The translations under genes were made by a program, and so were the position numbers. Positions 1 through 64,000 of a DNA stretch of 64,000 nucleotides are shown here, in pieces. Positions within the stretch are counted from its first letter, which is position 1; the number at the start of each line of letters is the position of its first letter. Source of the DNA: Flavobacteriales bacterium (GTDB taxonomy: Bacteria; Bacteroidota; Bacteroidia; CAIKAF01); NCBI GenBank assembly GCA_025451235.1, contig JANWKT010000013.1, forward strand, positions 81,317 to 145,316. The letters run 5' to 3'. Under the pieces are notes generated by a model. The model made no database searches, had not been told where the DNA came from, and saw only the letters and a program-made list of their open reading frames with translations.

Positions 1-346
1 GATATGGGCTTTATCCCACCAGGTATATTGCATAAGAACAACCGGGTCATCGTATAAGGTGGGTTTGAGGGGATGGTACATCAGGTTCTTTCCAACCAGG
101 GCATGGAATCTTTCATCCCAGATATTGAGGAAATCGAACAAAAAGGCGCCGAATAAAAAAAGAAAAAAGGAGGAAAGCACTAAAAAGAAAAAAGCTGGCT
201 TCTCTTTTTCCAAAACATGAAATACAATGCTTACGATCAACAAAAGTAGGCCGCATGCAAAAAAAATGGCATTGTATTGTAGGAAGGGATTCAAGGTTGG
301 TGCTAACTATAATTCCACAAGTTATCAATTATTTATTCGATGCTAA

Positions 347-378
347 CAAAAAAGCCTCTTCAGAGAAGAGGCTTTTGT
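347..378 (-). terminator. Bidirectional intrinsic terminator downstream of rpoD
   Basis: Stem agcctcttc (353-361) pairs with gaagaggct (365-373) around a 3 nt loop. A-run upstream and T-run downstream. Sits 20-45 nt past the rpoD stop at 396. Confidence 0.6.
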
Positions 379-395
379 ATCAAATAGATTTTTAT

Positions 396-1265
396 TTACC
401 CTAAATAAGTTCTCAATAATTTGCTTCTGGTACTTTGACGTAAGCGTTTCAAGGCTTTCTCTTTGATCTGGCGAACACGTTCACGGGTCAAATCAAATTT
501 TTCACCGATCTCATCAATGGTAAGTCCATGATTCATACCGATGCCGAAATATAATTTGATGATCTCTTTTTCTCTTTCACTTAGGGTATCCAAGGTCCTT
601 TCAATTTCTTGTTGAAGAGATTCCATGATCAATGATTTATCCGCTTTTGGAGAATCACGGTTTTCCATTACATCATATAAAGTGCTTTCTTCACCGCTGA
701 TCAATGGAGCATCCATAGAGATATGTCGTCCACTGATAGAAATAGAATCTTTTACTTTATCCTCCGGAAGATCAAGGATAGAAGCCAATTCTTCCTCCGT
801 TGGTTCCCTTTCAAATTCCTGCTCCAGTTTAGAGAAGGCTTTGTTGAGTTTATTTAATGAACCCACCTGGTTCAATGGTAAACGAACAATTCTTGAATGC
901 TCAGCAATGGCCTGCAAAATACTTTGACGGATCCACCATACGGCGTATGAAATGAATTTAAAACCACGGGTCTCATCGAAACGCTGGGCAGCTTTTATCA
1001 ATCCTAAATTTCCTTCGTTGATAAGATCGGGTAAGGTCAACCCCTGATTTTGATATTGTTTAGCCACTGACACTACGAAACGTAAGTTGGCTCTGGTGAG
1101 TTTTTCTAAGGCAACCTGGTCACCCTGCTTGATCTTGCGGGCCAGATCTACTTCTTCTTCTGCAGTAATCAACTCCTCTTTTCCTATTTCCTGCAAATAT
1201 TTATCTAAAGAACGGCTTTCGCGGTTTGTAATGGATTTGGTGATCTTTAATTGCCTCATTGACAT
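396..1265 (-). CDS. rpoD: RNA polymerase primary sigma factor, sigma-70 family (Bacteroidetes-type short RpoD/SigA)
   Basis: 289 aa. Region 2 motif '[36 protein letters not shown]'. Region 4 HTH '[30 protein letters not shown]'. Confidence 0.93.
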
Positions 1266-1432
1266 AATTAATCGCGGTATTTTAGGTTAATCAAGAACTA
1301 AAATAAAGGTGCAAAGATAGGCTTTATTGTTATTCCTGTCAAGTTTTTGGGGTAAGAATGTCAGATTTGCCTCGATTTAGCAACTGGCGGGCACCTAAAT
1401 GCCCACCAGGCTAGATCTTTGTGTGCTAATTA

Positions 1433-2917
1433 CTAATTGAAAGAGTAGACGACCTTGTCTCCGGAAGGATAAAAGCCGCTGATAATATAATACCCCTTGG
1501 TATTGCTTTCCAATATCTTGTCGATCTCATCCGGGGAGCTAACCGATTTACCGTTCACCTCAGTTACTATAAAGCCAGGTCTTACCCCTGCACTTCTCAG
1601 CTTTCCTCCAGTTACTTCTGCCACCTGTACCCCATTTTTTATACCCAGTTTATTCATGATACCAGCATCGGCTTCCTCAAAAGAAGCACCTAACAATGAA
1701 TTAATGGTTTCAGGTTTGTTCACCGCCTGGGTATTACCCGATTTATTCTTTAAAACTGCTTTTATGAGCTTCATCTCCCCATTTCTTTTAATGGTAAGCG
1801 TTACTGCATCGCCTGGACGGAAAAGGCCTATATGTTCCTGTAAGCCCGCTACTGTATTGATCTCTGTTTCTTCCACCTTTAGGATCACATCTCCTTGCTG
1901 GATTCCGGCATCTTCGGCGGCACTTCCAGGTGTGGAGCCTTCTACCCAAACCCCTTCGATCTTATCCAGCCCTTTTTTATTGGCAAAGTCCGCATCTATT
2001 TCCCGAATATTTACACCTAAAAGCCCTCTTTGAACGGTACCAAACTCAATCAGATCCATCGCAACCTTTTTTACCAGGTTACTTGGGATGGCAAATGAAT
2101 AGCCCTCATAGGATCCGGTATGGGTTTGAATGGCTGTATTCATGCCCACCAGTTCCCCGTTGGTATTTACCAGAGCTCCTCCGCTGTTTCCAGGGTTAAC
2201 GGCCGCATCAGTTTGAATGAATGACTCAATTTTATAGTTACTTTGGATAATATCAATATTCCTGCCTTTGGCACTTACGATCCCGGCGGTTACCGTTGAG
2301 GTGAGGTTAAATGGATTCCCTACAGCCAGCACCCATTCTCCCACCTTTATATCATCCGAATTGGAGAAGGCAACAAAAGGCATTCCCGTTTCCTGGATCT
2401 TGATCACCGCAATATCAGTCGTGGGATCTGCCCCCACCAACTTACCCTTATAAGTTCGTTTATCATTGAGGGTCACCTCAATTTCATCGGCACCATCGAT
2501 CACATGGTTATTGGTAACAATATATCCGTCATCGGTAATAATAATACCACTGCCACTGCCCATCTGGGGACCATTGTTCTGGAAAGGATTTCCAAAAAAG
2601 AATTGTTCGAATGGATCACTATATCCTGTATTGGTGCGTTTAGAGGCCGTTTTTATATGCACCACAGCATTCACTGTTTTCTCGCTGGCCGGCACAAAGT
2701 CTTTGTTAGTAGGAGGAGTATAACCTCCATCCGTATATCTTACCGGTGCCTGCTGCTCTACGATCTGCACCTTGGTCTTTTGAGGTATTATAAAATGATA
2801 AGCGCCTAATGCCAGCACTCCTCCGGCAAAGGCAGATAGAATGGTTGATACATTTTTGTTCATGGCTATCTTCATTTTTAATAGGTTATCTTTTTTTGAC
2901 TGAAAATCATAACGCAA
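1433..2917 (-). CDS. htrA: Do/DegP/HtrA-family periplasmic serine endoprotease with PDZ domains
   Basis: 494 aa with N-terminal TM/signal. Trypsin-like 'TNNHVIDGADEI' and catalytic Ser motif 'GNSGGALV'. C-terminal PDZ-like repeats. Confidence 0.9.
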   Translation of the reverse strand: MRYDFQSKKDNLLKMKIAMNKNVSTILSAFAGGVLALGAYHFIIPQKTKVQIVEQQAPVRYTDGGYTPPTNKDFVPASEKTVNAVVHIKTASKRTNTGYSDPFEQFFFGNPFQNNGPQMGSGSGIIITDDGYIVTNNHVIDGADEIEVTLNDKRTYKGKLVGADPTTDIAVIKIQETGMPFVAFSNSDDIKVGEWVLAVGNPFNLTSTVTAGIVSAKGRNIDIIQSNYKIESFIQTDAAVNPGNSGGALVNTNGELVGMNTAIQTHTGSYEGYSFAIPSNLVKKVAMDLIEFGTVQRGLLGVNIREIDADFANKKGLDKIEGVWVEGSTPGSAAEDAGIQQGDVILKVEETEINTVAGLQEHIGLFRPGDAVTLTIKRNGEMKLIKAVLKNKSGNTQAVNKPETINSLLGASFEEADAGIMNKLGIKNGVQVAEVTGGKLRSAGVRPGFIVTEVNGKSVSSPDEIDKILESNTKGYYIISGFYPSGDKVVYSFN

Positions 2918-2963
2918 TTTTAAAAAAATAGATATTTTTTTCCTTGTTAATTCTAGTTAACGT

Positions 2964-3785
2964 ATGGGGATATCGCTAACATCACTACTTTTACCGTCTG
3001 TAATGATCAAATTCTCCAAATACCATGGTACCGGTAACGATTTTATTATGATCGATAACCGCCCATTGCTGGCAAAACTTTCTACCGAACAAATTGCCCA
3101 TCTATGCCATCGCAGATTTGGCATTGGGGCTGATGGGTTGATCCTTTTGCAAAATCATGCGGAACTCGATTTTGAGATGATCTATTATAATTCTGATGGA
3201 AAACCTAGCAGCATGTGTGGAAATGGAGGAAGATGCATGGCTGCCTTTGCTGCTCAGATTGGTATTGAAGCCAAGAGCGGGCCGTTAAAATTCATGGCCA
3301 TTGATGGAGTGCATGAGGCAGTATTGGAATCAGAACTCAAGAGTGGTTATAGGGTAAATTTAAAAATGCAGGATGTACATGAGGTGATCCAACGCGAATC
3401 CTATTGTATTTTAAATACCGGTTCTCCACATTTTGTGTTGCTAGCCAAAGACGTAGATCTTATTGATGTCATCCAGAAAGCTCATGCCATCCGATATTCC
3501 GATCAGTTCAAGGAACAAGGCATCAATGTAAACTTTATACAGCAGGCCGATAAGGATATCAAGGTGCGAACTTACGAACGAGGCGTGGAAGATGAAACCT
3601 GGAGTTGTGGAACAGGAGTGGTGGCCAGTGCCATAGCTGCTTATCTTTTTACCGGGAACATCCCTGCACATATTCATACCAAGGGTGGATTATTGGGTGT
3701 AACTTTTACCCCCCAATCCAAGACCCATTTTACCGATATACATTTAATAGGGCCGGCAATAAAAGTTTTCGACGGAAGTTTTTAG
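2964..3785 (+). CDS. dapF: Diaminopimelate epimerase
   Basis: 'FSKYHGTGNDFIMIDNR' together with the catalytic Cys motifs 'MCGNGGRC' and 'SCGTGVVAS'. The true start is probably the internal Met at ~3003 (MIKFSKYHGTGNDF). Confidence 0.9.
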   Translation: MGISLTSLLLPSVMIKFSKYHGTGNDFIMIDNRPLLAKLSTEQIAHLCHRRFGIGADGLILLQNHAELDFEMIYYNSDGKPSSMCGNGGRCMAAFAAQIGIEAKSGPLKFMAIDGVHEAVLESELKSGYRVNLKMQDVHEVIQRESYCILNTGSPHFVLLAKDVDLIDVIQKAHAIRYSDQFKEQGINVNFIQQADKDIKVRTYERGVEDETWSCGTGVVASAIAAYLFTGNIPAHIHTKGGLLGVTFTPQSKTHFTDIHLIGPAIKVFDGSF

Positions 3786-4046
3786 CCCACCCCGATGACC
3801 TTTTCGGACAAGGGCGGACGAACGCTATGCTGCGGGGTACCGTGCGCCTCCTCCATTATTCCTGCACGCATCCCACGGCGCACCAGGCCCGTCTGCCGAT
3901 GCGTTGGCCATACACCTGGGCAGGCCGGCCCTTCGCAGCGCTGCCGCGGTTCCGGCTTTTTTGAACAATGTATTGTTTCAAATAAAATATTCAGGAAACA
4001 GTTTACCTTTAGTACATCCTTATTTTTGTTTCACATTTGATCAACC

Positions 4047-4787
4047 ATGGCTAAAGGCATTTGTTTATATTCCGTTATTCCCTGTAGAGATCAACCATCC
4101 CATCGTTCACAGCAAACAACCCAATTATTGTTTGGTGAAACATATACTGTTTTGGATGAGATGAATGACTTTTTATTGATAGAGTGTGATCACGATGAAT
4201 ACCAGGCATGGATAGCATCCAACCAACACCATGAATGGGAAAAAAAACTGGAATATGTTTTGAACGAAAGTTTATTGCAAACCATTAAGGTAGATAACCA
4301 AACCATGTACGTGCCTATGGGGGCATATATACCCAAAAATAGCTGGAATCTTTTTGGCAAAACCTATACAGCCTCTAATTATACATCCAACCAACTCACT
4401 TCAGTTGAAATTAAACTTAATTACTATTCCCGCTTATTAAACAATACCCCGTATATGTGGGGTGGGAGAACGCCTTTAGGTATGGATTGCTCAGGATTTA
4501 CACAATTAATATACCGAATGCTGGGAATGAATATTAAAAGGGACAGCTCACAACAGGCAGAAATGGGTACAACCATTCATATTATTCATGAAGCACATCC
4601 GGGTGACCTTGCTTTCTTTGATAACGATGAAGGAAGGATTACCCATGTAGGTGTAGTACTGGACCATCAGCATGTAGCGCATGCTTCTGGCTGTGTAAGA
4701 ACCGATAAGGTGGATCATGAAGGTATTTATTCGACCGACTTAAAGAAATACACTCATAAATTACGGCTAATTAAGAGGTTACTCTAA
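4047..4787 (+). CDS. NlpC/P60 (C40) family cell-wall peptidase with N-terminal SH3-like region
   Basis: Catalytic Cys context 'MDCSGFTQLIYRMLG' and His context 'ITHVGVVLDHQHVAHASG'. Confidence 0.85.
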   Translation: MAKGICLYSVIPCRDQPSHRSQQTTQLLFGETYTVLDEMNDFLLIECDHDEYQAWIASNQHHEWEKKLEYVLNESLLQTIKVDNQTMYVPMGAYIPKNSWNLFGKTYTASNYTSNQLTSVEIKLNYYSRLLNNTPYMWGGRTPLGMDCSGFTQLIYRMLGMNIKRDSSQQAEMGTTIHIIHEAHPGDLAFFDNDEGRITHVGVVLDHQHVAHASGCVRTDKVDHEGIYSTDLKKYTHKLRLIKRLL

Positions 4788-4865
4788 ACAAGACCCAGTA
4801 TTCGTCTGGCGCAGGCTTTTCATTCTTTTTTCTTTTATATTTGATTACCACTTAATCAAAAAACC

Positions 4866-5441
4866 ATGCCCCGAGAAAAAGATTTTGACCAGCAGGCGGT
4901 TGTAAAAAAATGTATCGACTTATTTGCCCATCATGGGTACAGTGCTACAGGTATTCAAGAGATAGTAGATAATACAGGTATCAACCGCAGTAGTTTGTAT
5001 TCAACTTTTAAAGGAAAGGATGAATTATTCCTGACCTGTTTAAAAAAGGTCATGCAGGAAGAAATACTGTCGTTAGAGGCCCTGCAAAAAAAACTTTCAC
5101 CCATTAAATTGATCGATGCCTACCTGGCATCCGTTACCAAGGATAAGGCCGGCTACCATTTATTAAAATTTGCTACCGCCGAATTCAAACTTCTGAATAA
5201 AAGGTCGCAAACAGCTATTAATGCCCATTACCAATGGAAACAGACCTTTTTTGAAGGGGTCTTGATGCAAGCTCAAAAAAACGGCAAACTCAGCAAGAAA
5301 ATAGAGGTCGGCGATATGGTTTCCTTACTCGAATTGATTGTTCAGGGAGTACAGAATTTTTCGCATCTCAACAATGCCGATAGGCTATATAAAAAGCCAT
5401 CCATCAGGTTTTCAAAACTTATTCAACGGAAAAAGGCCTAA
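4866..5441 (+). CDS. TetR/AcrR family transcriptional regulator
   Basis: N-terminal HTH 'GYSATGIQEIVDNTGINRSSLYSTFKGKDELF'. 191 aa. Confidence 0.85.
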   Translation: MPREKDFDQQAVVKKCIDLFAHHGYSATGIQEIVDNTGINRSSLYSTFKGKDELFLTCLKKVMQEEILSLEALQKKLSPIKLIDAYLASVTKDKAGYHLLKFATAEFKLLNKRSQTAINAHYQWKQTFFEGVLMQAQKNGKLSKKIEVGDMVSLLELIVQGVQNFSHLNNADRLYKKPSIRFSKLIQRKKA

Positions 5442-5760
5442 AAAGTAAAGACCTATTGGCCAATTGCTATACTATCGGGCATCAGACCGATGGCCTGATG
5501 AAGGAATTCGACAAAAAAGAGCTAAGTGTCAAAAAATCAACCGAAAACAAGGCCAACAATTGGATTTTCCATAAAAAGCAAATCCCCTCTTGTGGAGGGG
5601 ATCGCTTGAGTCCTGTTATTCACAGGCACCCTAACCTAAACCTTATGAAAAAGACATTAGTTAGACTAATGCATAGCAAATGTATTATATTTTTTGAATT
5701 TAAAAACAAAATTTGTTTAAGATTAGAGTAACTTAAGTAAAAATTAATTTCTTTTAAGGG

Positions 5761-6189
5761 TCAGGGCTGATTTGACTGCTGGGAAAGATCTGGAGGAGGA
5801 GGGGGAGCCTGGGTTTTTTTCTTTCTGAATAACAGGAGCTTGCTGAGGGCCATTACCAGAGAGCTGATCATGATAACATAGAGTCCATATTTCATTTGAA
5901 TATCTGGGTCCACGGTCATAGAGGCCCGAATCTCCAGGTACTGGTAAACACTTATAATAAGCATCGCAAATCCCAACAGAATGTTCCATTTGAAATTGGC
6001 AAACAACAACAATACATATAATATAATAAGGATAGCCATGATCCAGCCTAAAGGCTCAAGAGTGCCATTCACCAGATCTATCTTGGTTTGCTTCCAGGGT
6101 AAGAAAATCCCTACAAAGCTGGCACAAGCCGCCAGCAAACCAATTGGTCCCAGTTTATTGACCTTAAATAATTTTACAATATTGGCCAT
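5761..6189 (-). CDS. Hypothetical membrane protein with Pro-rich C-terminus
   Basis: 142 aa with three predicted TM helices. Tail 'KKKTQAPPPPPDLSQQ'. Confidence 0.5.
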   Translation of the reverse strand: MANIVKLFKVNKLGPIGLLAACASFVGIFLPWKQTKIDLVNGTLEPLGWIMAILIILYVLLLFANFKWNILLGFAMLIISVYQYLEIRASMTVDPDIQMKYGLYVIMISSLVMALSKLLLFRKKKTQAPPPPPDLSQQSNQP

Positions 6190-6241
6190 AATCCTTCAAC
6201 TCGTATAAAGTTATAAATTTACTGAATAATTTCAATTTTAC

Positions 6242-6673
6242 ATGCGTTCATCAATTGAAGTGAAAAAATCCTTCTTTTTAAGGTTCTTGCTATGGACCGT
6301 CTTTTTAGGGAATGTATATCTATTGTTTCAAAGTGTTTTTCATTCATTGAATATTCACGGCATCGATGACTATTTTCGTTGGTATGCATTTAATACCCCC
6401 CCCCTTTATAATCTTTTGCTCGTTGTTTCATCCACATTCACCCTGTTGGGGGCCTATGCTGTTTATATGAAAGGCAAGCCTGGTTTTCGAATCTATTTTT
6501 TCGGAAAACTGCTGGCTGTTTTGGCCCTGTTCATTATTACGAAGAAGGAGTATGAGCTAAGTGGCCTTGATTACCCTTACATTCTTCTACCTATATTGGT
6601 CTTCATAGAATTGCTCTATCCAATGATTATATCTATATCTTTGCGCAAAGTTTTGCGAAAACAAGCAGGGTAA
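6242..6673 (+). CDS. Hypothetical integral membrane protein
   Basis: 143 aa with 3-4 hydrophobic helices. Contains a 9 nt poly-C tract at 6396-6404. Confidence 0.5.
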   Translation: MRSSIEVKKSFFLRFLLWTVFLGNVYLLFQSVFHSLNIHGIDDYFRWYAFNTPPLYNLLLVVSSTFTLLGAYAVYMKGKPGFRIYFFGKLLAVLALFIITKKEYELSGLDYPYILLPILVFIELLYPMIISISLRKVLRKQAG

Positions 6674-6680
6674 AATTTCA

Positions 6681-7109
6681 ATGAAAAGACCAACTTCATT
6701 CACCATCTACAATATAATAGTTTGGGTTACCAAGTTTATTCCGTTGATTGCGGTCTACCAGTTTTTTGCCTATATCAATCAGCCGGGCCAATTGGATTTT
6801 TATCTAGGCCTTGGACTCAGGGATATCCGTGACTATCTATATGTATATGTAGGAGCTAGTTTTTTAACTTTGATCACAACGGTTTTTTTGTTTTTCAGAA
6901 AGAAGATTGCTCTTAATATTTATATTTTTTTAAAAACGGTGGAAGTACATTGCTTGATCATGGCTTTACCAACATTGGTATATGGTTTGCAAAGAGGGTT
7001 AGGAATTAAACATGGGTTTACTTTTCATTTTTCAGCATGGGCATTCATCATCTCTACCAATCTCATTTTTCCCTTGATATATTATACATATAAAAAGCAA
7101 CTCAAATGA
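6681..7109 (+). CDS. Hypothetical integral membrane protein
   Basis: 142 aa with multiple TM helices. Its stop overlaps the next start (ATGA), which suggests co-transcription with the downstream GATase gene. Confidence 0.5.
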   Translation: MKRPTSFTIYNIIVWVTKFIPLIAVYQFFAYINQPGQLDFYLGLGLRDIRDYLYVYVGASFLTLITTVFLFFRKKIALNIYIFLKTVEVHCLIMALPTLVYGLQRGLGIKHGFTFHFSAWAFIISTNLIFPLIYYTYKKQLK

Positions 7110-7681
7110 AAGTAGGTATCGTAGATAATTACGATTCTTTTACCTATAACCTTGTACATTATTTGGAGGAGATTGCTGGAGAACGGCCTTTTGTTTGCAT
7201 GAATGACCAGATTGATTGGAACACATTGGATGTTTGTACTCATCTTGTTTTATCGCCCGGACCTGGCCTTCCGAATGGATCAGGAGAGCTGATGAAGACC
7301 ATCGACAAATATCATCTTCATAAAAATATACTGGGAGTTTGTTTGGGGATGCAAGCGGTTGGAGAATTTTTTGGAGCAGAGCTAAAAAACCTGGCGGAAG
7401 TGCAACATGGAGTCCAGGCAAAAATATTTATTGAAAAGGCGGCGAAAGATCCTTTGTACAAAAATTTCCCGGATACAATCGAAGTGGGAAGGTACCATTC
7501 ATGGGTGGTGGATGAAAAAAAAATCCCTGATTCCTTGTGTATTACTTCGAAGGATCAGGAAGGAAATATCATGTCATTGAAGCATGTTTCTCTAGCAATT
7601 CATGGGGTTCAATATCATCCTGAATCCATTATGACATCTTATGGGAAGCGGATCTTGGAAAACTGGTTAAGGTATACCTAA
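7106..7681 (+). CDS. pabA: Class I glutamine amidotransferase: anthranilate / aminodeoxychorismate synthase component II
   Basis: 'MKVGIVDNYDSFTYNLVHYL', catalytic Cys in 'GVCLGMQAV', and 'HGVQYHPES'. 191 aa. Confidence 0.85.
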   Translation: MKVGIVDNYDSFTYNLVHYLEEIAGERPFVCMNDQIDWNTLDVCTHLVLSPGPGLPNGSGELMKTIDKYHLHKNILGVCLGMQAVGEFFGAELKNLAEVQHGVQAKIFIEKAAKDPLYKNFPDTIEVGRYHSWVVDEKKIPDSLCITSKDQEGNIMSLKHVSLAIHGVQYHPESIMTSYGKRILENWLRYT

Positions 7682-8124
7682 TTGTCTGGCAAAACTTCCT
7701 GCCTTTTTGAAAGCGGATACACATTAAAAGTACCGATAGCTATGGCAGCAACCGCGTTGCTGGCCTGTTTATATATTTTGCCGGAGGATACAATGGTGCT
7801 TTTTCCGACGAAATCAATTTTCCCTTCACCCACCAATACATCCCCTAAATTTACCGGTTGGAGATAGTTGATCTTAAATTCCACTGTACTTACCAGGTTA
7901 TTTTCTTCAAAAGCTTTAGACAATGCTGCAGTTCCTATCACTGAATCCATTAATCCAGCAATAACTCCACCGTGACATGTATTGGGGGAGCTTAAATGTT
8001 TTTCCTGAACTACCATTTTATAAATAATATGGCCCGGTTCAAGAATATCTAATTGCATTCCATTGTCGGCACCATATTTATTGATATGGTTATAATGTTT
8101 GATCATTTCCATCCACTTCTCCAT
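7678..8124 (-). CDS. PaaI/YbgC-type hotdog-fold thioesterase
   Basis: 'HGGVIAGLMDSVIGTAA' motif. 148 aa. Confidence 0.75.
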   Translation of the reverse strand: MEKWMEMIKHYNHINKYGADNGMQLDILEPGHIIYKMVVQEKHLSSPNTCHGGVIAGLMDSVIGTAALSKAFEENNLVSTVEFKINYLQPVNLGDVLVGEGKIDFVGKSTIVSSGKIYKQASNAVAAIAIGTFNVYPLSKRQEVLPDN

Positions 8125-8134
8125 TCAAAAAAAT

Positions 8135-9418
8135 CTATTGATTATTAAGGATTTTTGTCAAACTGGCTACCAGTAGGTCCAGTTCATATTCATTGTTGTA
8201 AATGCTAGGAGAGATCCGTATGCCGGCAATGTCATGAATTGTGCAGTTCGCAACTACAATACTTTCCTCACTTAAAAGTCTGTTCACGGCCACCTGGGTA
8301 TCTACATTTTTTAAACCAATGGTTACAATCGAGCCGGATAAGCTAGGCGATTGTGGTGTGTAAATTTGAATATTGGGATGGTTTTTTACCTGGTCGAGCC
8401 AATAGTTTTTCAGGTAATTTAACCGGGTAATTTTATTTTCGAAAGTAATATAATCATGAAAATCCAATGCATGTGCAAGGGCAAACTCCGCGGTAGAATT
8501 TCTGGTACCATGGTCGTCAAATTTTAGCATGGTCTTTTCAAATTTGGGATTGGGAGAAAAATAGGAGGGAAGATCCAGGATTCTGTCTTTCTTGATATAT
8601 AAAAGACCGGTTCCAATAGGGCCATGCAGCCATTTATGAACACTCATTCCTGCAAAGTCACATTGAAGCTCCTGCATGTCAATCTTCATGTGGCCAAAAG
8701 ATTGAGTAGGGTCAAGAATAACTGTGATCCCTCTTTTTTTTGCCTCAGCGGCTATCTTTGCCGCCGGTAATAACTGCCCCGTCCAGTTGATCATGTGGGT
8801 GATGTAAACCACCTTAGTATTCTTGTTAAAAAGAGATACATATTTATCCACCATTTTCTGTTCGTCGTTTTCCGGGAATACCAGATCTACATAATTCAAT
8901 TTAATATGCTGGTCCTTTACTTTTTGTTCCCAAACAGAAACCATTCTAGGATAATCATACTTGCAAAGCACCACCTCATCACCTTTTGAAAGCTTGAGCT
9001 GATTGACAATAATGCTAAGCGCCTCTGTGGCATTTCGAACAACCGTCAACTCTTCGTAAGAGCAGTTTATAAAATCACCCAGCCGTTTTTTTACATTATC
9101 CCTGCCAGCTTCCAACACCCTCCAGAGTGTATGACTGGGAGCTTCGTTGGCCATTTCCATCATTCGATACCATGCCTCCCTAACAACCAGCGGAGATGGA
9201 GAAACACCTGCATTGTTTAAATAAACATACGAAGGAGAAGCGCTGAATTGCATTCGTACCCAACCCCATAAATCATCACCTGCGGGTGGGAAGCTATCAT
9301 AATCAAGCCCATCAAACTTGATCGGATCGTTTTTTGCAAAAACCGACAATGCAGGAGCTGCTATACTTGCAGATGCAAGAAGTGACAACTTTTTAAGAAA
9401 ACTGCGTCTGTCCGCCAT
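8135..9418 (-). CDS. Aminotransferase class V-fold PLP-dependent enzyme (cysteine desulfurase / isopenicillin-N epimerase-like) with Tat signal
   Basis: Twin-arginine leader 'MADRRSFLKKLSLLASASIAAPALSVFA'. PLP-Lys motif 'SVHKWLHGPIGTGLLYI'. Confidence 0.8.
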   Translation of the reverse strand: MADRRSFLKKLSLLASASIAAPALSVFAKNDPIKFDGLDYDSFPPAGDDLWGWVRMQFSASPSYVYLNNAGVSPSPLVVREAWYRMMEMANEAPSHTLWRVLEAGRDNVKKRLGDFINCSYEELTVVRNATEALSIIVNQLKLSKGDEVVLCKYDYPRMVSVWEQKVKDQHIKLNYVDLVFPENDEQKMVDKYVSLFNKNTKVVYITHMINWTGQLLPAAKIAAEAKKRGITVILDPTQSFGHMKIDMQELQCDFAGMSVHKWLHGPIGTGLLYIKKDRILDLPSYFSPNPKFEKTMLKFDDHGTRNSTAEFALAHALDFHDYITFENKITRLNYLKNYWLDQVKNHPNIQIYTPQSPSLSGSIVTIGLKNVDTQVAVNRLLSEESIVVANCTIHDIAGIRISPSIYNNEYELDLLVASLTKILNNQ

Positions 9419-9480
9419 TTTTGCTTTTTTACAAAATTATGAAAAGCAAAAACCTAACCAAAACATGCAACAGGGCCCTT

Positions 9481-10587
9481 CTACCTGGAAAGATAAAAGT
9501 CAGCCATAATAGGATAATGGTCCGTGGTGCTTTGAGGATATACTTTGAACCTTTTACAATCGAAATCAGAAGTGTGAAAAATATAATCAATTCGTAACAT
9601 AGGGAGGTTGCCATTATAGGTTGCACCAATGCCAGAGCCTGATTCGATAAAAGCATCCCTATATTTCCTATTCATGATCCTATAGGTATATGACATCGGA
9701 ACATCGTTAAAATCACCGGCAATAATGGTGGAATAGGGAGATCTTTTTAGATGATTGGCCAGGATATTTACTTGCTCATATCTCCTTTTATAACCATTTT
9801 TTAATTTTTTCATCCACTTTTTAGCGAAAAAAATCGACTTTTCGCTGGTATTCATGATGCTATCTACCTCATTCGTGTTAAGATGGTTAGAGGCCAGATG
9901 GACATTATAAACCCGAATGGTATCTTTTTTAATCAATAAATCTGTGTAAATAACCAGGTTTGTTCGATTTTTTGTGCTATCAATGGTAATATAACCACTA
10001 TGTAAAATAGGGAACTTGCTGAACGTAGCCAGACCAAATTCCTGGTTATTATATTTCACCACACCTGCTTCGAAATGCATCGTATGTTCAGGCAATATTT
10101 CCTTCATTTTTTCTGTGGTGATAAATTCCTGGTTCCTGGTTTGAAAATATTCCTGAAAGCAATACACATCCGCATCATTTTTTGAAATAAAGTCGATGAT
10201 CTTATCTCTTTGTATTTCATTTTTTTTCCAATCATAGTATTTAAACAACTGGATATTATAACTCATCACCCGTATACGATCGTTTTTGGTATCTCCAGGT
10301 GAGGGCAAATGAAAAGCAAACATCTTTGAATGATAAGAAAGACCGATTAAAATGGCGACCAGACTTACCAACGAATACTTCCACTTAATAAAGATCCAGA
10401 TAATGATGATGGCAAGGTTGGCAATGAGCCAAATATAATAACCAAGCCCAAGCAATGAGATAAACCAGTAATCGGATGGGTTAATAAAATAAGCTGAATA
10501 ACAACCGAATAATCCCAGCAGAAAAATAATATTTACGGTTATTAATATTCCCTTAATAAATTTCAAAATCCCTCCATTTGTTAACAA
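9481..10587 (-). CDS. Endonuclease/exonuclease/phosphatase (EEP) family membrane protein
   Basis: Four N-terminal TM helices. EEP motifs 'RVMSYNIQLF', 'DADVYCFQE' and 'IAGDFNDVP'. Confidence 0.8.
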   Translation of the reverse strand: MLTNGGILKFIKGILITVNIIFLLGLFGCYSAYFINPSDYWFISLLGLGYYIWLIANLAIIIIWIFIKWKYSLVSLVAILIGLSYHSKMFAFHLPSPGDTKNDRIRVMSYNIQLFKYYDWKKNEIQRDKIIDFISKNDADVYCFQEYFQTRNQEFITTEKMKEILPEHTMHFEAGVVKYNNQEFGLATFSKFPILHSGYITIDSTKNRTNLVIYTDLLIKKDTIRVYNVHLASNHLNTNEVDSIMNTSEKSIFFAKKWMKKLKNGYKRRYEQVNILANHLKRSPYSTIIAGDFNDVPMSYTYRIMNRKYRDAFIESGSGIGATYNGNLPMLRIDYIFHTSDFDCKRFKVYPQSTTDHYPIMADFYLSR

Positions 10588-10656
10588 ATTTCACCAAACC
10601 TTTTATATATTTCTGATGTTTTTGGGTAATATTGTAAACGTTGAAAAGTTAAAAAA

Positions 10657-11226
10657 ATGGCTGCTGTTGAAACAACTATGATCCCTCTAGGGTTTAAGGC
10701 ACCTGATTTTCTTTTAAAAGATACTATTTCGGGAAAAGAGGTTTCTTTGAAGGAACTAAAAGGAAAGGCGGCAACAGTGGTGATGTTTATCTGCAATCAC
10801 TGCCCGTACGTGGTCCATGTAAGAGATGAACTGATCAAGTTGGCCCAGGATTTTATCCCGAAAGGAGTAGGCTTTATAGCCATCAGTAGCAACGATGTGT
10901 CCAGGTATCCGGATGATTCCCCAGAAAAAATGAAAGCCCTGGGTTTGGCACTCAAATTCCCCTTCTCATACTTATACGATGAAACACAGGAAGTTGCAAA
11001 AGCATATTTTGCTGTTTGTACCCCAGATTTTAGTATATTTGATAAGGATCTTTTATGTGTATATCGCGGGCAACTAGATGGAGCCAGGCCTGGAAATAAC
11101 CAACCTGTAACCGGTTTGGATATTAGAAATGCATTGGATGCATTGGTTTTAGGAAAGGAAGTGAGTAGTAACCAGGTTCCCAGTATTGGTTGCAGCATTA
11201 AATGGAAGAATGGTGATACAATTTAG
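10657..11226 (+). CDS. Thioredoxin-fold thiol-disulfide oxidoreductase (AhpC/TSA-like)
   Basis: CxxC centre 'FICNHCPYVVHV'. 189 aa. Confidence 0.75.
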   Translation: MAAVETTMIPLGFKAPDFLLKDTISGKEVSLKELKGKAATVVMFICNHCPYVVHVRDELIKLAQDFIPKGVGFIAISSNDVSRYPDDSPEKMKALGLALKFPFSYLYDETQEVAKAYFAVCTPDFSIFDKDLLCVYRGQLDGARPGNNQPVTGLDIRNALDALVLGKEVSSNQVPSIGCSIKWKNGDTI

Positions 11227-11247
11227 AACCAAGCAAACATCCATCAT

Positions 11248-11982
11248 ATGAACCGAGTACTTTTTTTTGCAGCCGTTGCTTTCCTTGTTTCTTGTGGAAA
11301 TAAATCAAAGCAAAACAATTCAACCAACAACACTTCTGATTCTACCAGTTCAGAATCCACCTCTATCGAAACGGATTACAAGACCGATTCCCTACTTGGG
11401 GAGTATATCGGTGGCTTTGGAAACAGCACCATTATTATTGCAATCAATTATATCAATGGTAAAAATGTTTCCGGCTATAATATACTTAAGGGGAACAGGA
11501 GAAATATCAAAGGAGAGATTGAAAACAAAGGAGCCTATTTTCAGTTTACCTTAAACGAACCAGGTGGAGATCCTTATGACGGAACCTTTCATTTCAGCAT
11601 TGATACAAACACCCGTTCTTTAGAAGGTACCTGGTCCCCATTCGATTCTGTTAAGGTAAAACCCAAACGGTACAAATTGGCCAAAAGGGTATTTAAGCAT
11701 GAAACAATCCAAGGCTATGCCGGGATGTGGTACTTAAATGATCTGACCGTGAATTTTAAAAAAGATAAAACGGGAGTAGCCAAAGGGTTCTGGTGGAATG
11801 AGAAGTCTGCTTCCTCCGAAGAAGTGGAGATTCCCTTTTCCTGGTTTGAAGAGAAAAAAGCGGTTTCTATTGAATGGGGAAAAAACAATATCTTTCTGTC
11901 ATCCAAAATGAAATTCACCCACGAAAAAAATCAATACGAAGAAATGTTGCAATCGGGTGACTATATTATGTACCGATATTAA
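11248..11982 (+). CDS. Hypothetical lipoprotein
   Basis: Lipobox leader 'MNRVLFFAAVAFLVSCGNKSK', then an S/T/N-rich linker. Confidence 0.6.
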   Translation: MNRVLFFAAVAFLVSCGNKSKQNNSTNNTSDSTSSESTSIETDYKTDSLLGEYIGGFGNSTIIIAINYINGKNVSGYNILKGNRRNIKGEIENKGAYFQFTLNEPGGDPYDGTFHFSIDTNTRSLEGTWSPFDSVKVKPKRYKLAKRVFKHETIQGYAGMWYLNDLTVNFKKDKTGVAKGFWWNEKSASSEEVEIPFSWFEEKKAVSIEWGKNNIFLSSKMKFTHEKNQYEEMLQSGDYIMYRY

Positions 11983-12680
11983 TGGGCTCCAAGAAGAAGA
12001 AAGACTTTTCATATTATTTAAAACGACTCCCAGCAATTCTCTTTTCGGGAGTCGTTATTTTTTTCTCTTATAAGATGGCTCTTCTGTCTATTCCTTATCT
12101 CGAGATGAAGCACGATGTTGAATTTTTGAGAACCAAGGGACAGGTATACCATCTTGATTATTGGAGGATCGGTTTCTATGCCCATGTATTCACCAGCGTT
12201 TTTGTTTTACTTGCCGGGGCTACTCAATTTACCCGCTTCATTGTTTTCAGGTATCCACGGATCCATCGATATATAGGTTATAGCTATATATGGCTGGTTC
12301 TTTTTGTAAGCGGACCCGGGGCATTGGCCATGGCATTCCATGCTTTTGGCGGGTTGCCAGCAAAAGCCAGTTTTGTTCTTCAAACCGTCATGTGGTTTAT
12401 ATTTACTGGAGGGGCTTGGTATTATGCTATGAAGAAAAAGTGGACAAACCATGCCGAATGCATGTTGTTGAGTTATTCACTCACTTTTGCTGCTGTAACA
12501 TTAAGATTGATCAAGTATTTGTTTGGCATATTGATCACGAATGGATATTTGAAAGGGCTGAAGCCTATCGATAATTACATTACCGTTGCCTGGCTAAGCT
12601 GGGTGCCCAATATGATCATTGCTGCTTTATTGATCCATTTCGGATTTATCAGATGGTATTTTAGAAAAAAAGCAGTTTAG
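11982..12680 (+). CDS. Hypothetical integral membrane protein
   Basis: 232 aa with ~6 TM helices. The start overlaps the upstream stop (TAATG). Confidence 0.55.
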   Translation: MGSKKKKDFSYYLKRLPAILFSGVVIFFSYKMALLSIPYLEMKHDVEFLRTKGQVYHLDYWRIGFYAHVFTSVFVLLAGATQFTRFIVFRYPRIHRYIGYSYIWLVLFVSGPGALAMAFHAFGGLPAKASFVLQTVMWFIFTGGAWYYAMKKKWTNHAECMLLSYSLTFAAVTLRLIKYLFGILITNGYLKGLKPIDNYITVAWLSWVPNMIIAALLIHFGFIRWYFRKKAV

Positions 12681-14032
12681 TCATCTAACAATGACCTTGG
12701 TTTTGGCTTTGCAGGAAAACCAAAATCAACAATAACACCCAGGTTGATCAGAAATCCATATACTCCTGTGCGGTTATAGAAACTTGGTATTCCGCCTACA
12801 GGAACATCAAACATAGAAACCAAGGGCACCGTATATTGAAAAATAGGTTTAAGATTACAAGCTCCATTTGCCAAACGGATTTTATAACCCAGGATGAGGT
12901 TCATATCAAACTGCATATGAAACCCGTTTTCCGCAATGATAGATTCCGATTGATTTTCCTCATCATAGATCACCATTCCTGAACTATTTTTGATATTATA
13001 GTTAGCTCTATAAATACTTGCAAAGGAAAAATCAAAGCCCCCTCCTAAAATAAAATTCCCGAATTCAAGATGAAGTATTGAATAGAGTCCAATACAATGC
13101 AGATTGCCATACTCATCAGAAATTCCTATACTTCCTACCGTATCTGTAGTAACAGCATAGGTTGAATGAAACCTTTTTAATCTAAAACTTGCCCCATTCC
13201 TCCAGAAAATAGTTTTGCTCAACTGCCATCTTAGGCCCAGACCTGTGGTATAACCAAATCCATTGCTGGCGTTTTGTATTCCATACTGGGTTACCAAATT
13301 ATCTGAATTGATCAATGAAAAATTTGCCAAAACAGGTACCTCAAGCCCGAATTTAGAGCCATCGTAAGGAGTGTTATAACTATTATTATTGTTATTATTT
13401 GAATTGTTGTTGTTATTGTTATTGGTCTCGTTTTCGTTATTATGGGTATAATTCCCATCCTCTTTTCTCCATTTTTTACCAGGCTTGCCTTGGGCCACCC
13501 AATCGTTATATTCTTCTACTGTAGCCTCCTTTTCGTCATAGGTATAATAAGCATTATCAATTTTTTGTGCCAAGGAACCATTATCCGAAAAGAATTCCGT
13601 CATATCCTTCTTATAATTCTTCTTGGTCATGATCTGAAATTTCCCTTCATCCCTTTTCTCCACATAATAGTCGGTTACCTCCACATTGTTATTCCCTTTT
13701 TCAATTTTATAAGTATAGGTATATAATTGGGCAGGCCCCTCGATCAACCTTTCCATAAACACTGTTTTCCCATCAACAGGTTTTGCAAAGTATTCCGAGT
13801 CTGCATATTTAAAGTATTGAATATGCTTATAGGTCAGCTTGGTGAATTCCTGAGTTGTGTCATTGAATACGCTAATGCCTTTAGCCAACTTATCAGGCTT
13901 GGAAGCCTTTATTTTTACGCTTAATGTTTCCCCGGTAAGCGTAACAATGGTTCCCTCGACTAATTCTGATTGGGAATAGGTATAGGCAGTAGTAAGTAAG
14001 GTGAAAAATATAAAAATCCACTTGCGGCTCAT
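12677..14032 (-). CDS. Hypothetical secreted protein with poly-Asn low-complexity insert (possible OM beta-barrel C-terminal half)
   Basis: Signal peptide 'MSRKWIFIFFTLLTTAYTYSQ'. Run 'NNENETNNNNNNNSNNNNNNSYN'. The C-terminal half has alternating hydrophobic strands. Confidence 0.6.
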   Translation of the reverse strand: MSRKWIFIFFTLLTTAYTYSQSELVEGTIVTLTGETLSVKIKASKPDKLAKGISVFNDTTQEFTKLTYKHIQYFKYADSEYFAKPVDGKTVFMERLIEGPAQLYTYTYKIEKGNNNVEVTDYYVEKRDEGKFQIMTKKNYKKDMTEFFSDNGSLAQKIDNAYYTYDEKEATVEEYNDWVAQGKPGKKWRKEDGNYTHNNENETNNNNNNNSNNNNNNSYNTPYDGSKFGLEVPVLANFSLINSDNLVTQYGIQNASNGFGYTTGLGLRWQLSKTIFWRNGASFRLKRFHSTYAVTTDTVGSIGISDEYGNLHCIGLYSILHLEFGNFILGGGFDFSFASIYRANYNIKNSSGMVIYDEENQSESIIAENGFHMQFDMNLILGYKIRLANGACNLKPIFQYTVPLVSMFDVPVGGIPSFYNRTGVYGFLINLGVIVDFGFPAKPKPRSLLDD

Positions 14033-14234
14033 GCAGAAATCGGGTTGAAAAAATTACTTATTTAATATGTAAAAGTACAAGATAATAACGACTATTTTGC
14101 AACATTTGTTGCAAACATCATGCAAGACCGGGCATCCTTCTCCCATCAATGATCGGATCATCCCATGATTTATGCTTAAAATACTGATAATCAAAGTATT
14201 AAATTTGAAAAAAAGTGAGTTTAAATAAACTTAA

Positions 14235-15149
14235 ATGAGAATGGACCTATTAAGAGAACTTTGTACAATACATGCACCTTCCGGTAATGAAGGAAACATG
14301 AAGCAGTTTATCATCGATTATATTCGGAAAAATCAGGACCAATGGATAACAAAACCGGAAATTATTGAAGGAGATTTTATACAGGATTGTCTCCTGGTAA
14401 AATTCGGCAAACCCACCACTGCTATTTTCGCCCATATGGATTCTATTGGTTTTACGGTAAGGTATAAAAACGAAGTGGTAAAGATTGGGGGGCCGGTAAC
14501 CGGGAACGGAATTCAATTGGTAGGTAAGGATAGTCAAGGAGAAATACATTGTACCCTCAAGGTGAACCGTGATGAACTCTCGGTAAAATTCAACCGGGAG
14601 ATTGATAGGGGAACGGAACTTGTTTTTGCACCTGATTGGAGAGAAACGGATGAATTTATCCAATGCTGTTATATGGACAACCGCTTAGGGATATGGAATG
14701 CGTTGAAGGTGGCAGAAACTTTGGAAAACGGAGTGATCGCATTTAGTACATGGGAAGAACATGGAGGAGGTTCGGTTGATTACCTGGCGGAGTATATGTA
14801 TAAAAACTGGGGAGTAAGGCAAGCGCTGATCTCCGATATTACCTGGGTAACCGAAGGGGTACCAGCAGGGGGAGGGGTTGTTGTTTCGATGAGGGACAGA
14901 GGGATCCCAAGACGAAGTTTTATTGATCATATCATTGATCTTGCTAAAAGATCCGGGATTCCCTTTCAACTTGAAGTGGAAGGAGCAGGTAGCAGTGATG
15001 GAGGATATTTACAATCATCTCATCTTCCTTTTGATTGGTGTTTCATTGGTGCGCCTGAGGATTTTGTACACTCCCCTGACGAAAGGGTCCACAAAAATGA
15101 TATTGATGCCATGTGGAAAATGTACAATTATTTAATGAAGCATCTATGA
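14235..15149 (+). CDS. M42 family glutamyl aminopeptidase / endoglucanase-like (FrvX/CelM)
   Basis: 'LLRELCTIHAPSGNEGNMKQFIIDYI' N-terminus is typical of M42. 304 aa. Confidence 0.8.
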   Translation: MRMDLLRELCTIHAPSGNEGNMKQFIIDYIRKNQDQWITKPEIIEGDFIQDCLLVKFGKPTTAIFAHMDSIGFTVRYKNEVVKIGGPVTGNGIQLVGKDSQGEIHCTLKVNRDELSVKFNREIDRGTELVFAPDWRETDEFIQCCYMDNRLGIWNALKVAETLENGVIAFSTWEEHGGGSVDYLAEYMYKNWGVRQALISDITWVTEGVPAGGGVVVSMRDRGIPRRSFIDHIIDLAKRSGIPFQLEVEGAGSSDGGYLQSSHLPFDWCFIGAPEDFVHSPDERVHKNDIDAMWKMYNYLMKHL

Positions 15150-15184
15150 TATAAGACATATGAAAACATAGGAACACTTGGTAG

Positions 15185-15204
15185 AGACGGACAATGGTCC
15201 GTCT
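15185..15204. terminator. Bidirectional hairpin terminator between convergent genes
   Basis: agacggac-aatg-gtccgtct: an 8 bp perfect stem. Lies between the M42 peptidase (+) stop and the LpxH-like (-) stop. Confidence 0.55.
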
Positions 15205-15241
15205 AAATCTTACGGAAGGTGAACGATAAGTATCAAAAACC

Positions 15242-15994
15242 TTATTCTTTAAACTCTTTCAGCTCAAAGGTTTCACCATTAAAATATCCATAGGTATTAT
15301 ATTTGATCCAATCACCCAAATTAATGTACTTACTTTTACCGATTTCTTTCTCAACCGGTAAATGCCGATGTCCGAAGACCATGAAATCAAAATGCTCTGT
15401 GGTTAGTTTTTGTTTACAATATTGTACCAACCATTCTTTTTCATCACCGAGATAATGGGCATCTTCATCATAATTCGATTTTCTGCTCCGTCGACTGAAA
15501 TAATTGGCAATAGCAAACGCCAGGTTGGGATGAATCCTTGCATAGCACCATTGAAAAAATGAATTGGCAAAGATCTTTTTGATGAACTTATAATTATATT
15601 CACCAGGGCCCAATCCATCGCCGTGGGCCAGGTAAAACTTTTTACCATTGTATTCTTTAGTGATGGGCTGGTGGTATATATCTGCATTCAGTTCTTTTTC
15701 CAGGTAACCAAACATCCACATATCATGATTACCGGTAAATAAATGGATCTTGATACCTCGGTCCGACAACTCTGCCATCTTTCCCAATAACCTTACAAAA
15801 CCTTTTGGCGCTACATATTTATATTCGAACCAGAAATCAAAAAGATCACCCATCAAAAAGATCTCTGTGGCATTCCCCGATATACTATTGAGCCAGCTAA
15901 CGATTCTCTTTTCTCTTTCAAGACTACTGGAATGATCAGGAACTCCCAGATGGAAATCTGAAGCAAAATAAATATGATGATGAGTAGATGACAT
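15242..15994 (-). CDS. lpxH: UDP-2,3-diacylglucosamine diphosphatase-like calcineurin-type metallophosphoesterase
   Basis: 'IYFASDFHLG', 'MGDLFDFWFEY' and 'GNHDMW' phosphoesterase motifs. 250 aa. Confidence 0.8.
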   Translation of the reverse strand: MSSTHHHIYFASDFHLGVPDHSSSLEREKRIVSWLNSISGNATEIFLMGDLFDFWFEYKYVAPKGFVRLLGKMAELSDRGIKIHLFTGNHDMWMFGYLEKELNADIYHQPITKEYNGKKFYLAHGDGLGPGEYNYKFIKKIFANSFFQWCYARIHPNLAFAIANYFSRRSRKSNYDEDAHYLGDEKEWLVQYCKQKLTTEHFDFMVFGHRHLPVEKEIGKSKYINLGDWIKYNTYGYFNGETFELKEFKE

Positions 15995-18900
15995 TTATAT
16001 AAATAACCTTCTGATACTTTTTATAAAATCAAAATTCTGCAATTGTAAGGTAAATCTTATTCTTTCCCAATATGTAGTGGTATTTAGATCTACAGATTGT
16101 TTGATATCCGAAGAGGCCATGATCGGAAAATATATCTGGAAGGTCCTGTCGGGAGTTCTCAAATAAATGCCCCAATTATAGGCCAGCACCTGGGAGCCTG
16201 GATAACTTCCTGCACCACTATAGGTGCCTATATCAATATAAGCACCGGCATAGATCATCGGTACATCCCACTCTAAATTGGCGGTTAACATCCATCGATT
16301 CGTTTGTCCTACAAAAGTGTTCACCTTAAAATCACCATCACGGTGACTTACCTGTTGACTCAAAAACCCGGAAGATTCGGAACGACCAATATAATATTCA
16401 TTGAATGCATAATCCCAAGGTCCGTTCCATCCACTTAATCGAAAGCGTGTATCGGTAACCATGCTAGGGTCGGTTAAAAAGGTTCCAGCGAAGATCCTGA
16501 GTTGGATGGTTGCTTTTTCTTTGAAATAGGTCCAGGTAACCTTTAACTCATTAAAAAGTTTTACGGCCGGTGTAAATCCAGAAAGTGGTGCAATGGTATA
16601 GTTAATGTTAAAATCATATGCATGCTCTAAACTTACAGTATTTTGCACATCCCATAGTCTCTTGCGGAAATGTACCTTATAATAAACCAGGTTCTGCATC
16701 AGAAATTTCCACCGGCTGTTCAACAACAGTGATGGATCTACCTGTTGTACGATCAATTGATTTTTTATACCTAATTCATGGATGAGGGGTGAATAAATAT
16801 TCCTCCGTTCAAAAACAAATTTAAGTTGAGGACTTAGTTGAAAATACCATAAGGGTGTTCCACTCGATATTCGATAAGTTTGGGTGGTGGTAAAAGTTTT
16901 AAACACCATCCTGTCGGACTTGTTTTTTTTGAAGAAATGGGTATGTGAAATGGATCCCCAAAAATTTGGACGAAGTGATCCACACCCAATCTGCGGTAAT
17001 ATGAACCATTCAGTTCTTTTAGGTAACAATCCATAATTATGTAAGATCATACCTGCTTGCAATCCATCATATAAATTAAAGGAAATCCCTTGTAAGAAAT
17101 ATATATGCCTTCTATAAGGATTTTCGAAAGAGGTAAAATAATTGAACCGGATGGGTTTGGCCACTTTTTTACCATTGCGAATCCTTACATAGTTGTTATT
17201 CAAATCAACATCAGGGATGCTCATTTCATGATCGATAGCGATCCATTGGATCTCGCTACTGTAGGGAATAGTAAGATTGGTTTTGTTATGAACCGGATCG
17301 AATGAATAGGTGTTGAGCTTCTGGGTTGAATTAAAAGTTTCGATATAAATGGGAGTTTCAATCTCTCCTTTGTTCACTACCTCAATGATAAGTTCTTCTC
17401 CTGACTTTTTTACTGTTTTGATCTGATAGTTCAGCTTTTCATTGGTAACCATTCCCTGATCAAAGAACCAATCCGTTTTTTCGCCCATGTATTTTTTAAA
17501 TACATCATGCATATCACCATTTACCGGATGTTTATATTTCCAGGTATGGTAATATTCCTGAATGATCTTTTTAAAGGTTTCTTGCCCACAGATCTTGTAT
17601 AAATGCCAGGTAAATGCTGCCGGCTTTGAATAAGCTTGTACCCAATAATTTTCTTTGGATAATAAATGCGAAGTAGTTTTGGTAGGCTGGTCCTGGTTTT
17701 CCCGGGCGAGCATATAATATTCGGTATGCGATTGCTGATAATAAGGGAATTTCATTCCATCCAGCATATTCGCATAATAATGGATCTTATTCTCCGGATA
17801 TTTCCTGGTAAAGTACAAGCTCTCATAAAAGGTATTCAACCCTTCATCCATCCAATGTTCATCTCGTTCGTTGGTGGCTATGATCCCATAGAACCAGTTA
17901 TGTCCTACCTGCTGTACAATAGGCTCCTCGATGGAATAGGAATGATTGATCCAGGAGATGGTTGGATATTCAGTATCCCCCCCGGTAATATCGTCCACAT
18001 CCACCTGCGAAAAAACTTGATAAGGATAAGGGGCCACTTCGTCACTAAAAAACTCAATGGCTTCTCTTAAATATTGACTGGCATTTTTCCAATAGATCAG
18101 GTGCTCCCTTTTTACAAATGTTTGCAGGATCACAGGGTGATCATCCACTTGCATGGTATCTTTTATTAAAAGAAGATCGGGATCGGCACAAAAAGCAAAG
18201 TCATGTACATTGTTAATTCTATAAACCAGGGTTTTGGTTTTTCTTGAAGGTTCCAATTCCCTTCTTTGAAATCTTCTTTTTTTGGGATGTACATAAGTTT
18301 GGGTGAAGCTCGCTAAAGTATCCAGGCACAATGTTTCTTCCAGGGTCAACAATTCACCTGAGGCGGCGACCACATATCTCTGGGGAACGGTAATATGAAC
18401 CTCATAATTCCCGAATTCGCTAAAGAATTCACCTTTATCCAGGTAGCTCATGGGATGCCATCCATAGGCATCGTAAACCGCCGGTTTGGGATACCATTGG
18501 GTAAGATAATAGGCATCGTCCTTATACCCTATCCTCGAAATATGGGTGGAGGGAAGTTTGATCAAAAAAGGGGTTTCCAGCCGGATGGTTTGCCCTGGAT
18601 ATAAAGGTGTTGGAAGCTCAAGTATCTCAATATCAGCCGTATCCTGACAGGCTTTAGATTCTATAGATATTCCATCCACCTTCCAATTCAGGCTATCAAT
18701 AGAGCCTTTGTAAATAGCATTGGCAAATTGAAGGGATTGCTCATCATGGGCCAACAACTGATTATTAAGGGCCGATCGCTTACTGCCATAAGCATTGGGC
18801 ATCAAATGGATATAAATAAAATGAAGGGCGTCGGGGGAATGGTTGGTATAGTGCATAACGATATGACCACTCAGGGTATTGGCACTATCGTCGAGCTCTA

Positions 18901-19072
18901 CCTGGATCAGGTAATCCACCTCCTGCTGCCAATAAGTTTGGGCCTGCAACTCTTGATTGACGAGGCATTGGAGCAAAACCAGGGTGAATATGTAGACCTT
19001 CAGACGCAACTTCCTTATTATAAGGGTAAATATCCGAAAAATTATCATTCTACCTTCTATAAACCTTAGCAA
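15995..19072 (-). CDS. M1 (aminopeptidase N)-like large secreted protein with degenerate zinc motif
   Basis: 1025 aa with a signal peptide. M1-like segment 'TEYPTISW..VQQVGHNWFYG..HWMDEGLNTFYE' aligns to GAMEN/HELAHQWFG/WLNEGFA. The HExxH is replaced by QQVGH. Confidence 0.7.
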   Translation of the reverse strand: MLRFIEGRMIIFRIFTLIIRKLRLKVYIFTLVLLQCLVNQELQAQTYWQQEVDYLIQVELDDSANTLSGHIVMHYTNHSPDALHFIYIHLMPNAYGSKRSALNNQLLAHDEQSLQFANAIYKGSIDSLNWKVDGISIESKACQDTADIEILELPTPLYPGQTIRLETPFLIKLPSTHISRIGYKDDAYYLTQWYPKPAVYDAYGWHPMSYLDKGEFFSEFGNYEVHITVPQRYVVAASGELLTLEETLCLDTLASFTQTYVHPKKRRFQRRELEPSRKTKTLVYRINNVHDFAFCADPDLLLIKDTMQVDDHPVILQTFVKREHLIYWKNASQYLREAIEFFSDEVAPYPYQVFSQVDVDDITGGDTEYPTISWINHSYSIEEPIVQQVGHNWFYGIIATNERDEHWMDEGLNTFYESLYFTRKYPENKIHYYANMLDGMKFPYYQQSHTEYYMLARENQDQPTKTTSHLLSKENYWVQAYSKPAAFTWHLYKICGQETFKKIIQEYYHTWKYKHPVNGDMHDVFKKYMGEKTDWFFDQGMVTNEKLNYQIKTVKKSGEELIIEVVNKGEIETPIYIETFNSTQKLNTYSFDPVHNKTNLTIPYSSEIQWIAIDHEMSIPDVDLNNNYVRIRNGKKVAKPIRFNYFTSFENPYRRHIYFLQGISFNLYDGLQAGMILHNYGLLPKRTEWFILPQIGCGSLRPNFWGSISHTHFFKKNKSDRMVFKTFTTTQTYRISSGTPLWYFQLSPQLKFVFERRNIYSPLIHELGIKNQLIVQQVDPSLLLNSRWKFLMQNLVYYKVHFRKRLWDVQNTVSLEHAYDFNINYTIAPLSGFTPAVKLFNELKVTWTYFKEKATIQLRIFAGTFLTDPSMVTDTRFRLSGWNGPWDYAFNEYYIGRSESSGFLSQQVSHRDGDFKVNTFVGQTNRWMLTANLEWDVPMIYAGAYIDIGTYSGAGSYPGSQVLAYNWGIYLRTPDRTFQIYFPIMASSDIKQSVDLNTTTYWERIRFTLQLQNFDFIKSIRRLFI

Positions 19073-19195
19073 TAGTTATTTCTAGGAATATTTCCCGAGA
19101 ATTTGGGCAGGGTTATTTGATATTTTCAAACAAATCTCTACCTTTGCCCTCCATTAATTTGGACAGATTAACGAAACTCTTTAAACAATATTACC

Positions 19196-19510
19196 ATGTA
19201 CGCTATAGTAGAGATTGCAGGCCAACAGTTCAAAGTGGAAAAGAATCAGGAGATCTATGTACACCGTTTGGATGGCAACGAAGGTTCAAAAGTGGAGTTT
19301 GATTCGGTATTATTGATTGATAATGGAGGAAAAGTAACCGTTGGAGCTCCTAAAATTGATGGTGCAAAAGTAGATGCCAAGATCATTTCCCATGTAAAAG
19401 GTGAAAAAGTATTGGTGTTCAAGAAAAAAAGAAGAAAAGGATACCAGAAATTGAATGGTCATCGCCAGTCGTTTACAAAGATCCAAATCGAAAATATTTC
19501 AGGTAAATAA
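19196..19510 (+). CDS. rplU: 50S ribosomal protein L21
   Basis: '[25 protein letters not shown]'. 104 aa. Confidence 0.95.
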
Positions 19511-19539
19511 TTAATTAACAACGATAAAAATCATAAGCC

Positions 19540-19806
19540 ATGGCTCACAAGAAAGGTGTCGGTAGTTCAAAAAACGGTCGTGAATCAGAAAGCAAACGCT
19601 TAGGTATTAAAATATTCGGTGGACAAAGGGCCATCGCAGGTAATATTCTTGTTCGTCAAAGAGGAACCCGCCATTATGCTGGATTGAACGTAGGAATGGG
19701 CAAGGACCATACTTTATTTGCATTAACTGATGGAACTGTAACTTTCAAAAAAGGAAAAAGCAACAAATCCTACGTTTCGGTGATACCAGAAGTGGTTGAA
19801 GCATAA
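19540..19806 (+). CDS. rpmA: 50S ribosomal protein L27
   Basis: '[29 protein letters not shown]'. 88 aa. Confidence 0.95.
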
Positions 19807-19837
19807 ATTTATTACCCGATTTTAAAATTATATGGAT

Positions 19838-19874
19838 AACGACGGACCTTTGGTCCGTCGTTGTTGTTTTATTT
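19838..19874 (+). terminator. Rho-independent terminator of rplU-rpmA operon
   Basis: aacgacggacc-ttt-ggtccgtcgtt: an 11 bp perfect stem followed by 'gttgttttattt'. Confidence 0.8.
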
Positions 19875-19941
19875 AACCTGGTTTTTGGGGCTGCTTTTTC
19901 GTACATTTATAAGCTCAATCCTTCAATTAAACGGATCTATC

Positions 19942-20139
19942 ATGGAAGAACAAAAAGAAAAAAAATCGAATAACAATAAGGTCGTTGGCTATTTAATGAT
20001 CGTTTTAGGTATTGTGGGGATTGTATCCAGGTTCATTGGTGAACCTAACTGGACCAATTTCAATATACTTAAACTGGTCTTTTCCATTTTAGTGCTCGCC
20101 TATGGAGTATGGACAGTAGTGAAGAAACCCAAAGAATAG
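19942..20139 (+). CDS. Small hypothetical 2-TM membrane protein
   Basis: Internal ATG of ORF 19861..20139, 'MEEQKEKKSNNNKVVGYLMIVLGIVGIV..'. The upstream part of the ORF overlaps the terminator hairpin. Confidence 0.4.
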   Translation: MEEQKEKKSNNNKVVGYLMIVLGIVGIVSRFIGEPNWTNFNILKLVFSILVLAYGVWTVVKKPKE

Positions 20140-20183
20140 AAATTATTCATTAAATTTACCAGTAAGTACATATACAATAAACA

Positions 20184-20591
20184 ATGAAAACACTTCTTGT
20201 ATTTGCATCCTCCCTCCTCGTGCTTTGCTCCTTCTCCTCGGAAAAAGCACTGCCGGAAAAGAGTTTACAACCTGGAAATGGGTCATCCAATATTGATACC
20301 CTTGCTATGCTACATATCACCGATAGCATTGCGGCTGTTGAGCTTCAAAAATACGATGAACAAAGTCAGCGACAAACAGGTGTTCCTAAAAGCGTACCTC
20401 ATTTTGATAAAATCTTCACTGCGAATACCACCCAAACCGTTTTTATTGTCCATTATAGTTTTAACCAGAAGAAATTCTATGGAAAGAATTGGGACGAGAA
20501 AAATTATCCAATCACCACTGGATTTCCCGATCATTTCAGTGTCTCTTACGACTTGGTTACAAAAAAAATTACGGTATTATACGAAGGATAG
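20184..20591 (+). CDS. Hypothetical lipoprotein
   Basis: Leader 'MKTLLVFASSLLVLCSFSS'. Confidence 0.55.
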   Translation: MKTLLVFASSLLVLCSFSSEKALPEKSLQPGNGSSNIDTLAMLHITDSIAAVELQKYDEQSQRQTGVPKSVPHFDKIFTANTTQTVFIVHYSFNQKKFYGKNWDEKNYPITTGFPDHFSVSYDLVTKKITVLYEG

Positions 20592-20665
20592 GACGGGATG
20601 AGGCTACTTACTCCTTTGAAATATAATTTCATTCAATTGGCCATGCATAAATTTCCAGATGCTGC

Positions 20666-21127
20666 ATGATTCAACTACTCAGAACAGATTCCGATAACCA
20701 GGATTTTATTGGCCTTGTAAAGGAGTTGGATGCTTATTTGGCAGAAAAGGATGGGGAGGAGCATTCGTTTTATCATCAATTTAATCACGTAGATAAAATG
20801 AAATATATTGTGGTGGCCTATGAAAATGGAAAACCTATAGGTTGTGGGGCCATCAAATTTTATAACCACGATATCATGGAAGTGAAGCGAATGTATACCT
20901 TACCTGAAAGCAGGGGGAAAGGAATTGCTACAAAAATTTTGACCGAATTGGAAATATGGGCCAGCGAATTGCAATGCAAGAAGTGTATATTAGAAACGGG
21001 GAAAAGGCAGCCTGAAGCCATTGAATTGTATAAAAAGAGTGGGTATGGATCTATTCCCAATTACGGTCAGTACATAGGCATGGACAACAGTGTATGTTTC
21101 GAAAAACTATTAAAAACAACCATTTGA
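20666..21127 (+). CDS. GNAT family N-acetyltransferase
   Basis: Acetyl-CoA binding 'RGKGIATKILTELEIWA'. Confidence 0.8.
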   Translation: MIQLLRTDSDNQDFIGLVKELDAYLAEKDGEEHSFYHQFNHVDKMKYIVVAYENGKPIGCGAIKFYNHDIMEVKRMYTLPESRGKGIATKILTELEIWASELQCKKCILETGKRQPEAIELYKKSGYGSIPNYGQYIGMDNSVCFEKLLKTTI

Positions 21128-21451
21128 TTCTTTCCTTCAAGTTGTTTGAAGTGTAAATCTTATAATTTATTGGTGAAATAGTATAATCCTCATCTGGAGT
21201 AGGTTGCTTAATTTTATCCAGGAAATTCTGTTCGGTGAAGTTTGTATCGGTTTGTTAGATTGGCGAAACGGTATCAGGAACATGGGGGTTTTCCAATCTT
21301 CCTTCCATGACCAACGAAAAGGTAGTCGAGCCTGTAACCCGTTACCCGTACAAAAAAACTCATGCTGAACAGAATTTCTTTTTCTGCCAATATTTTCCTT
21401 AAATTCATTGTCTTATTCTCTGGATGACTTCAACAAAACGATTAAACGAAT

Positions 21452-21880
21452 ATGAGGATCTGGTCGTTGCACCCCACTTATCTTGATGCAAAAGGTTTGG
21501 TTGCTCTGTGGAGAGAGACTTTACTGGCCAAACATGTATTGGAAGGAAAAACAAAAGGATATACAAATCATCCTCAGTTGGATCGTTTTAAAGAATCGAA
21601 GCGGCCTTTAGACTCTATTCATCAGTACTTATCCTACGTTCATGAAGAGGCGGTGCGGAGAGGCTATACATTTGATGAAGCAAAGTTCAACCGGGATTTT
21701 ATACCTGGAAAACTCACTGTTACAACAGGGCAACTGAATTTTGAAGTAAAACATTTATCGAATAAATTATTTATTCGCGACTTAGAAAAATATAAGCAGT
21801 TGAAATCAAAGAAGGCGGTGGAGCCTCATCCGTTATTCGAGATAGTGGAAGGTGAAATTGAAAAATGGGAGGTCGTATAA
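21452..21880 (+). CDS. Pyrimidine-dimer DNA glycosylase/endonuclease V-like protein
   Basis: N-terminus 'MRIWSLHPTYLDAKGLVALWRETLLAKHVL' matches from memory the conserved start of the Pyr_excise family. Confidence 0.55.
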   Translation: MRIWSLHPTYLDAKGLVALWRETLLAKHVLEGKTKGYTNHPQLDRFKESKRPLDSIHQYLSYVHEEAVRRGYTFDEAKFNRDFIPGKLTVTTGQLNFEVKHLSNKLFIRDLEKYKQLKSKKAVEPHPLFEIVEGEIEKWEVV

Positions 21881-21897
21881 ATCGTGTATGAACAAGA

Positions 21898-22353
21898 TCA
21901 AAAACAGGCAACTGCTTTTACGAATATATCTTTGAGTTCAACCACCTTTGCTTCGTAATAATAAACCATGTTAGTGTCTTCAGTGGAAGTGGTCGCTGTT
22001 TTTTCCTGGAGAAATATTTTTGCCATCACTTTTATTTCAGGAGTTCCGCTAACGCAAGATGGTAATTTATCCCATACTTGTTGTTTATAGGTCTCGTCAA
22101 AATAAATATCCCTTCCATTCAATTCCTTGGGCCGATCTGTTCCATTATCCAGGATAGGCATACTGGCACCTCCACCCACCCAATCCGTTCCAATCAGGAA
22201 CACGGCATCTTGTGTATCGGTGGTTAATACGAAAGTTTCGGGCAGGTCGTTCCCTGTTCCAGGGGTTGATTGATCAGTCCGTGATTTTTTACTTCCACAC
22301 GAGATCAATAAAAAAGCAAATAAAAATAAAGCCGAGATCTTTTTAGTTCGCAT
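21898..22353 (-). CDS. Hypothetical lipoprotein
   Basis: Leader 'MRTKKISALFLFAFLLISCGSKK'. Confidence 0.55.
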   Translation of the reverse strand: MRTKKISALFLFAFLLISCGSKKSRTDQSTPGTGNDLPETFVLTTDTQDAVFLIGTDWVGGGASMPILDNGTDRPKELNGRDIYFDETYKQQVWDKLPSCVSGTPEIKVMAKIFLQEKTATTSTEDTNMVYYYEAKVVELKDIFVKAVACF

Positions 22354-22372
22354 AATTATTTTTTTGTTGAGC

Positions 22373-22903
22373 TCATATATTTGAGCCTACTAAGCCGTAA
22401 TATACAACATCTATTAATTCGCCGGTATCTATTTTAAAATCATTTTTCAATATCCCTTCCTGCCGGAAACCGTTTTTTTCAGCTACCCGCCTACTGGCGG
22501 TATTATCTACGGGAATACGCATGAATATTTTTTGCATTTTTAACTCATCAAAACAATAACGGACAATTAAATTCAAGCATCCGGTGATGATCCCTTTTCC
22601 TTCATGATCACGGTCTATAAAAAAACCAAGTTCACATTTGGGAATATTCCAATCGATCTCTTTTAAAAAAATAACGCCCAGGATATTTTCTTTTTCTGTG
22701 ATAAGAAAAGTAAATGCTTCTTCTTTTTCTGCTTTACGGATCTTAAGATGGATCAACGCAGCCGTATCATCGATGCTTTTGGTGGAAGTAACGGTTGTCG
22801 GAAAATAGGTTGCTATCCGACTGCGGTTTTTATCGACCAAAGTAAAGTACGCCACTGCATCTTCCATATGTAGAGGCCTTATATGATAAGGACCCAAATT
22901 CAT
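22373..22903 (-). CDS. GNAT family N-acetyltransferase (RimJ/RimL-like)
   Basis: 176 aa with 'HEGKGIITGCLNLIVRYCFDEL'. Confidence 0.75.
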   Translation of the reverse strand: MNLGPYHIRPLHMEDAVAYFTLVDKNRSRIATYFPTTVTSTKSIDDTAALIHLKIRKAEKEEAFTFLITEKENILGVIFLKEIDWNIPKCELGFFIDRDHEGKGIITGCLNLIVRYCFDELKMQKIFMRIPVDNTASRRVAEKNGFRQEGILKNDFKIDTGELIDVVYYGLVGSNI

Positions 22904-22954
22904 GACAGGCTTTTTATATTAAAACGTTGGGTGGAGCGGGATAGTTACAAAAAA

Positions 22955-23458
22955 TCAGGAAGTTAACAGGCTTTTAAGCAGACCTACCTGGCCTGAATGG
23001 TAGATATCATGTTGTACCAAACCGGAAAGCATGATCTTGTACTTGTACTTCGCTCCTGGAACGGGTTCATCCAGTTTGGCTGGATCAAAATTTTCAAGCA
23101 AGCCTAGCAATTCTTCCTGGGTTGCTTTGAGATCCGTTAGCATGTTATTCCAGATGCTGGTATCTATATCAGGTACCGGTGGCCAATCTGCCTCGGAACT
23201 GATTTCAATGGTATAATCCGCATTTCCTTTTAATTTCTCGATGGTGAATTTTCTCCAGGTAATGATGTGCATGAGATATTCTGCAATGTTTTTTCGAGAT
23301 ACCGACATTCGTTTAGAAGCAAGCTCAGGAGAAATTTTTTCCAGCTGTTCGATCAGGCTGGGGCCAAACCAAGGTGTACCATTAAAAGAATGTTTTAGCA
23401 GATTTTTGTATAACTGAATTTCATTTGTGGTGCTCATAACAATGAGAATATGCATCAA
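22955..23458 (-). CDS. DinB/YfiT-like four-helix-bundle family protein
   Basis: 167 aa. Conserved His near the C-terminus ('HDIYHSGQV'). Confidence 0.55.
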   Translation of the reverse strand: MMHILIVMSTTNEIQLYKNLLKHSFNGTPWFGPSLIEQLEKISPELASKRMSVSRKNIAEYLMHIITWRKFTIEKLKGNADYTIEISSEADWPPVPDIDTSIWNNMLTDLKATQEELLGLLENFDPAKLDEPVPGAKYKYKIMLSGLVQHDIYHSGQVGLLKSLLTS

Positions 23459-23559
23459 GAATACGAATTTTTTTGCAGTCCTGACTCATGTCGGGAGCTG
23501 CCGAAAAACAGGTATGTTGTCCGAAATTGTTCAGGATGGTTGTGCCCTCACCTTGAATA

Positions 23560-24258
23560 TTAGTTTTGCACTGCTCTGGCAGCGGCCACTGCAATATCCA
23601 ATGCCTGGATAGCAAATGGTTGGGTATACATTTTATTGAGCCCTATGGTAGTAGAAGCATTGTTGTTATCCAGGGTGAGCTTGGTAAGATTCCCTTCCAT
23701 CCGAATATCGGTATATTTCCAGGTACTTAGCAACATTTTAAGTTCCTGTGATTGCATGAGTTTATGTGCAGCCGTTTCATCACCATAAAAGTTAACTCCT
23801 TTTCTAAACGACCCTCCATCAATATCTAATTGGGGCAGATCAGGTTTTTTACCAATAACCGCATCCTGAATGAACTGCGAGGTACTCCATAAACTGGGAG
23901 GATCATAAATGGCCAGTTGGGGAAATGGCATGGGACTCATTACTTCTACATGCAAAGTTGGGAATACCGAATGTTTGCCGTATACATTGCTTTTACCAGT
24001 GCTAATGGTTTTGTAAGCTGACATGGCATTCATATTTAACTTGTACTGTAATTTTACCTGGTACCCCTTGTACATTCCGGTTAGATGATCACCATTTACA
24101 CGTAGGCCTGTTCGTTGTGCAAGTTCAGGGAAAAAATTATTTGCTTTTTTGCGTCCTTTCCTGGCTTTACGAATTGCCAATGGAATGACAATAAGGGCAA
24201 TTAAAATAAAAAATCCGATGCTAAAATAGGGCATCATGTCTAACATACCTTGATCCAT
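23560..24258 (-). CDS. Hypothetical membrane-anchored protein
   Basis: N-terminal TM 'YFSIGFFILIALIVIPLAI' followed by a basic patch. Confidence 0.5.
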   Translation of the reverse strand: MDQGMLDMMPYFSIGFFILIALIVIPLAIRKARKGRKKANNFFPELAQRTGLRVNGDHLTGMYKGYQVKLQYKLNMNAMSAYKTISTGKSNVYGKHSVFPTLHVEVMSPMPFPQLAIYDPPSLWSTSQFIQDAVIGKKPDLPQLDIDGGSFRKGVNFYGDETAAHKLMQSQELKMLLSTWKYTDIRMEGNLTKLTLDNNNASTTIGLNKMYTQPFAIQALDIAVAAARAVQN

Positions 24259-24419
24259 AAAGTTTAAGTTTTGTTGTACACACAGCTACCAGCCGTTTGT
24301 ACAGGGTTTATAGTTATAATGCAATATAAATAAAAAAAATGATTTGCAAATGGTGTACCAAAAAAAGCCGGTATCCCGAAACCTATCGGAATACCGGCTT
24401 TTCCGGTAAAAATTAAAAC

Positions 24420-27400
24420 CTATTTTTTAATGAACCTCAGCATGGCTGAATTTCCATTGGCTGTGATACGCATCATATACATACCAGCCCTTAATTGTTC
24501 CAGATGGAAGATCTCATTAAATGTTCCTTCTACCATTCCAGGTTTCCAGTTGGAGATGATACTCCCTTTCATATCCATGAGATCAATCACTAGATTTTCT
24601 GTTTCAAGTCCATTGATATTCAAATGAAGAATACCATCGGATGGATTGGGATATAAAAGAATGGTTGCCGGGAATCCATCTGGATTAAACACTCCCGAAG
24701 TGAAGTTAACCATAATGGTATCCGAATCGGTACACCCGTTAGCATCTGTTACCGTAACAAAATAGATCCCGTTGGTAGTTGCATTAATGGTTTGTGTGGT
24801 GCTACCGTCATTCCAAAAATAGGAAGAGAAACCTGCACCTGCATCAAGCAATGCCGGAGGATTGGCTTGAACAATATCAGCGCCTAAATTAACGGTGGGT
24901 AAAGAGTTCACTACAATAGGCGCAGTGGTTGTATTGGAACAACCATTTACATCTGTTCCAGTTACCGTATAAGTTTGGGAAGATACCGCAGAGAATGCTA
25001 CACCATCGGTTATACCTCCCGACCAAACATAAGATGCAGCTCCTGTACCATTCAATGTGAGGTTCGTTCCGAAGCAAACGGTATCATCGGGTGAAGCAAT
25101 ATATCCAACAACTGGAAGTGGATTTACAGTCACCGTAATGGTATCATTGTTTGAACATGCATTCGTATCCGTACCAGTTACAATATAGCTGAGTGTTCCG
25201 CCAGGAATAAAGCCAACTGCATCGGTTACACCATTATTCCAGGAATATGAAAGAGCACCGCTTCCGGTAAGTGTAACGGAATCACCAGCACATATTGGAT
25301 TGTTACTGGTAGTTGCTACTACCAACGGAAGGGCATTAACAGTAATGGTAATGGTTGCACAAGCACCCGGAGAAGGACATCCACCTTCACCGCGAACAAA
25401 ATAGTCGGTTGTGACAGACGGATTTACTACAATGGAAGTTCCTGTATCAACGGGAGAACCTCCACAGCTTCCATTATACCATTGCCACATGGCTGATTCG
25501 TTTAACGAACCAACGGTGATGGATAAGATGGTACTATCCCCACTACAAATGGTATCTATGGATGTGGAAACCGTAGGTGTATTTGCTAATTCACAATTTT
25601 CATCGGCACCCATATCAGGGGCTATTAAACTCCTGAGTTCACAATCTATATCATCGGTAATACCAGGAATGGGTGTTCCAGTACCAATCAGGCCGGGATT
25701 ACTTCCCACTAACAAGTGAAGATCCGTAGCACTGGTAAATACTGGTACGATATTCAATGAGTTCGCATCCTGGTTAGGGGTGAAAGTAGTTTGCCATGCA
25801 GCCAGCGTAGTTACTTGAGGAATGGCGCCACCTGTATTTCCCAAACCAAAAAGTACGTTTTGTGTGTTGGAGGTATTGATCGCATAATCATTATAGTTAC
25901 TGATTCCCCATACGTAAGCAGCTGAAGGAGCCACCACTGAGAAGTTAACCAGTGTAGAAGTATTAGAGGCTTCATCCACATATATTATATTATCTTCAAA
26001 GATGGTGTTGACCGCGGCTGCCTGAAGACGAACACCCATATCGGATTCGGTGGCAGTTGTTGATCCGGCGGGATCGCGATCTGCCGTTACCATATAAATG
26101 GTATTGTACACGATCTGGTCTCCATTTCCACTCGATGCATTGATGCCAATACCCTGGTCGGATGCTGTTCCATTTGCCCTTACATTATAGATGAAATTGT
26201 TGGCTATGATATTATTGGTAGCAGTTCCATTAGGTGTGGCAATGGATATCCCAATGGCTGCAAATGTTTTTTCACAAACAATGTCATGAACCGTGTTTTT
26301 AGAAACAGTAGTATTGGTAATATTAGTAGCAGTCGGTGTAGGTCCATTCTCGCCACCAAGGCCAATTCCGATATGATCTGTACCTCCCACCGATTGTGAA
26401 ATTTGGTTACCTACAAAACGAACTTCATTTGCATTGACAGTTGCACTGTCCTGGTGTTGAAGGATGATCCCACCTCTTCTAATTTGAGTAGACCCAAATG
26501 CTGATGGACCCACCAGGTTTTGACGAATGATATTACCATTATTAGATGAACTGGCACCACCTCTGAAGAAAATTCCCCAGGCCGATCGGGTGATCTCATT
26601 ATTTTCAATCAGGTTTGCATCATTGCCAACTCCATCAGGAGGAGGCAAGCCCACAATGGTTGATCCGCAGGAAACAATACAAAAGTTTTCAGTTGCTGTT
26701 GTACTTTGATCCACTCCATTGTTCATGATACAATTCTTGATCGTATTGTTGGTTGCTCCCGCAGATGCACCTAAGGATGATAGCCAGATCACCGCTGTAG
26801 AAGAAGCGGTGCTTGTATTGGAAATGGTAAGGTCCCTTGAAGCAGATACGACGGGGGGACATGAGCTATTAACTGTTGACCCAATGGAACCATCAATCGT
26901 AATATAATCTGCACCATTTAATCGAAGGATGGATGAAGTGGAACTTCCGGTAATGATCGTTCCGGTATTTGCCGGTTTAATAGTAAGTGTATTCACAGCG
27001 CTTGCATCCGGATTTACATTGATACTGATCGGAAAGGTTTCACCGGCACTATAATTCAGATCGGTTAGCAGGAAAGTAATAGGTCCTCCTAAACAAGATG
27101 TATTATAAGCATTCACTGCCTGGGTTAAAGTGGTATAGGTTTGTCCTGCTCCTACATTATAGGTACCCGATAATGTGCCACTGATGGCATATGTATTTGG
27201 GGTAGTTGGAGGTGTGGTAACATTATTTACATCGGTTGCAACCAAACCGGCACCAGGACTAGCTCCGATATTAGGAGTAGAGGCTATATCCTGTGCGATT
27301 ACATAATAGGAAACCATATCACCTACCACCAGTCCTCCCATAGTGGCGGCTGTAATGCTAAAATCCCATGTTCCGTTGGTAGCTGTTCCAGCAGTAAGCG

Positions 27401-30053
27401 TACCCTGATTTGAAAACCATGAGCCTGCATTCTTGCGGAAGTAGATCCTGGGTTGTAAAGCGCCAGCAGTGGGCACCCCTTCTATATCTGTAATGGTAGA
27501 TGTTAAAGTTCTGTCACCGGTGAGGCATGTAAATGTAAGTGGCGTATATGTGATAGTTGGTGGCACTCCTGGAACGGCATCAGTTTCATCTGCTCCGATA
27601 TCAGGTGAAGTAGCACCGCCATTTACTGAACCAGCAGGACCCGGGCGTGTCTGACCATCAATATCAGTAGTGATACTTCCAATTGTTTGTCCACCCGATT
27701 CAATCGGAGTGGGTGTAAGTCCCATGTTCAGGTGTAAATCACTCGCAGCATTTATATAGGTAACCGTAATACCGGAATAGCTGGCGGCATCGCATGAACT
27801 GGTAGTTTGCCAATTGCCGAATGTAAGCGCTGAGGTCCAATATCCTACGGTTGATGCTGCAGCATTAAGTACATTGTTGTTTGTGTTTCCCGCAGCCCAA
27901 CCGGTGGCTGAGGATGTACCTCCAAAATTATTGGAAATGGCAAAATGGCTGCCTGTACCGCCAGTGCGTGTATTGGTAAAAATATTATTCCGAATATTCA
28001 CAGTAACGGTCGGAGAAGTTGTAAATGTGCCTCGTTGAAAGCAGAAACTTGAAAGTGCACCAGCTGTTGCGGTTCCGGTAACATTTACAGTATTGTAATA
28101 AATATTGTCGATTGGATCAGGTGTTGAACCGTGGTTTGCAAAGATGCCCACAAAAGCGGTATTGGTGGTTTGCCCTGTGCCGATAGAGATCATGTTGTTA
28201 TGAACATTGGCTGCGGTGGTTCCGGATCTGATCAAAATACCTGTTACCACAGGAGGGGCGGTTGCTGTGGTTCCTGTTCCCGCATTGGATAGATCGTAGA
28301 TCACATTATTAAAAGTGGAAGTATTCGTGGCCTGTGCCATAGCAATTCCTGCGACAACAATATTGGTCGTACCAGTATTGATATTCGAAACACCATGTAT
28401 GGTGTTGCCAGAAATAGTTGCATTCATCCCGGAAGCAAGGTGGATGCCAGCGGCCGAAACATTTCCACTGGTATATCCTGTCAATGAGCTTGAAGTGGTC
28501 ATGAAGCGAACGGTGTTCCCCGAAATGGTTGAATTGGAGCTACCGGTGGTGGCAGTAAAAAATCCTCTTACATACCCAGTAGTACCGGTTCCATAAGAAG
28601 AAAAGTTCTGAATGGTATTATTGGAAACCAATAAGTTGACCGCAGAAGAAGAAGCATTGATCCCAGCTCCTAGAGAAGAACCAGTAGTAACACCCAAAAC
28701 ACCAGCCACCATATTATTTGGAATTGTATTTCCGATAGTATTTCCTGAAATGGTCATTGAATTGGTAACACCGGATATATTGATACCAAAAACAGCTCCA
28801 GCCACCGCTGCTGTCACTCCAGCGGATTGTAAACCACCTATGATATTGTTCTGAATGGAAATTACACCGGTAGAAGAAGAATTGATACCTACCACAGCTC
28901 CCTGTGTAGTGGTGGGAGTTCCAACTAAAGATCCTGTAGCGGCTGCGGATCCGATCACATTGGGAGTGATGGTCCCCACATTTATATTCCCGCTGGTCAT
29001 ATTGATCCCGCATAAGATCCCATTCGCAGTAGCTGCCCCACTTGAAGTTCCGAGATTGATGGATGCAATCGTGTTTCCCTGAACCGAGGTTGCCGTAGTG
29101 GTTCCTACTGCCAGATCAATTCCAATAAAACGGGTTGCAATGGTACCGGTCATGGTATAAGTTCCTGTTCCACCTGATGTGGCAAAACCAATTATATTGT
29201 TTAAGACGGAGTGATTATTTCCTGAAGAAATTTGAATGGCGCGGTGCGTATTTCCCGTGGTATAGGTTCGGGTTGCTCCCTGATAAAACCTGCACCCGGT
29301 AATGGTCCAATCAGTATTTGCAGCTGCGGCCAATACTCCGCAGGAAACTGACGATGCATTGAAATAGTTGGGAATATTACAATTGCTGATGGTGATATGG
29401 TTATTTTCCTGACCTGCAGTTCCGGCAGAGTAAATTCCGTTTACCGGAAAGTTTGCACCACTGGCATCGATGGTACATGTGCTGAAACCGATACTATCAT
29501 TTCCTCCAATACCAGCACTGGTTGAAATGAAAATAGTTCCGGAAGTGGTGGATGTATTTGCCCCGAGAATCGTGCAATTCTGAACCGCATTTACTTCTGA
29601 ATCATTGATATATCGGATCGTAGAGGCAGTACCGGTGTTTGTATTTTCAATGGTAAGAGAATTACCTCCTGAATTTACCCCGTTGATCAAGACCCGATCT
29701 GCTCCGTTAAAATCAATCAACGGACCAGCTACTGATCCTGTGATGGTACGTGCAGCACCACCAGCGGGTGCAATGGTTACGGCAAGCCAGGTGTTTTGAT
29801 TGAGGGTGGCTGTTGTTGGTTCGACTGTATTTCCTATAATGGAAATAACAATATTTGCACCTGGCTGAGCACCGGCATTGATGGCGGTAAAAGCTGCATT
29901 CAGATTAGCATACAATCCATTCCCAACGATGGCTCCAGATACATTCACGTTTTGAGCGAAGGATATATGCTTACACATAAAAATAATGGCGATCAATAAA
30001 GCCATTTTAAGACCAGGCATAGTGTGTTCCCTGGAGTAAAAAGATCTTTTCAT
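24420..30053 (-). CDS. Giant T9SS-secreted protein: parallel beta-helix repeats, Ig-like Cys-containing repeats, C-terminal Por sorting domain
   Basis: 1877 aa with a signal peptide. Many 'N-T-I-x-N / ISGNTI' beta-helix-type repeats. Repeated 'IC(A/S)GDS(V/T)TL(T/S)..G..SY.W' modules. C-terminal 'LYPNPSDGILHLNINGLETENL..GMYMMRITANGNSAMLRFIKK' matches the T9SS CTD. Confidence 0.85.
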   Translation of the reverse strand: MKRSFYSREHTMPGLKMALLIAIIFMCKHISFAQNVNVSGAIVGNGLYANLNAAFTAINAGAQPGANIVISIIGNTVEPTTATLNQNTWLAVTIAPAGGAARTITGSVAGPLIDFNGADRVLINGVNSGGNSLTIENTNTGTASTIRYINDSEVNAVQNCTILGANTSTTSGTIFISTSAGIGGNDSIGFSTCTIDASGANFPVNGIYSAGTAGQENNHITISNCNIPNYFNASSVSCGVLAAAANTDWTITGCRFYQGATRTYTTGNTHRAIQISSGNNHSVLNNIIGFATSGGTGTYTMTGTIATRFIGIDLAVGTTTATSVQGNTIASINLGTSSGAATANGILCGINMTSGNINVGTITPNVIGSAAATGSLVGTPTTTQGAVVGINSSSTGVISIQNNIIGGLQSAGVTAAVAGAVFGINISGVTNSMTISGNTIGNTIPNNMVAGVLGVTTGSSLGAGINASSSAVNLLVSNNTIQNFSSYGTGTTGYVRGFFTATTGSSNSTISGNTVRFMTTSSSLTGYTSGNVSAAGIHLASGMNATISGNTIHGVSNINTGTTNIVVAGIAMAQATNTSTFNNVIYDLSNAGTGTTATAPPVVTGILIRSGTTAANVHNNMISIGTGQTTNTAFVGIFANHGSTPDPIDNIYYNTVNVTGTATAGALSSFCFQRGTFTTSPTVTVNIRNNIFTNTRTGGTGSHFAISNNFGGTSSATGWAAGNTNNNVLNAAASTVGYWTSALTFGNWQTTSSCDAASYSGITVTYINAASDLHLNMGLTPTPIESGGQTIGSITTDIDGQTRPGPAGSVNGGATSPDIGADETDAVPGVPPTITYTPLTFTCLTGDRTLTSTITDIEGVPTAGALQPRIYFRKNAGSWFSNQGTLTAGTATNGTWDFSITAATMGGLVVGDMVSYYVIAQDIASTPNIGASPGAGLVATDVNNVTTPPTTPNTYAISGTLSGTYNVGAGQTYTTLTQAVNAYNTSCLGGPITFLLTDLNYSAGETFPISINVNPDASAVNTLTIKPANTGTIITGSSTSSILRLNGADYITIDGSIGSTVNSSCPPVVSASRDLTISNTSTASSTAVIWLSSLGASAGATNNTIKNCIMNNGVDQSTTATENFCIVSCGSTIVGLPPPDGVGNDANLIENNEITRSAWGIFFRGGASSSNNGNIIRQNLVGPSAFGSTQIRRGGIILQHQDSATVNANEVRFVGNQISQSVGGTDHIGIGLGGENGPTPTATNITNTTVSKNTVHDIVCEKTFAAIGISIATPNGTATNNIIANNFIYNVRANGTASDQGIGINASSGNGDQIVYNTIYMVTADRDPAGSTTATESDMGVRLQAAAVNTIFEDNIIYVDEASNTSTLVNFSVVAPSAAYVWGISNYNDYAINTSNTQNVLFGLGNTGGAIPQVTTLAAWQTTFTPNQDANSLNIVPVFTSATDLHLLVGSNPGLIGTGTPIPGITDDIDCELRSLIAPDMGADENCELANTPTVSTSIDTICSGDSTILSITVGSLNESAMWQWYNGSCGGSPVDTGTSIVVNPSVTTDYFVRGEGGCPSPGACATITITVNALPLVVATTSNNPICAGDSVTLTGSGALSYSWNNGVTDAVGFIPGGTLSYIVTGTDTNACSNNDTITVTVNPLPVVGYIASPDDTVCFGTNLTLNGTGAASYVWSGGITDGVAFSAVSSQTYTVTGTDVNGCSNTTTAPIVVNSLPTVNLGADIVQANPPALLDAGAGFSSYFWNDGSTTQTINATTNGIYFVTVTDANGCTDSDTIMVNFTSGVFNPDGFPATILLYPNPSDGILHLNINGLETENLVIDLMDMKGSIISNWKPGMVEGTFNEIFHLEQLRAGMYMMRITANGNSAMLRFIKK

Positions 30054-30169
30054 AAATTGGTTTTTCGATTTGTTTAGATATGCAATTTAATAACTTTTTA
30101 ATTAGATAGGTGCGGTAGTGTGACAAAAATAGGGGGCTGATTATTTAATCATATCTATTTGCAAATGAG

Positions 30170-30200
30170 CATAATAAAAAAATCCGGTAAAATTTTACCG
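30170..30200 (-). terminator. Rho-independent terminator after the 898-aa T9SS gene
   Basis: Perfect 16 bp palindrome cggtaaaattttaccg. On the minus strand it is followed by 'gatttttttatta'. Confidence 0.65.
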
Positions 30201-30218
30201 AGTTTCCAGGAATAAATC

Positions 30219-32915
30219 TCACCTATTTTTTATAAATCTTAGCATGGCTGAATTTCCATTGGCCTTTGCCCTTATTATATACATACCGGCGCTTAATTCA
30301 CCTAGGTCATATACCTTGCTAAAAGATCCGGATATTTTTTCGGGGTTGAATATGCTAACCACACTTCCATAGATATTCATGATATCTATTTCAAGATTTT
30401 CTGTTTCCAGATCCTGTATATTGAGTTGAACCAATCCATCCGTTGGATTAGGAAACAATTGTATCTGTATATGATCTATCATATCCTGGATTCCAACATT
30501 ATCGATATTCACGCAGGCAGAAGTATCGGAGCAACCATTGATCGTTATGACCACCGAATAATCCCCATTGGCAGTAGCCATAAAACTTTGAGAAGTTTCA
30601 CCTACCAGAGGAGCGTTGCCGTTGTTGCAATCCAGCCATTGGTAAGAAGTAGCAAAGGCATTGGCTGTTATGGTAACGCCTGAAAGTTGGGTGGTGTTAT
30701 CAATGATAGGAGCCACCGTTAAGGTGGTAATGATGATGCTGTCGCAACCAAATATATTGGTCAGGGAATCCGTATAGGTACCGTTGGTGTTGTAAGTATT
30801 TGATCCCACGGTATAACTTTCACCGAAGCAAATATCAATATTCTGGTTAATAGGATTTGGTGGATCGATCGTTACAATTGCACTGCACGTAGAAACATTT
30901 CCATTGTTATCTGTTACGGTTAACATCGCAGGATTAGCCCCCACATTGGCACAACTGAAAGTATTGGGTGAAACAACCAATGTGGCAATTCCACATATAT
31001 CCGTACTTCCATTGTCTACCATTGATCCCGTAATGGTGGCTGTGCCATTGGCACCCAAAGCAACGGTAATATTTTGACAAACGGCGTTGGGTTGTATTGT
31101 ATCCATCACAGTTACCGTGCTTGTACAAGTAGCCGTATTTCCATTTACGTCTGTAACCGTAAGCACTACTGAATTCGCCCCTACATCCGCACAGGTAAAT
31201 GCAGTTGTATTTGCGCTTAAGCTTGCGATCCCACATACATCCGAGCTTCCGTTGTTCAGCATGGCGGCGGTGATCACGGCATTTCCCGTTGCATCCAGAT
31301 AGACAGTTAGGTTTTGACATGCTACCGATGGTGCTATATTATCCACAATTGTAACGGTGGAGGTGCAGGTGGAAAAGTTTCCACTATTGTCGGTAATGGT
31401 TAAGGTAACGGTATTGGTTCCTACGTTAGCGCAGGTAAATGAGTTTGGACTTACATTAAAACCTGCCATTGCGCAATTGTCAGATGATCCATTGTCTATG
31501 GTGGCAAAACCAATACTGGCATTTCCCGTTGCATCCAAATTAACCGTAGCATTCTGGCAAATAACTACAGGGTCAAGTGTATCTAAAACGGTGACCTGCG
31601 AAATACAGGTGGAAGTATTTCCATTGTTATCCGTAACGGTAAGGGTGAACGGAATGGTTGCTCCCAAATTTATGCAGGCAATAGCATTGGGGTTCGCACT
31701 TAGTGACAAAATCCCGCATGCATCTGAACTTCCATTGTTGAGCATCGCTCCGGTAATGGTTGACAAACCCGAAGGGCCTATATAAGCATTTATATTTTGG
31801 CAAACGGCAGTGGGAGTTATATTGTCAACTACAGTAACTGTTGCATTACAAGTAGAAGTGTTTCCGCTATTATCTGTTACCGTAAGTGTAACGGTATTGG
31901 CACCTACATTGGCGCAGGTAAAGCTGGTGGGAGCTGCATTCAAACTGGCGATTCCACATGCGTCCGAACTTCCGTTATTGATCATCGCACCAGTGATACT
32001 GGCGTTGCCTGATCCATTCAGGTTCACTGAAATATTCTGACAAACAGCTGTTGGAGCAACGATGTCTGCATTGCCCGTTCCCTGAATGGCATAATCGTAG
32101 GTTGCCTCATCACAATCATCATTGAAAACATTTACAGTTGCTTGTCTTGAACCAGCGGCAGAAGGATCAAAAGTTACCTGGAAAATAGCTGAGCTGGCAG
32201 CTGCAATGGTTGCAGGTGGTGCAAGCGTTACTGTAAAATCAGACGCATGTAACCCGGTAATGCTGGTTCCAGAAATATTCAAAGTATTGGTTCCTGTATT
32301 TTGAATGGTATATGTTCTCGTATTGGTCCCTGTGCAAACTAAAATCGGTCCGAAACCTGTATGGTTACTTCCTGATGGAGTTAATTGTCCGTCCGGAATA
32401 TTATTTGAATTCCCTTGAATATTTACTTCCGGATCTGATCCTGTTCCTTGTATCGCATAATCATAAGCAGCTTCATCTGGGTCATTGCTATTAATGGTAA
32501 TGGTAGCCGTTCTTAATCCGGCAGCAGATGGATCGAAGCTCACCTGAAAAGTGGTGGAGAATCCTGGATTTATCAATGAAGCCGGAGATGAAGTAACTGT
32601 AAAATCAGCAGCATGTGCTCCACTTATTACTACTGAGGTTATACTTAATGTGAGAAACCCTATATTTTGAATGGTAAAGGTTCTAACAACGGTTCCACTG
32701 CAAGTGGTGGTAACTCCAAAGTCAGTATGATCGCTGATGGAAGGACTTAGATCACCATCTATAATAGTAATGCTGTTGCCTTGCACGTTAATGTCCGCCG
32801 GTCCTCCAAATGGAGGATTCATGTAACCAGGATTGGTTGGCCATTTGGATGGGTTGGCAAAGGCTTCAATAGATATGCAAAAGAGGAGAAGAAAAAATGG
32901 AATGATTTTTTTCAT
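30219..32915 (-). CDS. T9SS-secreted protein with two choice-of-anchor-D-like domains and ~6 tandem HYR-type repeats
   Basis: 898 aa. Two N-terminal modules 'FTIQNIGFLTLSITSV..HAADFTVT..FQVSFDPSAAG..ATITINSNDPDEAAYDYAIQGTG'. Six repeats 'VCQN..V.L...GNA.IT.AM.NNGSSD.CGIASL...TCANVGAN.V.LTVTD.NGN.STC...VTV.D'. C-terminal T9SS CTD 'FPNPTDGLVQLNIQDLETENL..ANGNSAMLRFIKNR'. Confidence 0.85.
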   Translation of the reverse strand: MKKIIPFFLLLFCISIEAFANPSKWPTNPGYMNPPFGGPADINVQGNSITIIDGDLSPSISDHTDFGVTTTCSGTVVRTFTIQNIGFLTLSITSVVISGAHAADFTVTSSPASLINPGFSTTFQVSFDPSAAGLRTATITINSNDPDEAAYDYAIQGTGSDPEVNIQGNSNNIPDGQLTPSGSNHTGFGPILVCTGTNTRTYTIQNTGTNTLNISGTSITGLHASDFTVTLAPPATIAAASSAIFQVTFDPSAAGSRQATVNVFNDDCDEATYDYAIQGTGNADIVAPTAVCQNISVNLNGSGNASITGAMINNGSSDACGIASLNAAPTSFTCANVGANTVTLTVTDNSGNTSTCNATVTVVDNITPTAVCQNINAYIGPSGLSTITGAMLNNGSSDACGILSLSANPNAIACINLGATIPFTLTVTDNNGNTSTCISQVTVLDTLDPVVICQNATVNLDATGNASIGFATIDNGSSDNCAMAGFNVSPNSFTCANVGTNTVTLTITDNSGNFSTCTSTVTIVDNIAPSVACQNLTVYLDATGNAVITAAMLNNGSSDVCGIASLSANTTAFTCADVGANSVVLTVTDVNGNTATCTSTVTVMDTIQPNAVCQNITVALGANGTATITGSMVDNGSTDICGIATLVVSPNTFSCANVGANPAMLTVTDNNGNVSTCSAIVTIDPPNPINQNIDICFGESYTVGSNTYNTNGTYTDSLTNIFGCDSIIITTLTVAPIIDNTTQLSGVTITANAFATSYQWLDCNNGNAPLVGETSQSFMATANGDYSVVITINGCSDTSACVNIDNVGIQDMIDHIQIQLFPNPTDGLVQLNIQDLETENLEIDIMNIYGSVVSIFNPEKISGSFSKVYDLGELSAGMYIIRAKANGNSAMLRFIKNR

Positions 32916-33025
32916 CAGTTCGAAAATTAGGGGAATTGAAATATTCCTCTCAAAGTTAAAAAAAATTGGTCATAAAAATGGTCCACCCAAATTACACTGG
33001 TGGTTAAAAGAGGTGTAATAATCCA

Positions 33026-34072
33026 TTATAACTGATCCATAATCATCATGAGCTTATCATGTACATGAATGCTCCGCTCTGTATTCAATTTGGCAAACCG
33101 GGTGATGATGATATTTTTCTTGGGATTCACAATTACATATTGACCCCATAAGCCGGCTGCATAATAATAACCATAATCCTTCGGGCCTAACCACCAGCCA
33201 TATTCATTGTCCCAAGCCGAACGTTCTCTTAAATCCCATTTGATCATCTCGTTATACCAGGCTTCGGAAAAAATGGTATCTCCATTCCATTTGCCTTTAT
33301 TCAGCATGAGCCTACCCAATTTGGCAAAATCACGGTTCAATCCGGCCATGCAACAAAATGATTTAATCGTATTGCTTTTTTTATTGTCAACACTCCATTT
33401 CATTTCATGTTCTGCTCCGATCTTGTTCCATATTCTTTCTGCAAAATAATCCTGGAATTTTTTACCGGTTGCTCTTTCAATAATGATCGATACCAATTGG
33501 GTATTGCCATTTTTATAACTGAAACGCTGACCCGGAGGTTCACTTACGGATACATATCCTTTTACATTGTTGAGATTTCTTTTATAATACATAAAAGAGA
33601 GACTGCTGAATTTTAATCCGGAAATATGATTGATGAGGTGACGGATCTTGATCAACTCCATCCCTTTTTTACCTTTTAGTTCCGGAAGATAAGTGATCAC
33701 CAAATCTTCAGCACTTTTAATATATCCATCCTCAATAGCACATCCTAAGGCAATCCCCACAAACGCTTTGCTTACCGAAAAAGAGGAGAGTATGCTCGAC
33801 TCTTCATAGTTATCTCCATAATATTCATAGAGTACCGAATCGTTTCGGATAATGCTGAACGCAACAGTTGGACCATCCATTAAATATTCCTGTAAGCTAA
33901 TGGGATTTCCATTGTTCTGACTGGTGCGTACCAATAATTTCGTGCCTAAGGTTACCCGGTTTTCGGCTTCATAAAAACAAAATTGGTTGCAACTCCTCGG
34001 GATTTCTGCATGCCCGAATGATTTCCATGAGTTGATATCGGGAGCACCCATTTGCAAACGCATATGGTACAT
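33026..34072 (-). CDS. Serine hydrolase of the beta-lactamase/transpeptidase family
   Basis: S-x-x-K motif 'FSVSKAF'. 348 aa with an N-terminal hydrophobic leader. Confidence 0.75.
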   Translation of the reverse strand: MYHMRLQMGAPDINSWKSFGHAEIPRSCNQFCFYEAENRVTLGTKLLVRTSQNNGNPISLQEYLMDGPTVAFSIIRNDSVLYEYYGDNYEESSILSSFSVSKAFVGIALGCAIEDGYIKSAEDLVITYLPELKGKKGMELIKIRHLINHISGLKFSSLSFMYYKRNLNNVKGYVSVSEPPGQRFSYKNGNTQLVSIIIERATGKKFQDYFAERIWNKIGAEHEMKWSVDNKKSNTIKSFCCMAGLNRDFAKLGRLMLNKGKWNGDTIFSEAWYNEMIKWDLRERSAWDNEYGWWLGPKDYGYYYAAGLWGQYVIVNPKKNIIITRFAKLNTERSIHVHDKLMMIMDQL

Positions 34073-34262
34073 GCTACAACTGGTAAGGCTTAATACAACA
34101 AGGGTTGTGAATAATATGTATAGATGGTTTTTCAGAAACTGGTTTTTTGCGACTGTGAAGATAGTGAACAGATGTTTGCCAGTTATGATGTATTTGCTGA
34201 ATTTTAGGACATGGTCGTTAAAAAAGGTGAAGGGAACTTGAAAGTGAAGGATTGAGGCTTAT

Positions 34263-35414
34263 TTAAAAACTTAATCTCAAATAATATATATATGTTTTTT
34301 GGAATTGACCGCTGAACCAGGTGATATCCGGATTAGAAAGCTCATTGGTGTAGTTCAACACATAATAATTATTTTCATCAATCGCTACCACGGCAGGAAA
34401 TGCATTGTCACCACATCCAGGTAGATCCATTACCCAATCGAAATCTTTAACCTCCGTATTCAATCTATACAAGGCAGTGGTTTTGGGGGTAAAAGAATAA
34501 CTGGCCAGGTTCACGGTTCTTCGGATCCCGTCTGGCATCCATCCAGGGGCTTTTTCGGCATTCCCACCCCTGTTTCGTCTTGCTACCAGGTAAATATCTT
34601 TTCCATGTCGAAACATGCAGGAGCTGTCGTATTTCTTTTTGGTATGGTACATTTTCCATGTGGCCAATGAATCCTTATCTGCATAACATAACATGGCACC
34701 TTCTCCTTCTAATCGGACAATGCACCACATATTTCCTGCTTCATCAAATTCAAATTCACCTTCCTCAGAACCGGTAACAGATATTTGTGGTTCTTCACTA
34801 ATAGGTTTCCAATGGATCCCATCTTCCGAATCAAATAAGCGTAATTGTGCCTGATGAGCTCCGTATAAATTTTTGCCCCAATAAGCCGAGAACAATGGCT
34901 TACCATTATGTATCTTCAATCTCCAGGGAACATAACCGTCCATTCCAGGAGCAATGCGGTCCACCCATTTTCCCCGTCCGACCGAATCATTCAGGCCGGC
35001 ATCTTCTACGGTACTTATCCAAATATGTTTAGGATCAAAAGAGTACATCACCTTTGCTCCTTCGAAGCAATAAAAAAAGAGTTTTTCTTGATATACTAAA
35101 AACCTGGGTTCCCGCAAATCGGAACCTGTTTTGAAACTATGTTCGAATTTCCAGTTTATAAAATCCTTGGAGCTGATGATATACATCACTGCTTCTTTAT
35201 CAGGAAAGTGAACACGTGCTGATCGCCAAGCCACATAATAGGTATTGTTGAATTTTATGATGTCAACATTGTTGTTGGATCTATTGCAGATGATATTGGA
35301 AGGTAAAGAGGGGGAAGGGATGAGAAGGGTGGGTTCGGAAATGGTGGGATTGGTGTTGGAGTATAAATTCCAACATAGGAAAAAACAGATCAGGGTTAAA
35401 AAGTATTTTTTCAA
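34263..35414 (-). CDS. Hypothetical secreted protein (possible beta-propeller / BNR-like fold)
   Basis: Signal peptide. BNR-like 'SEDGIHW'. No confident family assignment. Confidence 0.5.
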   Translation of the reverse strand: MKKYFLTLICFFLCWNLYSNTNPTISEPTLLIPSPSLPSNIICNRSNNNVDIIKFNNTYYVAWRSARVHFPDKEAVMYIISSKDFINWKFEHSFKTGSDLREPRFLVYQEKLFFYCFEGAKVMYSFDPKHIWISTVEDAGLNDSVGRGKWVDRIAPGMDGYVPWRLKIHNGKPLFSAYWGKNLYGAHQAQLRLFDSEDGIHWKPISEEPQISVTGSEEGEFEFDEAGNMWCIVRLEGEGAMLCYADKDSLATWKMYHTKKKYDSSCMFRHGKDIYLVARRNRGGNAEKAPGWMPDGIRRTVNLASYSFTPKTTALYRLNTEVKDFDWVMDLPGCGDNAFPAVVAIDENNYYVLNYTNELSNPDITWFSGQFQKTYIYYLRLSF

Positions 35415-35512
35415 TTTGAAGGGTTGTTAGGCAAATGTAAGTAAATTCTTGCTTTGCGTCACGTGACTTCACCGAAAGTAAGCCCTATCTGGTACGAAGA
35501 GAAAACAAAAAC

Positions 35513-35923
35513 CTATCCCACATTCTTCACGGCCCCTACAATGGTGGCAATAAAAGTACCGAAGGCCAGTACCCGGATAAACTTGGCGCTGATAAAATTT
35601 TTAATAAAAGCCGAAGGAAAATTCAATTGTTTTAATCCCTTGATATAAACAGAGGCAACGATCATGAAAATAAAAAGATAGATCACCACATAGCCGGAGA
35701 TCAGGATGACTGCATCTACATCCAGGGTGAACAGGGTGGCCAAATAAGCCAGGGCCAATATTAAGTTAGCTGTTGAGTTTCTTTTTCTCAGTTTTTGAAA
35801 ATGGGTTTGCAACAATTCTATCTGCTCGGCAGATAACATGGTTACCCCTTTTGCATCGATACGTCTTTCAATAAATATGCCGGCGATATAAAAAGCAATT
35901 CCGGTTAAAAAAAGATAACTCAT
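35513..35923 (-). CDS. Hypothetical 4-TM membrane protein
   Basis: 136 aa. Hydrophobic helices throughout. Confidence 0.5.
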   Translation of the reverse strand: MSYLFLTGIAFYIAGIFIERRIDAKGVTMLSAEQIELLQTHFQKLRKRNSTANLILALAYLATLFTLDVDAVILISGYVVIYLFIFMIVASVYIKGLKQLNFPSAFIKNFISAKFIRVLAFGTFIATIVGAVKNVG

Positions 35924-35936
35924 AGTTGGAAGTTAG

Positions 35937-35996
35937 AAGACCGAAGCTTGAAGTCGGAAGACAAAGATTAACTTCGGTCTTCCGGCTTCAAGCTTC
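35937..35996 (-). terminator. Long imperfect hairpin immediately downstream of thiolase gene
   Basis: gaagaccgaagcttgaagtcggaagac ... gtcttccggcttcaagcttcg: a ~25 bp stem with one mismatch. Starts 5 nt after the thiolase stop. Confidence 0.5.
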
Positions 35997-36000
35997 GTGC

Positions 36001-37179
36001 TTATTGCATATTTTCAATTACCATGGCCGAAGCACCGCCTCCTCCATTACAAATTCCTGCAGCCCCGTATTTGGCCTTATTCTGTTTCAACACATTGATC
36101 AAAGTAACAATGATCCTTGCACCGGATGCGCCCAAGGGATGTCCCAATGAAACAGCCCCACCATTTACATTCACTGTTTCAGGTTTTAATTTCATGATTT
36201 GGCAATTTGCGATACCCACCACTGCAAAAGCCTCGTTCAATTCATAATATTGTATGTCATCCATTTTCAATCCTGCTTTTTCAACAGCTTTCGGAACTGC
36301 TTTCGATGGTGAGGTGGTAAACCATTCAGGTGCTTGCTCAGCATCTGCATAGGATCTGATCACTGCCAAAGGTTTGATGCCTAATTTCTCCGCTTTTTCT
36401 TTGCTCATCAATACCAACGCAGCGGCTCCGTCATTCATGGTACTTGCATTGGCTGCAGTTACCGTTCCTTCTTTTAAAAAAACAGGTCGCAACGAAGGGA
36501 TCTTATCGAACATTACATTTTTATATTCTTCATCCTCGGCAAATTCAATATCACCTTTTTTAGTGGAGATGGTTACCGGGATCACTTCATCCTTAAATTT
36601 TCCTGCTCCCCAGGCTGCAGCCGATCTTTTATAACTTTCAATCGCAAAAGCATCTTGCGCTTCCCGGCTGATCTTATATTCTGATGCGCAAAGTTCTGCC
36701 GCATTTCCCATAGGATAGTTATGGTAAACATCCGTTAATCCATCTTTTGCTAAACCATCCACCAATGTACTGTTGCCGTATTTTCCACCCCAACGGGCAG
36801 TTTCTGCATAGTAGGGCACCTGGCTCATATTTTCCATTCCGCCTGCAACGACTACATCTGCATCGCCCAGCATAATAGATTGTGCACCCAGCATAATGGA
36901 TTTCATTCCACTGGCACATACTTTATTTACGGTAGTGCAATTTACGTTATCTGGTAATCCAGCAAACTTGGCGGCCTGGCGTGCAGGAGCTTGTCCAAGG
37001 TTGGCTTGTAATACAGATCCCATATATACTTCCTGTACTTCTTTGGGATCGAGTTTTATTTTTTCCAATGCTCCTTTAATGGCAGCAGCCCCTAAACGGG
37101 TAGCGCTGGTTCCGGCTAAGGTTCCACCAAACGAGCCCATGGCTGTTCTAACGGCGGAAACAATATATACTTCTTTCAT
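36001..37179 (-). CDS. Acetyl-CoA C-acetyltransferase (thiolase II)
   Basis: 'MKEVYIVSAVRTAMGSFGG' and C-terminal 'GICNGGGGASAMVIE'. 392 aa. Confidence 0.92.
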   Translation of the reverse strand: MKEVYIVSAVRTAMGSFGGTLAGTSATRLGAAAIKGALEKIKLDPKEVQEVYMGSVLQANLGQAPARQAAKFAGLPDNVNCTTVNKVCASGMKSIMLGAQSIMLGDADVVVAGGMENMSQVPYYAETARWGGKYGNSTLVDGLAKDGLTDVYHNYPMGNAAELCASEYKISREAQDAFAIESYKRSAAAWGAGKFKDEVIPVTISTKKGDIEFAEDEEYKNVMFDKIPSLRPVFLKEGTVTAANASTMNDGAAALVLMSKEKAEKLGIKPLAVIRSYADAEQAPEWFTTSPSKAVPKAVEKAGLKMDDIQYYELNEAFAVVGIANCQIMKLKPETVNVNGGAVSLGHPLGASGARIIVTLINVLKQNKAKYGAAGICNGGGGASAMVIENMQ

Positions 37180-37401
37180 GTTCTGTTTTTATAATGGTGC
37201 CACGAATTTAATAAATAAGGAACTAGATCGGGTAAATTTTATGTTTTTTATGGTTAGCGGTTCTTTGTTGCATGGGGTTCCAGCTTTCGCGGGAACCCCA
37301 TGGTGTGGAGCTATTCCAATGAGATCCTTTTCAAAGCCAGCTATCGCTTCTGCTGCTGATTCGGATAAAATCTTCCTATCTTTAGGGTCATACATCTATT
37401 C

Positions 37402-38976
37402 ATGCGCCTCTTACATATACAAATCTGCTTTTTTTGTTTGTTCATCACTCAACTCTCGAGCCAGTCGTTGATCCCCATTTTTAATAATGAGAAGATCGGT
37501 TTTATGAATAGTGAGGGGCAGGTGATCGTTGAGCCGATTTGGTCCAATGCAACCCGATTTTCTGAAGGATTGGCCTCTGTAAGGCGAACAGAAAAGTACG
37601 GATATATCAACGAAAAAGGGAAAATGGTGATTGCGGAACAATTCGACTTTGCCTTGCCTTTTAGAAATGGGAGGGCCGTTGTTTATATGGATGGAGAGAA
37701 AAAAGAAATTGATCAAACCGGGAAATTTATTCCAACCGAAGAGGAAGTGATCCTGGGTCATCTGGCGAAGTTCGGCATCAAAGAATTTGCTTTTATCAGT
37801 AAATTCCCATATTGTAATTATACCATTGTATACCTGGAGAAAGGTTTATATGGTAAAAGACCTGTCTTGTTCGATAAGGATCTGAATCCGGTTTCACAGC
37901 CAGATCAATACGATGCGATCAATTGGGGATATAACAACTATTGCCAGGCAATGTATCCCAACTCTATAAAGGCGGATATATACGACGGCAGCGGAAAAGT
38001 AGTTTTTACGATCCATGAAAAGGATACTATTTATATAGAAAGATTTTTTACGGTTGATTCTATGTTGGTAGTTAATCCTGCTAGCCAAAAAAAATATTGG
38101 ATCAACAGGAACAGGAAAATACGTCCATCTACCATTTCATTGGATGATTATATTAGTTCGACCATTCGTAGGATCAATCCAGAAAATATGTATAGCTATA
38201 TGAGCTATGTAGGCAGGATTGGTGATCGGCATTATTTTAAAGGATCGAGGACCTCCAATAACGGATATTCCAATTATTTATTCCTGGGCGATGGGACCCT
38301 TCTTTTTGAGGAAAAGGATTTTAATTGGGGTGATGTTTATGGTGAACAGGAGGAAGATGTGATTGTATTTGAGTCGGAGATCAGTCAAACCGTTTTTAAT
38401 AAAGCAGGAAAAATTATCTACAGAAACGTAAAAACTAATTTTCAACAAAACCCTGATAAGAAAATTTATCAGAATTATCGATGTGAGGTGGATTCTATTC
38501 ATCCAAAAAATTTTACGAAAGATATTTGGGTGGATACTACCTTTATCGAAAAGAGAGTTACCTGGGGTGGTACACATTCTCTTCAGGATCATTATCGGTT
38601 CTACCTAAATCCAACCTACTATGCCAACCTGGTCTTTAAGCAGAAATCCAAGTCCTTTATCACTTCTAATGCTATGATAAGCATGGAATATTTTTACAAA
38701 GGCCAATGGATGTCAATTACCATGAATCCCCATAAATGCTTTGCAGACTTTCCCAATGAGTTCAAGGCCGATCAGCTTTATTTTGCTCAGGTCCCTATTT
38801 ATGGTGGAGATCTTCATTTACCTTGCAGAATACATATAAAAATAGTTGGAGGGGAGGGAGAGATCCTGTTTGATTTGTTCTCCAACCCATTTTATAACCA
38901 CATCAATTCCAAAGTTTTTAACGGTACCTACGATCCTTTTTCCAATTTTGATGATTTTGTTTATCATATCTATTGA
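37402..38976 (+). CDS. WG-repeat-containing secreted protein
   Basis: Signal peptide. Repeats 'KIGFMNSEGQVIVEP', 'KYGYINEKGKMVI', 'GRAVVYMDGEK' and 'LYGKRPVLFDKDLNP' are typical of the KWG/WG repeat. Confidence 0.65.
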   Translation: MRLLHIQICFFCLFITQLSSQSLIPIFNNEKIGFMNSEGQVIVEPIWSNATRFSEGLASVRRTEKYGYINEKGKMVIAEQFDFALPFRNGRAVVYMDGEKKEIDQTGKFIPTEEEVILGHLAKFGIKEFAFISKFPYCNYTIVYLEKGLYGKRPVLFDKDLNPVSQPDQYDAINWGYNNYCQAMYPNSIKADIYDGSGKVVFTIHEKDTIYIERFFTVDSMLVVNPASQKKYWINRNRKIRPSTISLDDYISSTIRRINPENMYSYMSYVGRIGDRHYFKGSRTSNNGYSNYLFLGDGTLLFEEKDFNWGDVYGEQEEDVIVFESEISQTVFNKAGKIIYRNVKTNFQQNPDKKIYQNYRCEVDSIHPKNFTKDIWVDTTFIEKRVTWGGTHSLQDHYRFYLNPTYYANLVFKQKSKSFITSNAMISMEYFYKGQWMSITMNPHKCFADFPNEFKADQLYFAQVPIYGGDLHLPCRIHIKIVGGEGEILFDLFSNPFYNHINSKVFNGTYDPFSNFDDFVYHIY

Positions 38977-39082
38977 TAATTTTCAATCTTTGGTAAAAAA
39001 GAATGGAGATCTTATGATCTCCATTCCAAATAAACTCTTTACCCATGGTTTCATACAAGAAACCACCAAGTAAAGCAGCTGA

Positions 39083-40981
39083 CTACTCTTTTATAAACCG
39101 TGCCGTGTTTATACCATTGAGTGTTTTTATCTGAAGCATATAAACTCCTGAGGCAAGCTGTTCCACCGAAAAATGAGTTTTTGTTTCTGTTTGCACAAGT
39201 GATCCCATGATATCATAAATGAAAATACTTTCTATGGTTTCATTTGTTTGAATGGTTAATGAAGAGGCTGTTGGATTTGGATAAACAGCGATACTTAAAT
39301 TTTCATTCGTCTCATTTATTCCGGCGGTGGTAACATTAAAACAGATCGAAGTATCAACACAGGACATGAATGAAATAACTGCCGCATAGTCACCATTCAT
39401 GGTTGGCGTAAAGGATTGATTGGTTTCTCCTGCTATAGGTGCATATCCATTGTTACAATCTACCCATTGCACCGGACCACTCACCACATCAACGGTAAGG
39501 GTCCCTCCTGTTTGTGAAACACCTGCCCCCATATAGCATGTAAATATTTTAAACAAATAGGCATCGTTACCCGCTACAGGTGTTAAATTAAACACGGGTG
39601 CATCCGAATCGAAATCAGCCACATCACCAAACATTCCGTTGGTATAAATATTGCCATCATTATCCACTTCTATACCACCTACTACTTCGTAACCAATGCC
39701 ACCAAATTGTTTGGCCCAAACAAAGTTTCCGCTCGAAGTTAATTTAGTAATATAAACGTCACTGCTGCCGAAAGGGGAAAGATTATAAGTACCTACTCCC
39801 GGATCAAAGTCAGTTAAACCACTTTCAAATCTTCCTGTTATATACATATTGTTGTATTTGTCCAAAGCCAATCCATCGCCATGCGTATCGCTGCTGGCAC
39901 CAACCAACATGCCTGCCCAAATAAAGTTTCCTGATGCATCTAATTTGGATACATAAGCGGCATAACCATTGGGTGAGTTGAGGATATTATCGTTACTTCC
40001 TGGATCAAAATCCATGGATGCTTCAAAATTTCCTGTTGAATAAACATTTAGATCTTTATCCACTTCTATATCGAATCCATAACCCTGGAATGCTCCGTTG
40101 AAGGCTGCGGCCCAAACATAACCTCCACCATTATCCATGCGTACAACAAAAGCATCACCGTTGGGTTCACCTATTAATTTCATGGTATCACCAGGGGCCA
40201 TACTTGGATTAAAATCAATGGTATCTGTAAAATAACCGGTGATAAAAATATTTCCTGCTGCATCCACGTCCATTCCATAAGGAACTACATCACCTTCGGA
40301 GCCCCCCATTTGTCTTACCCATAATAAATTTCCATTTGGATCCAGTTTTTGTACAAACATGTCATAAGAACCTATGGCGGTTAAATTATTTGCACCGGCT
40401 CCCGGATCGAAATCGGATGTACCGACAAAAGGTCCAGTTGCATAAATATTTCCAATTGAATCAGTACCCATCGCATTGTTGCGGTCAATTCCGCTATAAC
40501 CTGTACGCTGAATGGCCCATAAAAAATTCCCAGCCGAATCCAGCTTTACTGTAAATGTTTCTCCTCCTGATGTAGAAGTCATATTATACGTTCCTGCACC
40601 GGGATTGAAGTCAACTGTGCCATCGAATATTCCTGAACAGATCACATTGTCATCTTTATCTACGGTAATAGAAACCGAAAAATCGCCCCAGTTCGCTCCA
40701 AACTGTGCAGCCCATAGATAATTTCCTGATGCATCCACTTTGCATAAATATATATCACCATTTCCGGCAGTTGTAAAATTAACGATGGGAACTCCAGGAT
40801 TAACATCAATAACCGTCGTAAACTGACCAATTGTATAAACATTTCCATTGCCATCAGTAGCCACTGCGGTACCACTCTCTCCCCCCGTTCCTCCAAATTG
40901 TTTTGCCCATTCAAAACTTTGTGCATTCGAACTGATGCTTAGACCAATTCCTAAAATACCTGTAAGTAAATATTTGTTCAT
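39083..40981 (-). CDS. T9SS-secreted protein with SBBP-type beta-propeller repeats
   Basis: 632 aa. Repeated 'G..SD.D.G.G...L...G..D.F..K.D..GN..WA' units. C-terminal T9SS CTD 'VYPNPTASSLTIQTNETIESIFIYDIMGSLV..GVYMLQIKTLNGINTARFIKE'. Confidence 0.85.
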   Translation of the reverse strand: MNKYLLTGILGIGLSISSNAQSFEWAKQFGGTGGESGTAVATDGNGNVYTIGQFTTVIDVNPGVPIVNFTTAGNGDIYLCKVDASGNYLWAAQFGANWGDFSVSITVDKDDNVICSGIFDGTVDFNPGAGTYNMTSTSGGETFTVKLDSAGNFLWAIQRTGYSGIDRNNAMGTDSIGNIYATGPFVGTSDFDPGAGANNLTAIGSYDMFVQKLDPNGNLLWVRQMGGSEGDVVPYGMDVDAAGNIFITGYFTDTIDFNPSMAPGDTMKLIGEPNGDAFVVRMDNGGGYVWAAAFNGAFQGYGFDIEVDKDLNVYSTGNFEASMDFDPGSNDNILNSPNGYAAYVSKLDASGNFIWAGMLVGASSDTHGDGLALDKYNNMYITGRFESGLTDFDPGVGTYNLSPFGSSDVYITKLTSSGNFVWAKQFGGIGYEVVGGIEVDNDGNIYTNGMFGDVADFDSDAPVFNLTPVAGNDAYLFKIFTCYMGAGVSQTGGTLTVDVVSGPVQWVDCNNGYAPIAGETNQSFTPTMNGDYAAVISFMSCVDTSICFNVTTAGINETNENLSIAVYPNPTASSLTIQTNETIESIFIYDIMGSLVQTETKTHFSVEQLASGVYMLQIKTLNGINTARFIKE

Positions 40982-41188
40982 CTGTTTTATTTTATTGGTT
41001 AATAAATCTTGTGGTTGTTGCTTTATGGTCGACTGTTAGTTGAAGGAAGTTAATCCCATACAGCAAGGATACAGCTAAATGAAGGGATTTTCTGTCCACA
41101 TTTCAGCAATGGACGATTGGGTTCAGGAATGGAAAAAAAAATCACCCACCAGGGCTGATGGGCGATCTTACTCACATGATGAAACGTA

Positions 41189-42367
41189 CTATTCTTTTAT
41201 AAAACGGGTACTGCCCATCGTACCATTTGCAGTTTTTATTTGTAATATATAAACACCTTCGGAAAGATCTTCTACCGAGAAAATATTTTTTGTTTCTGAT
41301 TGCACCAATTCACCCAACATATTATAGATAAATGCCGTCTCCATTTTTTCTTTCGAATCTATATTCAATATTTGGGAGGTTGGATTGGGAAATACGGATA
41401 CTTGTAAATTTTCATTCATATCATTCATGCTGGCAGAACCGGCGGTGTACTTATAAATGTATCCATTACCTCCAACCGCGTAGCCCACCGTGGTGGATGG
41501 AAAATGAATGGAAAGTAAATTAACGGGACATACTCCGGTTTGAGCAGTCCAGGTAGTTCCTCCGTTTGTGGTTGACAAAACATCTCCACCACTAACTGCC
41601 CAACCATGTGTATTGGAAGCAAAATGGATTGATGCGATATGGGTAGTGATCCCGGAAGTTTGTGGATTCCAATTAGCCCCACCATCTGTAGTGTGTAGAA
41701 TAACACCACCATTTCCGGCTATCCACCCTTCGCTTTGCGATACAAATGAAATACTGTTTAACCCTGAAGCAACTCCTGATGGCTGCACTGTCCAATTGGT
41801 TCCTCCATCTGTTGTTTTGGAAATTGTTCCAACCTGATCTACCACCCAACCATGTAATCCTGAAAATTCGCAATCGGCCATGTTAAGAGCAGAAGTTGAA
41901 TGAGGATTCCAATTTGCCCCACCGTCGCCTGATACCGCAAAACCTCCCATTTCTCCACATACCCATAAATTTGATGCATCCATCCAAACTCCTGTTAAGT
42001 TCAACGGAGCCCCTGTTGGAACTCCTGTCCAACTAGCTCCACCATCGGTTGTTCTTAATACCATTCCGGCGGTACTGGTTACATAACCATATCCTCCAAC
42101 AAAGTGTACGTCGGATATGGCAGTACTTATTCCTGAAGTTTGTGTAGTCCAGGTTGTTCCTCCATCAGTAGTTGCCAAAATAACTCCTCCGGTTCCAACC
42201 GCCCATCCCGTTGTGGCTGAACTAAAGTAAACTGAACTGAGACCCGCTGATGTGCCCGATGTTTGTGGTGTCCAAGATTGTGCATTGGCGAAAAAAAATG
42301 TTGAATAAAGAATAGATGCTGATAGTAGTAGTTTTTTCATGATCTTCTGTTTTAATTTATACCGCAA
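41189..42367 (-). CDS. T9SS-secreted protein with YCF48/BNR-like (TTDGGTTWT) repeats
   Basis: 392 aa. At least 6 repeats of 'TTDGG(T/A)(T/N)W'. C-terminal CTD 'VFPNPTSQILNIDSKEKMETAFIYNMLGELV..GVYILQIKTANGTMGSTRFIKE'. Confidence 0.85.
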   Translation of the reverse strand: MRYKLKQKIMKKLLLSASILYSTFFFANAQSWTPQTSGTSAGLSSVYFSSATTGWAVGTGGVILATTDGGTTWTTQTSGISTAISDVHFVGGYGYVTSTAGMVLRTTDGGASWTGVPTGAPLNLTGVWMDASNLWVCGEMGGFAVSGDGGANWNPHSTSALNMADCEFSGLHGWVVDQVGTISKTTDGGTNWTVQPSGVASGLNSISFVSQSEGWIAGNGGVILHTTDGGANWNPQTSGITTHIASIHFASNTHGWAVSGGDVLSTTNGGTTWTAQTGVCPVNLLSIHFPSTTVGYAVGGNGYIYKYTAGSASMNDMNENLQVSVFPNPTSQILNIDSKEKMETAFIYNMLGELVQSETKNIFSVEDLSEGVYILQIKTANGTMGSTRFIKE

Positions 42368-42456
42368 GGATATAGTATACTTGAGTACGGAGGCGCTTGT
42401 TTTTAACGAATGGACAATTGGGTTCAGGAATGGTGGTTGGGGCCCGGGGTGAAGCG

Positions 42457-42669
42457 GCCCGCCCGAACGTATCGTTCGATACGGGCGGGCATCCTTTTTT
42501 TGGTTTTTTTATTTGCTATGCGATTCTGTTCTTCGCTGCAGGGGGCCCCATCTGGAGATGGGGATCATTTTTAAAATCATAGCAGCGCTTCGAACCACCG
42601 CCGGTGGTTCGAAGCGCTGCTATAAAAAGTTGATCGGATTCCCAGCTCCAGCTGGGATCCCCTGGATTG
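42457..42669. repeat. Cluster of four GC-rich hairpins/palindromes (candidate terminators or small structured RNA)
   Basis: gcccgcccg..cgggcgggc followed by a T9 run (42457-42510). ccccatc-tgga-gatgggg (42546-42563). A perfect 44 bp palindrome tagcagcgcttcgaaccaccg|ccggtggttcgaagcgctgcta (42581-42624). ggat.cccagc..gctggg.atcc (42645-42669). Confidence 0.6.
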
Positions 42670-42737
42670 AAAGAAAAAGCCACCCATGTAAAAACGAAAA
42701 AAAGATACAGCGGAGCACCGGTAAAGCCGCCCAAAAT

Positions 42738-43490
42738 CTACGAAGTAATCGCCGCTTCGAACTCTGCCTTTTTGTATTTGGAAAGTTTTGCCACCAATCC
42801 GTTGCTGAGTTGTATAGATAACTCCGATTTTGAATAATGCTGAATAAATTTTTTGTTGATCAACCACGATTTATGTACCCTGATAAATTTGGGCAGACTT
42901 TCAAGGACAGTCTCGAAATGTTTCAGGTTTTTGCTGGCCACATAGTTTTTACCCGTTGTATGGATCGTACAATACGATTCCTGTGCCTCAATAGCCATTA
43001 TATTTTCAATGGCAATAATATGCTGCTGCCCTTTATCAGTTACTACAATATTTTTAAGCTCTTTGGACTCTAAAGTATTGCTCAATAATGATAAACGTTC
43101 GGCCTGTTGTTCAATGGCATGTTTTTGTTGTACCCTGTCAACGGCCAGTTTTAGGCGGCCAATATCCACGGGTTTTAGCAAATAGTCAATGGCTGCAATT
43201 TCAAATGCACGGACCGCATGTTGATCGTAAGCCGTTACAAAAATGATATCAAAATTGATCTCTTTAAAAAAACTCACTATTTCGAAACCTGCATAGTTGG
43301 GCATTTCAATATCCAAAAATACCAGGTCTGGCTTTTCCCGGTTGATCACCTCTACCGCCTGCACTACATTTTCGCATTTGGAAATGAGTTCAACTTCGGG
43401 ACAAAAACGTAATAGGAGGTTTTGAAGTACGTCTCTTGCACTTTCCTCATCATCTACCAATATGGCCCTTAGTTTATTCACCGGTTGCAA
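42738..43490 (-). CDS. LytTR-family two-component response regulator
   Basis: Receiver domain with phospho-acceptor 'LVFLDIEMP'. C-terminal LytTR DNA-binding domain. Confidence 0.88.
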   Translation of the reverse strand: MQPVNKLRAILVDDEESARDVLQNLLLRFCPEVELISKCENVVQAVEVINREKPDLVFLDIEMPNYAGFEIVSFFKEINFDIIFVTAYDQHAVRAFEIAAIDYLLKPVDIGRLKLAVDRVQQKHAIEQQAERLSLLSNTLESKELKNIVVTDKGQQHIIAIENIMAIEAQESYCTIHTTGKNYVASKNLKHFETVLESLPKFIRVHKSWLINKKFIQHYSKSELSIQLSNGLVAKLSKYKKAEFEAAITS

Positions 43491-43557
43491 ACTTATTATA
43501 AGAGAGGGGGTATTTTATTTTTAATTCAGCAATCATCGTATTTGGTTCAGCAATGGA

Positions 43558-46410
43558 TCAAAATTTTCGTTTGATGGGAATGGTCAATATGACTTTGGTG
43601 CCCGAAGGTTGGTTGTTTTCATACAGGTCTTCATATATATATCCAAACTGACCTTTAAAAACGTTGCTCAGGATCTCAAAACGTTTATGAATTGCTTTAC
43701 CTGAGAAAGATTCATGGTCGGATCTTTGACGTAGTTTGATGGTTTTGGCTTGTTCTCTTCCAATTCCATTGTCTTCAATGGTACAGGTCAATACCTCTTT
43801 TAATTCAAAAGATATTTTCAGGTTTTTTGCTCCTTCCTTATGCAGGAGTCCATGTACCAATGCATTTTCAATAAAGGGTTGGATAAGAAGTGGTGGCAGC
43901 ATAATATCTTCTACATTCCTGGTATCAATGCTATAGTTCAGGTCTTTTTTATACCTCAACTTTTCCAGGGATAAATACAACTCCAACAATTTAATTTCCT
44001 GGTCAAAATCTATAAAATCTTTCTCCGAGTAATTTAAAGTCCTCCGCACCAGGTTCGAAAAAGTGGTAATATAGGAATAGGAATGTTCCACATCCCCTTT
44101 GAGGATCAGGTCTTGTATGGAGTTGAGCGAATTGAAAATAAAGTGAGGATTCATTTGCGATTGGATAGCAGTTAGCTTGGAGGCATTGAGCTCGCTGAGT
44201 TGCTTTGCCTTTTTATTCTGGATCTTTAACTGCCACCGATAAATGAAATATACGATGCCTAAAAATAAGACAACCACCGCAGCAATAAACCACACATGCG
44301 CATAAAAGGGTTTTTCAATAGTGAACGAGTAAGAGATCACCGGACTGAATACTCCCTGGTTCTCTGCTTTTAGTTGGAAGGTATATGTGCCCGGTGCCAG
44401 CGCATTGTAAATAACCTCATTTTGCTGGTAGGATTGGGTTTTCCATTCATCGTCGTATCCAACCAATTGATAATAGTAGGAAATGTTCTCCCGGTCTTTT
44501 AAGGTGGGTGAAGAAAAAGTAAATTGAATTTTACGTTCGTTGTTTTTGAAAATACCTTTTTGAAAATCGGTTATAGGCCGGTCGTTTACTTTTATTTCAT
44601 CGAAACGAACAACTGGCTGGGGAATATTGGACCGTACATGGTTGATCGCCACTTGCTGGACGCCTCCGGAGTGGCATACCCATAATGCTTCATCCTGAAG
44701 CGCAAAATCGATGATGCGATTTGACTTGAATCTATAGACCGAATGAATGGAAGTGATGAGTTTTCCACTCATGTCGAAACGGAAAAGTCCGTTGGTGGAA
44801 TTTCCGATCAGGGTGTTTTGATAAATGATGATTTTTTTAAGATCTTCCACTTTTCCGTTCACTATGGGTTGGATAGCACCTGTCACTTTTTTGTCTTCAA
44901 TAACAAGTACACCCTTCTTACGGGTATTGGCAAAGATCTTTCCATGGGAAAAGTAAAGGTCAGTCGGGAAAATATCGGTCCCCTCGTATAGGATCTTTTC
45001 TGATCTTCCGGAGGGAAGTAACACCAGCAATCCCTCGGCTGTTGAAGTATACAGACACTTATTTTCAGGGTTATATTCCAGCCAATAGACCCTTTGTTTG
45101 ATCTCGGGTACAGGTATTACAAAATAGGAATGAAGATTGTTCGGTTCTACCCTGATAATTCCATTATTGGTTCCCAGGTAAAACTCATCATTGGAAACGA
45201 TGGCCGCATCTTTTAAGGAGGATTCAGAAAGATCGATCACCTGACCTGTGTTTTTATTATATGCCCGGATGTATCCATTGTCAAACAGGATCATCTCACT
45301 ATTCTCATTTCCATAAATTCCTTTTATAGGATGGTTGCCCTGGTCGGCAATGATGTGGAGTTGACCGTGGAGATAATAGATGAGTTTTCCCTTAGAGGTA
45401 CCCAGGAAGAGACCCTGGACCGGATCGGCATACATGGCAGTAACAGGATCATCTCTGAAGGAATTCATTACATCCGGAATTTCCAGATCGGGAATAACGA
45501 GTACTCCCTTGTCGAAAGTGCTCAGCAGGATATTGCCTTCATGGTCTTTGTAAACATTTGAAATAAAATAATCCTGGTAGAAAAGGTAATTCCTTACCCC
45601 AGTCATCTGATCTTTAAAGAATGTCACCCCTGGAAAAGCACCTGCTGCCCAAACCTCGTTGCCGGTTTCATAGATCCTCGTGGACCCTTCTATTCCGGAT
45701 AGTCCAGTTGTTCCCATGGATGTTAATTGAAAAGTAGACTGGTTATAGTTATACAATGACCTTGTTCTTACATCAAATGCATGCGAATTTCCATGGATAT
45801 TGAAAAATTTTAAAACGGATTGGGAAGTTAATTGTCCTGGACCCATGTTTAAACCCTGCATAAAAATTTTTCCGCTGGAGTACATCAAAACCGAATCACT
45901 CCCAGTTAGGTGAAACTGAATTTCTTTTTTTGCATTGATAAAAGCAGGACCTAAAGAATGCCCATGGAGTGCTTGACGTTCCATCACCTTTCCATTTTTA
46001 TTCAACACGATCACTTTAGCTGCTCCAATCACTAACTCATCCTCCTGCCCAATTGCCAGACTTATATCTGCTTTTGCTTCATCTTTCTGCAGTTCGTATA
46101 CAAGTTTACATTCCATATCAACGATTTGGAATACCTGATTGTTGAGGTTATGACAATAGATCATTCCCTGCCGGTCTATTTCAAAATTGAAGACAGAATT
46201 GGTTTTGGCCTCATCACATTCTATTTTTTCATACGTATAATAATCATAATGATAAATCCCTTCATTGGTGGCAAACAAATAGTTCAATTCTTTGTCTTGT
46301 ATTACATCATAGATCTGGATCCCCCTGAATTCTTCTTCACCTAAGATGAAATAAGCAGGTTGCTGGGCATGGAGGTTGGCATTGAGCGATACCATGAATA
46401 GCAGAAACAA
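43558..46410 (-). CDS. Sensor histidine kinase (LytS-type) with periplasmic beta-propeller / Y_Y_Y sensor region
   Basis: 950 aa. TM 'VWFIAAVVVLFLGIVYFIY'. His_kinase motif 'MNPHFIFNSLNSIQDLI'. C-terminal HATPase 'IEDNGIG'. Confidence 0.85.
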   Translation of the reverse strand: MFLLFMVSLNANLHAQQPAYFILGEEEFRGIQIYDVIQDKELNYLFATNEGIYHYDYYTYEKIECDEAKTNSVFNFEIDRQGMIYCHNLNNQVFQIVDMECKLVYELQKDEAKADISLAIGQEDELVIGAAKVIVLNKNGKVMERQALHGHSLGPAFINAKKEIQFHLTGSDSVLMYSSGKIFMQGLNMGPGQLTSQSVLKFFNIHGNSHAFDVRTRSLYNYNQSTFQLTSMGTTGLSGIEGSTRIYETGNEVWAAGAFPGVTFFKDQMTGVRNYLFYQDYFISNVYKDHEGNILLSTFDKGVLVIPDLEIPDVMNSFRDDPVTAMYADPVQGLFLGTSKGKLIYYLHGQLHIIADQGNHPIKGIYGNENSEMILFDNGYIRAYNKNTGQVIDLSESSLKDAAIVSNDEFYLGTNNGIIRVEPNNLHSYFVIPVPEIKQRVYWLEYNPENKCLYTSTAEGLLVLLPSGRSEKILYEGTDIFPTDLYFSHGKIFANTRKKGVLVIEDKKVTGAIQPIVNGKVEDLKKIIIYQNTLIGNSTNGLFRFDMSGKLITSIHSVYRFKSNRIIDFALQDEALWVCHSGGVQQVAINHVRSNIPQPVVRFDEIKVNDRPITDFQKGIFKNNERKIQFTFSSPTLKDRENISYYYQLVGYDDEWKTQSYQQNEVIYNALAPGTYTFQLKAENQGVFSPVISYSFTIEKPFYAHVWFIAAVVVLFLGIVYFIYRWQLKIQNKKAKQLSELNASKLTAIQSQMNPHFIFNSLNSIQDLILKGDVEHSYSYITTFSNLVRRTLNYSEKDFIDFDQEIKLLELYLSLEKLRYKKDLNYSIDTRNVEDIMLPPLLIQPFIENALVHGLLHKEGAKNLKISFELKEVLTCTIEDNGIGREQAKTIKLRQRSDHESFSGKAIHKRFEILSNVFKGQFGYIYEDLYENNQPSGTKVILTIPIKRKF

Positions 46411-46597
46411 ATATGCTGCTGTATGCAGAAATGTTTTTGAATAGGTAGGTATGTGGGAATGGTGAGTGATGGGGGCTTAGATTTGTGTACAACGAAAGTA
46501 GGATTTTTTGAGGAATTCCTGGTTTGTCGTCCAGCTGATGTTTTTTTTAGTTCCCGTAGACGTTTTTATCTGATTTGGCTGTGGGCTCGTGTGGTTT

Positions 46598-46775
46598 GTT
46601 CCCGCAGATCTCGCAGATTTTCGCAGGCTTTTTTCTATCGTCACAATACCATTCGGCTGACTGCATTTCGCAGATCAGAGGCGCCACGGCGCCTCATCTG
46701 CGAGATAAGAGCAGCCGAATGGGAAGGCAGGGCAAAAGCCCTTCTTAAGCGAAAATCAGCGAGATCTGCGGGAAC
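46598..46775. repeat. MITE-like small element, copy A
   Basis: Terminal inverted repeats gttcccgcagatctcgcagattt (46598-46620) and aaatcagcgagatctgcgggaac (46753-46775). Internal palindrome tcgcagat..gaggcgcc..ggcgcctc..atctgcga. A second copy lies at 62150-62316. Confidence 0.7.
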
Positions 46776-46880
46776 AAAATGATTATTGCCAACTATGGAC
46801 ATATTCCAGTACAAGAGGTCCGAAGATTTTTAACACTCCTTCCGCCAATTATTTTTAATTTTCTGAACTATCCTGAAAGT

Positions 46881-47756
46881 CTAAAGCGCCTTATAAAAAC
46901 TCCTCTCCTTGATCTCATCCACTATATATTTTTTATCCGGAGCTTCCGTTTTATTCATATAGATCATTCTCCAATAATGAGGTAAGTTCCTATCCGGATA
47001 TACATTGCTCACGGGGATTTGATAGGGAAGTCCATGGAGGTTGAAAGATACCATCCAGTTGTTCGCATTGATATTTTTAATCGTGAGCTCATTGATGGCT
47101 TTGTCCAGATCTGCTTTAAATTGTTTTTTATCGACCAGCCCCAACAGTTGGGTTTCTGATTTCTCGAAAAATGTTTCCAAACTACCGGCACAGATCAATT
47201 CGATCACAATGGCCCGGATGGCTTCTTCTTTTCTTTTTAAATTTAACAATAGCTCCACTTTCCAATCGAGCATATAGGCTTGTTCCAGGCTTACATTGGT
47301 GGCACTCCCTTCGAAACCCCAATACCTGTAAACGGTATCGGCCTGGTCTAACCATTTCAACGCTTCTACATAATTCGAATCGATGGCATATAATCCTGCC
47401 AAAGCAGCTGCCGACTTATGCTTATAATTGGTATGGGGTTCCATTAAAGAACCTGTTTCATCGCTGTCTTTCAGATCTGAATCCAGGATCCTCTTGTACC
47501 AGGTCTTGGCTTTGTCGTATTCTTTCATTTGCCAATAGACCGTTGGGATATTAAAAAATGCATTTCCATAGGTATCGTATTTCTTGCCCACCTTATTTTC
47601 TACCATATAGGTCCAGACCGCAATGGTGGAATCCAGCTTCCCCTCATTATAAAAATCCAAGCCTTTGTTGAACATGCTGAGCCCAGTGGTATCCACCGTT
47701 TTTTGGGCAAAGGCGTAGGAGGTGATGAAGAGGAGGGAGAGGAAGATGGTTTTCAT
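46881..47756 (-). CDS. TPR-repeat secreted protein
   Basis: Signal peptide 'MKTIFLSLLFITSYAFAQ'. TPR-like helical repeats (W/Y-rich). Confidence 0.6.
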   Translation of the reverse strand: MKTIFLSLLFITSYAFAQKTVDTTGLSMFNKGLDFYNEGKLDSTIAVWTYMVENKVGKKYDTYGNAFFNIPTVYWQMKEYDKAKTWYKRILDSDLKDSDETGSLMEPHTNYKHKSAAALAGLYAIDSNYVEALKWLDQADTVYRYWGFEGSATNVSLEQAYMLDWKVELLLNLKRKEEAIRAIVIELICAGSLETFFEKSETQLLGLVDKKQFKADLDKAINELTIKNINANNWMVSFNLHGLPYQIPVSNVYPDRNLPHYWRMIYMNKTEAPDKKYIVDEIKERSFYKAL

Positions 47757-47841
47757 ATCATGGTTTTTGTATAGCGAAGATAACGAATAAGGGGGGATTT
47801 TAGTGTGGGGGGAGGCGGTATATGTCTTTATGGGAAGAAAA

Positions 47842-48267
47842 TTACCCTAGCATTTCCAAAATTTTCTTTGTTATTGACGGTGGGAATATGCTACAAGACT
47901 CCCAAGCTTCAAGTGTGATTCCTAGCTTTTTCAAATTAAGTTTGACATTATCTGATACGGTTTTGTAGTTTGATTCGCATCTTTTTGCTATTTCTTTTTT
48001 TGATAGGACAAATTCGATTTCCTCCCCTAGCGCCTGCTTTAGCCTAACAGTGTCCCAATATCTAAGCCATCTCATTTCATTCCATTTTTTATGTGGAATT
48101 TCATTTTGAAAAAATTTTATCCATTTAGATAAGGTAGGTCGAGTTATTCCGTAATCCTTGGCAATTGCTTCTTTTGATTTTCTGGTACTAACAAGTATGA
48201 AAAAAGAAATAATAAAAACGAGAAGAATTACTGCATTTTTGAATGAATCTGAGAGCTGCTTTTCCAT
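47842..48267 (-). CDS. Membrane-anchored helix-turn-helix protein
   Basis: N-terminal TM 'AVILLVFIISFFILV' then HTH 'KEAIAKDYGITRPTLSKWIKFF'. At the edge of the AT-rich island. Confidence 0.5.
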   Translation of the reverse strand: MEKQLSDSFKNAVILLVFIISFFILVSTRKSKEAIAKDYGITRPTLSKWIKFFQNEIPHKKWNEMRWLRYWDTVRLKQALGEEIEFVLSKKEIAKRCESNYKTVSDNVKLNLKKLGITLEAWESCSIFPPSITKKILEMLG

Positions 48268-48422
48268 ATAGTTTAATAATTTGCAACAAAGATAGATTCA
48301 GCCTAAAAATAGATCTAAACTTTTTGCAATATTCTCTGAATGACTATATAAATAATTGGTTGTGTGATATTTATATTCAACTAGCAGAATTAGCGTATTG
48401 TAACGAAGAATTATTTACCACG

Positions 48423-48474
48423 CTAGACCACCTTAGTCCGTTACGCTGCTAGGCTACCCAAGTCCGCTACGCTG
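48423..48474. repeat. Two adjacent imperfect 26-bp direct repeats
   Basis: ctagaccaccttagtccgttacgctg / ctaggctacccaagtccgctacgctg, followed by the palindrome ccgat-ttataaata-tcgg. Confidence 0.55.
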
Positions 48475-48625
48475 TTACCGATTTATAAATATCGGAACTT
48501 TAATTTAAACTACAATGATAGCGTGGCGTAAATTTCAAAATACGCCCAGGCGGGTTAGTAGCAGTACACTTTAAATTGGCCGTATCGCAGGTAATGTGGA
48601 AAATATACAGTTAGCTGTTGGCGTT

Positions 48626-49684
48626 TCATTTTTTAAAAGATTTTTGAAGTCTTTCAAATACTTTCTCCAAAAACAGATAGTTAACATCAAATTCATTTGA
48701 TACTGAGAATTCATAAAGTATATAATGATTCACCTCGTGCAAAATACTAATAGTGAATTGCATTGGATCAATGAATGCTTTTAATTCAATATCTTGATCT
48801 AACAATTTTGGTAAAACTATTTTGTTCCTAGTCATGAATTGTTGTAATCCATTGAAGTTTGAATGAATTTGTTCACTACATAGAACATAGTATGGTCGAA
48901 ATCTACTCATTTCAGCTCTTTCTTCAAGAACTCTAAAATCTGCTTTTTTATTTCCTAGAAACAAATCGTCCGCCCATCCAAAATCATTTTTTAAAAAATC
49001 CTTACCATATTTATTTCCGAGTGTCTCTTTAGCTTTATTAAGGTTTATCTCCGTTTTCTTTGGAAGGGGAGGAAACTTTAATGCTTTGTGGTTACTATTG
49101 TAGGCTGCTATCTTTCTTTGAGAATTTCTAATGGAATGCTCGTAGAATTTATTTGAAAGCTCAGCATTATTTTCAAGTGCCAAAACCAGTAGTATAATTG
49201 CATCTTCATACATTGCACGCCAAATAATCATAGCTCCATCTATATATCCACTTACTAATAAGTCAACAATTTCCTGAGCCCTTCTCAACATTAAGCCGTA
49301 TAAGGAAATGTTTATTTTTAAGGTACTGTCAATTCGCTTCCTATTTACCTTAACACTGATTTGCTCATACATATTTGCACAGGCTGTAATGTAAAGGATG
49401 AATGAAATGAAAGAGTCTCTATTATTCTGGACTATTGCACGTTGATTTTTGAAATGAACCTTTAAAAAGTCATCAATTTTAAAGTTGTGGTTTTCTAAAT
49501 AGGTATTTGTTAAAATATCCTCGTAGTCAGATATTATACCATCAAGATTTGATGCAATTTTCTGTGCTATTTCCTTTTCTGAAAGCTTGGATGTGCTAAT
49601 AAGATTAATTAATGTGCTATTAAGGATTTCGCTAAAGTCTTCAAAAAAGAGACCTTCTATTTCTACTTGTTTATATCGTCCCAA
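48626..49684 (-). CDS. Hypothetical protein (unknown family), last gene of 4-gene AT-rich operon
   Basis: 352 aa. No recognisable motif. Codon usage is AT-rich and unlike the flanking genes. Confidence 0.55.
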   Translation of the reverse strand: MGRYKQVEIEGLFFEDFSEILNSTLINLISTSKLSEKEIAQKIASNLDGIISDYEDILTNTYLENHNFKIDDFLKVHFKNQRAIVQNNRDSFISFILYITACANMYEQISVKVNRKRIDSTLKINISLYGLMLRRAQEIVDLLVSGYIDGAMIIWRAMYEDAIILLVLALENNAELSNKFYEHSIRNSQRKIAAYNSNHKALKFPPLPKKTEINLNKAKETLGNKYGKDFLKNDFGWADDLFLGNKKADFRVLEERAEMSRFRPYYVLCSEQIHSNFNGLQQFMTRNKIVLPKLLDQDIELKAFIDPMQFTISILHEVNHYILYEFSVSNEFDVNYLFLEKVFERLQKSFKK

Positions 49685-49709
49685 AATATAACCTTTTAAA
49701 TTGTGTTAT

Positions 49710-50480
49710 TCATTTTTTACCCTTTTCTAATAAAGGCAAAATAGTACTTTTTAATGTCAGCAGCATATACGGTCTTTTAACCTTTCCCTCTTTTAAATAT
49801 TTACTAATAACTCTTGTGACGCCTAAAAAGGATTCTTCAGTATGTTTTTTTGCGTTCAAATATTCCTTCCTTTTAATCTCCCTAGGGTATGACCAATTTG
49901 TACCATCAATATCAACATAAAAGCAATGTTCTTTAATTTGCTGAGCATTTGAAAGCCAATCTTTCTTCTCAATTATAGTTTTGCTCGGTGTTTTTGGTCC
50001 TAATTTTGATTGAATTTCTGCTGTTTGGGTTGCGTTTGCCATTGTCTGACCAATACGTTTAATGTAATTCTCAATCGATTCTCCTTCCCTAATCTGTAAA
50101 TTGTCTTTCTCTGTTAGAATAAAACTATTGATTTTACCATCGAAGTCAATTTTTTTAAGATTTCTGTGGATATGATTGAAAGCACTGGCAATATGAAGGC
50201 GAGTTTCGTGTATATTCTTATATCCTTTGACTTTTTTAAACCCGTAATCTATAAATTCTTTATCCCTAACCCCTATTAAGAAAAAAAATAAAGATTGCGC
50301 TTTTATTAATTCCTCAATCGTAAGCAACTTTAAAGCTGTTGCAAGCGGATATTTTTTCTTAGTTGCCAAGATATCGGCCGCATTGCTAAGATCTCTTGCA
50401 TTTGTATAAATAACCTCTAAGCCATCCTCGATAGTTTCTTCATCAAGCCTTAAAAGAATTTCATAACTAAGTTTCACCAT
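49710..50480 (-). CDS. AbiV-like (abortive infection) family protein, tentative
   Basis: N-terminal 'YTNARDLSNAADILATKKKYPLATALKLLTIEELIKAQSL' resembles the AbiV/Abi_2 N-terminal consensus (NA.rLl.DA..L...YpsA.aLailAiEE.gKa). Confidence 0.5.
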   Translation of the reverse strand: MVKLSYEILLRLDEETIEDGLEVIYTNARDLSNAADILATKKKYPLATALKLLTIEELIKAQSLFFFLIGVRDKEFIDYGFKKVKGYKNIHETRLHIASAFNHIHRNLKKIDFDGKINSFILTEKDNLQIREGESIENYIKRIGQTMANATQTAEIQSKLGPKTPSKTIIEKKDWLSNAQQIKEHCFYVDIDGTNWSYPREIKRKEYLNAKKHTEESFLGVTRVISKYLKEGKVKRPYMLLTLKSTILPLLEKGKK

Positions 50481-50506
50481 TACTTAAAAAATTAATATTT
50501 AAATAT

Positions 50507-51916
50507 TTAATATTTTGTTTTATTAGCATACCCATTAATTATTAGAGCAATCATAATCCAGCCAAAAAAGGTTTCACTTCCGACGAGCAATTTTATCTGG
50601 TTACTATATTCGGCTAAATTAACTCCACCTATTCGAACGAATCCAAAAATCGCATTATATAATCCGTCTATCCAGCTTTCGGAAATTCCCACCAAATAAT
50701 AAACAAAGGAGTAAGCAATAATGACCAATATTGAGTTATAAATAAGTCGATGGGGCTTCTCTCCAAATCCCCATAAAAGATAATTACATATGCCCAAGAA
50801 ACTCAAACGAATTTGTTGAATGCATCTAAAAAACTCCCTTTTCAATCGTAATAGTGTGCCTCGATTTTGTCTTCTGTTCTTACCTAGTTTATAATGGCCC
50901 CAAAAGGTATTAATACTTGCAATTGTGGAAAACAGTTCGAATTTACGTTCAAAGTAATGTGATTCCTTTGTTCGCTTTCTGTCTCCCTGTCTTGAATAGG
51001 CTATTCTGAATTTGACAAAATTGTCTGCAATATATCGATAAGTGCTTGCTTTAGTAGAGTAAAAATCTCTCTTCATAGGAATATATTTGACTTCCTCAAT
51101 ATAACTATTTTGCAAATCAATTCGATTCATTGAAATCTCGTCAAACGTAACATATCTTAATTCACTATTCTTACAAGTCATGCTCCACAAATTCCCATTA
51201 TGAAAATGCGTAGCGTATATTTCTGAACTATTTTCCAGTTTCAGATTTTGAAAATCACATTCAACAAGATTTAGGGAGCTTAATTTCCCATCATTAAGTC
51301 TAATATTGTGTGCATGAGCAAAATATATACTATGCATTATATTGCCGTGATCTGGACCTTCAATAGTCAAAAAATCCAAATTGGTAAAGTCAAGATTTCG
51401 TCTATTTATTCTGTACCCTCGTGTAATAGTTAAGCCACCAAGTTTTAGCACATAGTGACCCATCATTTTCCATTGGCAAAGATCTGGAACATCTGGAGCA
51501 TGTCCTGAACCATATAGCAACTTAGTATTCTTGCCCGGTAGGAAATGTCTAGTTTTATACTTTCTTTGACCCCATAAGATATATGGCGTAAATCTTTGAT
51601 AAATATGATTTTTTTCTTTAGCTCTCCTTTCGACTTCTTTTGCAGCCTGCGTTGATTGTGGATGAACAAAATAATATCGATCGTCTGGATGATTTTCCGA
51701 GAAATCGATTAAATATTTATCATATTCCCCATGAAATAATTCTCCAGGATTTCTGATTTTCACAAGGGTGTCAATCAGAAAATTATTTTCACTAAGCCAA
51801 TCGCCAAAACCCGGAAGATTTTTTTCGAAGGACATGAATAGTTTCGGCAAATCATTCTTTTCTCTCCAAAGATTGAATTCATCAGTAGGAAGGTCCCATA
51901 GTTCTTGAGGAGTCAT
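50507..51916 (-). CDS. Pentapeptide-repeat protein fused to C-terminal 2-TM pore-like (Ion_trans_2-like) domain
   Basis: 469 aa. Central pentapeptide-like repeats ('NLDFTNLDFLT', 'LSSLNLVECDFQNLKLENS', 'MNRIDLQNSYIEEV'). C-terminus has TM1 'LIYNSILVIIAYSFVYYLVGI', pore-helix-like 'WIDGLYNAIFGFVRIGGVN' (compare K-channel 'F.DALYFS.VT.TTVGYGD') and TM2 'FFGWIMIALIINGY'. Confidence 0.55.
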   Translation of the reverse strand: MTPQELWDLPTDEFNLWREKNDLPKLFMSFEKNLPGFGDWLSENNFLIDTLVKIRNPGELFHGEYDKYLIDFSENHPDDRYYFVHPQSTQAAKEVERRAKEKNHIYQRFTPYILWGQRKYKTRHFLPGKNTKLLYGSGHAPDVPDLCQWKMMGHYVLKLGGLTITRGYRINRRNLDFTNLDFLTIEGPDHGNIMHSIYFAHAHNIRLNDGKLSSLNLVECDFQNLKLENSSEIYATHFHNGNLWSMTCKNSELRYVTFDEISMNRIDLQNSYIEEVKYIPMKRDFYSTKASTYRYIADNFVKFRIAYSRQGDRKRTKESHYFERKFELFSTIASINTFWGHYKLGKNRRQNRGTLLRLKREFFRCIQQIRLSFLGICNYLLWGFGEKPHRLIYNSILVIIAYSFVYYLVGISESWIDGLYNAIFGFVRIGGVNLAEYSNQIKLLVGSETFFGWIMIALIINGYANKTKY

Positions 51917-51944
51917 TTAGCTGATTCTAACTTATTAATTAAGA

Positions 51945-52568
51945 CTATCTAATGCGTTTTTCGATAGGCATTCGAACTATTCTGGCCACACCTTTGTCAA
52001 ACTTGGCTAGAGAAATATTGGGAAAGGTAAGATAATCTTCCTTTCCTTCATTCTCATCGGTAATGCTACTATCATTTATCAGAGATTTTCCTTTGGTTTT
52101 AAAAGCACGATTATAATAAACCAAGCTGTCCCTGTTAGAATGAATCATTACCAAGATATTTTCCTTGGGAACTAGCTTTTCTATTTTAAAGTAACAGTCC
52201 TTAAAAAAAGGTCCATTTTCTTTGTATGTAAAGTCAATATTGCCATTAGGAGCTAGTTGTATTTGGTCCCCAACCAACATCTGAATATTTATTTCAATAT
52301 TATTAACCGTATTTTTTGATTGATTTGTCACTAAATAATTAGTTGTATAGTCCTGATTACTAATGGTTGGTTCTATTTCTACAATATCCAACGAACTTTT
52401 ATAATACCGTTCAGTGAAATATGGAGTTGTTACAACAAGTTGGACAATTGCTACAATTAGTGCAAGAATTGACAATATAAGTGAAACGTTAATTTTATTG
52501 TTCTGATTCTTTTCATGAAGTGCATCAGAAGTTTCAAATTTTATATTGGTCTTTTTCTTTTTACTCAT
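51945..52568 (-). CDS. Hypothetical single-pass membrane protein
   Basis: 207 aa. Basic N-terminus 'MSKKKKTNIKF' then TM 'VSLILSILALIVAIVQLVV'. Confidence 0.5.
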   Translation of the reverse strand: MSKKKKTNIKFETSDALHEKNQNNKINVSLILSILALIVAIVQLVVTTPYFTERYYKSSLDIVEIEPTISNQDYTTNYLVTNQSKNTVNNIEINIQMLVGDQIQLAPNGNIDFTYKENGPFFKDCYFKIEKLVPKENILVMIHSNRDSLVYYNRAFKTKGKSLINDSSITDENEGKEDYLTFPNISLAKFDKGVARIVRMPIEKRIR

Positions 52569-52702
52569 AGCCTACAGCTAACGTAACCGCATTTGCCCAC
52601 GGGCCGTTATTTAAAGGTAATAAACTTTACTCATTTCTCAAATGATAGCAGAGTGTAAATTATTCAAATACACCCAAGCGGTTTATGTTCTTAAAACATC
52701 AA

Positions 52703-53830
52703 TTAATCCGGAATGAAAGGCCTGTGGGCAGAATGGGAGTTAGGCAAAGTGAATTCTTGTTGTAATTTATCTGAGTAATCCCGAAGTCTAATAATCGATT
52801 TCAAAACAAATTTATTATCCGGCTCAACTGAACGCCAGAAGTGCAAATACCCAAACAATCTTTCAAGATATATTGGGTCAAATGAATTAATATGTTTTTG
52901 ATGTTCGAACAATCCTTTCGAAAGGACATAATGAACATTTTTTCTAACTTCTCGCTTAGCTTTTTTCGGAACAGTCATTGTTCCATTGGATATCGAAATC
53001 CCTGTAATAATTTTTTGATTTTTCTCACCAAGCAATTTTGTTTTGGGCTTATTTATATTAAATCCTTCTTCTTCGGTAATTTCTTCAATATATGTTGTCA
53101 TTTTAATTGGTATTGCACCCCCAGAAAAAGTAAAATCATCAGCATACCTGGTATAATTTAGTTTAAATTTATTTGCTAGTCCATTTAATCTTTGATCAAG
53201 TCTTTTTGCTATAATATTGCTTATCGCCGGACTTGTAGCTGCTCCTTGAGGTAGAGCTCGATTCAAACAACAAATTGCGGCTAAGTAGTAGGAGATTCTT
53301 TTTGTGTACCCCAAATTCCGAAAAATTGCAATTACTCGATTTATTTTTATGGATGGAAAAAAATTTTGAATATCCATTTTTAATACAAATTTGGTATTGA
53401 GATGTTCTTTAGCATTGTCAACAATTGAAGTATTTTTGATAAATCCCTTGGAACATTTATGTAATGGTTGGTGAATTAGGATGTTCTCGTAAATCCACTT
53501 TTGAGCATGCAATAAAACAGGATAAGGCGCTGAAATTATTCTTTGGCCTCCATTTCTTTTTGGAATCTCAAAAGTATAATAAAAGCTATTGGATTTCATC
53601 ACTATACTCGAAAGCACTTCCCTCTGAATGCCCAGTAATGAGGCTAAATGGTTAAAATCCAAAATTATTACGGTGTTATTCGAAATGAGTTTTTGCACAT
53701 AAATTGATAGTGCCTTTTGAGTTTTTTCACCTCTTACATTTTTCGAGATGAAATCAACCCATTTTTCGATTTGTATTTTTTTATCTTCTAGCATGGTAAT
53801 AAAAAATGAGGATGGGAAAACTACTTTCAA
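52703..53830 (-). CDS. Retron-type reverse transcriptase
   Basis: Collinear with Ec86 RT. 'RNGGQRIISAP' (RT1-2). 'KMDIQNFFPSI' (compare Ec86 NIDLEDFFPSL). 'LPQGAATSPAISN' (compare LPQGAPSSPKLAN). 'YTRYADDFTFSG' (YADD catalytic box). Retron thumb 'QKIITGISIS' (compare RKVTGLVIS). The annotated start is TTG; an in-frame ATG at ~53794 (MLEDKK...) is more likely. Confidence 0.9.
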   Translation of the reverse strand: MKVVFPSSFFITMLEDKKIQIEKWVDFISKNVRGEKTQKALSIYVQKLISNNTVIILDFNHLASLLGIQREVLSSIVMKSNSFYYTFEIPKRNGGQRIISAPYPVLLHAQKWIYENILIHQPLHKCSKGFIKNTSIVDNAKEHLNTKFVLKMDIQNFFPSIKINRVIAIFRNLGYTKRISYYLAAICCLNRALPQGAATSPAISNIIAKRLDQRLNGLANKFKLNYTRYADDFTFSGGAIPIKMTTYIEEITEEEGFNINKPKTKLLGEKNQKIITGISISNGTMTVPKKAKREVRKNVHYVLSKGLFEHQKHINSFDPIYLERLFGYLHFWRSVEPDNKFVLKSIIRLRDYSDKLQQEFTLPNSHSAHRPFIPD

Positions 53831-53974
53831 TGAAATTTATTCATACTACTAAATCCTACAACGTAGATTTAGTAGTGCAGTTCTGTTAGGAACTTCACTA
53901 GTGCCTTTTTCAGGTACTAGTGTGGTTAACCACAGCATTAATAAATGAGGCGAATACACCTCAATGTGCTAGTT
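53831..53974 (-). ncRNA. Candidate retron msr/msd non-coding RNA region
   Basis: A 144 nt gap (up to ~180 nt if the RT starts at 53794) between the WH gene stop and the RT. It holds hairpins actactaaatc-N10-gatttagtagt (53845-53876), cactagtgcc-ttttt-caggtactagtg (53896-53922) and the palindrome tggttaacca (53923-53932). The a1/a2 repeats were not resolved by eye. Confidence 0.5.
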
Positions 53975-54337
53975 TCATTTCCCATCCTCAATGTTTTTAA
54001 AAATTTCTTTATCCAAAGTTTTTCGATTTGGTATGTATAACTCATTTATACCCAAAATAGGTTGTTTCATGTTTTCAGGAATTAGTTTCCAGTATTTGAC
54101 GTTTTCACGTAAAAATATATATTTTCTATTCCCAAATATCCAATTGCGCCCATATTCGTTAAGGGTTATTTGATTACCACTAATAACTATTAACCCATTA
54201 TCTTCAAATTTTTGTATTGTTCTCGCAAGTTGAAAAGGAGATAGCTGGTATTTTTCATGAAAAAAATACAAATCCAAACTGTTTTGGGCATATAATTCTT
54301 TGAGGAACTCAATATCCTCGCTTAATAATTCTATCAT
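53975..54337 (-). CDS. Small winged-helix-like DNA-binding protein (retron accessory)
   Basis: 120 aa. 'LSPFQLARTIQKFEDNGLIVISGNQITL' has the HTH + wing pattern. A 4-bp overlap (ATGA) with the upstream PRTase-like gene suggests translational coupling. Confidence 0.6.
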   Translation of the reverse strand: MIELLSEDIEFLKELYAQNSLDLYFFHEKYQLSPFQLARTIQKFEDNGLIVISGNQITLNEYGRNWIFGNRKYIFLRENVKYWKLIPENMKQPILGINELYIPNRKTLDKEIFKNIEDGK

Positions 54338-55191
54338 ATCCGTCTAAAAAGTGTTTTTCTTTGAATCCCCCCTTTATAAAAGGGCCACCAAAATATTGGG
54401 AATACATTATTCGGAACATTATTGGCTTCGAAGCCAAATAGGGCTTCTGACCTTTTATATCCGAAATTGGGGAGTTTTCTACTCCCAATTTTATTCTTTA
54501 ATTTACTTTCAAGATTCTCCATGGATTTTTTAGCTGAAGGCCTGTTTTCTGCCTCCATTATCTCACTAATCCCTTTCTTCAACCAAAAAACTGAGTAATA
54601 TTCCATGTACAATTTATCTAATACATCTTTGGAAAACTCCATAGCGGCTAGGCTAATAGTTCTAACGGTTACATTGGTAAGTTGGCGTTTTTCTATTGTT
54701 GAACGCATGTATTTTACTTTTCGCTCAATTGTATCACCTGTTCCAATGAAGTCGTCCGTTAGTATAACATTTGAATTGTCTGGAATTTCATTAGCTCCAA
54801 TCGGTAACGAGTTAAAAAAATTAGATTCCTTCCAATTCATAGAGAATTTATTTTTTAGACATTGTATAATACTTTGGGATCCGTCTGGGTTTTTATCGTC
54901 ACACGTAGCAATAAGAAAAGTACTTTCTGAAGTTAAACCCCAATTTGTTTCGATTTGAGCTGCAATGCTCTTACCTGCCTCATTTAATGTTTGTCCATCA
55001 ACGAAGGAAAAGTTCTTTATTAGGAATTCAATTAAATCTTTTTGGTCTTTATTATCCGATAGACACCATAATTCAAAGAGTGCTTCTGGCTCATATGAAA
55101 GCCACTTGTACTCTTTGTGTAATTTAGTTAAAGTGACAAAATCGTTAACGTCAATTTTGCCAGATGCTCTATTTACAATCTCTTCATTCAT
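54334..55191 (-). CDS. Phosphoribosyltransferase (PRTase)-like protein (retron effector candidate)
   Basis: 285 aa. PRPP-binding-type motif 'VILTDDFIGTGDTI' (compare 'VLLVDDVITTGST'). Confidence 0.65.
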   Translation of the reverse strand: MNEEIVNRASGKIDVNDFVTLTKLHKEYKWLSYEPEALFELWCLSDNKDQKDLIEFLIKNFSFVDGQTLNEAGKSIAAQIETNWGLTSESTFLIATCDDKNPDGSQSIIQCLKNKFSMNWKESNFFNSLPIGANEIPDNSNVILTDDFIGTGDTIERKVKYMRSTIEKRQLTNVTVRTISLAAMEFSKDVLDKLYMEYYSVFWLKKGISEIMEAENRPSAKKSMENLESKLKNKIGSRKLPNFGYKRSEALFGFEANNVPNNVFPIFWWPFYKGGIQRKTLFRRI

Positions 55192-55339
55192 TCTTTATCA
55201 TTTTGCCTAACTACGGATTACCGTAATCATACAAACGTTTACAAACCTCTATTTTCGTTTGTAAGCACTTGTATAATGGCTTTCCTATATCAATAGTATA
55301 GAATAAAGAGCAAATATAAAAGCAGGGAGGCATCCGTAT

Positions 55340-55379
55340 TTTCCCGGATACCTCTACCTAATGTTGGGTATCCGGGAAA
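55340..55379. promoter_or_regulatory. 13-bp perfect inverted repeat upstream of retron operon (operator or terminator of the upstream gene)
   Basis: tttcccggatacc-N14-ggtatccgggaaa. A Bacteroidetes-type -7 box candidate TAtaTTTG (minus strand, complement of 55311-55318) lies between it and the PRTase start. Confidence 0.4.
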
Positions 55380-55422
55380 TATGGATGGGATCCAGGCCGG
55401 GGCGGCTTGGGAATAGAAGTTG

Positions 55423-56634
55423 CTATTCAGGACAGTTGGCTACACAAACCTCCTGCGTGATGCCGTAAAGAATGGTGAGCTTACCGGTCATATATTTTTG
55501 ACTGGTAGCCAGGTAGCAATCCAAAGATAAGGTACCATCATTTTCCAAAATGGTTCTTTTAAACTTAAATTCGGCTAAACCTTTGGTAGAGGTGTAGTAG
55601 CAACTAAATATAACAGATTCAGGATTTTTTAGTTTTGTCTTTACTACAAAATTAATTTTATAAGGACTTTTTTGGTTGGGGAATTTTTGCGTGCCTATCA
55701 GCTCACCCTCTAATGTAGTCACTTTTAACCAGTTTTTTGGCAGGTTAATTTCAATGTTGCATTCATACGTCATGTTAATGATCCTGGTGACGGTCACTGG
55801 ATCTTTTTCAATGGCTGGAATGTTTATAGGAATAATGTTATAACCCTCATCCAAATCAACAATCACAAACGCTTTATAGGGATCTTTTCTTTTGAAAGTT
55901 AATGTATACCTTTCACCATACTCGATCTTTTTTCCTTCTATTCTGTCGTTTATTAATACCAGATTTTCCGAAAAGGAGATATCTCTTACTTTTACTTTGT
56001 CTCCATTGTTTCTAAATGGGTTGGTCTTTAACTCAAAGAATACGGTTACAGTACTGTCCGATTGTCCCAGTAATTCGAGATACGGGATATCGTTCGTTAT
56101 TTTTATGCATTCCGTCCAGGCATTTAATGAATTTTCAACATCTTCACTGCGGGTATAGGTTTCGTTTAATTCAATTTTTTCATTGTAACTAAGTGAATAA
56201 TCTATTTTGGTTTTATACTTTTTAAATATACTCTTCACTTTTGATTTATTGGAACCCCAATTAAATGCACCAAAATCAGGAACACTAAACCCTGCCGAGG
56301 AACTTCTCCTGTTTTGAAGATCTTCCTGTGAGGAGGATTCATACAGGTAATTCAGTTTTTCTAAATAATCCTTATCCGTTTTCAAGGATAGTTTCTGGTA
56401 AACAACGGAGAAAGCCGCATCACAGGAACCTATAAATGCTTTATTGGTTTCAAATGATAAGGAGTCTGATACCTGGTTTTTGTTGGATCCGTCCTCCGGC
56501 ATGATTACAAACTCTACAAATGCGTCTTTAACAACCGAATCTTGAATTGCCTTTTCATCCTTTTTTACCGTCTTGGAGCCACAGCTGGATAAAAATGCAG
56601 TTAATACAAGGATCAAGAAAAAATAATTTTTCAT
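55423..56634 (-). CDS. Hypothetical lipoprotein
   Basis: Leader 'MKNYFFLILVLTAFLSSCGSKTV'. 403 aa. AT-rich codon usage. Confidence 0.6.
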   Translation of the reverse strand: MKNYFFLILVLTAFLSSCGSKTVKKDEKAIQDSVVKDAFVEFVIMPEDGSNKNQVSDSLSFETNKAFIGSCDAAFSVVYQKLSLKTDKDYLEKLNYLYESSSQEDLQNRRSSSAGFSVPDFGAFNWGSNKSKVKSIFKKYKTKIDYSLSYNEKIELNETYTRSEDVENSLNAWTECIKITNDIPYLELLGQSDSTVTVFFELKTNPFRNNGDKVKVRDISFSENLVLINDRIEGKKIEYGERYTLTFKRKDPYKAFVIVDLDEGYNIIPINIPAIEKDPVTVTRIINMTYECNIEINLPKNWLKVTTLEGELIGTQKFPNQKSPYKINFVVKTKLKNPESVIFSCYYTSTKGLAEFKFKRTILENDGTLSLDCYLATSQKYMTGKLTILYGITQEVCVANCPE

Positions 56635-56819
56635 TTTTCATTTTTTAAAATTGCTCTAGTTGTCCGGCTTTAAGTGAAGCCCCCGTTTTTTTAGGTGGGT
56701 TCTGATCTCCACTTTGTTGGTTGTGATAAGGATCTATTCGATGTGAATAGTTGGTAGTATAAGACAACAAGGTAACTGAATTACTTTCTATTGGGTCATG
56801 ATCCAAACAATTTAATCAC

Positions 56820-57055
56820 AACTGTAACATACGAACGCTGCTGTAAGGCTTCGACCAAACTGTATTAGGTTTGATCTCAACGAAGTACGAAATGGTACGA
56901 GCCTACGAACTACGAACAAAGCAGTGGAGCTTCGACCGAGTTGTTACGGGGTTAACCACAACGAAGTACGAACCTATACGAACATACGAACTACGAATAA
57001 GGTTAGCATCGGTTCGTAGTTCGTAGGTTCGTATGTTTTGTTCGTACTTCGGTGA
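56820..57055. repeat. Composite 'tacgaac' repeat region: two ~45 bp direct repeats plus a ~36 bp imperfect hairpin
   Basis: Direct repeats ggcttcgaccaaact..caacgaagtacgaa / agcttcgaccgagtt..caacgaagtacgaa. Hairpin cgaagtacgaacctatacgaacatacgaactacgaa-N15-ttcgtagttcgtaggttcgtatgttttgttcgtacttcg. Confidence 0.6.
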
Positions 57056-57062
57056 AAACAAA

Positions 57063-58007
57063 TTAAAATTGACTGGAAAACGTAAATCCTACTCCCATAT
57101 CCGTTTTGGAGGCGGGATAGGTATAAAGTGACCAACTGGTAGTTTTGTTTTTCTTTTTGTTGATGAAATAGTTCACCAGGTTCCAGGTACTGATGATGAC
57201 CGTAGATGTTCCCACCCCTATGTTCACCATCGATACCGTTTTCAACTCTTCATTCGTGGTATAATATCCCCAATAATCATAGGTCTCCGCTGGATACATG
57301 GCTGCTCCCAAACTAATTTGGCCTATGCCTGATGCAATCCCAATAATAGGGAGGGCCAAACTCTTGCTTCCATTCGCTAATTGAATTCCATTGATCGTGG
57401 TCAAAGAAATATTTGCCGCAGAGAACACCGAAGAAGATACTCCATAAGCAGGGGTTACATGGTTGTTCTGCTGATCGGGCAAAGGTCCGTAAGCCGGTTG
57501 GATCATGGCACATTCATCTTCGGTCAATCCACTGTTCTTGATCCATAGATCTACCAAAGGATCATGCATGTCTTTGAGTTTTTCGTATTGATAGTTTGCA
57601 TTGATATACTCTGCCACATGTCTGCCTGCCGTTTGTTCCACCAAATAACCCACTGCACAGATCCTTCCATTTTTATCTATAAAACAGGGAATGCGCTCTT
57701 GCTTGTCATAGTTGCGGGGAAATTCTTCACGGACAATGTATTTTCCCAATAAGTTCAACATATATTTCCTCCTCCATTGCATTTGAGGAGAGAGGTTTTC
57801 TACCGGGCGGGAAGAAAGTTCATTTAATACATAGAGCAAATGTGTCCGGATACGCAGGTCTTCATTGACCGTTGAGGTAGGTGATATACCGAATTTTTGT
57901 TTGTAGCTGATATCACCGATCACAGGGTTGATGGGGTTTTCAGCGAGAAGGGTGGTGCTCATGGGGGCCATGAGGCATACGGAGAGGAGAAAGATGAGTT
58001 TTTTCAT
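57063..58007 (-). CDS. Hypothetical secreted protein
   Basis: Signal peptide 'MKKLIFLLSVCLMAPMSTTLLA'. C-terminal Gly/Ser-rich beta-strand region. Confidence 0.55.
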   Translation of the reverse strand: MKKLIFLLSVCLMAPMSTTLLAENPINPVIGDISYKQKFGISPTSTVNEDLRIRTHLLYVLNELSSRPVENLSPQMQWRRKYMLNLLGKYIVREEFPRNYDKQERIPCFIDKNGRICAVGYLVEQTAGRHVAEYINANYQYEKLKDMHDPLVDLWIKNSGLTEDECAMIQPAYGPLPDQQNNHVTPAYGVSSSVFSAANISLTTINGIQLANGSKSLALPIIGIASGIGQISLGAAMYPAETYDYWGYYTTNEELKTVSMVNIGVGTSTVIISTWNLVNYFINKKKNKTTSWSLYTYPASKTDMGVGFTFSSQF

Positions 58008-58184
58008 TTGGATCCTTTTTAATTGTTATTGATAAGACAAGGGGAAAGGGGATTTGCTGCATGAGGGGGAAGAAATAGTTGGGGTTCCCGTGGGTTTTAT
58101 AACTGCTGCGCTGCGCTTAGCCGTTATATTTCCCTCAGCCCCCATAGCTTCCCGATAGCTATCGGGAGGGGTCGCAGAATTTTT

Positions 58185-58713
58185 CTTTTGCTCTGATTCG
58201 CTACCGCGAGGGTTCTACTTTTTGTCTTGACACAAAAAGTAGACAAAAAAGTCAAGGCTGCATAAGTCATTGATGTAAAACTACGGAACGCTCCGGTCGT
58301 TCACCCAAACTCGTTTACGCTGTTACCCAAATTTTTTCAAAATTTGGACAGCTGGACCTCAAACATGGGTTCACTACCCTGCACTTATCCTTGTTTTACT
58401 ATCCATGCCTTATGAGGCCGTTCCCCCTTCCCGCTAGCCACAGTATCTGGTATTTTCTGGGTAAAAAAGGATTGCACCGGAAATTGCAAGTAAGTGATAC
58501 CTTGGCTAACCCACTATCTTCCAGATAATGTAGCCTGTGGGAGGCGAAACCCGAAATGGCGCGAACTTTGGGTTTTGCGGCCTATGCGGCGGTTGGGCAA
58601 AGGTGAAAGCAAAAGCCCAAAGTTAGCATTTCGGGGCTCCTTTCTTTTGTTTACTTTTCTTTGGAGAAGCAAAGAAAAGTAAAACCCTCGCGGTAGCGAA
58701 ACAAGAGCAAAAG
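58185..58713. repeat. ~530 bp non-coding segment bounded by 30 bp inverted repeats
   Basis: cttttgctctgattcgctaccgcgagggtt (58185-58214) and its reverse complement aaccctcgcggtagcgaaacaagagcaaaag (58683-58713). A third, split copy lies at 60029-60099. No ORF >75 aa inside. Confidence 0.55.
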
Positions 58714-58870
58714 CACTACACCGCATGCGAACTAGGGAGCCCAAACACGCAGCTTTAGCTGCGAGAAACCACTACACCCCGTAGGCGGGTGAGAATCACC
58801 CACTTTATCAGCACTTATTAACAGAAAAAAAAATATTGACCGATCTTATTAACTTTGCATTCTGAAATAT

Positions 58871-59986
58871 TTGAAAACTCGTTCAATGCAATTTCAGTTA
58901 AAAACCCCCGCATTACTGGTCCTTGAAGATGGAACAGTATTTACCGGCCGGGCCTGCGGCAAAACAGGTACCACCACCGGAGAGATCGCTTTTAATACCA
59001 GTATGACCGGCTATCAGGAAATTTTTTCTGATCCCTCCTATTTTGGTCAGATCCTCGTGATGACCGGTGTTCATATTGGTAATTATGGTATTAAAAAAAA
59101 TGAAGTGGAAAGTGGGTCCACTAAAATTGCAGGTATGGTCTGCAAATCTTTTGCTGATTATCCTTCACGCAAAAGTGGGGATGGTTCCCTCCAGCAAGAT
59201 TTTGAAAAAAACGGTTTGATCGGTATATCGGATGTAGATACCCGTGCACTTGTACGGCATATCCGTCATAAAGGAGCGATGAATGCTATCATCTCCAGTG
59301 AGAATTTAAATGTGAATCAACTCAAGGCGCAATTGAGAGATGTGCCAAGTATGAAAGGATTAGAGCTGAGCTCGAAAGTTTGTACCAAAGAACCTTATTT
59401 CTATGGTGATGAAAAATCCCCCTATAAAGTAGCAGTACTCGACCTGGGTATTAAACAAAATATTTTACGTTGCTTGGCCGACAGAGGCTGTTATTGTAAA
59501 GTATTCCCCATGGATGCCACGGTAGAAGAAATGGAAAAATGGAACCCGGATGGATATATGATCTCTAATGGTCCCGGTGATCCAGAAACCATGACAGGAG
59601 TGATTGCCGAAGTGAAAAAATTGGTAGACCACGATAAAAAAGTGTTCGGGATCTGCTTGGGTCACCAGGTATTGAGCTGGGCCATGGGGGTTCCTACTTA
59701 TAAAATGTTCAATGGACATAGGGGATCCAATCACCCGGTAAAAAATTTAAAAACGGGAAGGGGAGAGATCACTTCACAAAACCATGGTTTTGTATCCGAT
59801 GAAAAACTCATTAGCGAAAATAAGTTAGTTGAAGTAACCCATCAACATTTAAATGATCATTCAGTTGCCGGGATCAAGGTAAAAGGAAAACCTGTTTTTT
59901 CGGTTCAATATCATCCCGAAGCATCAGCTGGCCCGCATGATAGCAGGTATTTGTTTGATGAGTTTGTGGAGTTGATGAAGAAGTAG
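58871..59986 (+). CDS. carA: Carbamoyl-phosphate synthase small (glutamine amidotransferase) subunit
   Basis: 'LVLEDGTVFTG', 'GICLGHQVL' catalytic Cys and 'VQYHPEASAGPHD'. The true start is likely the Met at 58886. Confidence 0.92.
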   Translation: MKTRSMQFQLKTPALLVLEDGTVFTGRACGKTGTTTGEIAFNTSMTGYQEIFSDPSYFGQILVMTGVHIGNYGIKKNEVESGSTKIAGMVCKSFADYPSRKSGDGSLQQDFEKNGLIGISDVDTRALVRHIRHKGAMNAIISSENLNVNQLKAQLRDVPSMKGLELSSKVCTKEPYFYGDEKSPYKVAVLDLGIKQNILRCLADRGCYCKVFPMDATVEEMEKWNPDGYMISNGPGDPETMTGVIAEVKKLVDHDKKVFGICLGHQVLSWAMGVPTYKMFNGHRGSNHPVKNLKTGRGEITSQNHGFVSDEKLISENKLVEVTHQHLNDHSVAGIKVKGKPVFSVQYHPEASAGPHDSRYLFDEFVELMKK

Positions 59987-60423
59987 GGGTTTCGTATTTT
60001 TTTTTGGATTATTTATATGAATTGCTTGCTTCTGTTTCGCTACCGCCCCTGACGAAGCTTGCTACACTGCTAGCCAGGACCAGCGAGGGTGCTGATTTTT
60101 GTGTAAAGAGGTAACTATGTATCTGTTAGGCCATATTAAGCCAATATTAACTTTATTTTTAGACACAAAATTGGAGCTTACTATCCGGGGAAATATGGAT
60201 AGCATTCGGATAAAAAAACGTATTAAACGGCATATAGACTCTTTTATGAATTTGGTACATTTACCAATATTAACGAAGAATAAATAGAGGATGGAGTGAG
60301 ATCCATGACGAGGAAGTTTATTAAGAAATGGAATCTAATCAATACCATGCCGTTTATTACAAAATATAACCATTCCTTACAAAAATATACCACTTCTTAC
60401 GAGGGGATGAATTCAACTATTTA

Positions 60424-62016
60424 TTGCTTAACTTGTATGCACCCTCATATAACATGAGTACCCCAATAAGCATTATGAAATATATACTTGTCATTTGTTG
60501 TTTAGTTTTGGAAACACCTGTTTTTTCTCAAATCACTTTCCAGAAAGCCTATGGGGGTACAGCGGGTGAGCATAACGAATGCCTGGGCAAGACCAACGGT
60601 ATCATGAATACCACCAGTGATAGTGGTTATGTTATTTGTAATTCAAGCATAAGCTTTGCCAACCCATTCTCACAGGGAATTTATTTTGTAAGGCTAGATC
60701 AATTCGGGGATACTATTTTTACTAAAACATTTTATAGGAACGACTATCATTGTTATGGTAGATCAATCTATGAAACCAGTGATGGTGGATTTATTATGGG
60801 TGTGGCCCATTCGGGATCTGGTCTGATTAAAACCGATGCCGCCGGTAACATTACTTGGAGCAAAAAACTTTCGATGAGCAATGGGTATTATGGGATGCCT
60901 GTAGCGGGCAATTCATTCTTATGTACTTCGTCATTTGGTAATGCAATGTATCTAAGTAAGGTAGATATGAACGGCAATATGCTCTTTGAAAATAGATATT
61001 TTACCATCAATTCCTGGTATTCCTCATCAGAGCATTTTATGTTATACTCTTCTTATGAATGTGCCAATACTGATATTATTTCGACGGGATATTATATAAA
61101 TGGTTCTTCCAATGGTGAGATCCTATTAATAAGGACCGATTCGGCCGGCAATATTAAATTTGTAAAAAGTTACGACAGCGATATTTACTTTGAATCTGCA
61201 TATAAAGTAATTGAGTTGGCCGATAAAAGTATCGTTGCTGTGGGTGGTTGGGGAGAGCTAAAAACGGTTATATTGAAAACAGATTCGCTTGGCAATCCCA
61301 TCTTTTTTAAAAAAATTGGGAATTCTCAAGGTTCAAATGCCGTTGCTGCTGACGATAAGGGTAATTTATATTTAACAGGAGGAACCTCTATTGTAGGAAA
61401 CGCCCTTGCCATTATAACCAAAACCAATTCCCTTGGAAATATTATCTGGTCGAAAACTTATGAAAATGCAGAGGTAGGGCTTTGCATCGAATTAACCCCT
61501 GATAAGGGCATGGTAATGGCCGGAATAACCAATAGCTTCGGTGCGGGGGGGTATGATACCTATCTTTGTAAAACAGATTCGATGGGTGATGCGGGTTGTG
61601 ACATATCCGATTCATTGTTTTCTATAAATGTCATTAATCCCATTGTTACGGATCATATACTGCTTGTTATGCCGGACACGGTATGCTCTAATTTTCCGAT
61701 GTTGGTTAATTCGGGAACCATTGTTAGCACCAAATGCCAGAATTTCACATTGAGTGCCGATGAGTTGCAGTCGGACCTAGATATTGAATTATACCCGAAT
61801 CCTGTTACAGATATGATCATGATAGATGTTGGTGAAAATTTCGATATACAGATCCATCTATCCGTTTACAGTATTTCGGGCCAGCTCCTGGTGAAAAAAT
61901 CTTTTGATCATACCGGAACTATTACTCTTGATCTTCAGCACTTGTCGGGTGGGGTATACTTTCTTCAGGTGGATGATGGGAAAAAATCGATGACGAGGAA
62001 GTTTATTAAGAAATAG
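60424..62016 (+). CDS. T9SS-secreted protein with beta-propeller-like repeats
   Basis: 530 aa with a signal/TM leader. C-terminal CTD 'LYPNPVTDMIMIDVGENFDIQIHLSVYSISGQLL..GVYFLQVDDGKKSMTRKFIKK'. Confidence 0.8.
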   Translation: MLNLYAPSYNMSTPISIMKYILVICCLVLETPVFSQITFQKAYGGTAGEHNECLGKTNGIMNTTSDSGYVICNSSISFANPFSQGIYFVRLDQFGDTIFTKTFYRNDYHCYGRSIYETSDGGFIMGVAHSGSGLIKTDAAGNITWSKKLSMSNGYYGMPVAGNSFLCTSSFGNAMYLSKVDMNGNMLFENRYFTINSWYSSSEHFMLYSSYECANTDIISTGYYINGSSNGEILLIRTDSAGNIKFVKSYDSDIYFESAYKVIELADKSIVAVGGWGELKTVILKTDSLGNPIFFKKIGNSQGSNAVAADDKGNLYLTGGTSIVGNALAIITKTNSLGNIIWSKTYENAEVGLCIELTPDKGMVMAGITNSFGAGGYDTYLCKTDSMGDAGCDISDSLFSINVINPIVTDHILLVMPDTVCSNFPMLVNSGTIVSTKCQNFTLSADELQSDLDIELYPNPVTDMIMIDVGENFDIQIHLSVYSISGQLLVKKSFDHTGTITLDLQHLSGGVYFLQVDDGKKSMTRKFIKK

Positions 62017-62149
62017 TTTTAGAAATAGAATTTGTGTAAGTATTGACGGCTGCGCCTTAGGTGCGGTCGTTGTTGTTTTACCGGATTTGTCTGGCGACTC
62101 ATCTGATCGGTTCCCGCAGGCCCTGCTGCGCTGCGCTTAGCAGGTTATG

Positions 62150-62316
62150 GTTCCCGCAGATCTCGCAGATTTTTTTTGCTTTACCTCAGCTATCCTATAC
62201 AGCAGCTTTCATCTCGCAGATTGGAGGCGCTATGGCGCCTCATCTGCGAGATGAAAGCCGCCGGAGGGAAAGTCAGGCAAAAAGCATCAGCGAAAATCTG
62301 CGTGATCTGCGGGAAC
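62150..62316. repeat. MITE-like small element, copy B
   Basis: Terminal inverted repeats gttcccgcagatctcgcagattt (62150-62172) and aaatctgcgtgatctgcgggaac (62294-62316). Same internal palindrome as copy A. A partial extra left end lies at 62109-62148. Confidence 0.7.
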
Positions 62317-62374
62317 CAAAAATGAGCAGCGTCAGCTGCGAGTATATTGTGCTTAGCGGGAACTAGAAATCAAG

Positions 62375-63070
62375 TTATTCCGAATCCATATTATCGGCCT
62401 GGAACATAAAGCCAAGACGTTTGCCTGTTTTTTGTTGAAGAGCCTCGCTGTTCGAATATATTTCGGCAATGCTTACCTGTTTTACCTGCTCGTAATTCGG
62501 CATGAGGAGATCGAAATCAATAGCATATAAAATGGCAGATTCAATGATGGCCCTTGAGGATGCTTTATCGATAACACTGTTGCCAAAATTGTTGTATAAA
62601 AACCCCATTTGCCTTTTACCTTCTACAAAAAAATGAAGTTCTTTATTAATAAAGATCCTTGCAATTAAATATCCCACGTCGTTTTCCCTATTGTATTTAA
62701 ACGAATCCGTTAAAAAATTATATACATTGATCACTGCACAATAAGCCCTGTCCTCATCTTTTTTTACATAGGGAGTATTGTATATATAATGGCTTTTTTC
62801 GAAACTGAATATGTTGCTGTGCAAATGAAATACGAGGGTGTCACCGGCAAAGGAAAAAGAAGCTTCATGCTCGCTTTTCTCTGTATAGTTAAAACTGAGC
62901 TTTACATCTCCATCATTTACTTCTTTCGATAATTCATCGTTGATCTCCCTTAAATTTTCTTTGAATATTTTAAAGACCTCCTTGCTTTGTTTATAGAGAC
63001 CCAGCTTCATCACCGATTTTTCTTTCAGGGTCTTTACAATAAGTTCTTTGGCTGTTAAAGGTGCACTCAT
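62375..63070 (-). CDS. Hypothetical protein
   Basis: 231 aa. No recognised motif. Confidence 0.5.
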   Translation of the reverse strand: MSAPLTAKELIVKTLKEKSVMKLGLYKQSKEVFKIFKENLREINDELSKEVNDGDVKLSFNYTEKSEHEASFSFAGDTLVFHLHSNIFSFEKSHYIYNTPYVKKDEDRAYCAVINVYNFLTDSFKYNRENDVGYLIARIFINKELHFFVEGKRQMGFLYNNFGNSVIDKASSRAIIESAILYAIDFDLLMPNYEQVKQVSIAEIYSNSEALQQKTGKRLGFMFQADNMDSE

Positions 63071-63076
63071 AGTTGC

Positions 63077-63598
63077 TTACTTTTTTTTATAAATAGGAAC
63101 CGTACTGCAAGGCTCACCATACATGAGGCTTTTTACATGGGGTAATAAAAGATTGGTGATCTCCATATAGATCATTTCAGAGATCTCACGGTCACTGCAA
63201 CCTTTGATCACCACTCTTTTCCCTTCGTAATCTGCAGGGTTGATCTCTTTTTCTATGCGGAGTAAAATGGCTTCCTGGATGGCAAATTCGCGGGTGCCAA
63301 AATATACTTTGGCCGTATAGGGGAATGCATGCATAGAAACCAGCATATAGGCCCATTTGGGTATAATAGCATCTTCAGAACAAAATACGGCCACGATTTT
63401 TCCTTCAAATTGTTTCCAGTCGAGTTCGTCCAATGCTTTTCTAAAATCTTTTTCTTTCAGGATGATGCCTTCAAACAAAAAATCCTTGATATCGATCTCC
63501 GCCACATGTTCATGTGGATAATAATCTCCCAGGTCGATGGTGACCAAACCACTACCCGCCACTTTGTTAACGATCTCTTCTTCCGATTTCACTGCCAT
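63077..63598 (-). CDS. Hypothetical protein (DUF2480-like, tentative)
   Basis: 173 aa. 'VAGSGLVTIDLGDYYP' resembles the conserved N-terminus of a Bacteroidetes DUF family, as far as I recall. Confidence 0.45.
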   Translation of the reverse strand: MAVKSEEEIVNKVAGSGLVTIDLGDYYPHEHVAEIDIKDFLFEGIILKEKDFRKALDELDWKQFEGKIVAVFCSEDAIIPKWAYMLVSMHAFPYTAKVYFGTREFAIQEAILLRIEKEINPADYEGKRVVIKGCSDREISEMIYMEITNLLLPHVKSLMYGEPCSTVPIYKKK

Positions 63599-63972
63599 CA
63601 GGACAATATTTTTTTCACCATTTCACTGATCCTTTTGTTATCTGCTTTTCCAGCCAACGATTTACTGGCGACCCCCATTACCTTTCCCATTTCGGCCGCG
63701 GTAGTAGCACCTACTTGTGCAATTACTGCTTTGATCTCTTTTTCCAGGTCCTCATCACTCATTTGTGCAGGCAAATAAACGGAAATAGCTTCCATTTGCG
63801 CTTTTTCCACATCTGCCAGGTCGGTCCTGTTATTTTGTACATATAGATCGTACGATTCCTTTCGTGTTTTCACCAGTTTATTTAACAAAGCAATTTCTGT
63901 TTCTTTACTCATTTCTTCCCCACCCCCTTTTTCGGTTTTGGCCAGGAGAATGGCCGATTTTACAGCACGCAA
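63598..63972 (-). CDS. GatB/YqeY domain-containing protein
   Basis: 'DLYVQNNRTDLADVEKAQMEAISVYLPAQMSDEDLEKEIKAVIAQVGA..KVMGV' matches YqeY. May extend upstream toward the window edge. Confidence 0.7.
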   Translation of the reverse strand: MRAVKSAILLAKTEKGGGEEMSKETEIALLNKLVKTRKESYDLYVQNNRTDLADVEKAQMEAISVYLPAQMSDEDLEKEIKAVIAQVGATTAAEMGKVMGVASKSLAGKADNKRISEMVKKILS

Positions 63973-64000
63973 TGCTTCCAGTTTTAATTTATCACCCGCC

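Follow-up and report, generated by a model that had tools for sequence, protein, structure and literature searches.

A type III-A retron at the core of a probable horizontally acquired defence island between TPR and carA genes in a Flavobacteriales bacterium

Retrons of types III-A1 and III-A2 consist of a retron reverse transcriptase (RT), a separate PRTase-like protein and a winged-helix protein encoded downstream, and their ncRNA lies directly upstream of the RT gene (Mestre et al. 2020, PMC7736814). The two types are set apart by RT clade (2 or 9) and protein cluster (113_1/742_1 or 113_4/1121_1), and the same study names the NAxxH, VTG-type and YxDD features of the RT as retron hallmarks. 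We found no published mechanism for any III-A1/A2 system in the literature searched. In Retron-Eco11, which belongs to type III-A3, the PRTase and the winged helix form a single fusion protein (~410 aa), with a conserved C-terminal tail; a PRPP loop and a PNN motif characterize the retron PRTase, the trigger is a replication helicase, and dependence of anti-phage activity on RT, ncRNA and PRTase has been shown for this retron only (PMC12746101). Retron-Eco1/Ec86, which belongs to type II-A3, has a nucleoside deoxyribosyltransferase-like effector, not a PRTase. Two further defence families bear on the locus described here. In the Hailong system (Tan et al. 2025, described in the review PMC13434031), HalA forms a transmembrane (TM) ion channel whose cytoplasmic crown binds DNA, and the channel is gated by ssDNA (PMC13434031). 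Lactococcus AbiV is a HEPN RNase (bioRxiv 10.1101/2024.05.05.592566).

We analyzed a 64-kb stretch of DNA from a Flavobacteriales bacterium (designated as the window), in which an AT-rich block had been predicted to be an accessory island. We conclude that this block (~47.8–55.4 kb) is very probably a horizontally acquired anti-phage defence island that has a retron at its core and occupies a variable slot between the TPR and carA genes, within a larger variable interval between thiolase and carA. Islands of this kind are already known, and the block is a clear though unexceptional case.

Proteins and RNA of the retron

The core of the block is one complete type III-A retron comprising an RT, an msr-msd RNA, a PRTase effector and a winged-helix (wHTH) protein, and PADLOC III-A profiles match all three proteins. 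All features of the block given below are on the minus strand. The PRTase-like effector (285 aa; 54334–55191; PADLOC PRTase_III-A, 1.1e-87; Pfam PRTase-CE, 5.4e-22) has in common with that of Retron-Eco11 a PRPP loop, VILTDDFIGTG at residues 142–152, and a PNN motif, which takes the form G244-x15-PNNxxP and is conserved in all seven relatives. The motif spacing is one residue off on each side, namely, Gx15PNNxxP in the window and Gx14PNNxP in Eco11 and in the published 67_3 motif. The winged-helix DNA-binding accessory protein (120 aa; 53975–54337; PADLOC WH_III-A, 3.7e-17) is separate, unlike the fused domain of Eco11; its gene and the end of the PRTase gene share 4 nt, and a homologue is present at the same position in loci L008, L009, L010, L024, L027, L029 and L030.

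The RT (363 aa; 52703–53794, with an ATG at 53794) was matched by PADLOC RT_III-A (5.8e-133, 441 bits) and by NCBIfam retron_St85_RT (251 bits, with a cut-off of 235). Its motifs, NAKEH127, LPQG181, YADD217 and ITG263, include the retron-specific NAxxH, VTG-type triplet and YxDD features. The 363-aa form is matched at 100% identity by the database protein P0121, and an alternative longer ORF from a TTG at 53830, which overlaps the a2 repeat of the RNA, is probably not used. The RT also gave weak NCBIfam matches to group II, Drt2, Drt3a and Drt4 models, which would speak for a group II intron, DGR or Abi/DRT system in place of a retron. However, all of these matches are far under the cut-offs and the retron RT models score far higher; NAxxH and VTG-like motifs are present, and the RT is accompanied by an msr-msd RNA that has a1/a2 repeats, is conserved and shows covariation, while an Rfam search of the block revealed no intron and no other known RNA family. 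The profile scores, motifs and ncRNA effectively refute such an identity, to which we assign a negligible probability.

The msr-msd ncRNA (53799–53992) was recognized by its inverted repeat, fold, covariation and covariance model. Its a1 and a2 inverted repeats overlap both flanking genes, with a1 (53989–53978) abutting the stop codon of the winged-helix gene (53977–53975) and a2 (53819–53808) located just upstream of the RT start codon at 53794. The predicted branching G is at 53969, within a TAGC that is invariant in all eight loci compared, and hairpins are located at 53962–53947, 53934–53921, 53920–53898, 53896–53877, 53875–53846 and 53842–53832. The minimum free energy is −71.9 kcal/mol (z = −7.7). 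In the alignment of eight loci, 92.7% of the cells are paired, compared with 38–54% in slid controls, and 18 pairs are changed on both sides; none of 500 shuffles reached the observed values. A covariance model built without the window's own sequence (leave-one-out) scored 194.8 bits (E = 2.9e-57) on the window RNA and 23 bits on the opposite strand, and no match to this RNA was found in Rfam 15.

The position of the RNA directly upstream of the RT gene is common to the III-A1/A2 retrons. In both the window retron and Retron-Eco11, the ncRNA overlaps the stop codon on the effector side as well as the 5' end of the RT gene, and the a1/a2 stem is followed by an unpaired G. Ec86 provides the closest solved RT (2.6e-44) and the same general msr-msd logic, whereas its ncRNA type differs from that of the window. 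Judged by gene content, the architecture is that of types III-A1/A2, with a separate PRTase and winged-helix protein, and the Ec86-like RT (clade 9) and the rank order of the PADLOC profiles hint, by inference, at III-A2.

We infer a possible mechanism from Retron-Eco11 and Ec86. The operon of PRTase, wHTH, msr-msd and RT would be transcribed from the minus strand, the a1/a2 stem would set the 2'-OH of G53969 beside the 3' end of the msd template, and the RT would produce branched msDNA. A complex of RT, msDNA, PRTase and probably the wHTH protein would restrain the PRTase until a phage factor acting on msDNA frees its activity, upon which PRPP and the nucleotide pool would be drained and the infection aborted. 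By analogy, an msDNA-dependent complex, PRPP depletion and abortive infection are expected to be common to the window retron and Eco11.

The gene order PRTase-wHTH-ncRNA-RT is kept in seven loci, including those of Flavobacterium, Saprospiraceae, Tenacibaculum and Emticicia genomes; the neighbours differ in each, and no integrase is present beside the retron in any of the seven. The retron constitutes the main content of the block and was not recognized in the original prediction.

Genes downstream of the retron

Following a gap of 134 nt, the RT gene is succeeded by a gene coding for a 207-aa protein (51945–52568) that has one predicted N-terminal TM helix (residues 28–46) and no family match in Pfam, PADLOC, NCBIfam or PHROG. 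This gene opens a tightly spaced run of four genes with gaps of 25–28 nt. No terminator-like site was found between the RT gene and these four genes, and co-transcription with the retron is therefore possible.

The second gene of the run (50507–51916) codes for a 469-aa protein predicted to have a pentapeptide-repeat beta-helix and a two-TM K-channel-type pore (Pfam Pentapeptide_4 below cut-off; AF2 fold with a pLDDT of 87 and a pTM of 0.80), and its relatives carry Ion_trans_2. The top Foldseek match of the model is HalA (9nyi_A, E = 7.4e-9, TM 0.35/0.46), and the family profile gave a weak match to HalA (E = 0.0016, profile positions 222–469), whereas a comparison of the single sequence with HalA gave none. 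The possible likeness to HalA, suggested by the fold and this weak profile match, would lie in a cytoplasmic beta-helical domain combined with a K-channel-type TM pore. The window channel differs from HalA in that it has an extra N-terminal domain of ~130 aa and a degenerate selectivity filter (FVRIGGVN, compared with TLGxGD in relatives). It also differs from Hailong in the absence of an adjacent HalB nucleotidyltransferase (NTase): no HalB-like NTase was found near the gene, and the neighbours (TM, AbiV-HEPN and DUF5677 proteins) gave no NTase family or PDB sequence match. A full-length homologue in Aeromonas is located among housekeeping genes.

The third gene of the run codes for an AbiV-family (HEPN) abortive-infection protein (256 aa; 49710–50480) that was matched by Pfam HEPN_AbiV (1.9e-18, 67.5 bits) and NCBIfam AbiV_defense (52.9 bits), both exceeding cut-offs of ~27 bits. 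Although the window protein resembles Lactococcus AbiV in matching these two models, it is larger and is devoid of the canonical Rx4-6H motif of HEPN RNases, as assessed by a regular-expression search, and the flanking gaps of 25–26 nt appear too short to house an abiV2-type RNA antitoxin. The fourth gene codes for a DUF5677 protein (352 aa; 48626–49684; Pfam DUF5677, 1.7e-22; PHROG 27456, 3.5e-17), of which a single-sequence AF2 model is all-helical but too poor for use (pLDDT 41.6). DUF5677 is enriched near defence loci and has been assayed, and it is not among the protective ORFs listed in PMC12632615. The leftmost AT-rich gene (47842–48267; GC3 0.303) codes for a 141-aa protein with an N-terminal TM helix (residues 8–26) and HTH motifs (CENP-B_N, 24.3 bits with a cut-off of 21.2; HTH_23, 24.2 bits and just under its cut-off of 24.6; both ~2.5e-5), which suggest that it is probably a regulator.

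Because relatives of the retron occur without these five downstream genes, we regard the latter as independent accessory or defence cargo and not as retron parts. The run of TM protein, channel, AbiV-like and DUF5677 genes may represent a so far undescribed defence operon of four genes. Alternatively, the retron might form one larger system together with the genes downstream of it, for example, with the HalA-like channel as a second effector shut by msDNA. The same strand of all these genes and the lack of a terminator-like site after the RT gene would fit such a system, as would the HalA-like fold as the top PDB match, the ssDNA gating of HalA and the lack of a HalB-like NTase beside the channel. 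However, the long retron-relative loci (L010, L024, L027, L029 and L030) show no match to the channel or to other downstream block genes, the retron is already equipped with an effector, the PRTase, and the channel homologue of Aeromonas is found in a housekeeping context. Together with the weak sequence link to HalA, the degenerate pore filter and the 134-nt gap after the RT gene, these features make a single system very improbable. Given that no HalB-type ssDNA synthase is adjacent and that the channel lies directly downstream of a retron expected to make abundant ssDNA, the 469-aa protein could also be conceived of as an "orphan" DNA-gated channel held closed by retron msDNA or another DNA signal. 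We consider this a long shot; if true, it would join retrons with Hailong, defence families whose mechanisms are otherwise separate.

Extent and acquisition of the block

Across roughly 47.85–55.2 kb, a GC plot of the window shows a drop from ~0.40 to 0.32–0.34, and thus the AT-rich character of the block holds, as does the predicted discontinuity, but its length is ~7.5 kb and not 10.2 kb. The composition of the block differs from that of the host sequence, as in an island: GC3 is 0.27–0.31 (mean 0.284) in the eight minus-strand genes at 47842–55191 and 0.399 on average (sd 0.042) in the other 48 ORFs of the window (Mann-Whitney p = 4.8e-6). Of the minus-strand genes, 11 had been reported; with a minimum ORF length of 100 aa, we counted 10. 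The remainder of the TPR-carA insert (55423–58007, minus strand) is of ordinary composition. It consists of a lipoprotein gene (55423–56634; GC3 0.376) with a lipobox-like LSSC, a repeat-rich gap (56635–57062) and a gene for a 314-aa membrane protein (57063–58007; GC3 0.483), and neither protein has a family match in Pfam, PADLOC or PHROG. A terminator-like hairpin at 55327–55354 (minus strand), with a 10-bp stem followed by a T tail at the end of the lipoprotein transcript, marks the upstream (right) edge of both the retron unit and the AT-rich block, and GC rises locally at 55200–55600.

The flanking genes are as predicted, namely, a histidine kinase (43558–46410), a TPR protein (46881–47756) and carA (58871–59986). 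They had been described as of chromosomal type; however, the kinase and TPR genes lie inside a 21.5-kb segment that is missing in the nearest relatives. This lineage-specific segment spans 37250–58800, as blastn homology ends at 37249 and resumes at 58805–58884, and it contains genes for a WG-repeat protein, two T9SS cargo proteins, a LytTR response regulator, the histidine kinase and the TPR protein, a MITE, and the TPR-carA insert. Thiolase and carA are 266 bp apart in the closest relatives, L014 and L016, compared with ~21.5 kb in the window; tblastn mapping of the relatives' genes onto the window also supports the absence of the segment from them, and another insert occupies this slot in a JGI relative. 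The synteny comparison bears out an inserted island: the block is absent from the closest available relatives, and in the distant genome L003, which belongs to a different family, TPR lies next to carA in divergent orientation, as an empty site would look. Of the five TPR loci whose upstream flank extends over several kb, only this one showed the adjacency. Deletion in the relatives' lineage, in place of insertion here, is a possible alternative.

It might also be supposed that the block is ancestral and that the relatives examined have lost it, in which case low GC would be the intrinsic composition of defence genes and not a sign of recent transfer. The retron module is indeed AT-rich in comparison with its flanks in every host examined (0.285–0.316 and 0.33–0.455, respectively); low GC is thus intrinsic to this retron family and neither dates nor sources a transfer. 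Moreover, the nearest relatives are only ~79% identical at the DNA level, so that many rearrangements intervene, and the carA neighbourhood is entirely different in more distant relatives. On the other hand, the thiolase-carA slot has three different contents in three close relatives, which is typical of a turnover hotspot, and the retron context is unrelated in each genome. RT relatives are patchily distributed over several named Bacteroidota lineages, with 73% identity in Flavobacterium and 69% in a Saprospiraceae MAG, whereas carA matches from named Bacteroidota are only ~63–66% identical. We therefore judge ancestry with loss to be unlikely and favour horizontal acquisition.

The absence of an integrase, transposase or tRNA noted in the original prediction was confirmed over the whole 64-kb window, both among its annotated ORFs and by a tRNA search. 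The suggestion of a non-autonomously inserted defence island agrees with these results, given the complete retron and the AbiV-family gene, their absence from the closest relatives, and the lack of a mobility gene or tRNA. Because no integrase, tRNA or supported att repeat was found, the block would have arrived by recombination-mediated exchange at a variable locus rather than by self-mobilization.

Repeats around the block

The repeats proposed as candidate boundaries do exist. The direct repeats near 48423–48474 correspond to a weak 23-nt repeat (48431–48479, 74% identity), the "tacgaac" structure to an 81-nt tandem duplication (56830–56991, 70%) with 22-nt TACGAAC-rich inverted repeats up to 57034, and the MITE-like copies to 46564–46779 and 62076–62321. 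None of them, however, is supported as a boundary of the island or as an att site: the short repeats are located away from the edges in composition, carA itself lies between the two MITE copies, and the gaps share only one 12-mer and one 10-mer, which are non-significant given the number of gap pairs compared.

Site-specific integration at a core, ACGCTGYTACC, with direct copies at 48469 and 58317 as attL and attR and an integrase since lost, was also considered. Within the window, the 12-mer TACGCTGTTACC is confined to two directly repeated copies, at 48468 and 58316, ~26 nt around these copies are roughly 77% alike, and the core is also found in the carA-upstream gap, i.e., the "empty" site, of L014–L017. 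However, the 12-mer has a pairwise E no better than 0.015 in a comparison of about six gap pairs, and seven of 100 shuffles yielded at least two matches to the core with one mismatch allowed. The left copy lies 600 nt inside the AT-rich block, leaving the AT-rich HTH gene outside, and the right copy lies 3 kb past the block; outside the left copy is TPR and not thiolase as in L014, and the whole 64 kb is devoid of an integrase. Integration at this core is therefore improbable, and recombination-mediated exchange remains our preferred route.

The predicted 530-bp element upstream of carA (58185–58713) is present in a single copy in the window and has terminal inverted repeats of 39 nt (92%). 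It contains the ACGCTGTTACC motif, which is also found in the carA-upstream gap of the relatives, as an inverted pair in L014, L015 and L017 and as one copy in L016.

Proteins and RNA of the retron

Three adjacent minus-strand genes in the AT-rich block near carA constitute a type III-A retron that is complete and precisely mapped. This key part of the block was overlooked in the original prediction and is identified by PADLOC profiles: the best-matching profiles were RT_III-A (E = 5.8e-133) for the RT (52703–53830, minus strand), WH_III-A (E = 3.7e-17) for the winged-helix (wHTH) protein (53975–54337, minus strand), and PRTase_III-A (E = 1.1e-87) for the PRTase effector (54334–55191, minus strand). 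Pfam assigned RVT_1 to the RT and PRTase-CE to the effector, and the RT scored 251 bits against the NCBIfam model of retron St85-family RTs (cut-off, 235). The RT possesses the motifs NAKEH, LPQG, YADD, and ITG. The PRTase has VILTDDFIGTG as its PRPP loop, along with a Gx15PNNxxP motif that is kept in seven relatives. The literature defines retron RTs and retron PRTases by such motifs (PMC7736814, PMC12746101). The true start of the RT is the ATG at 53794, and the resulting 363-aa form is 100% identical to one database protein. The closest RT with a solved structure is that of Ec86 (Retron-Eco1, type II-A3), and a sequence search found no solved relative of the PRTase.

The wHTH and RT genes are separated by a 144-nt gap enclosed by a 19-nt inverted repeat (53978–53996 versus 53801–53819), and the minus-strand RNA of this gap folds at −71.9 kcal/mol (z = −7.7) into a closing stem around six hairpins. 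The layout PRTase–wHTH–gap–RT was also found in seven other loci, obtained from a metagenome scan and from RT homologues, which include Flavobacterium, Saprospiraceae, Tenacibaculum, and Emticicia genomes. The consensus structure from the gap alignment of all eight loci contains 59 pairs, 18 of which have changed on both sides. In this alignment, 92.7% of cells are paired, versus 38–54% with slid partners, and the observed pairing values were reached by 0 of 500 shuffles. A covariance model was built from the seven relatives only, with the window left out, and was then applied to the window plus three additional loci. It matched 53799–53992 of the window on the minus strand with 194.8 bits (E = 2.9e-57), scored 23 bits on the opposite strand, and detected a copy upstream of a more distant RT in one related locus, L012 (37 bits). 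All eight loci share an unchanged TAGC directly after the a1 stem, and the G of this motif (window position 53969) is predicted to be the branching G. The a1 repeat adjoins the stop codon of the wHTH gene and a2 lies just ahead of the RT start, the same arrangement as in Retron-Eco11 (type III-A3).

Rfam gave no match at the gathering score in the block, and the retron RNA was unmatched; apart from noise, an E-value scan of 47–59 kb yielded just a DUF805 motif below threshold. This DUF805 RNA motif (RF03081) falls at 56649–56717 on the minus strand, with 40.1 bits (gathering score, 51.1) and E = 6.7e-6 for a 500-nt search. It directly precedes the start of the lipoprotein gene (56634) and is a possible cis-regulatory leader. 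Elsewhere in the window, the Rhizobiales sRNA Atu_At1 matched 21243–21349 (plus strand) with 61.2 bits (gathering score, 60) between two plus-strand ORFs. The host belongs to Bacteroidota; the match represents a shared structured element or is a false positive. An alternative ncRNA site, the gap preceding the PRTase gene (55192–55422), also folds well (z = −5.1) but was rejected: its fold is explained by the lipoprotein terminator together with the promoter region, and the covariance model found no match in it.

By analogy with Ec86 and Eco11, the RT would prime cDNA from the 2′-OH of G53969, with the msd section of the transcript as template. The msDNA–RT complex would bind and restrain the PRTase, probably together with the wHTH protein, and a phage factor acting on the msDNA would set off the PRTase activity. 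The trigger factor of Eco11 is a helicase (PMC12746101). Depletion of PRPP would then abort the infection, as in the analogous case (PMC12746101). The literature searched contained no published mechanism or structure for retrons with separate PRTase and wHTH proteins (types III-A1 and III-A2), and III-A2 relatives have been reported as strong genome-editing scaffolds (PMC12746101). The retron is ordinary for defence-island biology, and it is useful as a compact Bacteroidota example of types III-A1/A2. Being compact (~2.5 kb) and well annotated, it is directly usable for experiments: a vague AT-rich island has been turned into mapped parts, with the ncRNA, the a1/a2 repeats, and the predicted branching G placed to the base.

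Composition of the block and its other genes

The original prediction described an AT-rich block of ~10.2 kb. The GC dip is real, and the per-gene GC3 values shorten it to ~7.5 kb. In a 1-kb profile, GC falls from ~0.40 to 0.32–0.34 across 48–55 kb, and a finer profile places the edges at ~47.85 kb and 55.2–55.4 kb. GC3 is 0.27–0.31 (mean, 0.284) in the eight minus-strand genes at 47842–55191 versus a mean of 0.399 (sd, 0.042) in the remaining 48 ORFs of the window (Mann–Whitney p = 4.8e-6). The lipoprotein gene (55423–56634; GC3, 0.376) and the 314-aa gene (57063–58007; GC3, 0.483) have background-like composition. Counting ORFs of at least 100 aa gave ten minus-strand genes where 11 had been claimed. 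On the right, the retron unit ends functionally at a strong terminator (55354–55327). In every host examined, the retron module has a lower GC than its own flanks (0.285–0.316 versus 0.33–0.455); its low GC is therefore a property of the cassette and neither a clock nor a donor signature.

The five other AT-rich genes, all on the minus strand, encode a 207-aa protein with one TM helix and no assigned family (51945–52568), a 469-aa protein with pentapeptide repeats and two C-terminal TM helices (50507–51916), an AbiV-family protein (49710–50480), a DUF5677 protein (48626–49684), and a membrane-anchored HTH protein (47842–48267). None of them was matched in the long retron-relative loci, and therefore they are not regarded as retron components. 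They follow one another at 25–28 nt spacing and may form one operon; no terminator-like site was found between the RT and these downstream genes. The AbiV-family protein scored above curated cut-offs and is without the Rx4-6H motif, which defines catalytically active HEPN RNases. A paralogous relationship between this protein and the DUF5677 protein was ruled out on comparison. DUF5677 has been found enriched near defence loci and was tested, and it is absent from the listed protective ORFs (PMC12632615). The single-sequence AF2 model of the DUF5677 protein was too poor for a structure search (pLDDT, 41.6).

Relatives of the 469-aa protein are few (16 other clusters, at most 46% identity) and carry Ion_trans_2. 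Its AF2 model, made from the relatives' alignment, is confident (pLDDT, 87; pTM, 0.80) and best matched HalA, the DNA-gated channel of the Hailong system, in the PDB (E = 7.4e-9; 324 of 333 residues aligned), and the family profile weakly matches HalA along its length (E = 0.0016). Hailong needs an adjacent HalB nucleotidyltransferase (PMC13434031), and neither family profiles nor a PDB sequence search found HalB or another nucleotidyltransferase among the neighbours of the 469-aa protein. A full-length Aeromonas homologue sits among housekeeping genes and has no neighbours in common with the block. Furthermore, the pore filter is degenerate, reading FVRIGGVN where relatives have a K-channel-like TLGxGD; this probably accounts for the missing Pfam Ion_trans_2 match, and the protein may no longer be a selective channel. 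Because of the missing partner, the housekeeping context in Aeromonas, and the degenerate filter, the 469-aa protein is best described as HalA-like in architecture and not as a Hailong member; such a channel lacking HalB beside it is a minor lead.

Acquisition at the carA neighbourhood

The nearest relatives of the window's carA show 85–88% protein identity and ~79% DNA identity. To the right of carA (229-aa gene, DUF2480, YqeY), these relatives are syntenic with the window. To the left, L014 and L016 have a thiolase gene 266 bp away, another relative from JGI has a 118-aa gene and a 1486-aa T9SS gene, and the window has ~21.5 kb between the thiolase gene (36007–37179) and carA (58871). DNA homology with L014 and L016 ends at 37249 and restarts at 58805–58884. 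The thiolase–carA interval is a turnover hotspot in this lineage. The sensor kinase and TPR genes, which had been taken as chromosomal flanks, both lie inside this variable segment, as does a response regulator gene. Two T9SS cargo genes in the same segment (39083–42367, minus strand) have GC3 of 0.30–0.31 with normal overall GC and may also be foreign.

The proposed synteny comparison supports an insertion separating TPR from carA. In the distant Chitinophagaceae MAG L003, the TPR homologue and carA form a divergent pair of neighbours, 100–175 bp apart; in the window, the pair is oriented likewise and stands 11.1 kb apart. Of the five TPR loci whose upstream flank spans several kb, only one showed this adjacency, and the TPR protein offers as a synteny anchor only distant relatives (at most 62% identity). 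The nearest relatives of the TPR protein (46881–47756, minus strand), in L001–L007, are 48–62% identical, each with different neighbours, and come from Cytophagaceae, Chitinophagales, Flavobacteriales, Hymenobacter, and Aureispira, a scatter that suggests a patchy distribution of the TPR gene itself.

The RT shares 73% identity with a protein from Flavobacterium and 69% with a Saprospiraceae MAG protein, whereas carA matches in named Bacteroidota are only ~63–66% identical, a sequence pattern consistent with horizontal spread. The description of a defence island without mobility genes holds: it carries a retron and an AbiV-family gene and has no integrase, transposase, or tRNA. Pfam, NCBIfam, and PADLOC revealed no integrase or transposase among the ORFs across all 64 kb, and no tRNA was found in the window. 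The analysis shows that the three genes and the RNA move together as a bare retron cassette; no integrase was found beside it in any locus examined. Scans of viral contigs gave no match to the msr core, to the channel protein, or to the PRTase, and plasmid searches gave distant matches only.

Repeats around the block

Every repeat listed in the original prediction exists; as boundary structures, they do not delimit the island. The MITE-like pair (46564–46779 and 62076–62321; ~220–250 bp, direct orientation, 30-nt terminal inverted repeats GTTCCCGCAGATCTCGCAGA) brackets carA itself, and its second copy lies inside a separate 2.4-kb insertion right of carA. Neither the MITE sequence nor its terminal repeat was present in any of the 30 loci searched. 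Spurious ORFs (46453–46782 and 62061–62366) pass through the copies.

The 530-bp element upstream of carA (58185–58713; 39-nt terminal inverted repeats) is relatively GC-rich (0.44–0.50) and single-copy in the window. It holds a ACGCTGTTACC core that is also present in the short carA-upstream gap of L014–L017, as an inverted pair in three of these four loci. A gap-versus-gap blast gave a common 12-mer, TACGCTGTTACC, at 48468 and 58316 (E = 0.015) and a common 10-mer at 47783 and 56993 (E = 0.025), neither of which is significant as an att-like repeat over ~six gap pairs. The core ACGCTGYTACC occurs in the carA-upstream gap of L014–L017, and ~26 nt around the core copies in the window align at ~77% identity. 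It is a candidate att-like or REP-like core, to which we give low weight because it lies off both compositional edges.

At 56830–57034, an 81-nt tandem duplication (70% identity) is rich in TACGAAC heptamers, and a 22-bp hairpin (56976–57034) directly follows the stop codon of the 314-aa gene. This repeat, with no other copy in the window, could act as a terminator or as an array of protein-binding sites. Right of carA, a second variable slot (59987–62374) contains a 530-aa T9SS-tailed gene (60424–62016) and the MITE; the slot is a 5-bp gap in L014 and holds a different, 338-aa T9SS gene in L020. A 43-nt repeat in this slot (60287–60329 and 61972–62014; 84% identity) points to a leftover end of a former T9SS gene.

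What the first reader, a model, noticed from the sequence alone, without database searches (positions are those of the whole stretch)
48626..52568. Tight 4-gene AT-rich operon downstream of the retron: candidate uncharacterised abortive-infection/defence module
Four co-directional genes lie immediately downstream of the RT, separated by 25-28 bp gaps, with markedly lower GC than the chromosomal flanks. They encode:
- a 207-aa single-TM protein;
- a 469-aa pentapeptide-repeat / pore-like fusion;
- a 256-aa AbiV-like protein;
- a 352-aa protein of unknown family.

None of these combinations corresponds to a defence system I can name. The combination of a membrane pore-like effector, an Abi-like protein and unknowns next to a retron is the typical signature of a defence island carrying an undescribed system.
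Basis: inference. Interest (0 to 1): 0.8.

Follow-up and report, generated by a model that had tools for sequence, protein, structure and literature searches.

The report
Mosaic defence island, orphan HalA-like channel
The four tightly packed genes are real, but they look like four unrelated single-gene cassettes parked behind a complete retron, not one new four-gene system; the most interesting one is a rare ion-channel protein built like HalA, the DNA-gated channel of the Hailong anti-phage system, but with no HalB partner and with an extra unknown N-terminal domain.

Summary
Observation confirmed. Four minus-strand ORFs of 207, 469, 256 and 352 aa are separated by 28, 26 and 25 nt. They start 134 nt after a retron RT, inside a ~9-kb low-GC island.

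Interpretation not supported. The upstream retron is a complete type III-A unit (PRTase, winged-helix protein, structured ncRNA, RT). None of the four genes keeps any of the others as a neighbour elsewhere. I checked 11 independent contexts for the 469-aa family, 5 close full-length contexts for the 352-aa family and 2 for the 207-aa family. The 256-aa protein has no close relative.

- **256-aa protein:** a divergent AbiV-family HEPN protein without a strict Rx4-6H motif, and with no room upstream for an RNA antitoxin.
- **352-aa protein:** DUF5677, a scattered singleton also found in prophage accessory regions.
- **207-aa protein:** a small single-TM protein of unknown function.

Best reading: a mosaic defence island. 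The one novel piece is an orphan HalA-like channel.

The parts
51945..52568 (-). gA: 207-aa protein with a basic N-terminus, one TM helix (residues 23-53) and a ~150-aa beta-rich domain. The family is small and uncharacterised.
   Evidence: ORF and hydropathy. No significant Pfam, PADLOC, NCBIfam or PHROG hit. 47 cluster representatives among 1.84e9 proteins. Two homologous loci have unrelated neighbours.
51401..51916 (-). gB residues 1-172: conserved N-terminal domain of unknown fold (helical bundle plus a small alpha/beta unit). It is absent from HalA.
51062..51400 (-). gB residues ~173-285: pentapeptide-repeat right-handed beta-helix, equivalent to the HalA 'crown'.
50771..51061 (-). gB residues ~286-382: long helical linker between the crown and the membrane domain.
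   Evidence: Secondary structure of model m7ab034d8112b: H289-310, H313-333, H348-382.
50507..50770 (-). gB residues ~383-469 plus stop: TM1, pore helix and TM2 of the tetrameric cation-channel type (Ion_trans_2). The selectivity filter is degenerate (FVRIGGVN where relatives have TTLGYGD).
   Evidence: Ion_trans_2 in homologues. K-channel hits in PDB. Alignment columns 520-530. TM segments 391-414 and 441-461.
49710..50480 (-). gC: divergent AbiV-family HEPN protein, 256 aa.
   Evidence: HEPN_AbiV at 1.9e-18 and TIGR04498 at 4.9e-14. No relative with E <= 1e-3 in the 5.8e9-protein search. No strict Rx4-6H motif.
48626..49684 (-). gD: DUF5677 protein, 352 aa, all-helical, function unknown.
   Evidence: PF18928 at 1.7e-22. 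113 homologues. Singleton contexts. Also present in an E. coli lambdoid prophage and in Bacillus phage SPR.
52703..55191 (-). Neighbour, not part of the cluster: a complete type III-A retron. Components are PRTase 54334-55191, winged-helix protein 53975-54337, ncRNA ~53795-54000 and RT 52703-53830.
   Evidence: PADLOC PRTase_III-A 1.1e-87, WH_III-A 3.7e-17, RT_III-A 5.8e-133. 19-nt inverted arms (I12). RNA fold z = -8.09.

Best explanation
The region is the distal part of a ~9-kb horizontally acquired, low-GC defence island. A complete type III-A retron is followed by four independently evolving single-gene cassettes. They are probably co-transcribed here but are not one functional system.

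**gB** is the piece with a predictable mechanism (inferred, not shown). It is a HalA-like membrane effector that would assemble as a tetramer, with a cytoplasmic pentapeptide-repeat crown above a K-channel-type pore. At rest it would be held closed. On infection it would open, depolarise the membrane and arrest growth (abortive infection). No HalB nucleotidyltransferase accompanies it, and its strongest conservation lies in the extra N-terminal domain. I therefore infer that this domain takes over the regulatory role that HalB-made oligo-dA plays in Hailong, either by auto-inhibition or by sensing a ligand or phage protein.

**gC** is an AbiV-family HEPN protein. It is probably an RNase-type Abi toxin, although its catalytic motif is non-canonical.

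**gD (DUF5677)** and **gA** are mobile accessory genes of unknown activity that recur in islands and prophage accessory regions.
For: **Shown**
- Gene structure and low GC.
- The retron is complete without these genes. Type III retrons are defined as PRTase with or without a winged-helix protein, plus RT (PMC7736814).
- No co-occurrence of gA-gD or the retron proteins in 19 fetched loci. All-against-all BLASTP of neighbours in seven gB contexts found no shared family beyond weak integrase and helicase matches.
- gB homologues stand alone next to varied partners: CBASS, pPIWI_RE, type III RM plus Abi_C, SLFN_AlbA_2, RadC, integrases and IS elements. Two sit among housekeeping genes.
- gD homologues are singletons and occur in prophage accessory regions.

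**Inferred**
- Tetramer formation, gating, depolarisation and the role of the N-terminal domain. The HalA mechanism is taken from the review PMC13434031.
Against: - Context samples are small: 11 for gB, 5 close plus 1 distant for gD, 2 for gA and none for gC. Partners that are remote homologues or non-homologous analogues would be missed by BLAST and Pfam.
- The uniform 25-28-nt spacing and the absence of predicted terminators fit a single transcript, so local functional coupling cannot be excluded.
- The gB-HalA similarity is remote (10-14% identity, TM-score 0.35-0.46). Both domains are common, so convergent domain fusion is possible.
- Two of the 11 gB contexts show no defence genes.
- A DUF5677 gene tested in Enterococcus was not among those reported to protect (PMC12632615).
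- gC lacks a strict Rx4-6H motif.
- There is no experimental evidence for any of the four genes.
Confidence: 0.62

Rival explanations
1. One reading: the four genes form one undescribed multi-gene abortive-infection system, with or without the retron.
For: Co-directional genes with 25-28-nt gaps and no predicted internal terminator. All lie in one low-GC island. They combine a membrane effector with an Abi-like protein.
Against: No homologue of any of the four proteins has any of the others nearby in 19 loci. gD and gB are demonstrably stand-alone elsewhere. The retron already has its own effector pair.
Confidence: 0.07
2. gB is functionally coupled to the adjacent retron. The retron's single-stranded msDNA would replace HalB-made oligo-dA as the ligand that keeps the HalA-like channel closed, so loss or modification of msDNA during infection would open the channel.
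For: gB has the HalA architecture. HalA is gated by ssDNA made by a partner enzyme (PMC13434031). The only DNA-synthesising enzyme in the island is the RT, two genes (gA in between, 786 nt) upstream on the same strand.
Against: None of 10 other gB-family contexts contains an RT. The retron carries its canonical PRTase and WH effector pair. gA lies between the RT and gB. DNA binding by the gB crown is untested.
Confidence: 0.04
3. gB-family proteins are nucleotide-signal-gated effectors of CD-NTase systems (CBASS-like or Hailong-like pairs). Under this reading the window copy is an orphan effector that has lost its NTase.
For: In L002-L005 the homologue P0009 starts 44 nt after a second CBASS-type cyclase (PADLOC Cyclase 1.3e-87; PDB 7ljo 5.8e-45). 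The adjacent CdnE (6wt9 3.8e-97) already pairs with TIR-STING, so P0009 sits in the effector slot.
Against: This was seen in only 1 of 11 independent contexts. No SAVED, STING or other known sensor domain is present. The N-terminal domain has no match to a nucleotide-binding fold.
Confidence: 0.12
4. Not defence at all: gB is an ordinary cation channel, and gA, gC and gD are miscellaneous accessory genes or selfish toxin-type genes with no role against phage.
For: Two gB homologues sit among housekeeping genes. gD homologues lie next to housekeeping genes. A DUF5677 gene gave no reported protection. PADLOC has no hit for any of the four.
Against: - The gB family is very rare and patchy: 17 clusters in 5.8e9 proteins.
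- Most gB contexts are rich in defence or mobile genes.
- The cluster lies in a low-GC island next to a retron.
- gC passes curated AbiV thresholds.
- PADLOC-DB 2.0.0 is dated 2023; the HalA structure and the Hailong paper date from 2025.
Confidence: 0.13

Closest known systems
HalA, effector of the Hailong anti-phage system (PDB 9nyi; Tan et al., Nature 2025, as summarised in PMC13434031)
   Different: - No adjacent HalB nucleotidyltransferase in the window or in 10 of the 11 gB-family contexts including it.
- About 170 extra, highly conserved N-terminal residues of unknown fold.
- Only 10-14% identity.
- DNA binding and gating are untested.
- The window clade has a degenerate selectivity filter.
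Lactococcal AbiV (HEPN RNase AbiV1 plus abiV2 RNA antitoxin; bioRxiv 10.1101/2024.05.05.592566)
   Same: gC passes the Pfam HEPN_AbiV and NCBIfam AbiV_defense thresholds. It is similar in size and is a cytoplasmic helical protein.
   Different: - No strict Rx4-6H motif. AbiV has 91-RNHKSKH-97, while gC has KGYKNIH / KNIHETRLH at the equivalent place.
- A ~50-residue insertion relative to the family model.
- Only 26 nt upstream, so there is no room for a separate ~170-nt abiV2-like RNA gene.
- No relative with E <= 1e-3 in the 5.8e9-protein search.
DUF5677 (PF18928)
   Same: gD matches 157 of 166 profile positions at E 1.7e-22. Like other members it is a mobile singleton, found in an E. coli lambdoid prophage next to hokD, in phage SPR and on archaeal plasmids.
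   Different: gD has an extra ~120-residue N-terminal region that is conserved only within a Bacteroidota-centred subfamily. No function is known for any member. One member showed no reported anti-phage activity.
Type III-A retrons (PRTase plus winged-helix protein plus RT plus ncRNA; Mestre et al. 2020, PMC7736814)
   Same: The upstream neighbour fits this type fully.
   Different: The four genes are not part of any described retron type, and no homologue of them was found with a retron elsewhere.
Other channel-type abortive-infection effectors (e.g. CBASS Cap14, a cGAMP-gated chloride channel; bioRxiv 10.1101/2023.07.24.550367)
   Same: The concept is shared: a ligand-controlled ion channel that collapses membrane potential on infection. 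One gB homologue sits in the effector slot after a CD-NTase.
   Different: Cap14 is an N-terminal TM domain plus a SAVED domain. gB has no SAVED domain, and its pore is of the K-channel (Ion_trans_2) type.

Membership tests
Hailong defence system | HalA-type effector: DNA-binding crown domain on top of a conserved ion-channel domain | tested here: met
Hailong defence system | Partner HalB nucleotidyltransferase in the same operon | tested here: not met
   All island genes are accounted for: PRTase, WH, RT, gA-gD, an HTH protein and a lipoprotein. None is an NTase. Only one of the 10 gB-family contexts outside the window has an NTase next to the gene, and it scores as a CBASS cyclase.
Hailong defence system | Effector binds oligodeoxyadenylate and is held closed by it; it opens and depolarises the membrane when the DNA is removed | not testable with these tools
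   This needs biochemistry and electrophysiology. The primary Hailong paper was not in the library, so DNA-contact residues could not be compared.
AbiV abortive-infection family | HEPN_AbiV domain above curated thresholds | tested here: met
   PF18728 scores 67.5 bits against a cut-off of 27.1. TIGR04498 scores 52.9 bits against a cut-off of 27.
AbiV abortive-infection family | Catalytic Rx4-6H HEPN motif | tested here: not met
   A regex scan finds no R-x(4-6)-H in gC. Only K85-x5-H91 and N/Q-x4-6-H variants are present. The reference motif is 91-RNHKSKH-97.
AbiV abortive-infection family | Upstream abiV2 RNA antitoxin (type III TA-like organisation) | tested here: inconclusive
   Only 26 nt separate the gB stop from the gC start. 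The only tandem repeat there is an AT-rich 15-mer x2 at 50484-50515. An RNA embedded in the 3' end of gB cannot be excluded.
Pentapeptide-repeat proteins | Tandem A(D/N)LXX repeats forming a right-handed quadrilateral beta-helix | tested here: met
K+-selective channels (Ion_trans_2) | T-x-G-Y/F-G-D selectivity filter | tested here: not met
   The window protein has FGFVRIGGVN. Distant family members (P0007-P0016) keep TTLGYGD or TLGFGD. The pore fold is retained.
DUF5677 (PF18928) | Pfam model above the gathering score | tested here: met
   80.7 bits against a cut-off of 27.1, covering residues 126-286.
Type III-A retron (as an extended system including gA-gD) | Accessory genes co-evolve and co-occur with the RT | tested here: not met
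   No RT, PRTase or WH homologue was found in any locus holding a gA, gB or gD homologue. The described type III components are PRTase with or without WH.
Single conserved multi-gene defence system (generic criterion) | Gene neighbourhood conserved across unrelated genomes | tested here: not met
   the neighbours differ in every context.

The most novel reading that the evidence does not exclude
The HalA-like channel gB is guarded by the neighbouring retron. Retron msDNA, rather than HalB-made oligo-dA, would be the single-stranded DNA ligand that keeps the channel shut. That would make this a natural hybrid between retron and Hailong immunity.

A less exotic but more likely novel reading (about 0.3) is that the gB family is a self-contained, HalB-independent single-gene defence channel, controlled by its conserved N-terminal domain.
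Probability: 0.04. Interest if true: 0.85.

Novelty: new variant of a known kind. Interest (0 to 1): 0.42.

Why it matters
Hailong showed that a membrane channel can be held shut by a constitutively made DNA 'guard'. Here a rare family (17 clusters among 5.8 billion proteins) keeps the same crown-plus-pore architecture, has no nucleotidyltransferase partner, and carries a highly conserved extra domain. If it works as inferred, HalA-type channels can be controlled in another way, by self-contained sensing or by a different ligand. That would also give a compact single-gene abortive-infection effector to test.

The finding is also a caution. Tight co-directional packing next to a retron does not define a system, because defence islands concatenate unrelated cassettes. 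The AbiV-like gene without a canonical HEPN motif and the DUF5677 gene are ordinary examples of uncharacterised island cargo.

Tried and rejected
- **gD vs gC:** a profile-profile comparison of the gD family with gC, to test whether DUF5677 is a cryptic HEPN, gave probability 0.3%. No relation.
- **PDB sequence searches:** nothing for gC or for the gD profile. gB as a single sequence gave only one weak K-channel hit.
- **PADLOC:** no hit for gA-gD or for five gB homologues.
- **IMG/VR viral contigs:** scans for gB, gD and gC found no relatives.
- **Phage and plasmid collections:** nothing for gA or gC, and nothing for gB in phages.
- **Metagenome scan for gA:** alignments A3 and A4 were too divergent to build patterns. 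A5 returned only 2 loci.
- **Genome scan for gD:** only 6 loci.
- **Literature and source:** the primary Hailong paper is not held. The window's own contig is not on record for a context look-up.
- **L002 NTase as HalB:** I considered whether the 321-aa NTase upstream of the gB homologue is a HalB. It scores as a genuine CBASS cyclase, so it is not evidence for canonical Hailong, but it is a lead.
- **Spacer downstream of gD:** the 358-nt spacer, with a 26-nt x2 repeat, is not significantly structured as RNA (z -0.62). I rejected it as an antitoxin RNA candidate.
- **Internal promoters:** the sigma-70 promoter scan is not informative, with fewer hits than in shuffles. No Bacteroidota TAnnTTTG motif lies in the short intergenic gaps.


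Full report
**1. Observation**

The four ORFs exist exactly as described, all on the minus strand:

| Gene | Coordinates | Length |
|---|---|---|
| gA | 51945-52568 | 207 aa |
| gB | 50507-51916 | 469 aa |
| gC | 49710-50480 | 256 aa |
| gD | 48626-49684 | 352 aa |

- The gaps between them are 28, 26 and 25 nt. gA begins 134 nt after the stop of a reverse-transcriptase gene (52703-53830).
- GC is 0.31-0.35 here, against 0.40-0.46 on either side. The low-GC block runs from about 48.0 to 56.9 kb, so it includes the retron and a 403-aa lipoprotein gene.
- No terminator-like hairpin is predicted between the RT and gD. The window contains no tRNA gene.
- gA, gB and gD have conserved full-length homologues, and gC passes two curated family models. 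These are genuine genes.

**2. The neighbour is a complete retron**

- PADLOC models identify PRTase_III-A (1.1e-87), WH_III-A (3.7e-17) and RT_III-A (5.8e-133).
- Between the WH and RT genes, 19-nt inverted arms (53801-53819 / 53978-53996) close a highly structured RNA of -71.9 kcal/mol, z = -8.09. This is what a retron msr-msd looks like.
- Type III retrons are defined by a PRTase-like effector, with or without a winged-helix auxiliary protein (PMC7736814).
- The retron therefore needs nothing from the four downstream genes.

**3. What each gene is**

*gA*
- One TM helix (residues 23-53) followed by a ~150-aa domain.
- No significant family hit.
- An exhaustive HMMER search found 47 cluster representatives.

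*gB*
- Pfam gives only a sub-threshold Pentapeptide_4 hit. Its 16 homologues commonly carry Ion_trans_2.
- The family is very rare: 17 clusters in 5.8 billion proteins.
- An AlphaFold model built on the family alignment is confident, with pLDDT 87 and pTM 0.80. It shows four parts:
  - an N-terminal alpha plus alpha/beta domain (1-~170);
  - a beta-helix (~175-285);
  - long helices (289-382);
  - a TM1, pore helix and TM2 module (389-468).
- The family profile also hits HalA across both domains (query 222-469, chain 84-365, E 1.6e-3). HalA residues 98-155 are visibly pentapeptide repeats.
- HalA is the effector of Hailong. The partner NTase HalB makes oligo-dA, which binds the HalA crown and keeps the tetrameric channel closed. 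Phage exonuclease removes the DNA, and the open channel depolarises the cell (PMC13434031).

gB differs from HalA in three ways:
- No NTase gene lies in the island.
- The K+ filter, kept as TTLGYGD or TLGFGD in distant members, is FVRIGGVN in the window clade.

*gC*
- Passes the curated thresholds of Pfam HEPN_AbiV and NCBIfam AbiV_defense.
- It has no relative with E <= 1e-3 in the 5.8e9-protein search.
- It has no strict Rx4-6H motif. Lactococcal AbiV uses 91-RNHKSKH-97.
- Lactococcal AbiV needs an upstream ~170-nt abiV2 RNA antitoxin. Here only 26 nt precede gC.

*gD*
- It is DUF5677, E 1.7e-22.
- It has 113 mostly full-length homologues at 40-60% identity, and those with a source name are from Bacteroidota.
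- A profile comparison with gC shows no relationship. There is no PDB relative.

**4. Is it one system?**

*gB family: eleven independent contexts, counting this window.*

| Context | Neighbours |
|---|---|
| L001 | SLFN_AlbA_2, caspase-like protein, integrases |
| L002-L005 | CdnE plus TIR-STING CBASS, a second cyclase, restriction genes, IS66 |
| L006 | pPIWI_RE, SMEK, SLFN |
| L007 | type III RM, Abi_C, HNH, IS3 |
| Contig without DNA | MNT-HEPN, Hypoth_Ymh, DUF2971 |
| L008 | housekeeping genes and a PRTase |
| L009 | integrase and unknown genes |
| L018 | preceded by a 196-aa gene on the opposite strand (107-nt gap); 328 nt before the next gene; ParB-like, SLFN |
| L019 | RadC, DUF4145 |
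| L023, Aeromonas caviae | housekeeping genes |

An all-against-all BLASTP of the neighbours in seven of these contexts (the window plus six fetched loci) found no shared family beyond weak integrase and helicase matches.

*gD family: five close full-length genome loci.* The neighbours are IS110 and rve transposases, ApbE, RsgA, a GldM-like protein, acyl-CoA dehydrogenase and an esterase. One copy is frameshifted.

*gA family: two loci.* One lies next to a DnaJ-domain gene. The other lies between a DUF4062/SLFN-like ATPase and a TIR protein, near GmrSD.

tblastn with all four proteins plus the RT, WH and PRTase against every fetched locus found no co-occurrence. The four genes therefore do not travel together. 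The cluster is a concatenation of independent cassettes, as is common in defence islands.

**5. Wider hints on function**

- DUF5677 genes also sit in the accessory region of an E. coli lambdoid prophage next to hokD. The gene is full-length in 72 of 5426 genomes.
- They also occur in Bacillus phage SPR and on archaeal plasmids.
- The domain was enriched near serine recombinases in a defence-discovery screen. The tested member was not among the genes reported to protect (PMC12632615).
- One gB homologue (P0009, found on 14 contigs) starts 44 nt after a second CBASS-type cyclase. That cyclase has no other obvious effector, because the neighbouring CdnE already pairs with TIR-STING. This is the only NTase-plus-channel arrangement seen. 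It is a lead that some family members may be signal-regulated.

**6. Mechanism, with the status of each step**

- *Shown:* the architecture and fold of gB, the absence of a partner gene, the concentration of conservation in the N-terminal domain, and the variable, mostly defence-rich contexts.
- *Inferred for gB:* it tetramerises as a HalA-like channel and acts as an abortive-infection effector by dissipating membrane potential. Control is exerted through the N-terminal domain rather than through HalB-made DNA.
- *Inferred for gC:* it acts as a HEPN RNase-type Abi protein, but the motif deviation leaves its activity uncertain.
- *gA and gD:* no mechanism can be justified beyond 'mobile accessory proteins'.

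**7. Rivals**

| Explanation | Confidence |
|---|---|
| One four-gene system | about 0.07 |
| Retron-msDNA-gated channel | about 0.04 |
| NTase-signal-gated orphan effector | about 0.12 |
| Not defence at all | about 0.13 |

**8. Novelty and score**

- As framed, a new four-gene system, the finding is not supported.
- What remains is a defence island carrying known or named families plus one interesting item: an orphan HalA-like channel with a new N-terminal domain, from a very rare family.
- That is a new variant of a known kind. It is worth a targeted experiment but is not categorically new.
- Interest: 0.42.

Noticed in passing
window 53795-54000 (-): Probable retron msr-msd ncRNA between the winged-helix and RT genes. 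19-nt inverted arms (53801-53819 / 53978-53996) close a multi-hairpin fold of -71.9 kcal/mol, z = -8.09. No Rfam family matched it.
   Followed up: partly
window 56649-56717 (-): Sub-threshold match to the Rfam DUF805 RNA motif (RF03081): 40.1 bits against a gathering score of 51.1, E 1.6e-4, full model length. It lies just upstream of the 403-aa lipoprotein ORF 55423-56634, which has no family hit.
   Followed up: no
window 56830-57062: An 81-nt direct repeat x2 (70% identity) with arrays of TACGAAC heptamers and 22-nt inverted arms. It sits exactly at the GC shift that marks the island's right-hand border.
   Followed up: no
window 48268-48625: The 358-nt spacer between gD and a 141-aa HTH gene (47842-48267) holds a 26-nt tandem repeat x2 (48422-48474) and a TAnnTTTG motif at 48287-48294. 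It is not significantly structured as RNA (z -0.62). It may hold operator sites for the HTH protein.
   Followed up: partly
window 46595-46778: Nested inverted repeats: 30-nt arms at 97% complementarity and a second pair at 77%. They lie in the intergenic region left of the island and may be a MITE-like or REP-like element.
   Followed up: no
L002 6960-11401 (also L003-L005): Two CBASS cyclases lie in tandem. CdnE (PDB 6wt9, 3.8e-97) pairs with TIR-STING. A second cyclase (PADLOC 1.3e-87) is followed 44 nt later by the gB homologue P0009, which sits where an effector would be. This may be an NTase plus HalA-like channel pair.
   Followed up: partly
alignment A2, columns ~520-530 (window gB residues ~425-435): Distant gB-family members keep a canonical K+ selectivity filter (TTLGYGD or TLGFGD). 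The window clade (P0001-P0006) has lost it (RIGGVN, KASGMD, RVGGND and similar). This suggests a change in ion selectivity within the family.
   Followed up: partly
L013 10001-11061 (Epilithonimonas mollis): The DUF5677 homologue is split into two overlapping ORFs (149 and 230 aa). It is a frameshifted pseudogene or an assembly error.
   Followed up: no
L022 8933-9958 (E. coli O128:H27 prophage): A DUF5677 gene lies in the accessory region of a lambdoid prophage, between replication-region genes and hokD/rusA/Q. The 1.2-kb segment is full-length in 72 of 5426 complete E. coli genomes and partly present in 1259.
   Followed up: partly
L017 5023-9299: A gA homologue lies between a DUF4062/HATPase_c_4/Fic-like_C protein and a 517-aa TIR_2 protein, with GmrSD nearby. 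All are on one strand, so this may be another uncharacterised island arrangement involving the small TM protein.
   Followed up: no

Follow-up and report, generated by a model that had tools for sequence, protein, structure and literature searches.

Our analysis of a 64,000-nucleotide stretch of DNA from a Flavobacteriales bacterium (hereafter the window) suggests that one of its genes probably encodes a stand-alone, single-gene membrane effector of the HalA type known from the Hailong system, namely an abortive-infection channel with a remodelled selectivity filter. Foldseek comparison of the predicted structure with the PDB returned HalA in complex with oligo-dA (9nyi_A) as the top and only strong match (E 7.4e-9, probability 1.0, 324 aligned columns, target chain of 333 residues). 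An earlier note on this DNA, made from its letters, had envisaged an abortive-infection effector; this proposal fits with the sole strong match being an anti-phage protein, while the anti-phage role, here and for the family as a whole, is one that we infer from homology and genomic context. The gene is not a canonical Hailong system because no HalB gene lies in the window or beside any relative, the scores obtained with the HalA model lie far below its cut-off and the N-terminal domain has no counterpart in HalA.

Hailong (Tan et al. 2025, Nature 643:794, as presented in PMC13434031) is a guard system of two genes, where a DNA oligomer synthesized by an enzyme keeps an ion channel closed. As portrayed in reviews and a satellite study, the effector HalA combines pentapeptide repeats with a K+-channel domain and acts as a DNA-gated channel whose action leads to death or arrest of the infected cell; its cytoplasmic crown holds the inhibitory oligo-dA at the subunit interfaces (PMC13434031), and the oligodeoxyadenylate-closed channel opens once a phage exonuclease removes the oligomer. 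HalB is described there as NTase-like and HEPN-like.

Results

Domain organization and the N-terminal domain

An uninterrupted, full-length ORF with an ATG start lies at 50507..51916 on the (-) strand; its product of 469 residues is arranged as an N-terminal domain, a pentapeptide-type beta-helix, a basic helical linker and a C-terminal pore module (Table 1). AlphaFold2 (AF2) predicted the whole protein as a monomer with a pLDDT of 87.2 and a pTM of 0.80; searches of the protein against PADLOC and NCBIfam gave zero matches. Sixteen full-length homologues were found (E 1e-23 to 1e-133), which together with the window protein make up a family of 17, and a wider set of 120 representatives was used for conservation, the family comprising ~120 full-length clusters at 50% identity.

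Table 1. Features of the channel gene and its neighbours in the window
Feature	Position	Strand	Basis
Whole gene, HalA-like channel protein with N-terminal extension	50507..51916	(-)	ORF list, homologues, AF2, Foldseek
N-terminal domain, residues ~1-125, family-specific alpha/beta	51542..51916	(-)	pLDDT, conservation
Cap and pentapeptide-type right-handed beta-helix, residues ~126-285	51062..51541	(-)	DSSP, profiles, Foldseek
Basic helical linker, residues ~286-385	50762..51061	(-)	AF2 secondary structure, charge, conservation
Two-TM pore module, residues 386-469 and stop (TM1, pore helix, filter loop, TM2)	50507..50761	(-)	Translation, AF2, hydropathy, family profile
Apparently remodelled selectivity-filter segment FVRIGGVN, residues 426-433	50618..50641	(-)	Translation, family alignment
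207-aa ORF with N-terminal TM segment, ORFan	51945..52568	(-)	28 nt upstream of channel gene
Complete type III-A retron	52703..55191	(-)	PADLOC, Pfam RVT_1 and PRTase-CE
Retron PRTase	54334-55191	(-)	PADLOC PRTase_III-A 1e-87
Retron winged-helix protein	53975-54337	(-)	PADLOC WH_III-A 4e-17
Retron RT	52703-53830	(-)	PADLOC RT_III-A 6e-133
HEPN AbiV-family protein, downstream	49710-50480	(-)	Pfam HEPN_AbiV 1.9e-18; NCBIfam AbiV_defense
DUF5677 protein, downstream	48626-49684	(-)	Pfam DUF5677 1.7e-22

The N-terminal domain of unknown type that had been outlined earlier at ~170 residues does exist, but its self-folding core is limited to residues ~1-125, which was modelled with high pLDDT by itself as well as within the whole protein, while confidence for residues 130-178 dropped once the beta-helix was left out. 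A cluster of residues in this domain (W7, F14, N15, W17, R18, D22, F37, W40, P111, Y112 and W115) is conserved in 85-100% of the 120 representatives. The domain was unmatched in the PDB (best E 0.6) and in a viral search (best E 0.08), and it found nothing in Pfam, NCBIfam or PADLOC. Proteins of ~310 residues retrieved with its profile were considered as other architectures carrying the domain and were rejected, since they proved to be copies of the channel gene with a truncation or frameshift.

Beta-helix and basic linker

The pentapeptide-like repeats mentioned in the earlier note are weak at the level of the single sequence, where residues 200-258 scored 24.1 bits with Pentapeptide_4 (cut-off 38), but they are clear in the family profile, which matched PDB pentapeptide proteins at E 1e-8 (1e-8 to 1e-6 for 2w7z, AlbG, MfpA and QnrB1), and in the AF2 model, where DSSP assigned a ladder of beta-strands to residues 184-280 with a pLDDT of 88-96. 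Foldseek matched the model to Rfr, to the SV2 luminal pentapeptide domains and to Qnr-type structures, and a right-handed quadrilateral beta-helix is predicted with high confidence; cap and beta-helix together carry invariant VLKLGG and RNLDFTNLDFL motifs in the family alignment. The window protein shares this quadrilateral beta-helix with the pentapeptide-repeat proteins (Qnr, MfpA, AlbG/McbG and cyanobacterial Rfr; PF00805, PF13599); compared with these, however, its helix is short (~4-5 coils), its repeats are degenerate and a membrane pore forms part of the same polypeptide. In contrast to Qnr-type proteins, the window protein gave no sign of gyrase-directed DNA mimicry, and its closest known relative, HalA, does not suggest a DNA-mimic sensor but points to a cytoplasmic crown that binds inhibitory oligo-dA.

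The linker is predicted to form three helices (residues 289-310, 313-333 and 348-382) and terminates just ahead of TM1 in a near-invariant WGFGE.P motif, with W382, G383, G385 and P388 kept in 93-96% of the 120 representatives. Its net charge, +15 in the window protein with a family median of +10, is compatible with binding of nucleic acid.

Pore module and selectivity filter

The translation of the ORF contains the pore string SWIDGLYNAIFGFVRIGGVN as previously quoted. A module of TM1, pore helix and TM2 had been proposed, and both the Kyte-Doolittle peaks flanking the filter (residues ~399-407 and ~450-453) and the AF2 helices (TM1 389-409, pore helix 415-427, TM2 439-468) bear it out, including the re-entrant pore helix, which is present in the AF2 monomer. 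While the window protein itself found nothing with Ion_trans_2 (PF07885) at E <= 1, a precomputed Pfam match to this model exists in 10 of the 17 family members, and the family profile of linker plus pore matched K2P, TOK, NaK and Kv channels in the PDB with E values down to 1e-12; one relative, P0009, aligns to NaK. Judging from the alignments, the resemblance to a K+-channel pore is real and beyond chance, since most homologues hold TTLG[YF]GD at the aligned site and the Ion_trans_2 match recurs in these 10 members. The topology of TM1, pore helix, filter and TM2 is that of the two-TM K+-channel pore (PF07885; NaK, KcsA, K2P, Kir/IRK); unlike these channels, the window protein has a basic residue in place of the second Thr of the filter, and its putative cytoplasmic gate, instead of being an RCK, KTN or Kir C-terminal domain, consists of a beta-helix and an orphan domain.

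The RIGGVN of the window protein occupies the position of T-T-L-G-Y/F-G-D in more distant members. A canonical K+-channel filter is found in 65 of the 120 representatives, with Arg or Lys at the second Thr position in 8, and its predominance implies K+ flux in most members. The segment FVRIGGVN does not conform to the canonical pattern T-[VTL]-G-[YF]-G-[DN]; in the clade to which the window protein belongs (P0001-P0006, P0021 and P0041), the common replacement is F-x-[RK]-x-G-x-x-[DN], and TM2 co-varies with it, GAF..VAG becoming GW...I[NS]G. The pore helix, the TM2 glycine and a C-terminal GYANK.KY motif remain conserved in this clade. Because the clade keeps both a replacement pattern and co-varying changes in TM2, its filter looks like one that was remodelled rather than one in decay. 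The filter had been called degenerate in the earlier note, which was correct as to loss of the K+ signature but undersells a replacement conserved across the clade. This replacement most likely abolishes K+ selectivity, leaving a pore that would be non-selective or otherwise altered. Several other lineages of the family also carry aberrant filters.

Likeness to HalA

Window protein and HalA agree in fold and in domain order, with a beta-helix crown, a helical linker and a two-TM K+-channel-like pore, and both HalA and the family occur in defence or mobile-element contexts. In 10 of the 17 family members, weak matches to NCBIfam NF051894 (anti_phage_HalA; best E 1.2e-11) were recorded, with alignments spanning positions ~50-335 of the 338-long model; NF051894 is an equivalog with a curated cut-off of 250 bits, and at 14-43 bits the relatives fall far below it. 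The window protein found nothing with this model at E <= 0.1, and the link to HalA surfaced solely through the matches of its relatives and the comparison of structures.

The family differs from HalA and Hailong in several respects. An N-terminal domain of ~125 residues is extra to HalA, none of the loci examined has a HalB nucleotidyltransferase gene next to the channel gene, the K+ filter is canonical in most members of the family, and their pore is nearer in sequence to those of K2P, NaK and Kv channels, with HalA lying outside the best 60 PDB matches of the pore profile. Given the lack of HalB, the additional domain, the sub-cut-off scores and a pore nearer to other channels, we consider it unlikely that the family is regulated by oligo-dA in the manner of HalA.

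Relatives and genomic context

The family is sporadic and broad in taxonomic range, occurring in Bacteroidota, Alpha- and Gammaproteobacteria, Clostridium, a Peribacteria genome of the candidate phyla radiation and an archaeal MAG. A search of a phage collection gave zero matches, and a plasmid collection yielded one, a nonsense-mutated copy in an Aeromonas caviae record of chromosome size. Many relatives lie in the company of defence or mobility genes, namely CBASS with TIR-STING; pPIWI-RE; type III R-M with Abi_C and HNH; SLFN/AlbA, integrases and a caspase; BrxL with a Fic toxin-antitoxin pair; ArdA, a caspase and PIN-TPR-GreABC; and the YhcG nuclease. Loci L010, L012, L014 and that of Aeromonas are surrounded by genes for secreted proteins or housekeeping functions, not defence genes. 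Five disrupted copies were seen among ~20 loci, due to frameshift, nonsense mutation or truncation by an IS element or integrase; such recurrent disruption may be read as a signature of cost or toxicity.

All-versus-all BLAST of the ORFs from 16 loci revealed no neighbour conserved across 13 independent loci. Pfam, PADLOC and NCBIfam found no NTase in the window island, and the unclassified genes adjacent to the relatives had no NTase match in NCBIfam or PADLOC; an NTase adjoins the channel gene only at P0009 and is a genuine cGAS-type cyclase of CBASS, with a TIR-STING effector next to it. As no neighbour is conserved across the 13 loci and adjacent genes are not HalB-like, we regard the channel gene as a stand-alone unit.

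In the window, the gene sits between the type III-A retron and the AbiV gene, inside an island with a GC content of 0.32-0.34 vs. 0.40 for the background. The downstream AbiV and DUF5677 genes follow with intergenic gaps of 25-26 nt. The 207-residue TM protein encoded upstream had been cast as leader of an operon and as a possible partner subunit. Neither role is supported as proposed: its gene is itself preceded by the complete retron, which the earlier note had missed, and the protein, considered here as a channel partner and rejected, is an ORFan that retrieved only itself from a database of 5.8 billion proteins and had no homologue in 16 related loci. In these same 16 loci, there were likewise no homologues of AbiV or DUF5677 beside the channel gene, and none of the retron RT, PRTase or winged-helix protein. 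Promoter and terminator scans of the region did no better than shuffles, the island bounds showed no tRNA gene or convincing att-like direct repeats, and an Rfam search detected no retron RNA; structured candidate ncRNA regions are present.

Discussion

Recognizing that 65 of 120 representatives keep the canonical filter, that the pore profile retrieves genuine K+ channels and that some loci have no defence genes nearby, one might view the family as ordinary regulated K+ or cation channels for ion homeostasis, the beta-helix and N-terminal domain forming a ligand-sensing gate devoid of any role in defence. We find this unlikely; a distribution both sporadic and as wide as from bacterial phyla to an archaeal MAG, a window copy in a low-GC island, relatives often placed beside integrases, IS elements and defence systems, recurrent pseudogenisation and an anti-phage effector as the closest solved structure all speak against it. 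Somewhat less probable still is a dead pore in the window clade, with RIGGVN marking a non-conducting membrane-anchored scaffold or sensor, or a gene on its way to becoming a pseudogene. Loss of the T-x-G-Y-G signature, failure of the window protein with the Ion_trans_2 model and the aberrant filters of other lineages would all agree with such an outcome, but the ORF is intact, the replacement keeps R/K and G across the clade together with co-varying TM2 changes, and the pore helix, the TM2 glycine and GYANK.KY stay conserved, a pattern indicating that a modified pore is under purifying selection. An altered filter does not keep NaK-type channels from conducting.

The neighbouring genes offer two further explanations, both of which we judge very improbable. 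Four same-strand genes separated by gaps of 25-28 nt could form a multi-gene system, with the 207-residue protein as partner subunit or the AbiV HEPN and DUF5677 proteins as regulators, the more so as the available description of HalB as NTase-like and HEPN-like is echoed by the HEPN protein encoded downstream; yet the 207-residue protein is an ORFan, none of the three has homologues in the related loci and AbiV, which lacks an NTase domain, is already known as a family of single-gene abortive-infection systems (NCBIfam AbiV_defense). Even less credit is due to the idea that the channel serves the type III-A retron next to it as a local accessory effector, with retron msDNA acting like the oligo-dA made by HalB until altered by phage nucleases or methylases. 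HalA is gated by single-stranded DNA, a distance of 787 nt with just the 207-aa ORF in it separates the channel start codon from the RT, which is upstream and on the same strand, and candidate structured RNAs exist; nevertheless, this retron, which shares strand and low-GC island with the channel gene, already has its canonical partners, the PRTase and winged-helix protein, and is an independent complete system that does not co-occur with the channel family in the related loci examined. A retron or RT adjoins the channel gene in 0 of ~20 such loci, and the family behaves as an independent single gene.

Returning to the HalA-type effector that we favour, we infer, by likeness to HalA and K+ channels, that the window protein forms a gated tetramer in which four subunits would enclose a central pore. 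The cytoplasmic crown of beta-helix and linker would keep this pore closed in uninfected cells, with the N-terminal domain providing the regulation or sensing for which Hailong relies on the oligo-dA made by HalB, either by sensing a phage cue directly or by locking the crown until the cue comes. Pore opening would then allow ions to flow, leading to collapse of ion gradients or membrane potential and to arrest of growth of the infected cell. A more specific version, which we put forward tentatively and hold to be possible although short of an even chance, is a one-component channel of the Hailong type that has dispensed with the DNA signal of HalB, with gating in cis by the orphan-fold N-terminal domain, which may read a phage cue directly or, less likely, single-stranded DNA such as retron msDNA, and with a filter ringed by Arg/Lys that may confer a different ion selectivity.

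If so, the same effector chassis would have been coupled to a different trigger, with the channel kept, the enzyme gone and a conserved N-terminal domain of unrecognisable fold added, and a new sensor domain would join the defence repertoire. As the searched copies of Pfam, PADLOC v2 and NCBIfam do not pick up the family, such genes currently go unannotated in defence islands. The family would offer a single-gene handle on how infection gates pores derived from K+ channels, and its natural series of filters, from TTLGYGD to those containing R/K, can test the importance of selectivity in abortive infection.

Sequence and structure of the channel

The 469-residue product of the ATG-initiated ORF at 50507..51916 is best described as a HalA-like channel that is N-terminally extended and lacks HalB, representing an unannotated single-gene family. 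HalA is the effector of Hailong, a two-gene anti-phage system in which poly/oligo-dA made by HalB, a Pol-beta-type nucleotidyltransferase, keeps the channel shut: five-nucleotide oligo-dA sits at every interface between subunits in the cytoplasmic crown of the HalA tetramer. When a phage exonuclease degrades the oligo-dA, the channel is released and depolarises the membrane (PMC13434031, PMC13276650, PMC12265719). Hailong has been reported to escape detection by DefenseFinder and PADLOC so far.

The motif quoted in an earlier note made from the sequence occurs in the translation, where FVRIGGVN spans residues 426-433, between two hydrophobic helices. Taken alone, the protein gave a Pentapeptide_4 match of 24 bits, below the Pfam cut-off of 38, and no Ion_trans_2, PADLOC or NCBIfam match. 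We recovered 16 full-length homologues (26-46% identity), and the note was right to see in the C-terminus a K+-channel pore whose filter is altered, as evidenced by: 1) the RIGGVN position aligns with T-T/L-G-Y/F-G-D, the canonical filter, in more distant homologues; 2) ten of these carry a Pfam Ion_trans_2 match; 3) a profile built from the linker and pore region of the family matches solved K2P, TOK, NaK and Kv channels with E down to 1e-12. The full family profile matched solved pentapeptide-repeat proteins at 1e-8.

An AlphaFold2 model built with a 17-sequence alignment was confident (pLDDT 87.2, pTM 0.80), with an alpha/beta N-terminal region preceding the beta-helix, long helices and pore (see table). 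Foldseek against the PDB returned one strong match, 9nyi chain A, "HalA in complex with oligodeoxyadenylate" (E 7.4e-9, probability 1.0, 324 columns aligned to a chain of 333 residues); the others were pentapeptide domains at E 3e-4 and weaker. Independently of this search, 10 of the 17 family members matched NCBIfam anti_phage_HalA (best E 1.2e-11) over model positions ~50-335 of 338, all far below the 250-bit cut-off. The homology and architecture of the family are clear, and we infer that its members form tetramers.

Table. Coordinates of features in the window, in the model and in related loci
Feature	Position	Strand	Remark
PRTase, 285 aa	54334-55191	-	PADLOC PRTase_III-A 1e-87
Small winged-helix protein, 120 aa	53975-54337	-	PADLOC WH_III-A 4e-17
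Reverse transcriptase (RT), 375 aa, YADD	52703-53830	-	PADLOC RT_III-A 6e-133
Type III-A retron, three genes	52703-55191	-	Complete by PADLOC composition
207-aa ORF	51945-52568	-	TM segment at N-terminus
HalA-like channel, 469 aa	50507-51916	-	
AbiV-family HEPN protein	49710-50480	-	Directly downstream of channel gene
DUF5677 protein	48626-49684	-	Downstream of HEPN gene
HEPN and DUF5677 pair	48626-50480	-	25 nt between genes
Small HTH protein		-	Last of low-GC series
Candidate retron ncRNA, RT side	53801-53996	-	144-nt intergenic region, folding z = -5.4
Candidate retron ncRNA, PRTase side	55192-55422	-	231-nt region upstream of PRTase gene, folding z = -5.6
Inverted repeat, 19 nt	53801-53819 / 53978-53996		
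Repeat-rich intergenic DNA	46595-46778		Close to low-GC island edge
Repeat-rich intergenic DNA	56830-57062		Close to low-GC island edge
Rfam DUF805 RNA match	56649-56717	-	Sub-threshold
Beta-helix strands	residues 184-280		AlphaFold2 model
Three long helices	residues 289-310, 313-333, 348-382		AlphaFold2 model
TM1	residues 389-409		AlphaFold2 model
Pore helix, then loop	residues 415-427		AlphaFold2 model
TM2	residues 439-468		AlphaFold2 model
CBASS locus beside homologue P0009	L002 4960-7957		TIR-STING effector
Inactivated copy, Clostridium ljungdahlii CP174103	L017 6001-7540		Two frameshifts
Inactivated copy, Aeromonas caviae KAM479, NZ_AP026896	L023 7971-9347		Stop codon at conserved Trp17
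Inactivated copies, loci L019 and L021			Cut off at ~residues 272-293; integrase fragment or IS element directly after
Inactivated copy, homologue P0015			C-terminal frameshift

Differences from Hailong

In contrast to HalA, the family carries an extra N-terminal domain, the HalA-equivalent part starting at ~residue 128-145 as judged by how P0009 aligns to the NCBIfam model and by the length of the Foldseek alignment. When the N-terminus was modelled alone, residues 1-125 stayed confident while 130-178 fell apart, and the latter therefore belong with the beta-helix. The 1-125 domain had no family match, and its best scores against the PDB (E 0.6) and against predicted viral structures (E 0.08) were not significant. 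The domain holds a strongly conserved cluster (W7, F14, N15, W17, R18, D22, F37, W40, P111, Y112 and W115, in 85-100% of 120 representatives); we surmise that this domain gates the channel. A fused HalB was rejected for this domain because sequence inspection and the PDB search revealed no [DE]h[DE] motif and no Pol-beta NTase fold.

Unlike Hailong, the family also lacks a separate HalB. Homologues of the window's neighbour genes were absent from 16 related loci, in an all-versus-all comparison none of the neighbours recurred across the 13 independent loci, and unannotated genes adjoining family members gave no NTase-like match. Only beside P0009 does an NTase adjoin the channel gene. This NTase is a bona fide CBASS cyclase of the cGAS type, paired with TIR-STING, and is one of two NTase-type genes flanking the CBASS locus there, the other having a CD_NTase_C match only.

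The family's pore is nearer to canonical K+ channels than to HalA, which is not among the best 60 PDB matches of the pore profile. A canonical T-x-G-[YF]-G-[DN] filter occurs in 65 of 120 representatives, whereas the clade of the window protein (homologues P0001-P0006, plus P0021 and P0041) has F-x-[RK]-x-G-x-x-[DN]. In the six closest, P0001-P0006, TM2 shifts in step from "GAF..GL.VAG" to "GW...L.I[NS]G", with the pore helix, the TM2 glycine and the C-terminal GYANK.KY motif retained. Judged from these sequences, this looks like selected remodelling rather than decay. P0009 aligns to NaK, and by analogy with NaK-type filters, the conservative inference is that the clade may have lost K+ selectivity.

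Genomic surroundings

The gene lies in a stretch at ~48-56 kb with a GC of 0.32-0.34, vs. ~0.40 in the rest of the window, in which every gene is on the minus strand, transcribed in the order PRTase, winged-helix protein, RT, 207-aa ORF, channel, AbiV-family HEPN, DUF5677 and small HTH protein. From the 207-aa ORF through the DUF5677 gene, no more than 25-28 nt separate one gene from the next; scans for consensus promoters and terminators were uninformative. The HEPN and DUF5677 pair may be a further defence module. One island edge has 30-nt inverted repeats; at the other, an 81-nt tandem pair occurs together with inverted repeats rich in TACGAAC. The DUF805 RNA match (40.1 bits, gathering score 51.1; E 1.6e-4) is just upstream of a 403-aa lipoprotein-like ORF.

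The first three genes compose a type III-A retron, overlooked in the earlier note, with only the 207-aa ORF between it and the channel gene. Such proximity might suggest a local functional link, with retron msDNA as the single-stranded DNA gating the channel. We consider this unlikely; since the retron is complete on its own and none of the channel's relatives has one nearby, defence-island clustering best explains the adjacency. Both candidate msr-msd regions were without an Rfam match, and the 19-nt repeat bracketing the one between the winged-helix and RT genes resembles the a1/a2 repeats on either side of retron ncRNAs. As for the putative 207-aa TM protein, it found only itself among 5.8 billion proteins and is absent beside the channel's relatives. 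The observations of the earlier note were confirmed and its interpretation largely so, except that this ORFan is not a conserved partner.

Distribution and probable role of the family

An exhaustive profile search yielded 158 cluster representatives at E <= 1e-30, ~120 of them full-length (440-530 aa) with the same architecture, in scattered hosts (Flavobacteriales, Chitinophagaceae, Dyadobacter, Sphingomonas, a Bosea MAG, Aeromonas, Clostridium ljungdahlii, a Peribacteria MAG and a MAG labelled archaeal). In many cases the surroundings are those of defence systems or mobile elements, comprising CBASS TIR-STING; pPIWI-RE; type III R-M with Abi_C and HNH; SLFN/AlbA, integrases and caspase; BrxL with a Fic toxin-antitoxin pair, which adjoins the inactivated C. 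ljungdahlii copy; UmuDC-like genes with IS elements; ArdA with caspase; PIN-TPR-GreABC; and YhcG nuclease. Other members have secreted-protein or housekeeping genes around them. Inactivated copies number five, a pattern that would be characteristic of accessory genes that are costly or toxic. The A. caviae replicon, NZ_AP026896.1 (PLSDB "plasmid pKAM479_3"), is of chromosome size at 4.94 Mb, with only 18 annotated features.

We surmise that the family has an anti-phage role, its members probably being abortive-infection effectors. Whereas the effector principle is already known from Hailong, published in 2025, this family's trigger and sensor are accessible to experiment.

Follow-up and report, generated by a model that had tools for sequence, protein, structure and literature searches.

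A type III-A2 retron with separate PRTase-like and winged-helix proteins, predicted from sequence on a Bacteroidota chromosome

At the sequence level, a compact and self-contained cassette of ~2.5 kb on the minus strand of the window, the whole 64,000-nt stretch of Flavobacteriales DNA that was analyzed, is well supported as an intact type III-A2 retron on a Bacteroidota chromosome. In minus-strand order, it encodes a PRTase-like protein of 285 aa and a winged-helix (WH) protein of 120 aa, followed by a gap rich in hairpins and then by a retron reverse transcriptase (RT), and all the sequence features of this four-element layout that had been described in a first-pass annotation were found. 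Very probably, the observations are jointly best explained by a III-A2 retron with an RT probably of clade 9, in which a PRTase effector would be held by msDNA and would consume PRPP once activated by phage. The locus is also well supported as an ordinary further example of a subtype that is already known: III-A2 was catalogued in 2020 (PMC7736814), and III-A2 RT and ncRNA pairs, one of them from Bacteroidota, have already been tested experimentally in a retron census (PMC10849725). The locus would be picked up automatically by standard annotation tools, PADLOC among them, and it opens no new question and overturns nothing. Its main elements are as follows.

54334-55191, minus strand: PRTase-like effector gene, 285 aa (PADLOC, Pfam PRTase-CE, predicted fold)
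53975-54337, minus strand: WH protein gene, 120 aa (PADLOC WH_III-A, predicted wHTH fold)
53803-53992, minus strand: retron ncRNA (msr-msd), 190 nt (CM, fold, covariation, census homology)
52703-53794, minus strand: retron RT gene, 363 aa from the ATG at 53794 (PADLOC, NCBIfam, structure, motifs)
55311-55318, minus strand: candidate Bacteroidota -7 box TATATTTG, 119 nt before the PRTase start codon ATG (weakly supported)

All three proteins are matched by type III-A retron models of PADLOC (PRTase E=1e-87, WH 4e-17, RT 6e-133), in agreement with the type III architecture (PRTase, WH, ncRNA and RT) initially proposed for the locus, and Pfam matches among them include PRTase-CE and RVT_1. The same cassette recurs, between flanks that are unrelated, in ~35 loci of several phyla; a metagenome scan with the single RT gave 4 loci, and close relatives were gathered through exact-protein look-ups. 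Subtyping from the numbering of the PADLOC models was dropped as contradictory, the best model being the second in the list for the RT and the first for the WH protein, and the subtype was settled from the census supplement (PMC10849725, supplementary files 1 and 3). The PRTase and WH protein are encoded by separate ORFs (285 and 120 aa), which does not fit III-A3, and the ncRNA profile has no match (E <= 10) to the three Bacteroidetes III-A1 census ncRNAs, which does not fit III-A1. As in III-A2, the winged-helix DNA-binding domain belongs to a protein of its own, encoded downstream.

The RT is matched by the PADLOC RT_III-A model PDLC02943 (E=5.8e-133, 441 bits) and by the NCBIfam retron St85 family (250.5 bits, cut-off 235), and scores 56 bits against a group II maturase model for which 300 are needed; the protein matches models of retrons rather than those of group II introns, DGRs or Abi RTs. 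Its closest solved structure is the Ec86 RT (E=2.6e-44), and the Ec86-like motifs first noticed in the sequence (FFPS, LPQGAxxSP, YxRYADD and VTG/ITG) were all recovered, as NFFPS, LPQGAATSP, YTRYADD and IITG. Residues N127-A128-x-x-H131, Y217ADD220 and I262-x-T264-G265 show no or almost no variation among 20 homologues, and the retron motifs NAxxH and ITG together with the YADD active site place the enzyme in the retron lineage. The RT probably belongs to clade 9, to which the closest solved RT, that of Ec86, belongs and to which the census table assigns the 66%-identical RT of Xanthomarina (there classed as III-A2). The gene had been read as encoding 375 aa from a TTG (52703-53830, minus strand). 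This ORF exists and its retron identity holds, but the ATG giving 363 aa is preferred as the start, because the TTG ORF would run through the a2 arm of the ncRNA and homologues, which have this start in common, align at the ATG. The 363-aa form is the exact protein in NCBI.

The 285-aa protein carries the PRPP-binding-loop motif VILTDDFIGTGDT, recognized from the outset as PRPP-binding-like, and structure prediction shows that it adopts a PRTase fold. The key residues D146, D147, G150 and G152 (DD-x-G-x-G) are invariant in 44 homologues, as is G244...P260NNxFP265, whose spacing (Gx15PNNxxP) is slightly different from the published Gx14PNNxP. The loop, the G...PNN motif in this variant spacing and the PRTase_III-A match (1e-87) mark it as a type III-A PRTase, best matched in PADLOC by a 271-position stand-alone model rather than those of 368 or 393 positions. 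The WH gene overlaps the PRTase gene by 4 bp (ATGA), as had been noted, and always lies directly downstream of it in relatives. Its product matches PADLOC WH_III-A (PDLC02975, E=3.7e-17). For this protein, described initially as HTH plus wing, modeling shows a winged-helix fold: in the AF2 model, residues 1-75 form a confident H-b-H-H-b-b fold, with a low-confidence tail (76-120), and MarR-family wHTH proteins top the Foldseek matches. The tail is conserved as LYxPxRxxxD...IEDGK.

Between the WH and RT genes lies a gap of 144 nt (TTG start) or 180 nt (ATG start), so that both lengths given earlier were reproduced according to the RT start chosen. Its description as packed with hairpins is borne out by folding far beyond chance and by covariation. 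The folding energy of a 199-nt region is -70.7 kcal/mol, compared with -37.1 +/- 4.2 for shuffles (z = -8.0; 0/200 shuffles as good). In the 53-pair model, 26 pairs show compensatory changes and 96.5% of cells are paired, against 1-9 pairs and 36-48% in slid controls. CM R1 gives 203 bits on the sense strand and 30.5 bits on the antisense strand, and in every PRTase-positive locus it finds the ncRNA immediately 5' of the RT gene. A Rfam search (E <= 10) over 51500-56500 returned chance miRNA-like matches only and no retron ncRNA family. The a1/a2 repeats and a candidate for the branching G, both looked for by folding, were found together with a covarying msr/msd fold; the a1/a2 stem is bipartite (12 + 5 bp), covaries and is followed by an invariant G, as in retron ncRNAs.

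53979-53990, minus strand: a1 outer arm TGAGGATGGGAA, pairing with 53807-53818 (inverted repeat; 6/12 pairs covary)
53975-53978, minus strand: a1 bulge ATGA, 4 nt, holding the WH stop TGA (53975-53977)
53970-53974, minus strand: a1 inner arm AACTA, pairing with TAGTT at 53819-53823
53969, minus strand: candidate branching G (priming 2'-OH), in CTAGCAC, invariant and directly 3' of the inner arm
53928-53968, minus strand: msr, predicted not to be reverse-transcribed (boundary inferred from census RT-DNA 3' ends of 1429, 1450 and 1453)
53947-53962 and 53927-53940, minus strand: msr hairpins H1 and H2
53825-53936, minus strand: predicted msd template (homology transfer from sequenced III-A2 RT-DNAs)
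53898-53920, 53877-53896, 53845-53876 and 53830-53844, minus strand: msd hairpins H3, H4, H5 and H6
53819-53823, minus strand: a2 inner arm TAGTT, pairing with the a1 inner arm (register test)
53807-53818, minus strand: a2 outer arm TTCCCATCCTCA, pairing with the a1 outer arm (inverted repeat, covariation)

For the inner arms, the RNAalifold register ACU/AGU was replaced by AACUA/UAGUU, which alone shows compensatory changes (38 sequences tested for register, 94% paired; AT>GC three times, CG>TA once, TA>AT and AT>TA twice each). G53969 is invariant in 38/38 sense-strand ncRNAs, and its context CTAG-C/T-A is also found in census III-A2 ncRNAs with sequenced RT-DNA. H1 is conserved as GAGGUG/CGCCUC with AU>GC covariation, and H3, H4 and H5 covary. 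A hairpin UGUGG-UUAA-CCACA was rejected as window-only and unconserved in relatives; the conserved TAACCA block is better explained by a position close to the RT-DNA 3' end. The putative msd boundaries were transferred by homology from relatives: RT-DNA starts opposite the nucleotide 5' of G-TAGxx and stops ~8 nt 5' of TAACCA in 1450 and 1453, and stops at AACCAC in 1429. The msd is thereby predicted to yield RT-DNA of about 103-112 nt, RT-DNA ends being, according to the census authors, unpredictable from sequence alone (PMC10849725).

Among relatives, Mestre-1467 of Xanthomarina gelatinilytica (Bacteroidetes; clade 9, III-A2; PMC10849725) has the same gene order in the same phylum. Its census entry matches locus L003 at 180/182 positions, and the proteins of L003 are 66% (RT), 60% (PRTase) and 49% (WH) identical to those of the window. 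The two ncRNAs are identical at 155/182 positions (85%) and have in common the a1/a2 layout, the G context, H1 and the TAACCA blocks, but species and genomic site differ, and H3-H5 differ by compensatory changes. This identity and the profile matches to census III-A2 ncRNAs (1467 5.6e-54, 1429 4e-8, 1450 4e-7, 1453 2e-5) place the window ncRNA in the III-A2 structural family. Of Mestre-1467, only the RT and ncRNA have been tested, as a human-cell editor, with 17.3% precise editing, 149x Eco1 (PMC10849725); this templated editing requires RT-DNA. The III-A2 terminals with sequenced RT-DNA are 1429 (Enterobacter bugandensis), 1450 (Pseudomonas sp.) and 1453 (P. aeruginosa). These proteobacterial retrons and L018 of Pseudomonas peli, the species of Retron-Ppe1, have a split PRTase, WH, ncRNA and RT like the window; L018 matches the same PADLOC sub-models, and the CM scores 41.5 bits on it. 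Blocks in common are CTAG(C/T)AC-GTTGGAGTG...CGCTCC, TAACCA and GAAGGTAG. However, RT identity to the window is ~41-45% (L018, other Pseudomonas/Buttiauxella loci), the msd is longer (RT-DNA of 130-168 nt), the a1/a2 sequences are unrelated, and the WH stop usually lies before a1, not in the bulge. III-A1 retrons of Bacteroidetes (terminals 370, 376 and 397; Retron-Sda1 RT) also have a split PRTase and WH (PMC7736814), but their RTs belong to clade 2 and their ncRNAs are unrelated to that of the window (no profile match, E <= 10). III-A2 pairs are among the best census human-cell editors, terminal 1429 reaching 179x Eco1 (PMC10849725); the earlier statement that type III retrons have little or no characterization, and none in Bacteroidota, is outdated, since III-A2 RT and ncRNA pairs, including the Bacteroidota pair, have been tested as editors.

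The action of the PRTase-like effector had likewise been called unknown, but that of such effectors has been studied in the sister subtype III-A3 with Retron-Eco11 (PMC12746101). This is the sole III-A retron with a studied defense mechanism, in which phage helicases are the trigger and PRPP depletion is associated; PRPP was the only metabolite significantly changed, in dependence on the PRTase active site, and the evidence is modest (~50% decrease, P = 0.04) (PMC12746101). Retron-Eco11 has a clade 9 RT, as the window probably does, and like the window it has a PRTase-like effector with PRPP loop and retron-specific PNN motif, a WH module, and an ncRNA overlapping the effector 3' end with the stop codon in the bulge of a bipartite a1/a2 stem (PMC12746101); its msd is ~101 nt. 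However, its PRTase and WH are fused in one 413-aa effector (cluster 67_3), whereas the window has two proteins and a PRTase of another cluster. Its C-terminal peptide is YYPxxLRxx as against the WH tail given above, its host is E. coli, and the triggers UvsW and D10 are known for III-A3 only. Retron-Eco1/Ec86 (type II-A3) has a clade 9 RT, the closest solved one, a branching G after the a1 stem in a TAGC context, and an effector whose WH lobe also touches msDNA, but in place of a PRTase this effector has an NDT-like nucleosidase, and the ncRNA has one long msd hairpin, unlike that of the window. Retron-Bpu1 (III-A) failed to protect E. coli, and transformation with Retron-Ppe1, which was toxic, proved impossible (PMC12548924); no demonstration of defense by any III-A2 (split-effector) retron was found in the literature searched.

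Judging from sequenced III-A2 RT-DNAs, the RT would bind the msr hairpins, prime from the 2'-OH of G53969 and copy the template from 53825 to about 53927-53936, giving a branched msDNA of about 103-112 nt with three or four DNA hairpins. As in Retron-Eco11 and Ec86, the RT-msDNA may assemble with the effector and keep it inactive. The separate WH protein would be the counterpart of the WH lobe at the C-terminus of the fused effector in Eco11, and probably contacts msDNA or RT via both its wHTH core and its flexible C-terminal tail. Activation of the PRTase would come from a phage factor acting on msDNA (UvsW/D10-type helicases for III-A3), and the enzyme, as suggested by Retron-Eco11, would then consume PRPP, disturb nucleotide supply and abort infection.

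Within the same III-A2 identity, it is conceivable, though unlikely, that the PRTase-like effector kills by some means other than bulk depletion of PRPP, such as the synthesis of a toxic nucleotide-like product, the modification of a nucleobase, nucleotide or nucleic acid, or a combination of PRTase and pyrophosphatase chemistry as in ShosT. Depletion is favored by the intact and invariant PRPP-binding loop and by the active-site-dependent change in PRPP alone among Eco11 metabolites (PMC12746101). A role of the 120-aa protein mainly as a transcriptional autorepressor of the operon, and not as an msDNA- or RT-binding effector subunit, is improbable. It would agree with the MarR-like fold and with an imperfect 21-nt inverted repeat at 55226-55277, downstream of the candidate -7 box and upstream of the PRTase ATG, but this repeat and the whole upstream region are unconserved in relatives. 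Moreover, the WH co-occurs strictly with PRTase and RT, is fused to the PRTase in subtypes A3-A5, and has a conserved tail resembling the Eco11 C-terminal peptide, and the equivalent lobe of Ec86 touches msDNA (PMC12746101), all of which argues for an effector subunit. The 13-bp perfect palindrome (55340-55352 / 55367-55379, 14-nt loop) and TAnnTTTG box reported upstream of the operon are both present, but neither the palindrome nor the position of the box is conserved upstream of homologous operons. The window contains 71 copies of TAnnTTTG where chance would give 75, so that the motif is not evidence by itself; a -7-type box is found in several relatives, but 21-33 nt before the ATG. Because of this absent conservation, the palindrome and the second inverted repeat were rejected as conserved regulatory elements, and the palindrome and -7 box are window-specific and outside the conserved system.

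The locus lies within a low-GC island, adjoining AbiV, and neighboring genes encode T9SS sorting domains, which assign the DNA to Bacteroidota. Adjacent minus-strand genes (207-aa TM, 469-aa pentapeptide/TM and AbiV-like HEPN) are on the same strand, tightly packed downstream of the RT and in the same island, which would suit a larger system including the retron. However, none of the three adjoins the retron in any of 80 related loci, close relatives are flanked by unrelated genes, e.g. metG and serS in Flavobacterium, and AbiV is a stand-alone defense gene family. Since they do not co-occur with the retron, TM207, pentapeptide/TM and AbiV were excluded from the system, and this reading is effectively refuted. 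That only a remnant survives here, inactive or domesticated and without a defense role, is also highly improbable: the surroundings showed no mobile-element or phage genes and Bacteroides has stand-alone RT and ncRNA relatives lacking an effector, but all three ORFs are intact, the catalytic and family-specific residues are all conserved, the ncRNA scores like those of relatives (203 bits vs 154-214), and the locus adjoins AbiV in its low-GC island.

The overlap of WH gene and ncRNA may be functional, a speculative proposal given a small chance of being right. The last five WH codons (IEDGK) double as the outer arm of a1, with the stop codon falling in the inter-arm bulge, 8 nt before the priming G, a position (G-8) kept in 14/15 close relatives. 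A ribosome finishing the WH would melt the a1/a2 helix needed by the RT for priming, so that WH translation and msDNA synthesis would be mutually exclusive on one transcript; if true, this could set the adaptor-protein-to-msDNA stoichiometry. As part of the same proposal, the unfused WH might act as a portable adaptor for msDNA through which retrons exchange effectors, with parallels in type IX Kva2, where the WH is separate, and in Retron-Sda1, where DUF3037 has a C-terminus that is WH-like.

Altogether, the locus adds a well-annotated Bacteroidota split-effector III-A2 retron with a covariation-backed ncRNA model, a candidate for the branching G and predictions of where msr and msd begin and end. 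Because III-A2 RT and ncRNA pairs ranked among the best census human-cell editors, the window retron, with 66% RT and 85% ncRNA identity to its Xanthomarina relative, is a plausible editor candidate. It could also be a test case for III-A2 defense, its triggers and the role of the WH protein in a Flavobacteriia host.

The retron locus lies on the minus strand, and the ORF coordinates of the first-pass annotation were reproduced by an ORF scan.

Open reading frames of the retron locus (ORF scan)
54334..55191, minus strand, PRTase-like ORF, 285 aa
53975..54337, minus strand, winged-helix (WH) ORF, 120 aa
52703..53830, minus strand, reverse transcriptase (RT) ORF, 375 aa from TTG

The 4-bp overlap of the PRTase-like and WH ORFs (ATGA) was verified on the sequence. 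Read from the ATG at 53794, a start common to homologues, the RT has 363 aa and is identical to a protein at NCBI, so the WH-RT gap measures 180 nt and not 144 nt. The three proteins all match PADLOC type III-A retron models (RT_III-A, E = 5.8e-133; WH_III-A, 3.7e-17; PRTase_III-A, 1.1e-87), and Pfam matches include RVT_1 for the RT and PRTase-CE (79 bits vs a cut-off of 27). The motifs FFPS, LPQGAATSP, YTRYADD, IITG and VILTDDFIGTGDT were all found as quoted. The RT is of retron and not of group II intron type, as had been proposed: it scores above the cut-off of the NCBIfam retron St85 RT family, whereas the NCBIfam group II intron maturase model reaches 56 bits of the 300 needed. Across 20 aligned RT homologues, the retron-specific NAxxH, the active-site YADD and the thumb ITG are invariant or nearly so, and the nearest solved RT is Ec86 (Retron-Eco1; E = 2.6e-44). 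In the predicted structure of the WH protein, residues 1-75 form a confident wHTH fold followed by a low-confidence tail, and MarR-type regulators are its structural matches.

No Rfam family matches the ncRNA region. The hairpin-rich gap was borne out by its fold, and the region has a1/a2 repeats that form a covarying closing stem, followed by an invariant G as candidate branching G. The folding energy of 53800-53998 (minus strand) is -70.7 kcal/mol compared with -37.1 +/- 4.2 for shuffled sequences (z = -8.0), and the 5' arm of the closing inverted repeat falls within the last WH codons. In a covariation alignment of 15 homologous loci, the RNAalifold consensus contains 53 pairs, and compensatory double changes occur in 26 of these (1-9 in controls with the partners shifted by 1-3 columns); paired cells amount to 96.5% (36-48% in the shifted controls), and none of 500 shuffles matched any observed covariation measure. 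A covariance model built on the trimmed alignment scores 203 bits on the sense strand of the window vs 30.5 bits on the antisense strand, and in each PRTase-positive locus tested, that of Pseudomonas peli among them, it detects a full-length homologue immediately upstream of the RT. When 38 sequences are compared, the inner segment of the closing stem fits AACUA/UAGUU best, a register with compensatory changes (AT>GC three times, CG>TA once, TA>AT twice, AT>TA twice), and a G follows the inner arm in all 38. The RNAalifold register for this arm was dropped because its changes are wobbles or mismatches only.

Anatomy of the ncRNA
53979-53990, minus strand, a1 outer arm
53975-53978, minus strand, 4-nt bulge with the WH stop codon
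53970-53974, minus strand, a1 inner arm, AACTA
53969, minus strand, candidate branching G
53947-53962, minus strand, hairpin H1
53927-53940, minus strand, hairpin H2
53898-53920, minus strand, hairpin H3
53877-53896, minus strand, hairpin H4
53845-53876, minus strand, hairpin H5
53830-53844, minus strand, hairpin H6
53819-53823, minus strand, a2 inner arm, TAGTT
53807-53818, minus strand, a2 outer arm

In two relatives, public gene calls of 59 aa (L094:2315-2494) and 39 aa (L096:2313-2432) cross this region; they are almost certainly spurious calls sitting on the msr-msd RNA.

Because the a1 arm also encodes the conserved WH C-terminus (...KNIEDGK*), positions 53975-53995 (minus strand) are constrained both as coding sequence and as RNA. 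Of 15 close relatives, 14 have the WH stop codon at G-8, in the stem bulge. A stop-codon-in-bulge layout has likewise been reported for Retron-Eco11, but it is variable among distant members, where the stop is at G-9 to G-11 in six and elsewhere in the remainder, usually ahead of a1 or at its beginning. In an Endomicrobiaceae locus (L014:5827-5996), the ORF entering a1 has 407 codons and terminates 4 nt short of the conserved G, which suggests a fused, A3-like PRTase-WH effector joined to an ncRNA of the window's family.

Type III-A has been divided into A1-A5, with A1 in RT clade 2 and A2 in RT clade 9, and with a separate WH protein in A1 and A2 and a fused one in A3 (Mestre et al.; PMC7736814). 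In an experimental retron census, terminal 1467, from Xanthomarina gelatinilytica (Bacteroidetes), is listed as III-A2, clade 9 (PMC10849725 supplement). Its ncRNA is identical to that of the genomic X. gelatinilytica locus (L003) at 180 of 182 positions and to the window's at 155 of 182, while the proteins of L003 share 66% (RT), 60% (PRTase) and 49% (WH) identity with those of the window. An ncRNA-family profile built without L003 matches the III-A2 terminals 1467 (5.6e-54), 1429 (4e-8), 1450 (4e-7) and 1453 (2e-5), and none of three Bacteroidetes III-A1 census ncRNAs. By sequence comparison the locus is therefore of type III-A2; placement of its RT in clade 9 is indicated indirectly, by Ec86 as nearest solved RT and by the clade 9 listing of the 66%-identical relative. 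The two differences between terminal 1467 and L003:5802-5991 both lie in H4 (GTTCC>GTTTC, GGAAC>GGAAG) and could stem from strain variation or from a change made in synthesis.

RT-DNA has been sequenced empirically for three III-A2 retrons, terminals 1429, 1450 and 1453 (PMC10849725). When it is mapped to the ncRNA, synthesis in 1450 and 1453 begins opposite the nucleotide immediately 5' to G-UAGxx (a2 inner arm) and stops ~8 nt 5' of a conserved UAACCA/UAGCCA block; in 1429 it stops at AACCAC. By analogy, the window template would run from 53825 up to 53927-53936, giving a predicted RT-DNA of 103-112 nt that starts 5'-TTTCAATGAAATTTATTCATAC, to be read with the census authors' statement that sequence alone does not predict RT-DNA ends (PMC10849725). 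Its predicted 5' end is TTTCAATGAAATT... (template start 53825) and its 3' end would fall within ...GTGTGGTT(AACCACAGC) (53927-53936); the molecule would hold H3-H6, with H1 and H2 staying in the msr.

The homologue scan, with one genome per species, gave 80 loci with related RTs. The order PRTase-WH-gap-RT is kept in ~35 of them, from Bacteroidota, Gammaproteobacteria, Alphaproteobacteria, Endomicrobia and Cloacimonadota. In none of the 80 loci does the retron stand beside any of the three genes that follow the RT in the window, and the flanks of close relatives are unrelated (for instance metG and serS, in Flavobacterium sp. WC2409); the system is thus a ~2.5-kb four-element cassette. Elsewhere the flanking genes include other defence genes, e.g. 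HNH, AbiE, nSTAND/NACHT and AAA_15. The window retron lies within a low-GC stretch (~47.8-56.6 kb) that also holds AbiV and DUF5677 genes. A search for tRNA genes gave none, and the ORFs scanned showed no integrase domain. Nearby genes carry T9SS sorting domains, which assign the genome to Bacteroidota.

Genes on the RT side of the cassette
47842-48267, minus strand, HTH protein, low-GC stretch
48626-49684, minus strand, DUF5677, low-GC stretch
49710-50480, minus strand, AbiV-type (AbiV-like) HEPN, Pfam 1.9e-18, downstream of the RT
50507-51916, minus strand, pentapeptide-repeat protein, 469 aa, hydrophobic C-terminus/TM, downstream of the RT
51945-52568, minus strand, TM protein, 207 aa, downstream of the RT

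The HTH, DUF5677 and AbiV-type HEPN genes (47842-50480) are likely other defence genes; across 47842-52568 (minus strand), no gene has a PADLOC match or co-occurs with the retron elsewhere.

RTs 44-52% identical to that of the window occur in ~45 Bacteroides, Dysgonomonas and Tannerella species; for that of B. hominis (L027:5615-6885), the best PADLOC model is RT_III-A (345 bits). Where searched, these loci have a shorter ncRNA match (117-161 nt) just upstream of the RT, and PRTase or WH genes are absent beside it. The B. hominis cassette sits between DUF5686 and the housekeeping genes rpsA and RNase Z-like MBL, and DUF5686 is kept upstream of the cassette in 14 loci. These loci look like stand-alone msr-msd-RT cassettes, with a common chromosomal site in at least those 14.

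Loci with these related RTs
L007, L019, L024, L026, L027, L031, L032, L036-L046, L049-L054, L057-L059, L062, L064-L068, L070-L076, L079, L080

Upstream of the operon, the palindrome and -7 box noted in the first-pass annotation are both present, but in relatives the former is absent and the position of the latter is not kept. The palindrome (13/13 perfect, 14-nt loop, 55340-55352/55367-55379) starts 43 nt past the stop of a 403-aa lipoprotein-like gene (55423-56634) and does not occur upstream of homologous operons; it is probably the terminator hairpin of that gene and not a retron element. The box, TATATTTG at 55311-55318 (minus strand), is 119 nt before the PRTase ATG, compared with 21-33 nt for TAnnTTTG boxes in several relatives, and the motif is as frequent in the window as expected by chance. 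Between it and the ATG lies a second inverted repeat (55226-55277; 21 nt, 81% complementary, 10-nt spacer), which is not conserved upstream of homologous operons. A motif directly before the ATG, ~TTA(T/G)GCAAAATG(A/T)AAA(A/G)A, is shared by the window (55192-55211, minus strand) and four relatives (L001, L003, L087, L092), whose regions further upstream are unrelated to the window's; the motif could serve in translation initiation or as part of the 5' UTR.

Among III-A retrons, only Retron-Eco11 (III-A3) has had its defence mechanism studied: it needs RT, ncRNA including the branching G, and the PRTase effector; effector and RT bind only with msDNA present; effector toxicity is triggered by the phage helicases UvsW (T4) and D10 (T5); and PRPP drops by ~50% (PMC12746101). 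The window locus would work by the same logic, every biochemical step being carried over by homology, and its separate WH protein would take the role of the C-terminal WH lobe of the Eco11 effector. For split III-A retrons, direct data concern RT-DNA production and editing (PMC10849725). Retron-Ppe1 makes RT-DNA in its own host; transformation of E. coli with it was not possible, presumably owing to toxicity there; Retron-Bpu1 makes RT-DNA, yet gives no defence in E. coli (PMC12548924).

Altogether, the reading as a type III retron (PRTase, WH, ncRNA and RT) was right and withstood all the refutation tests posed with it, on RT affiliation, PRTase assignment and ncRNA fold. The high interest first assigned to the locus stemmed from the belief that the class was uncharacterised and unknown in Bacteroidota. 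Three bodies of work contradict this belief: the classification of 2020, the Retron-Eco11 study and the census, with its Bacteroidota III-A2 retron whose ncRNA is 85% identical to the window's (PMC10849725). The retron class itself is already known and the window locus adds one more member, in which the overlap of the a1 arm with WH codons and the stop codon in the bulge are a small structural point worth noting.
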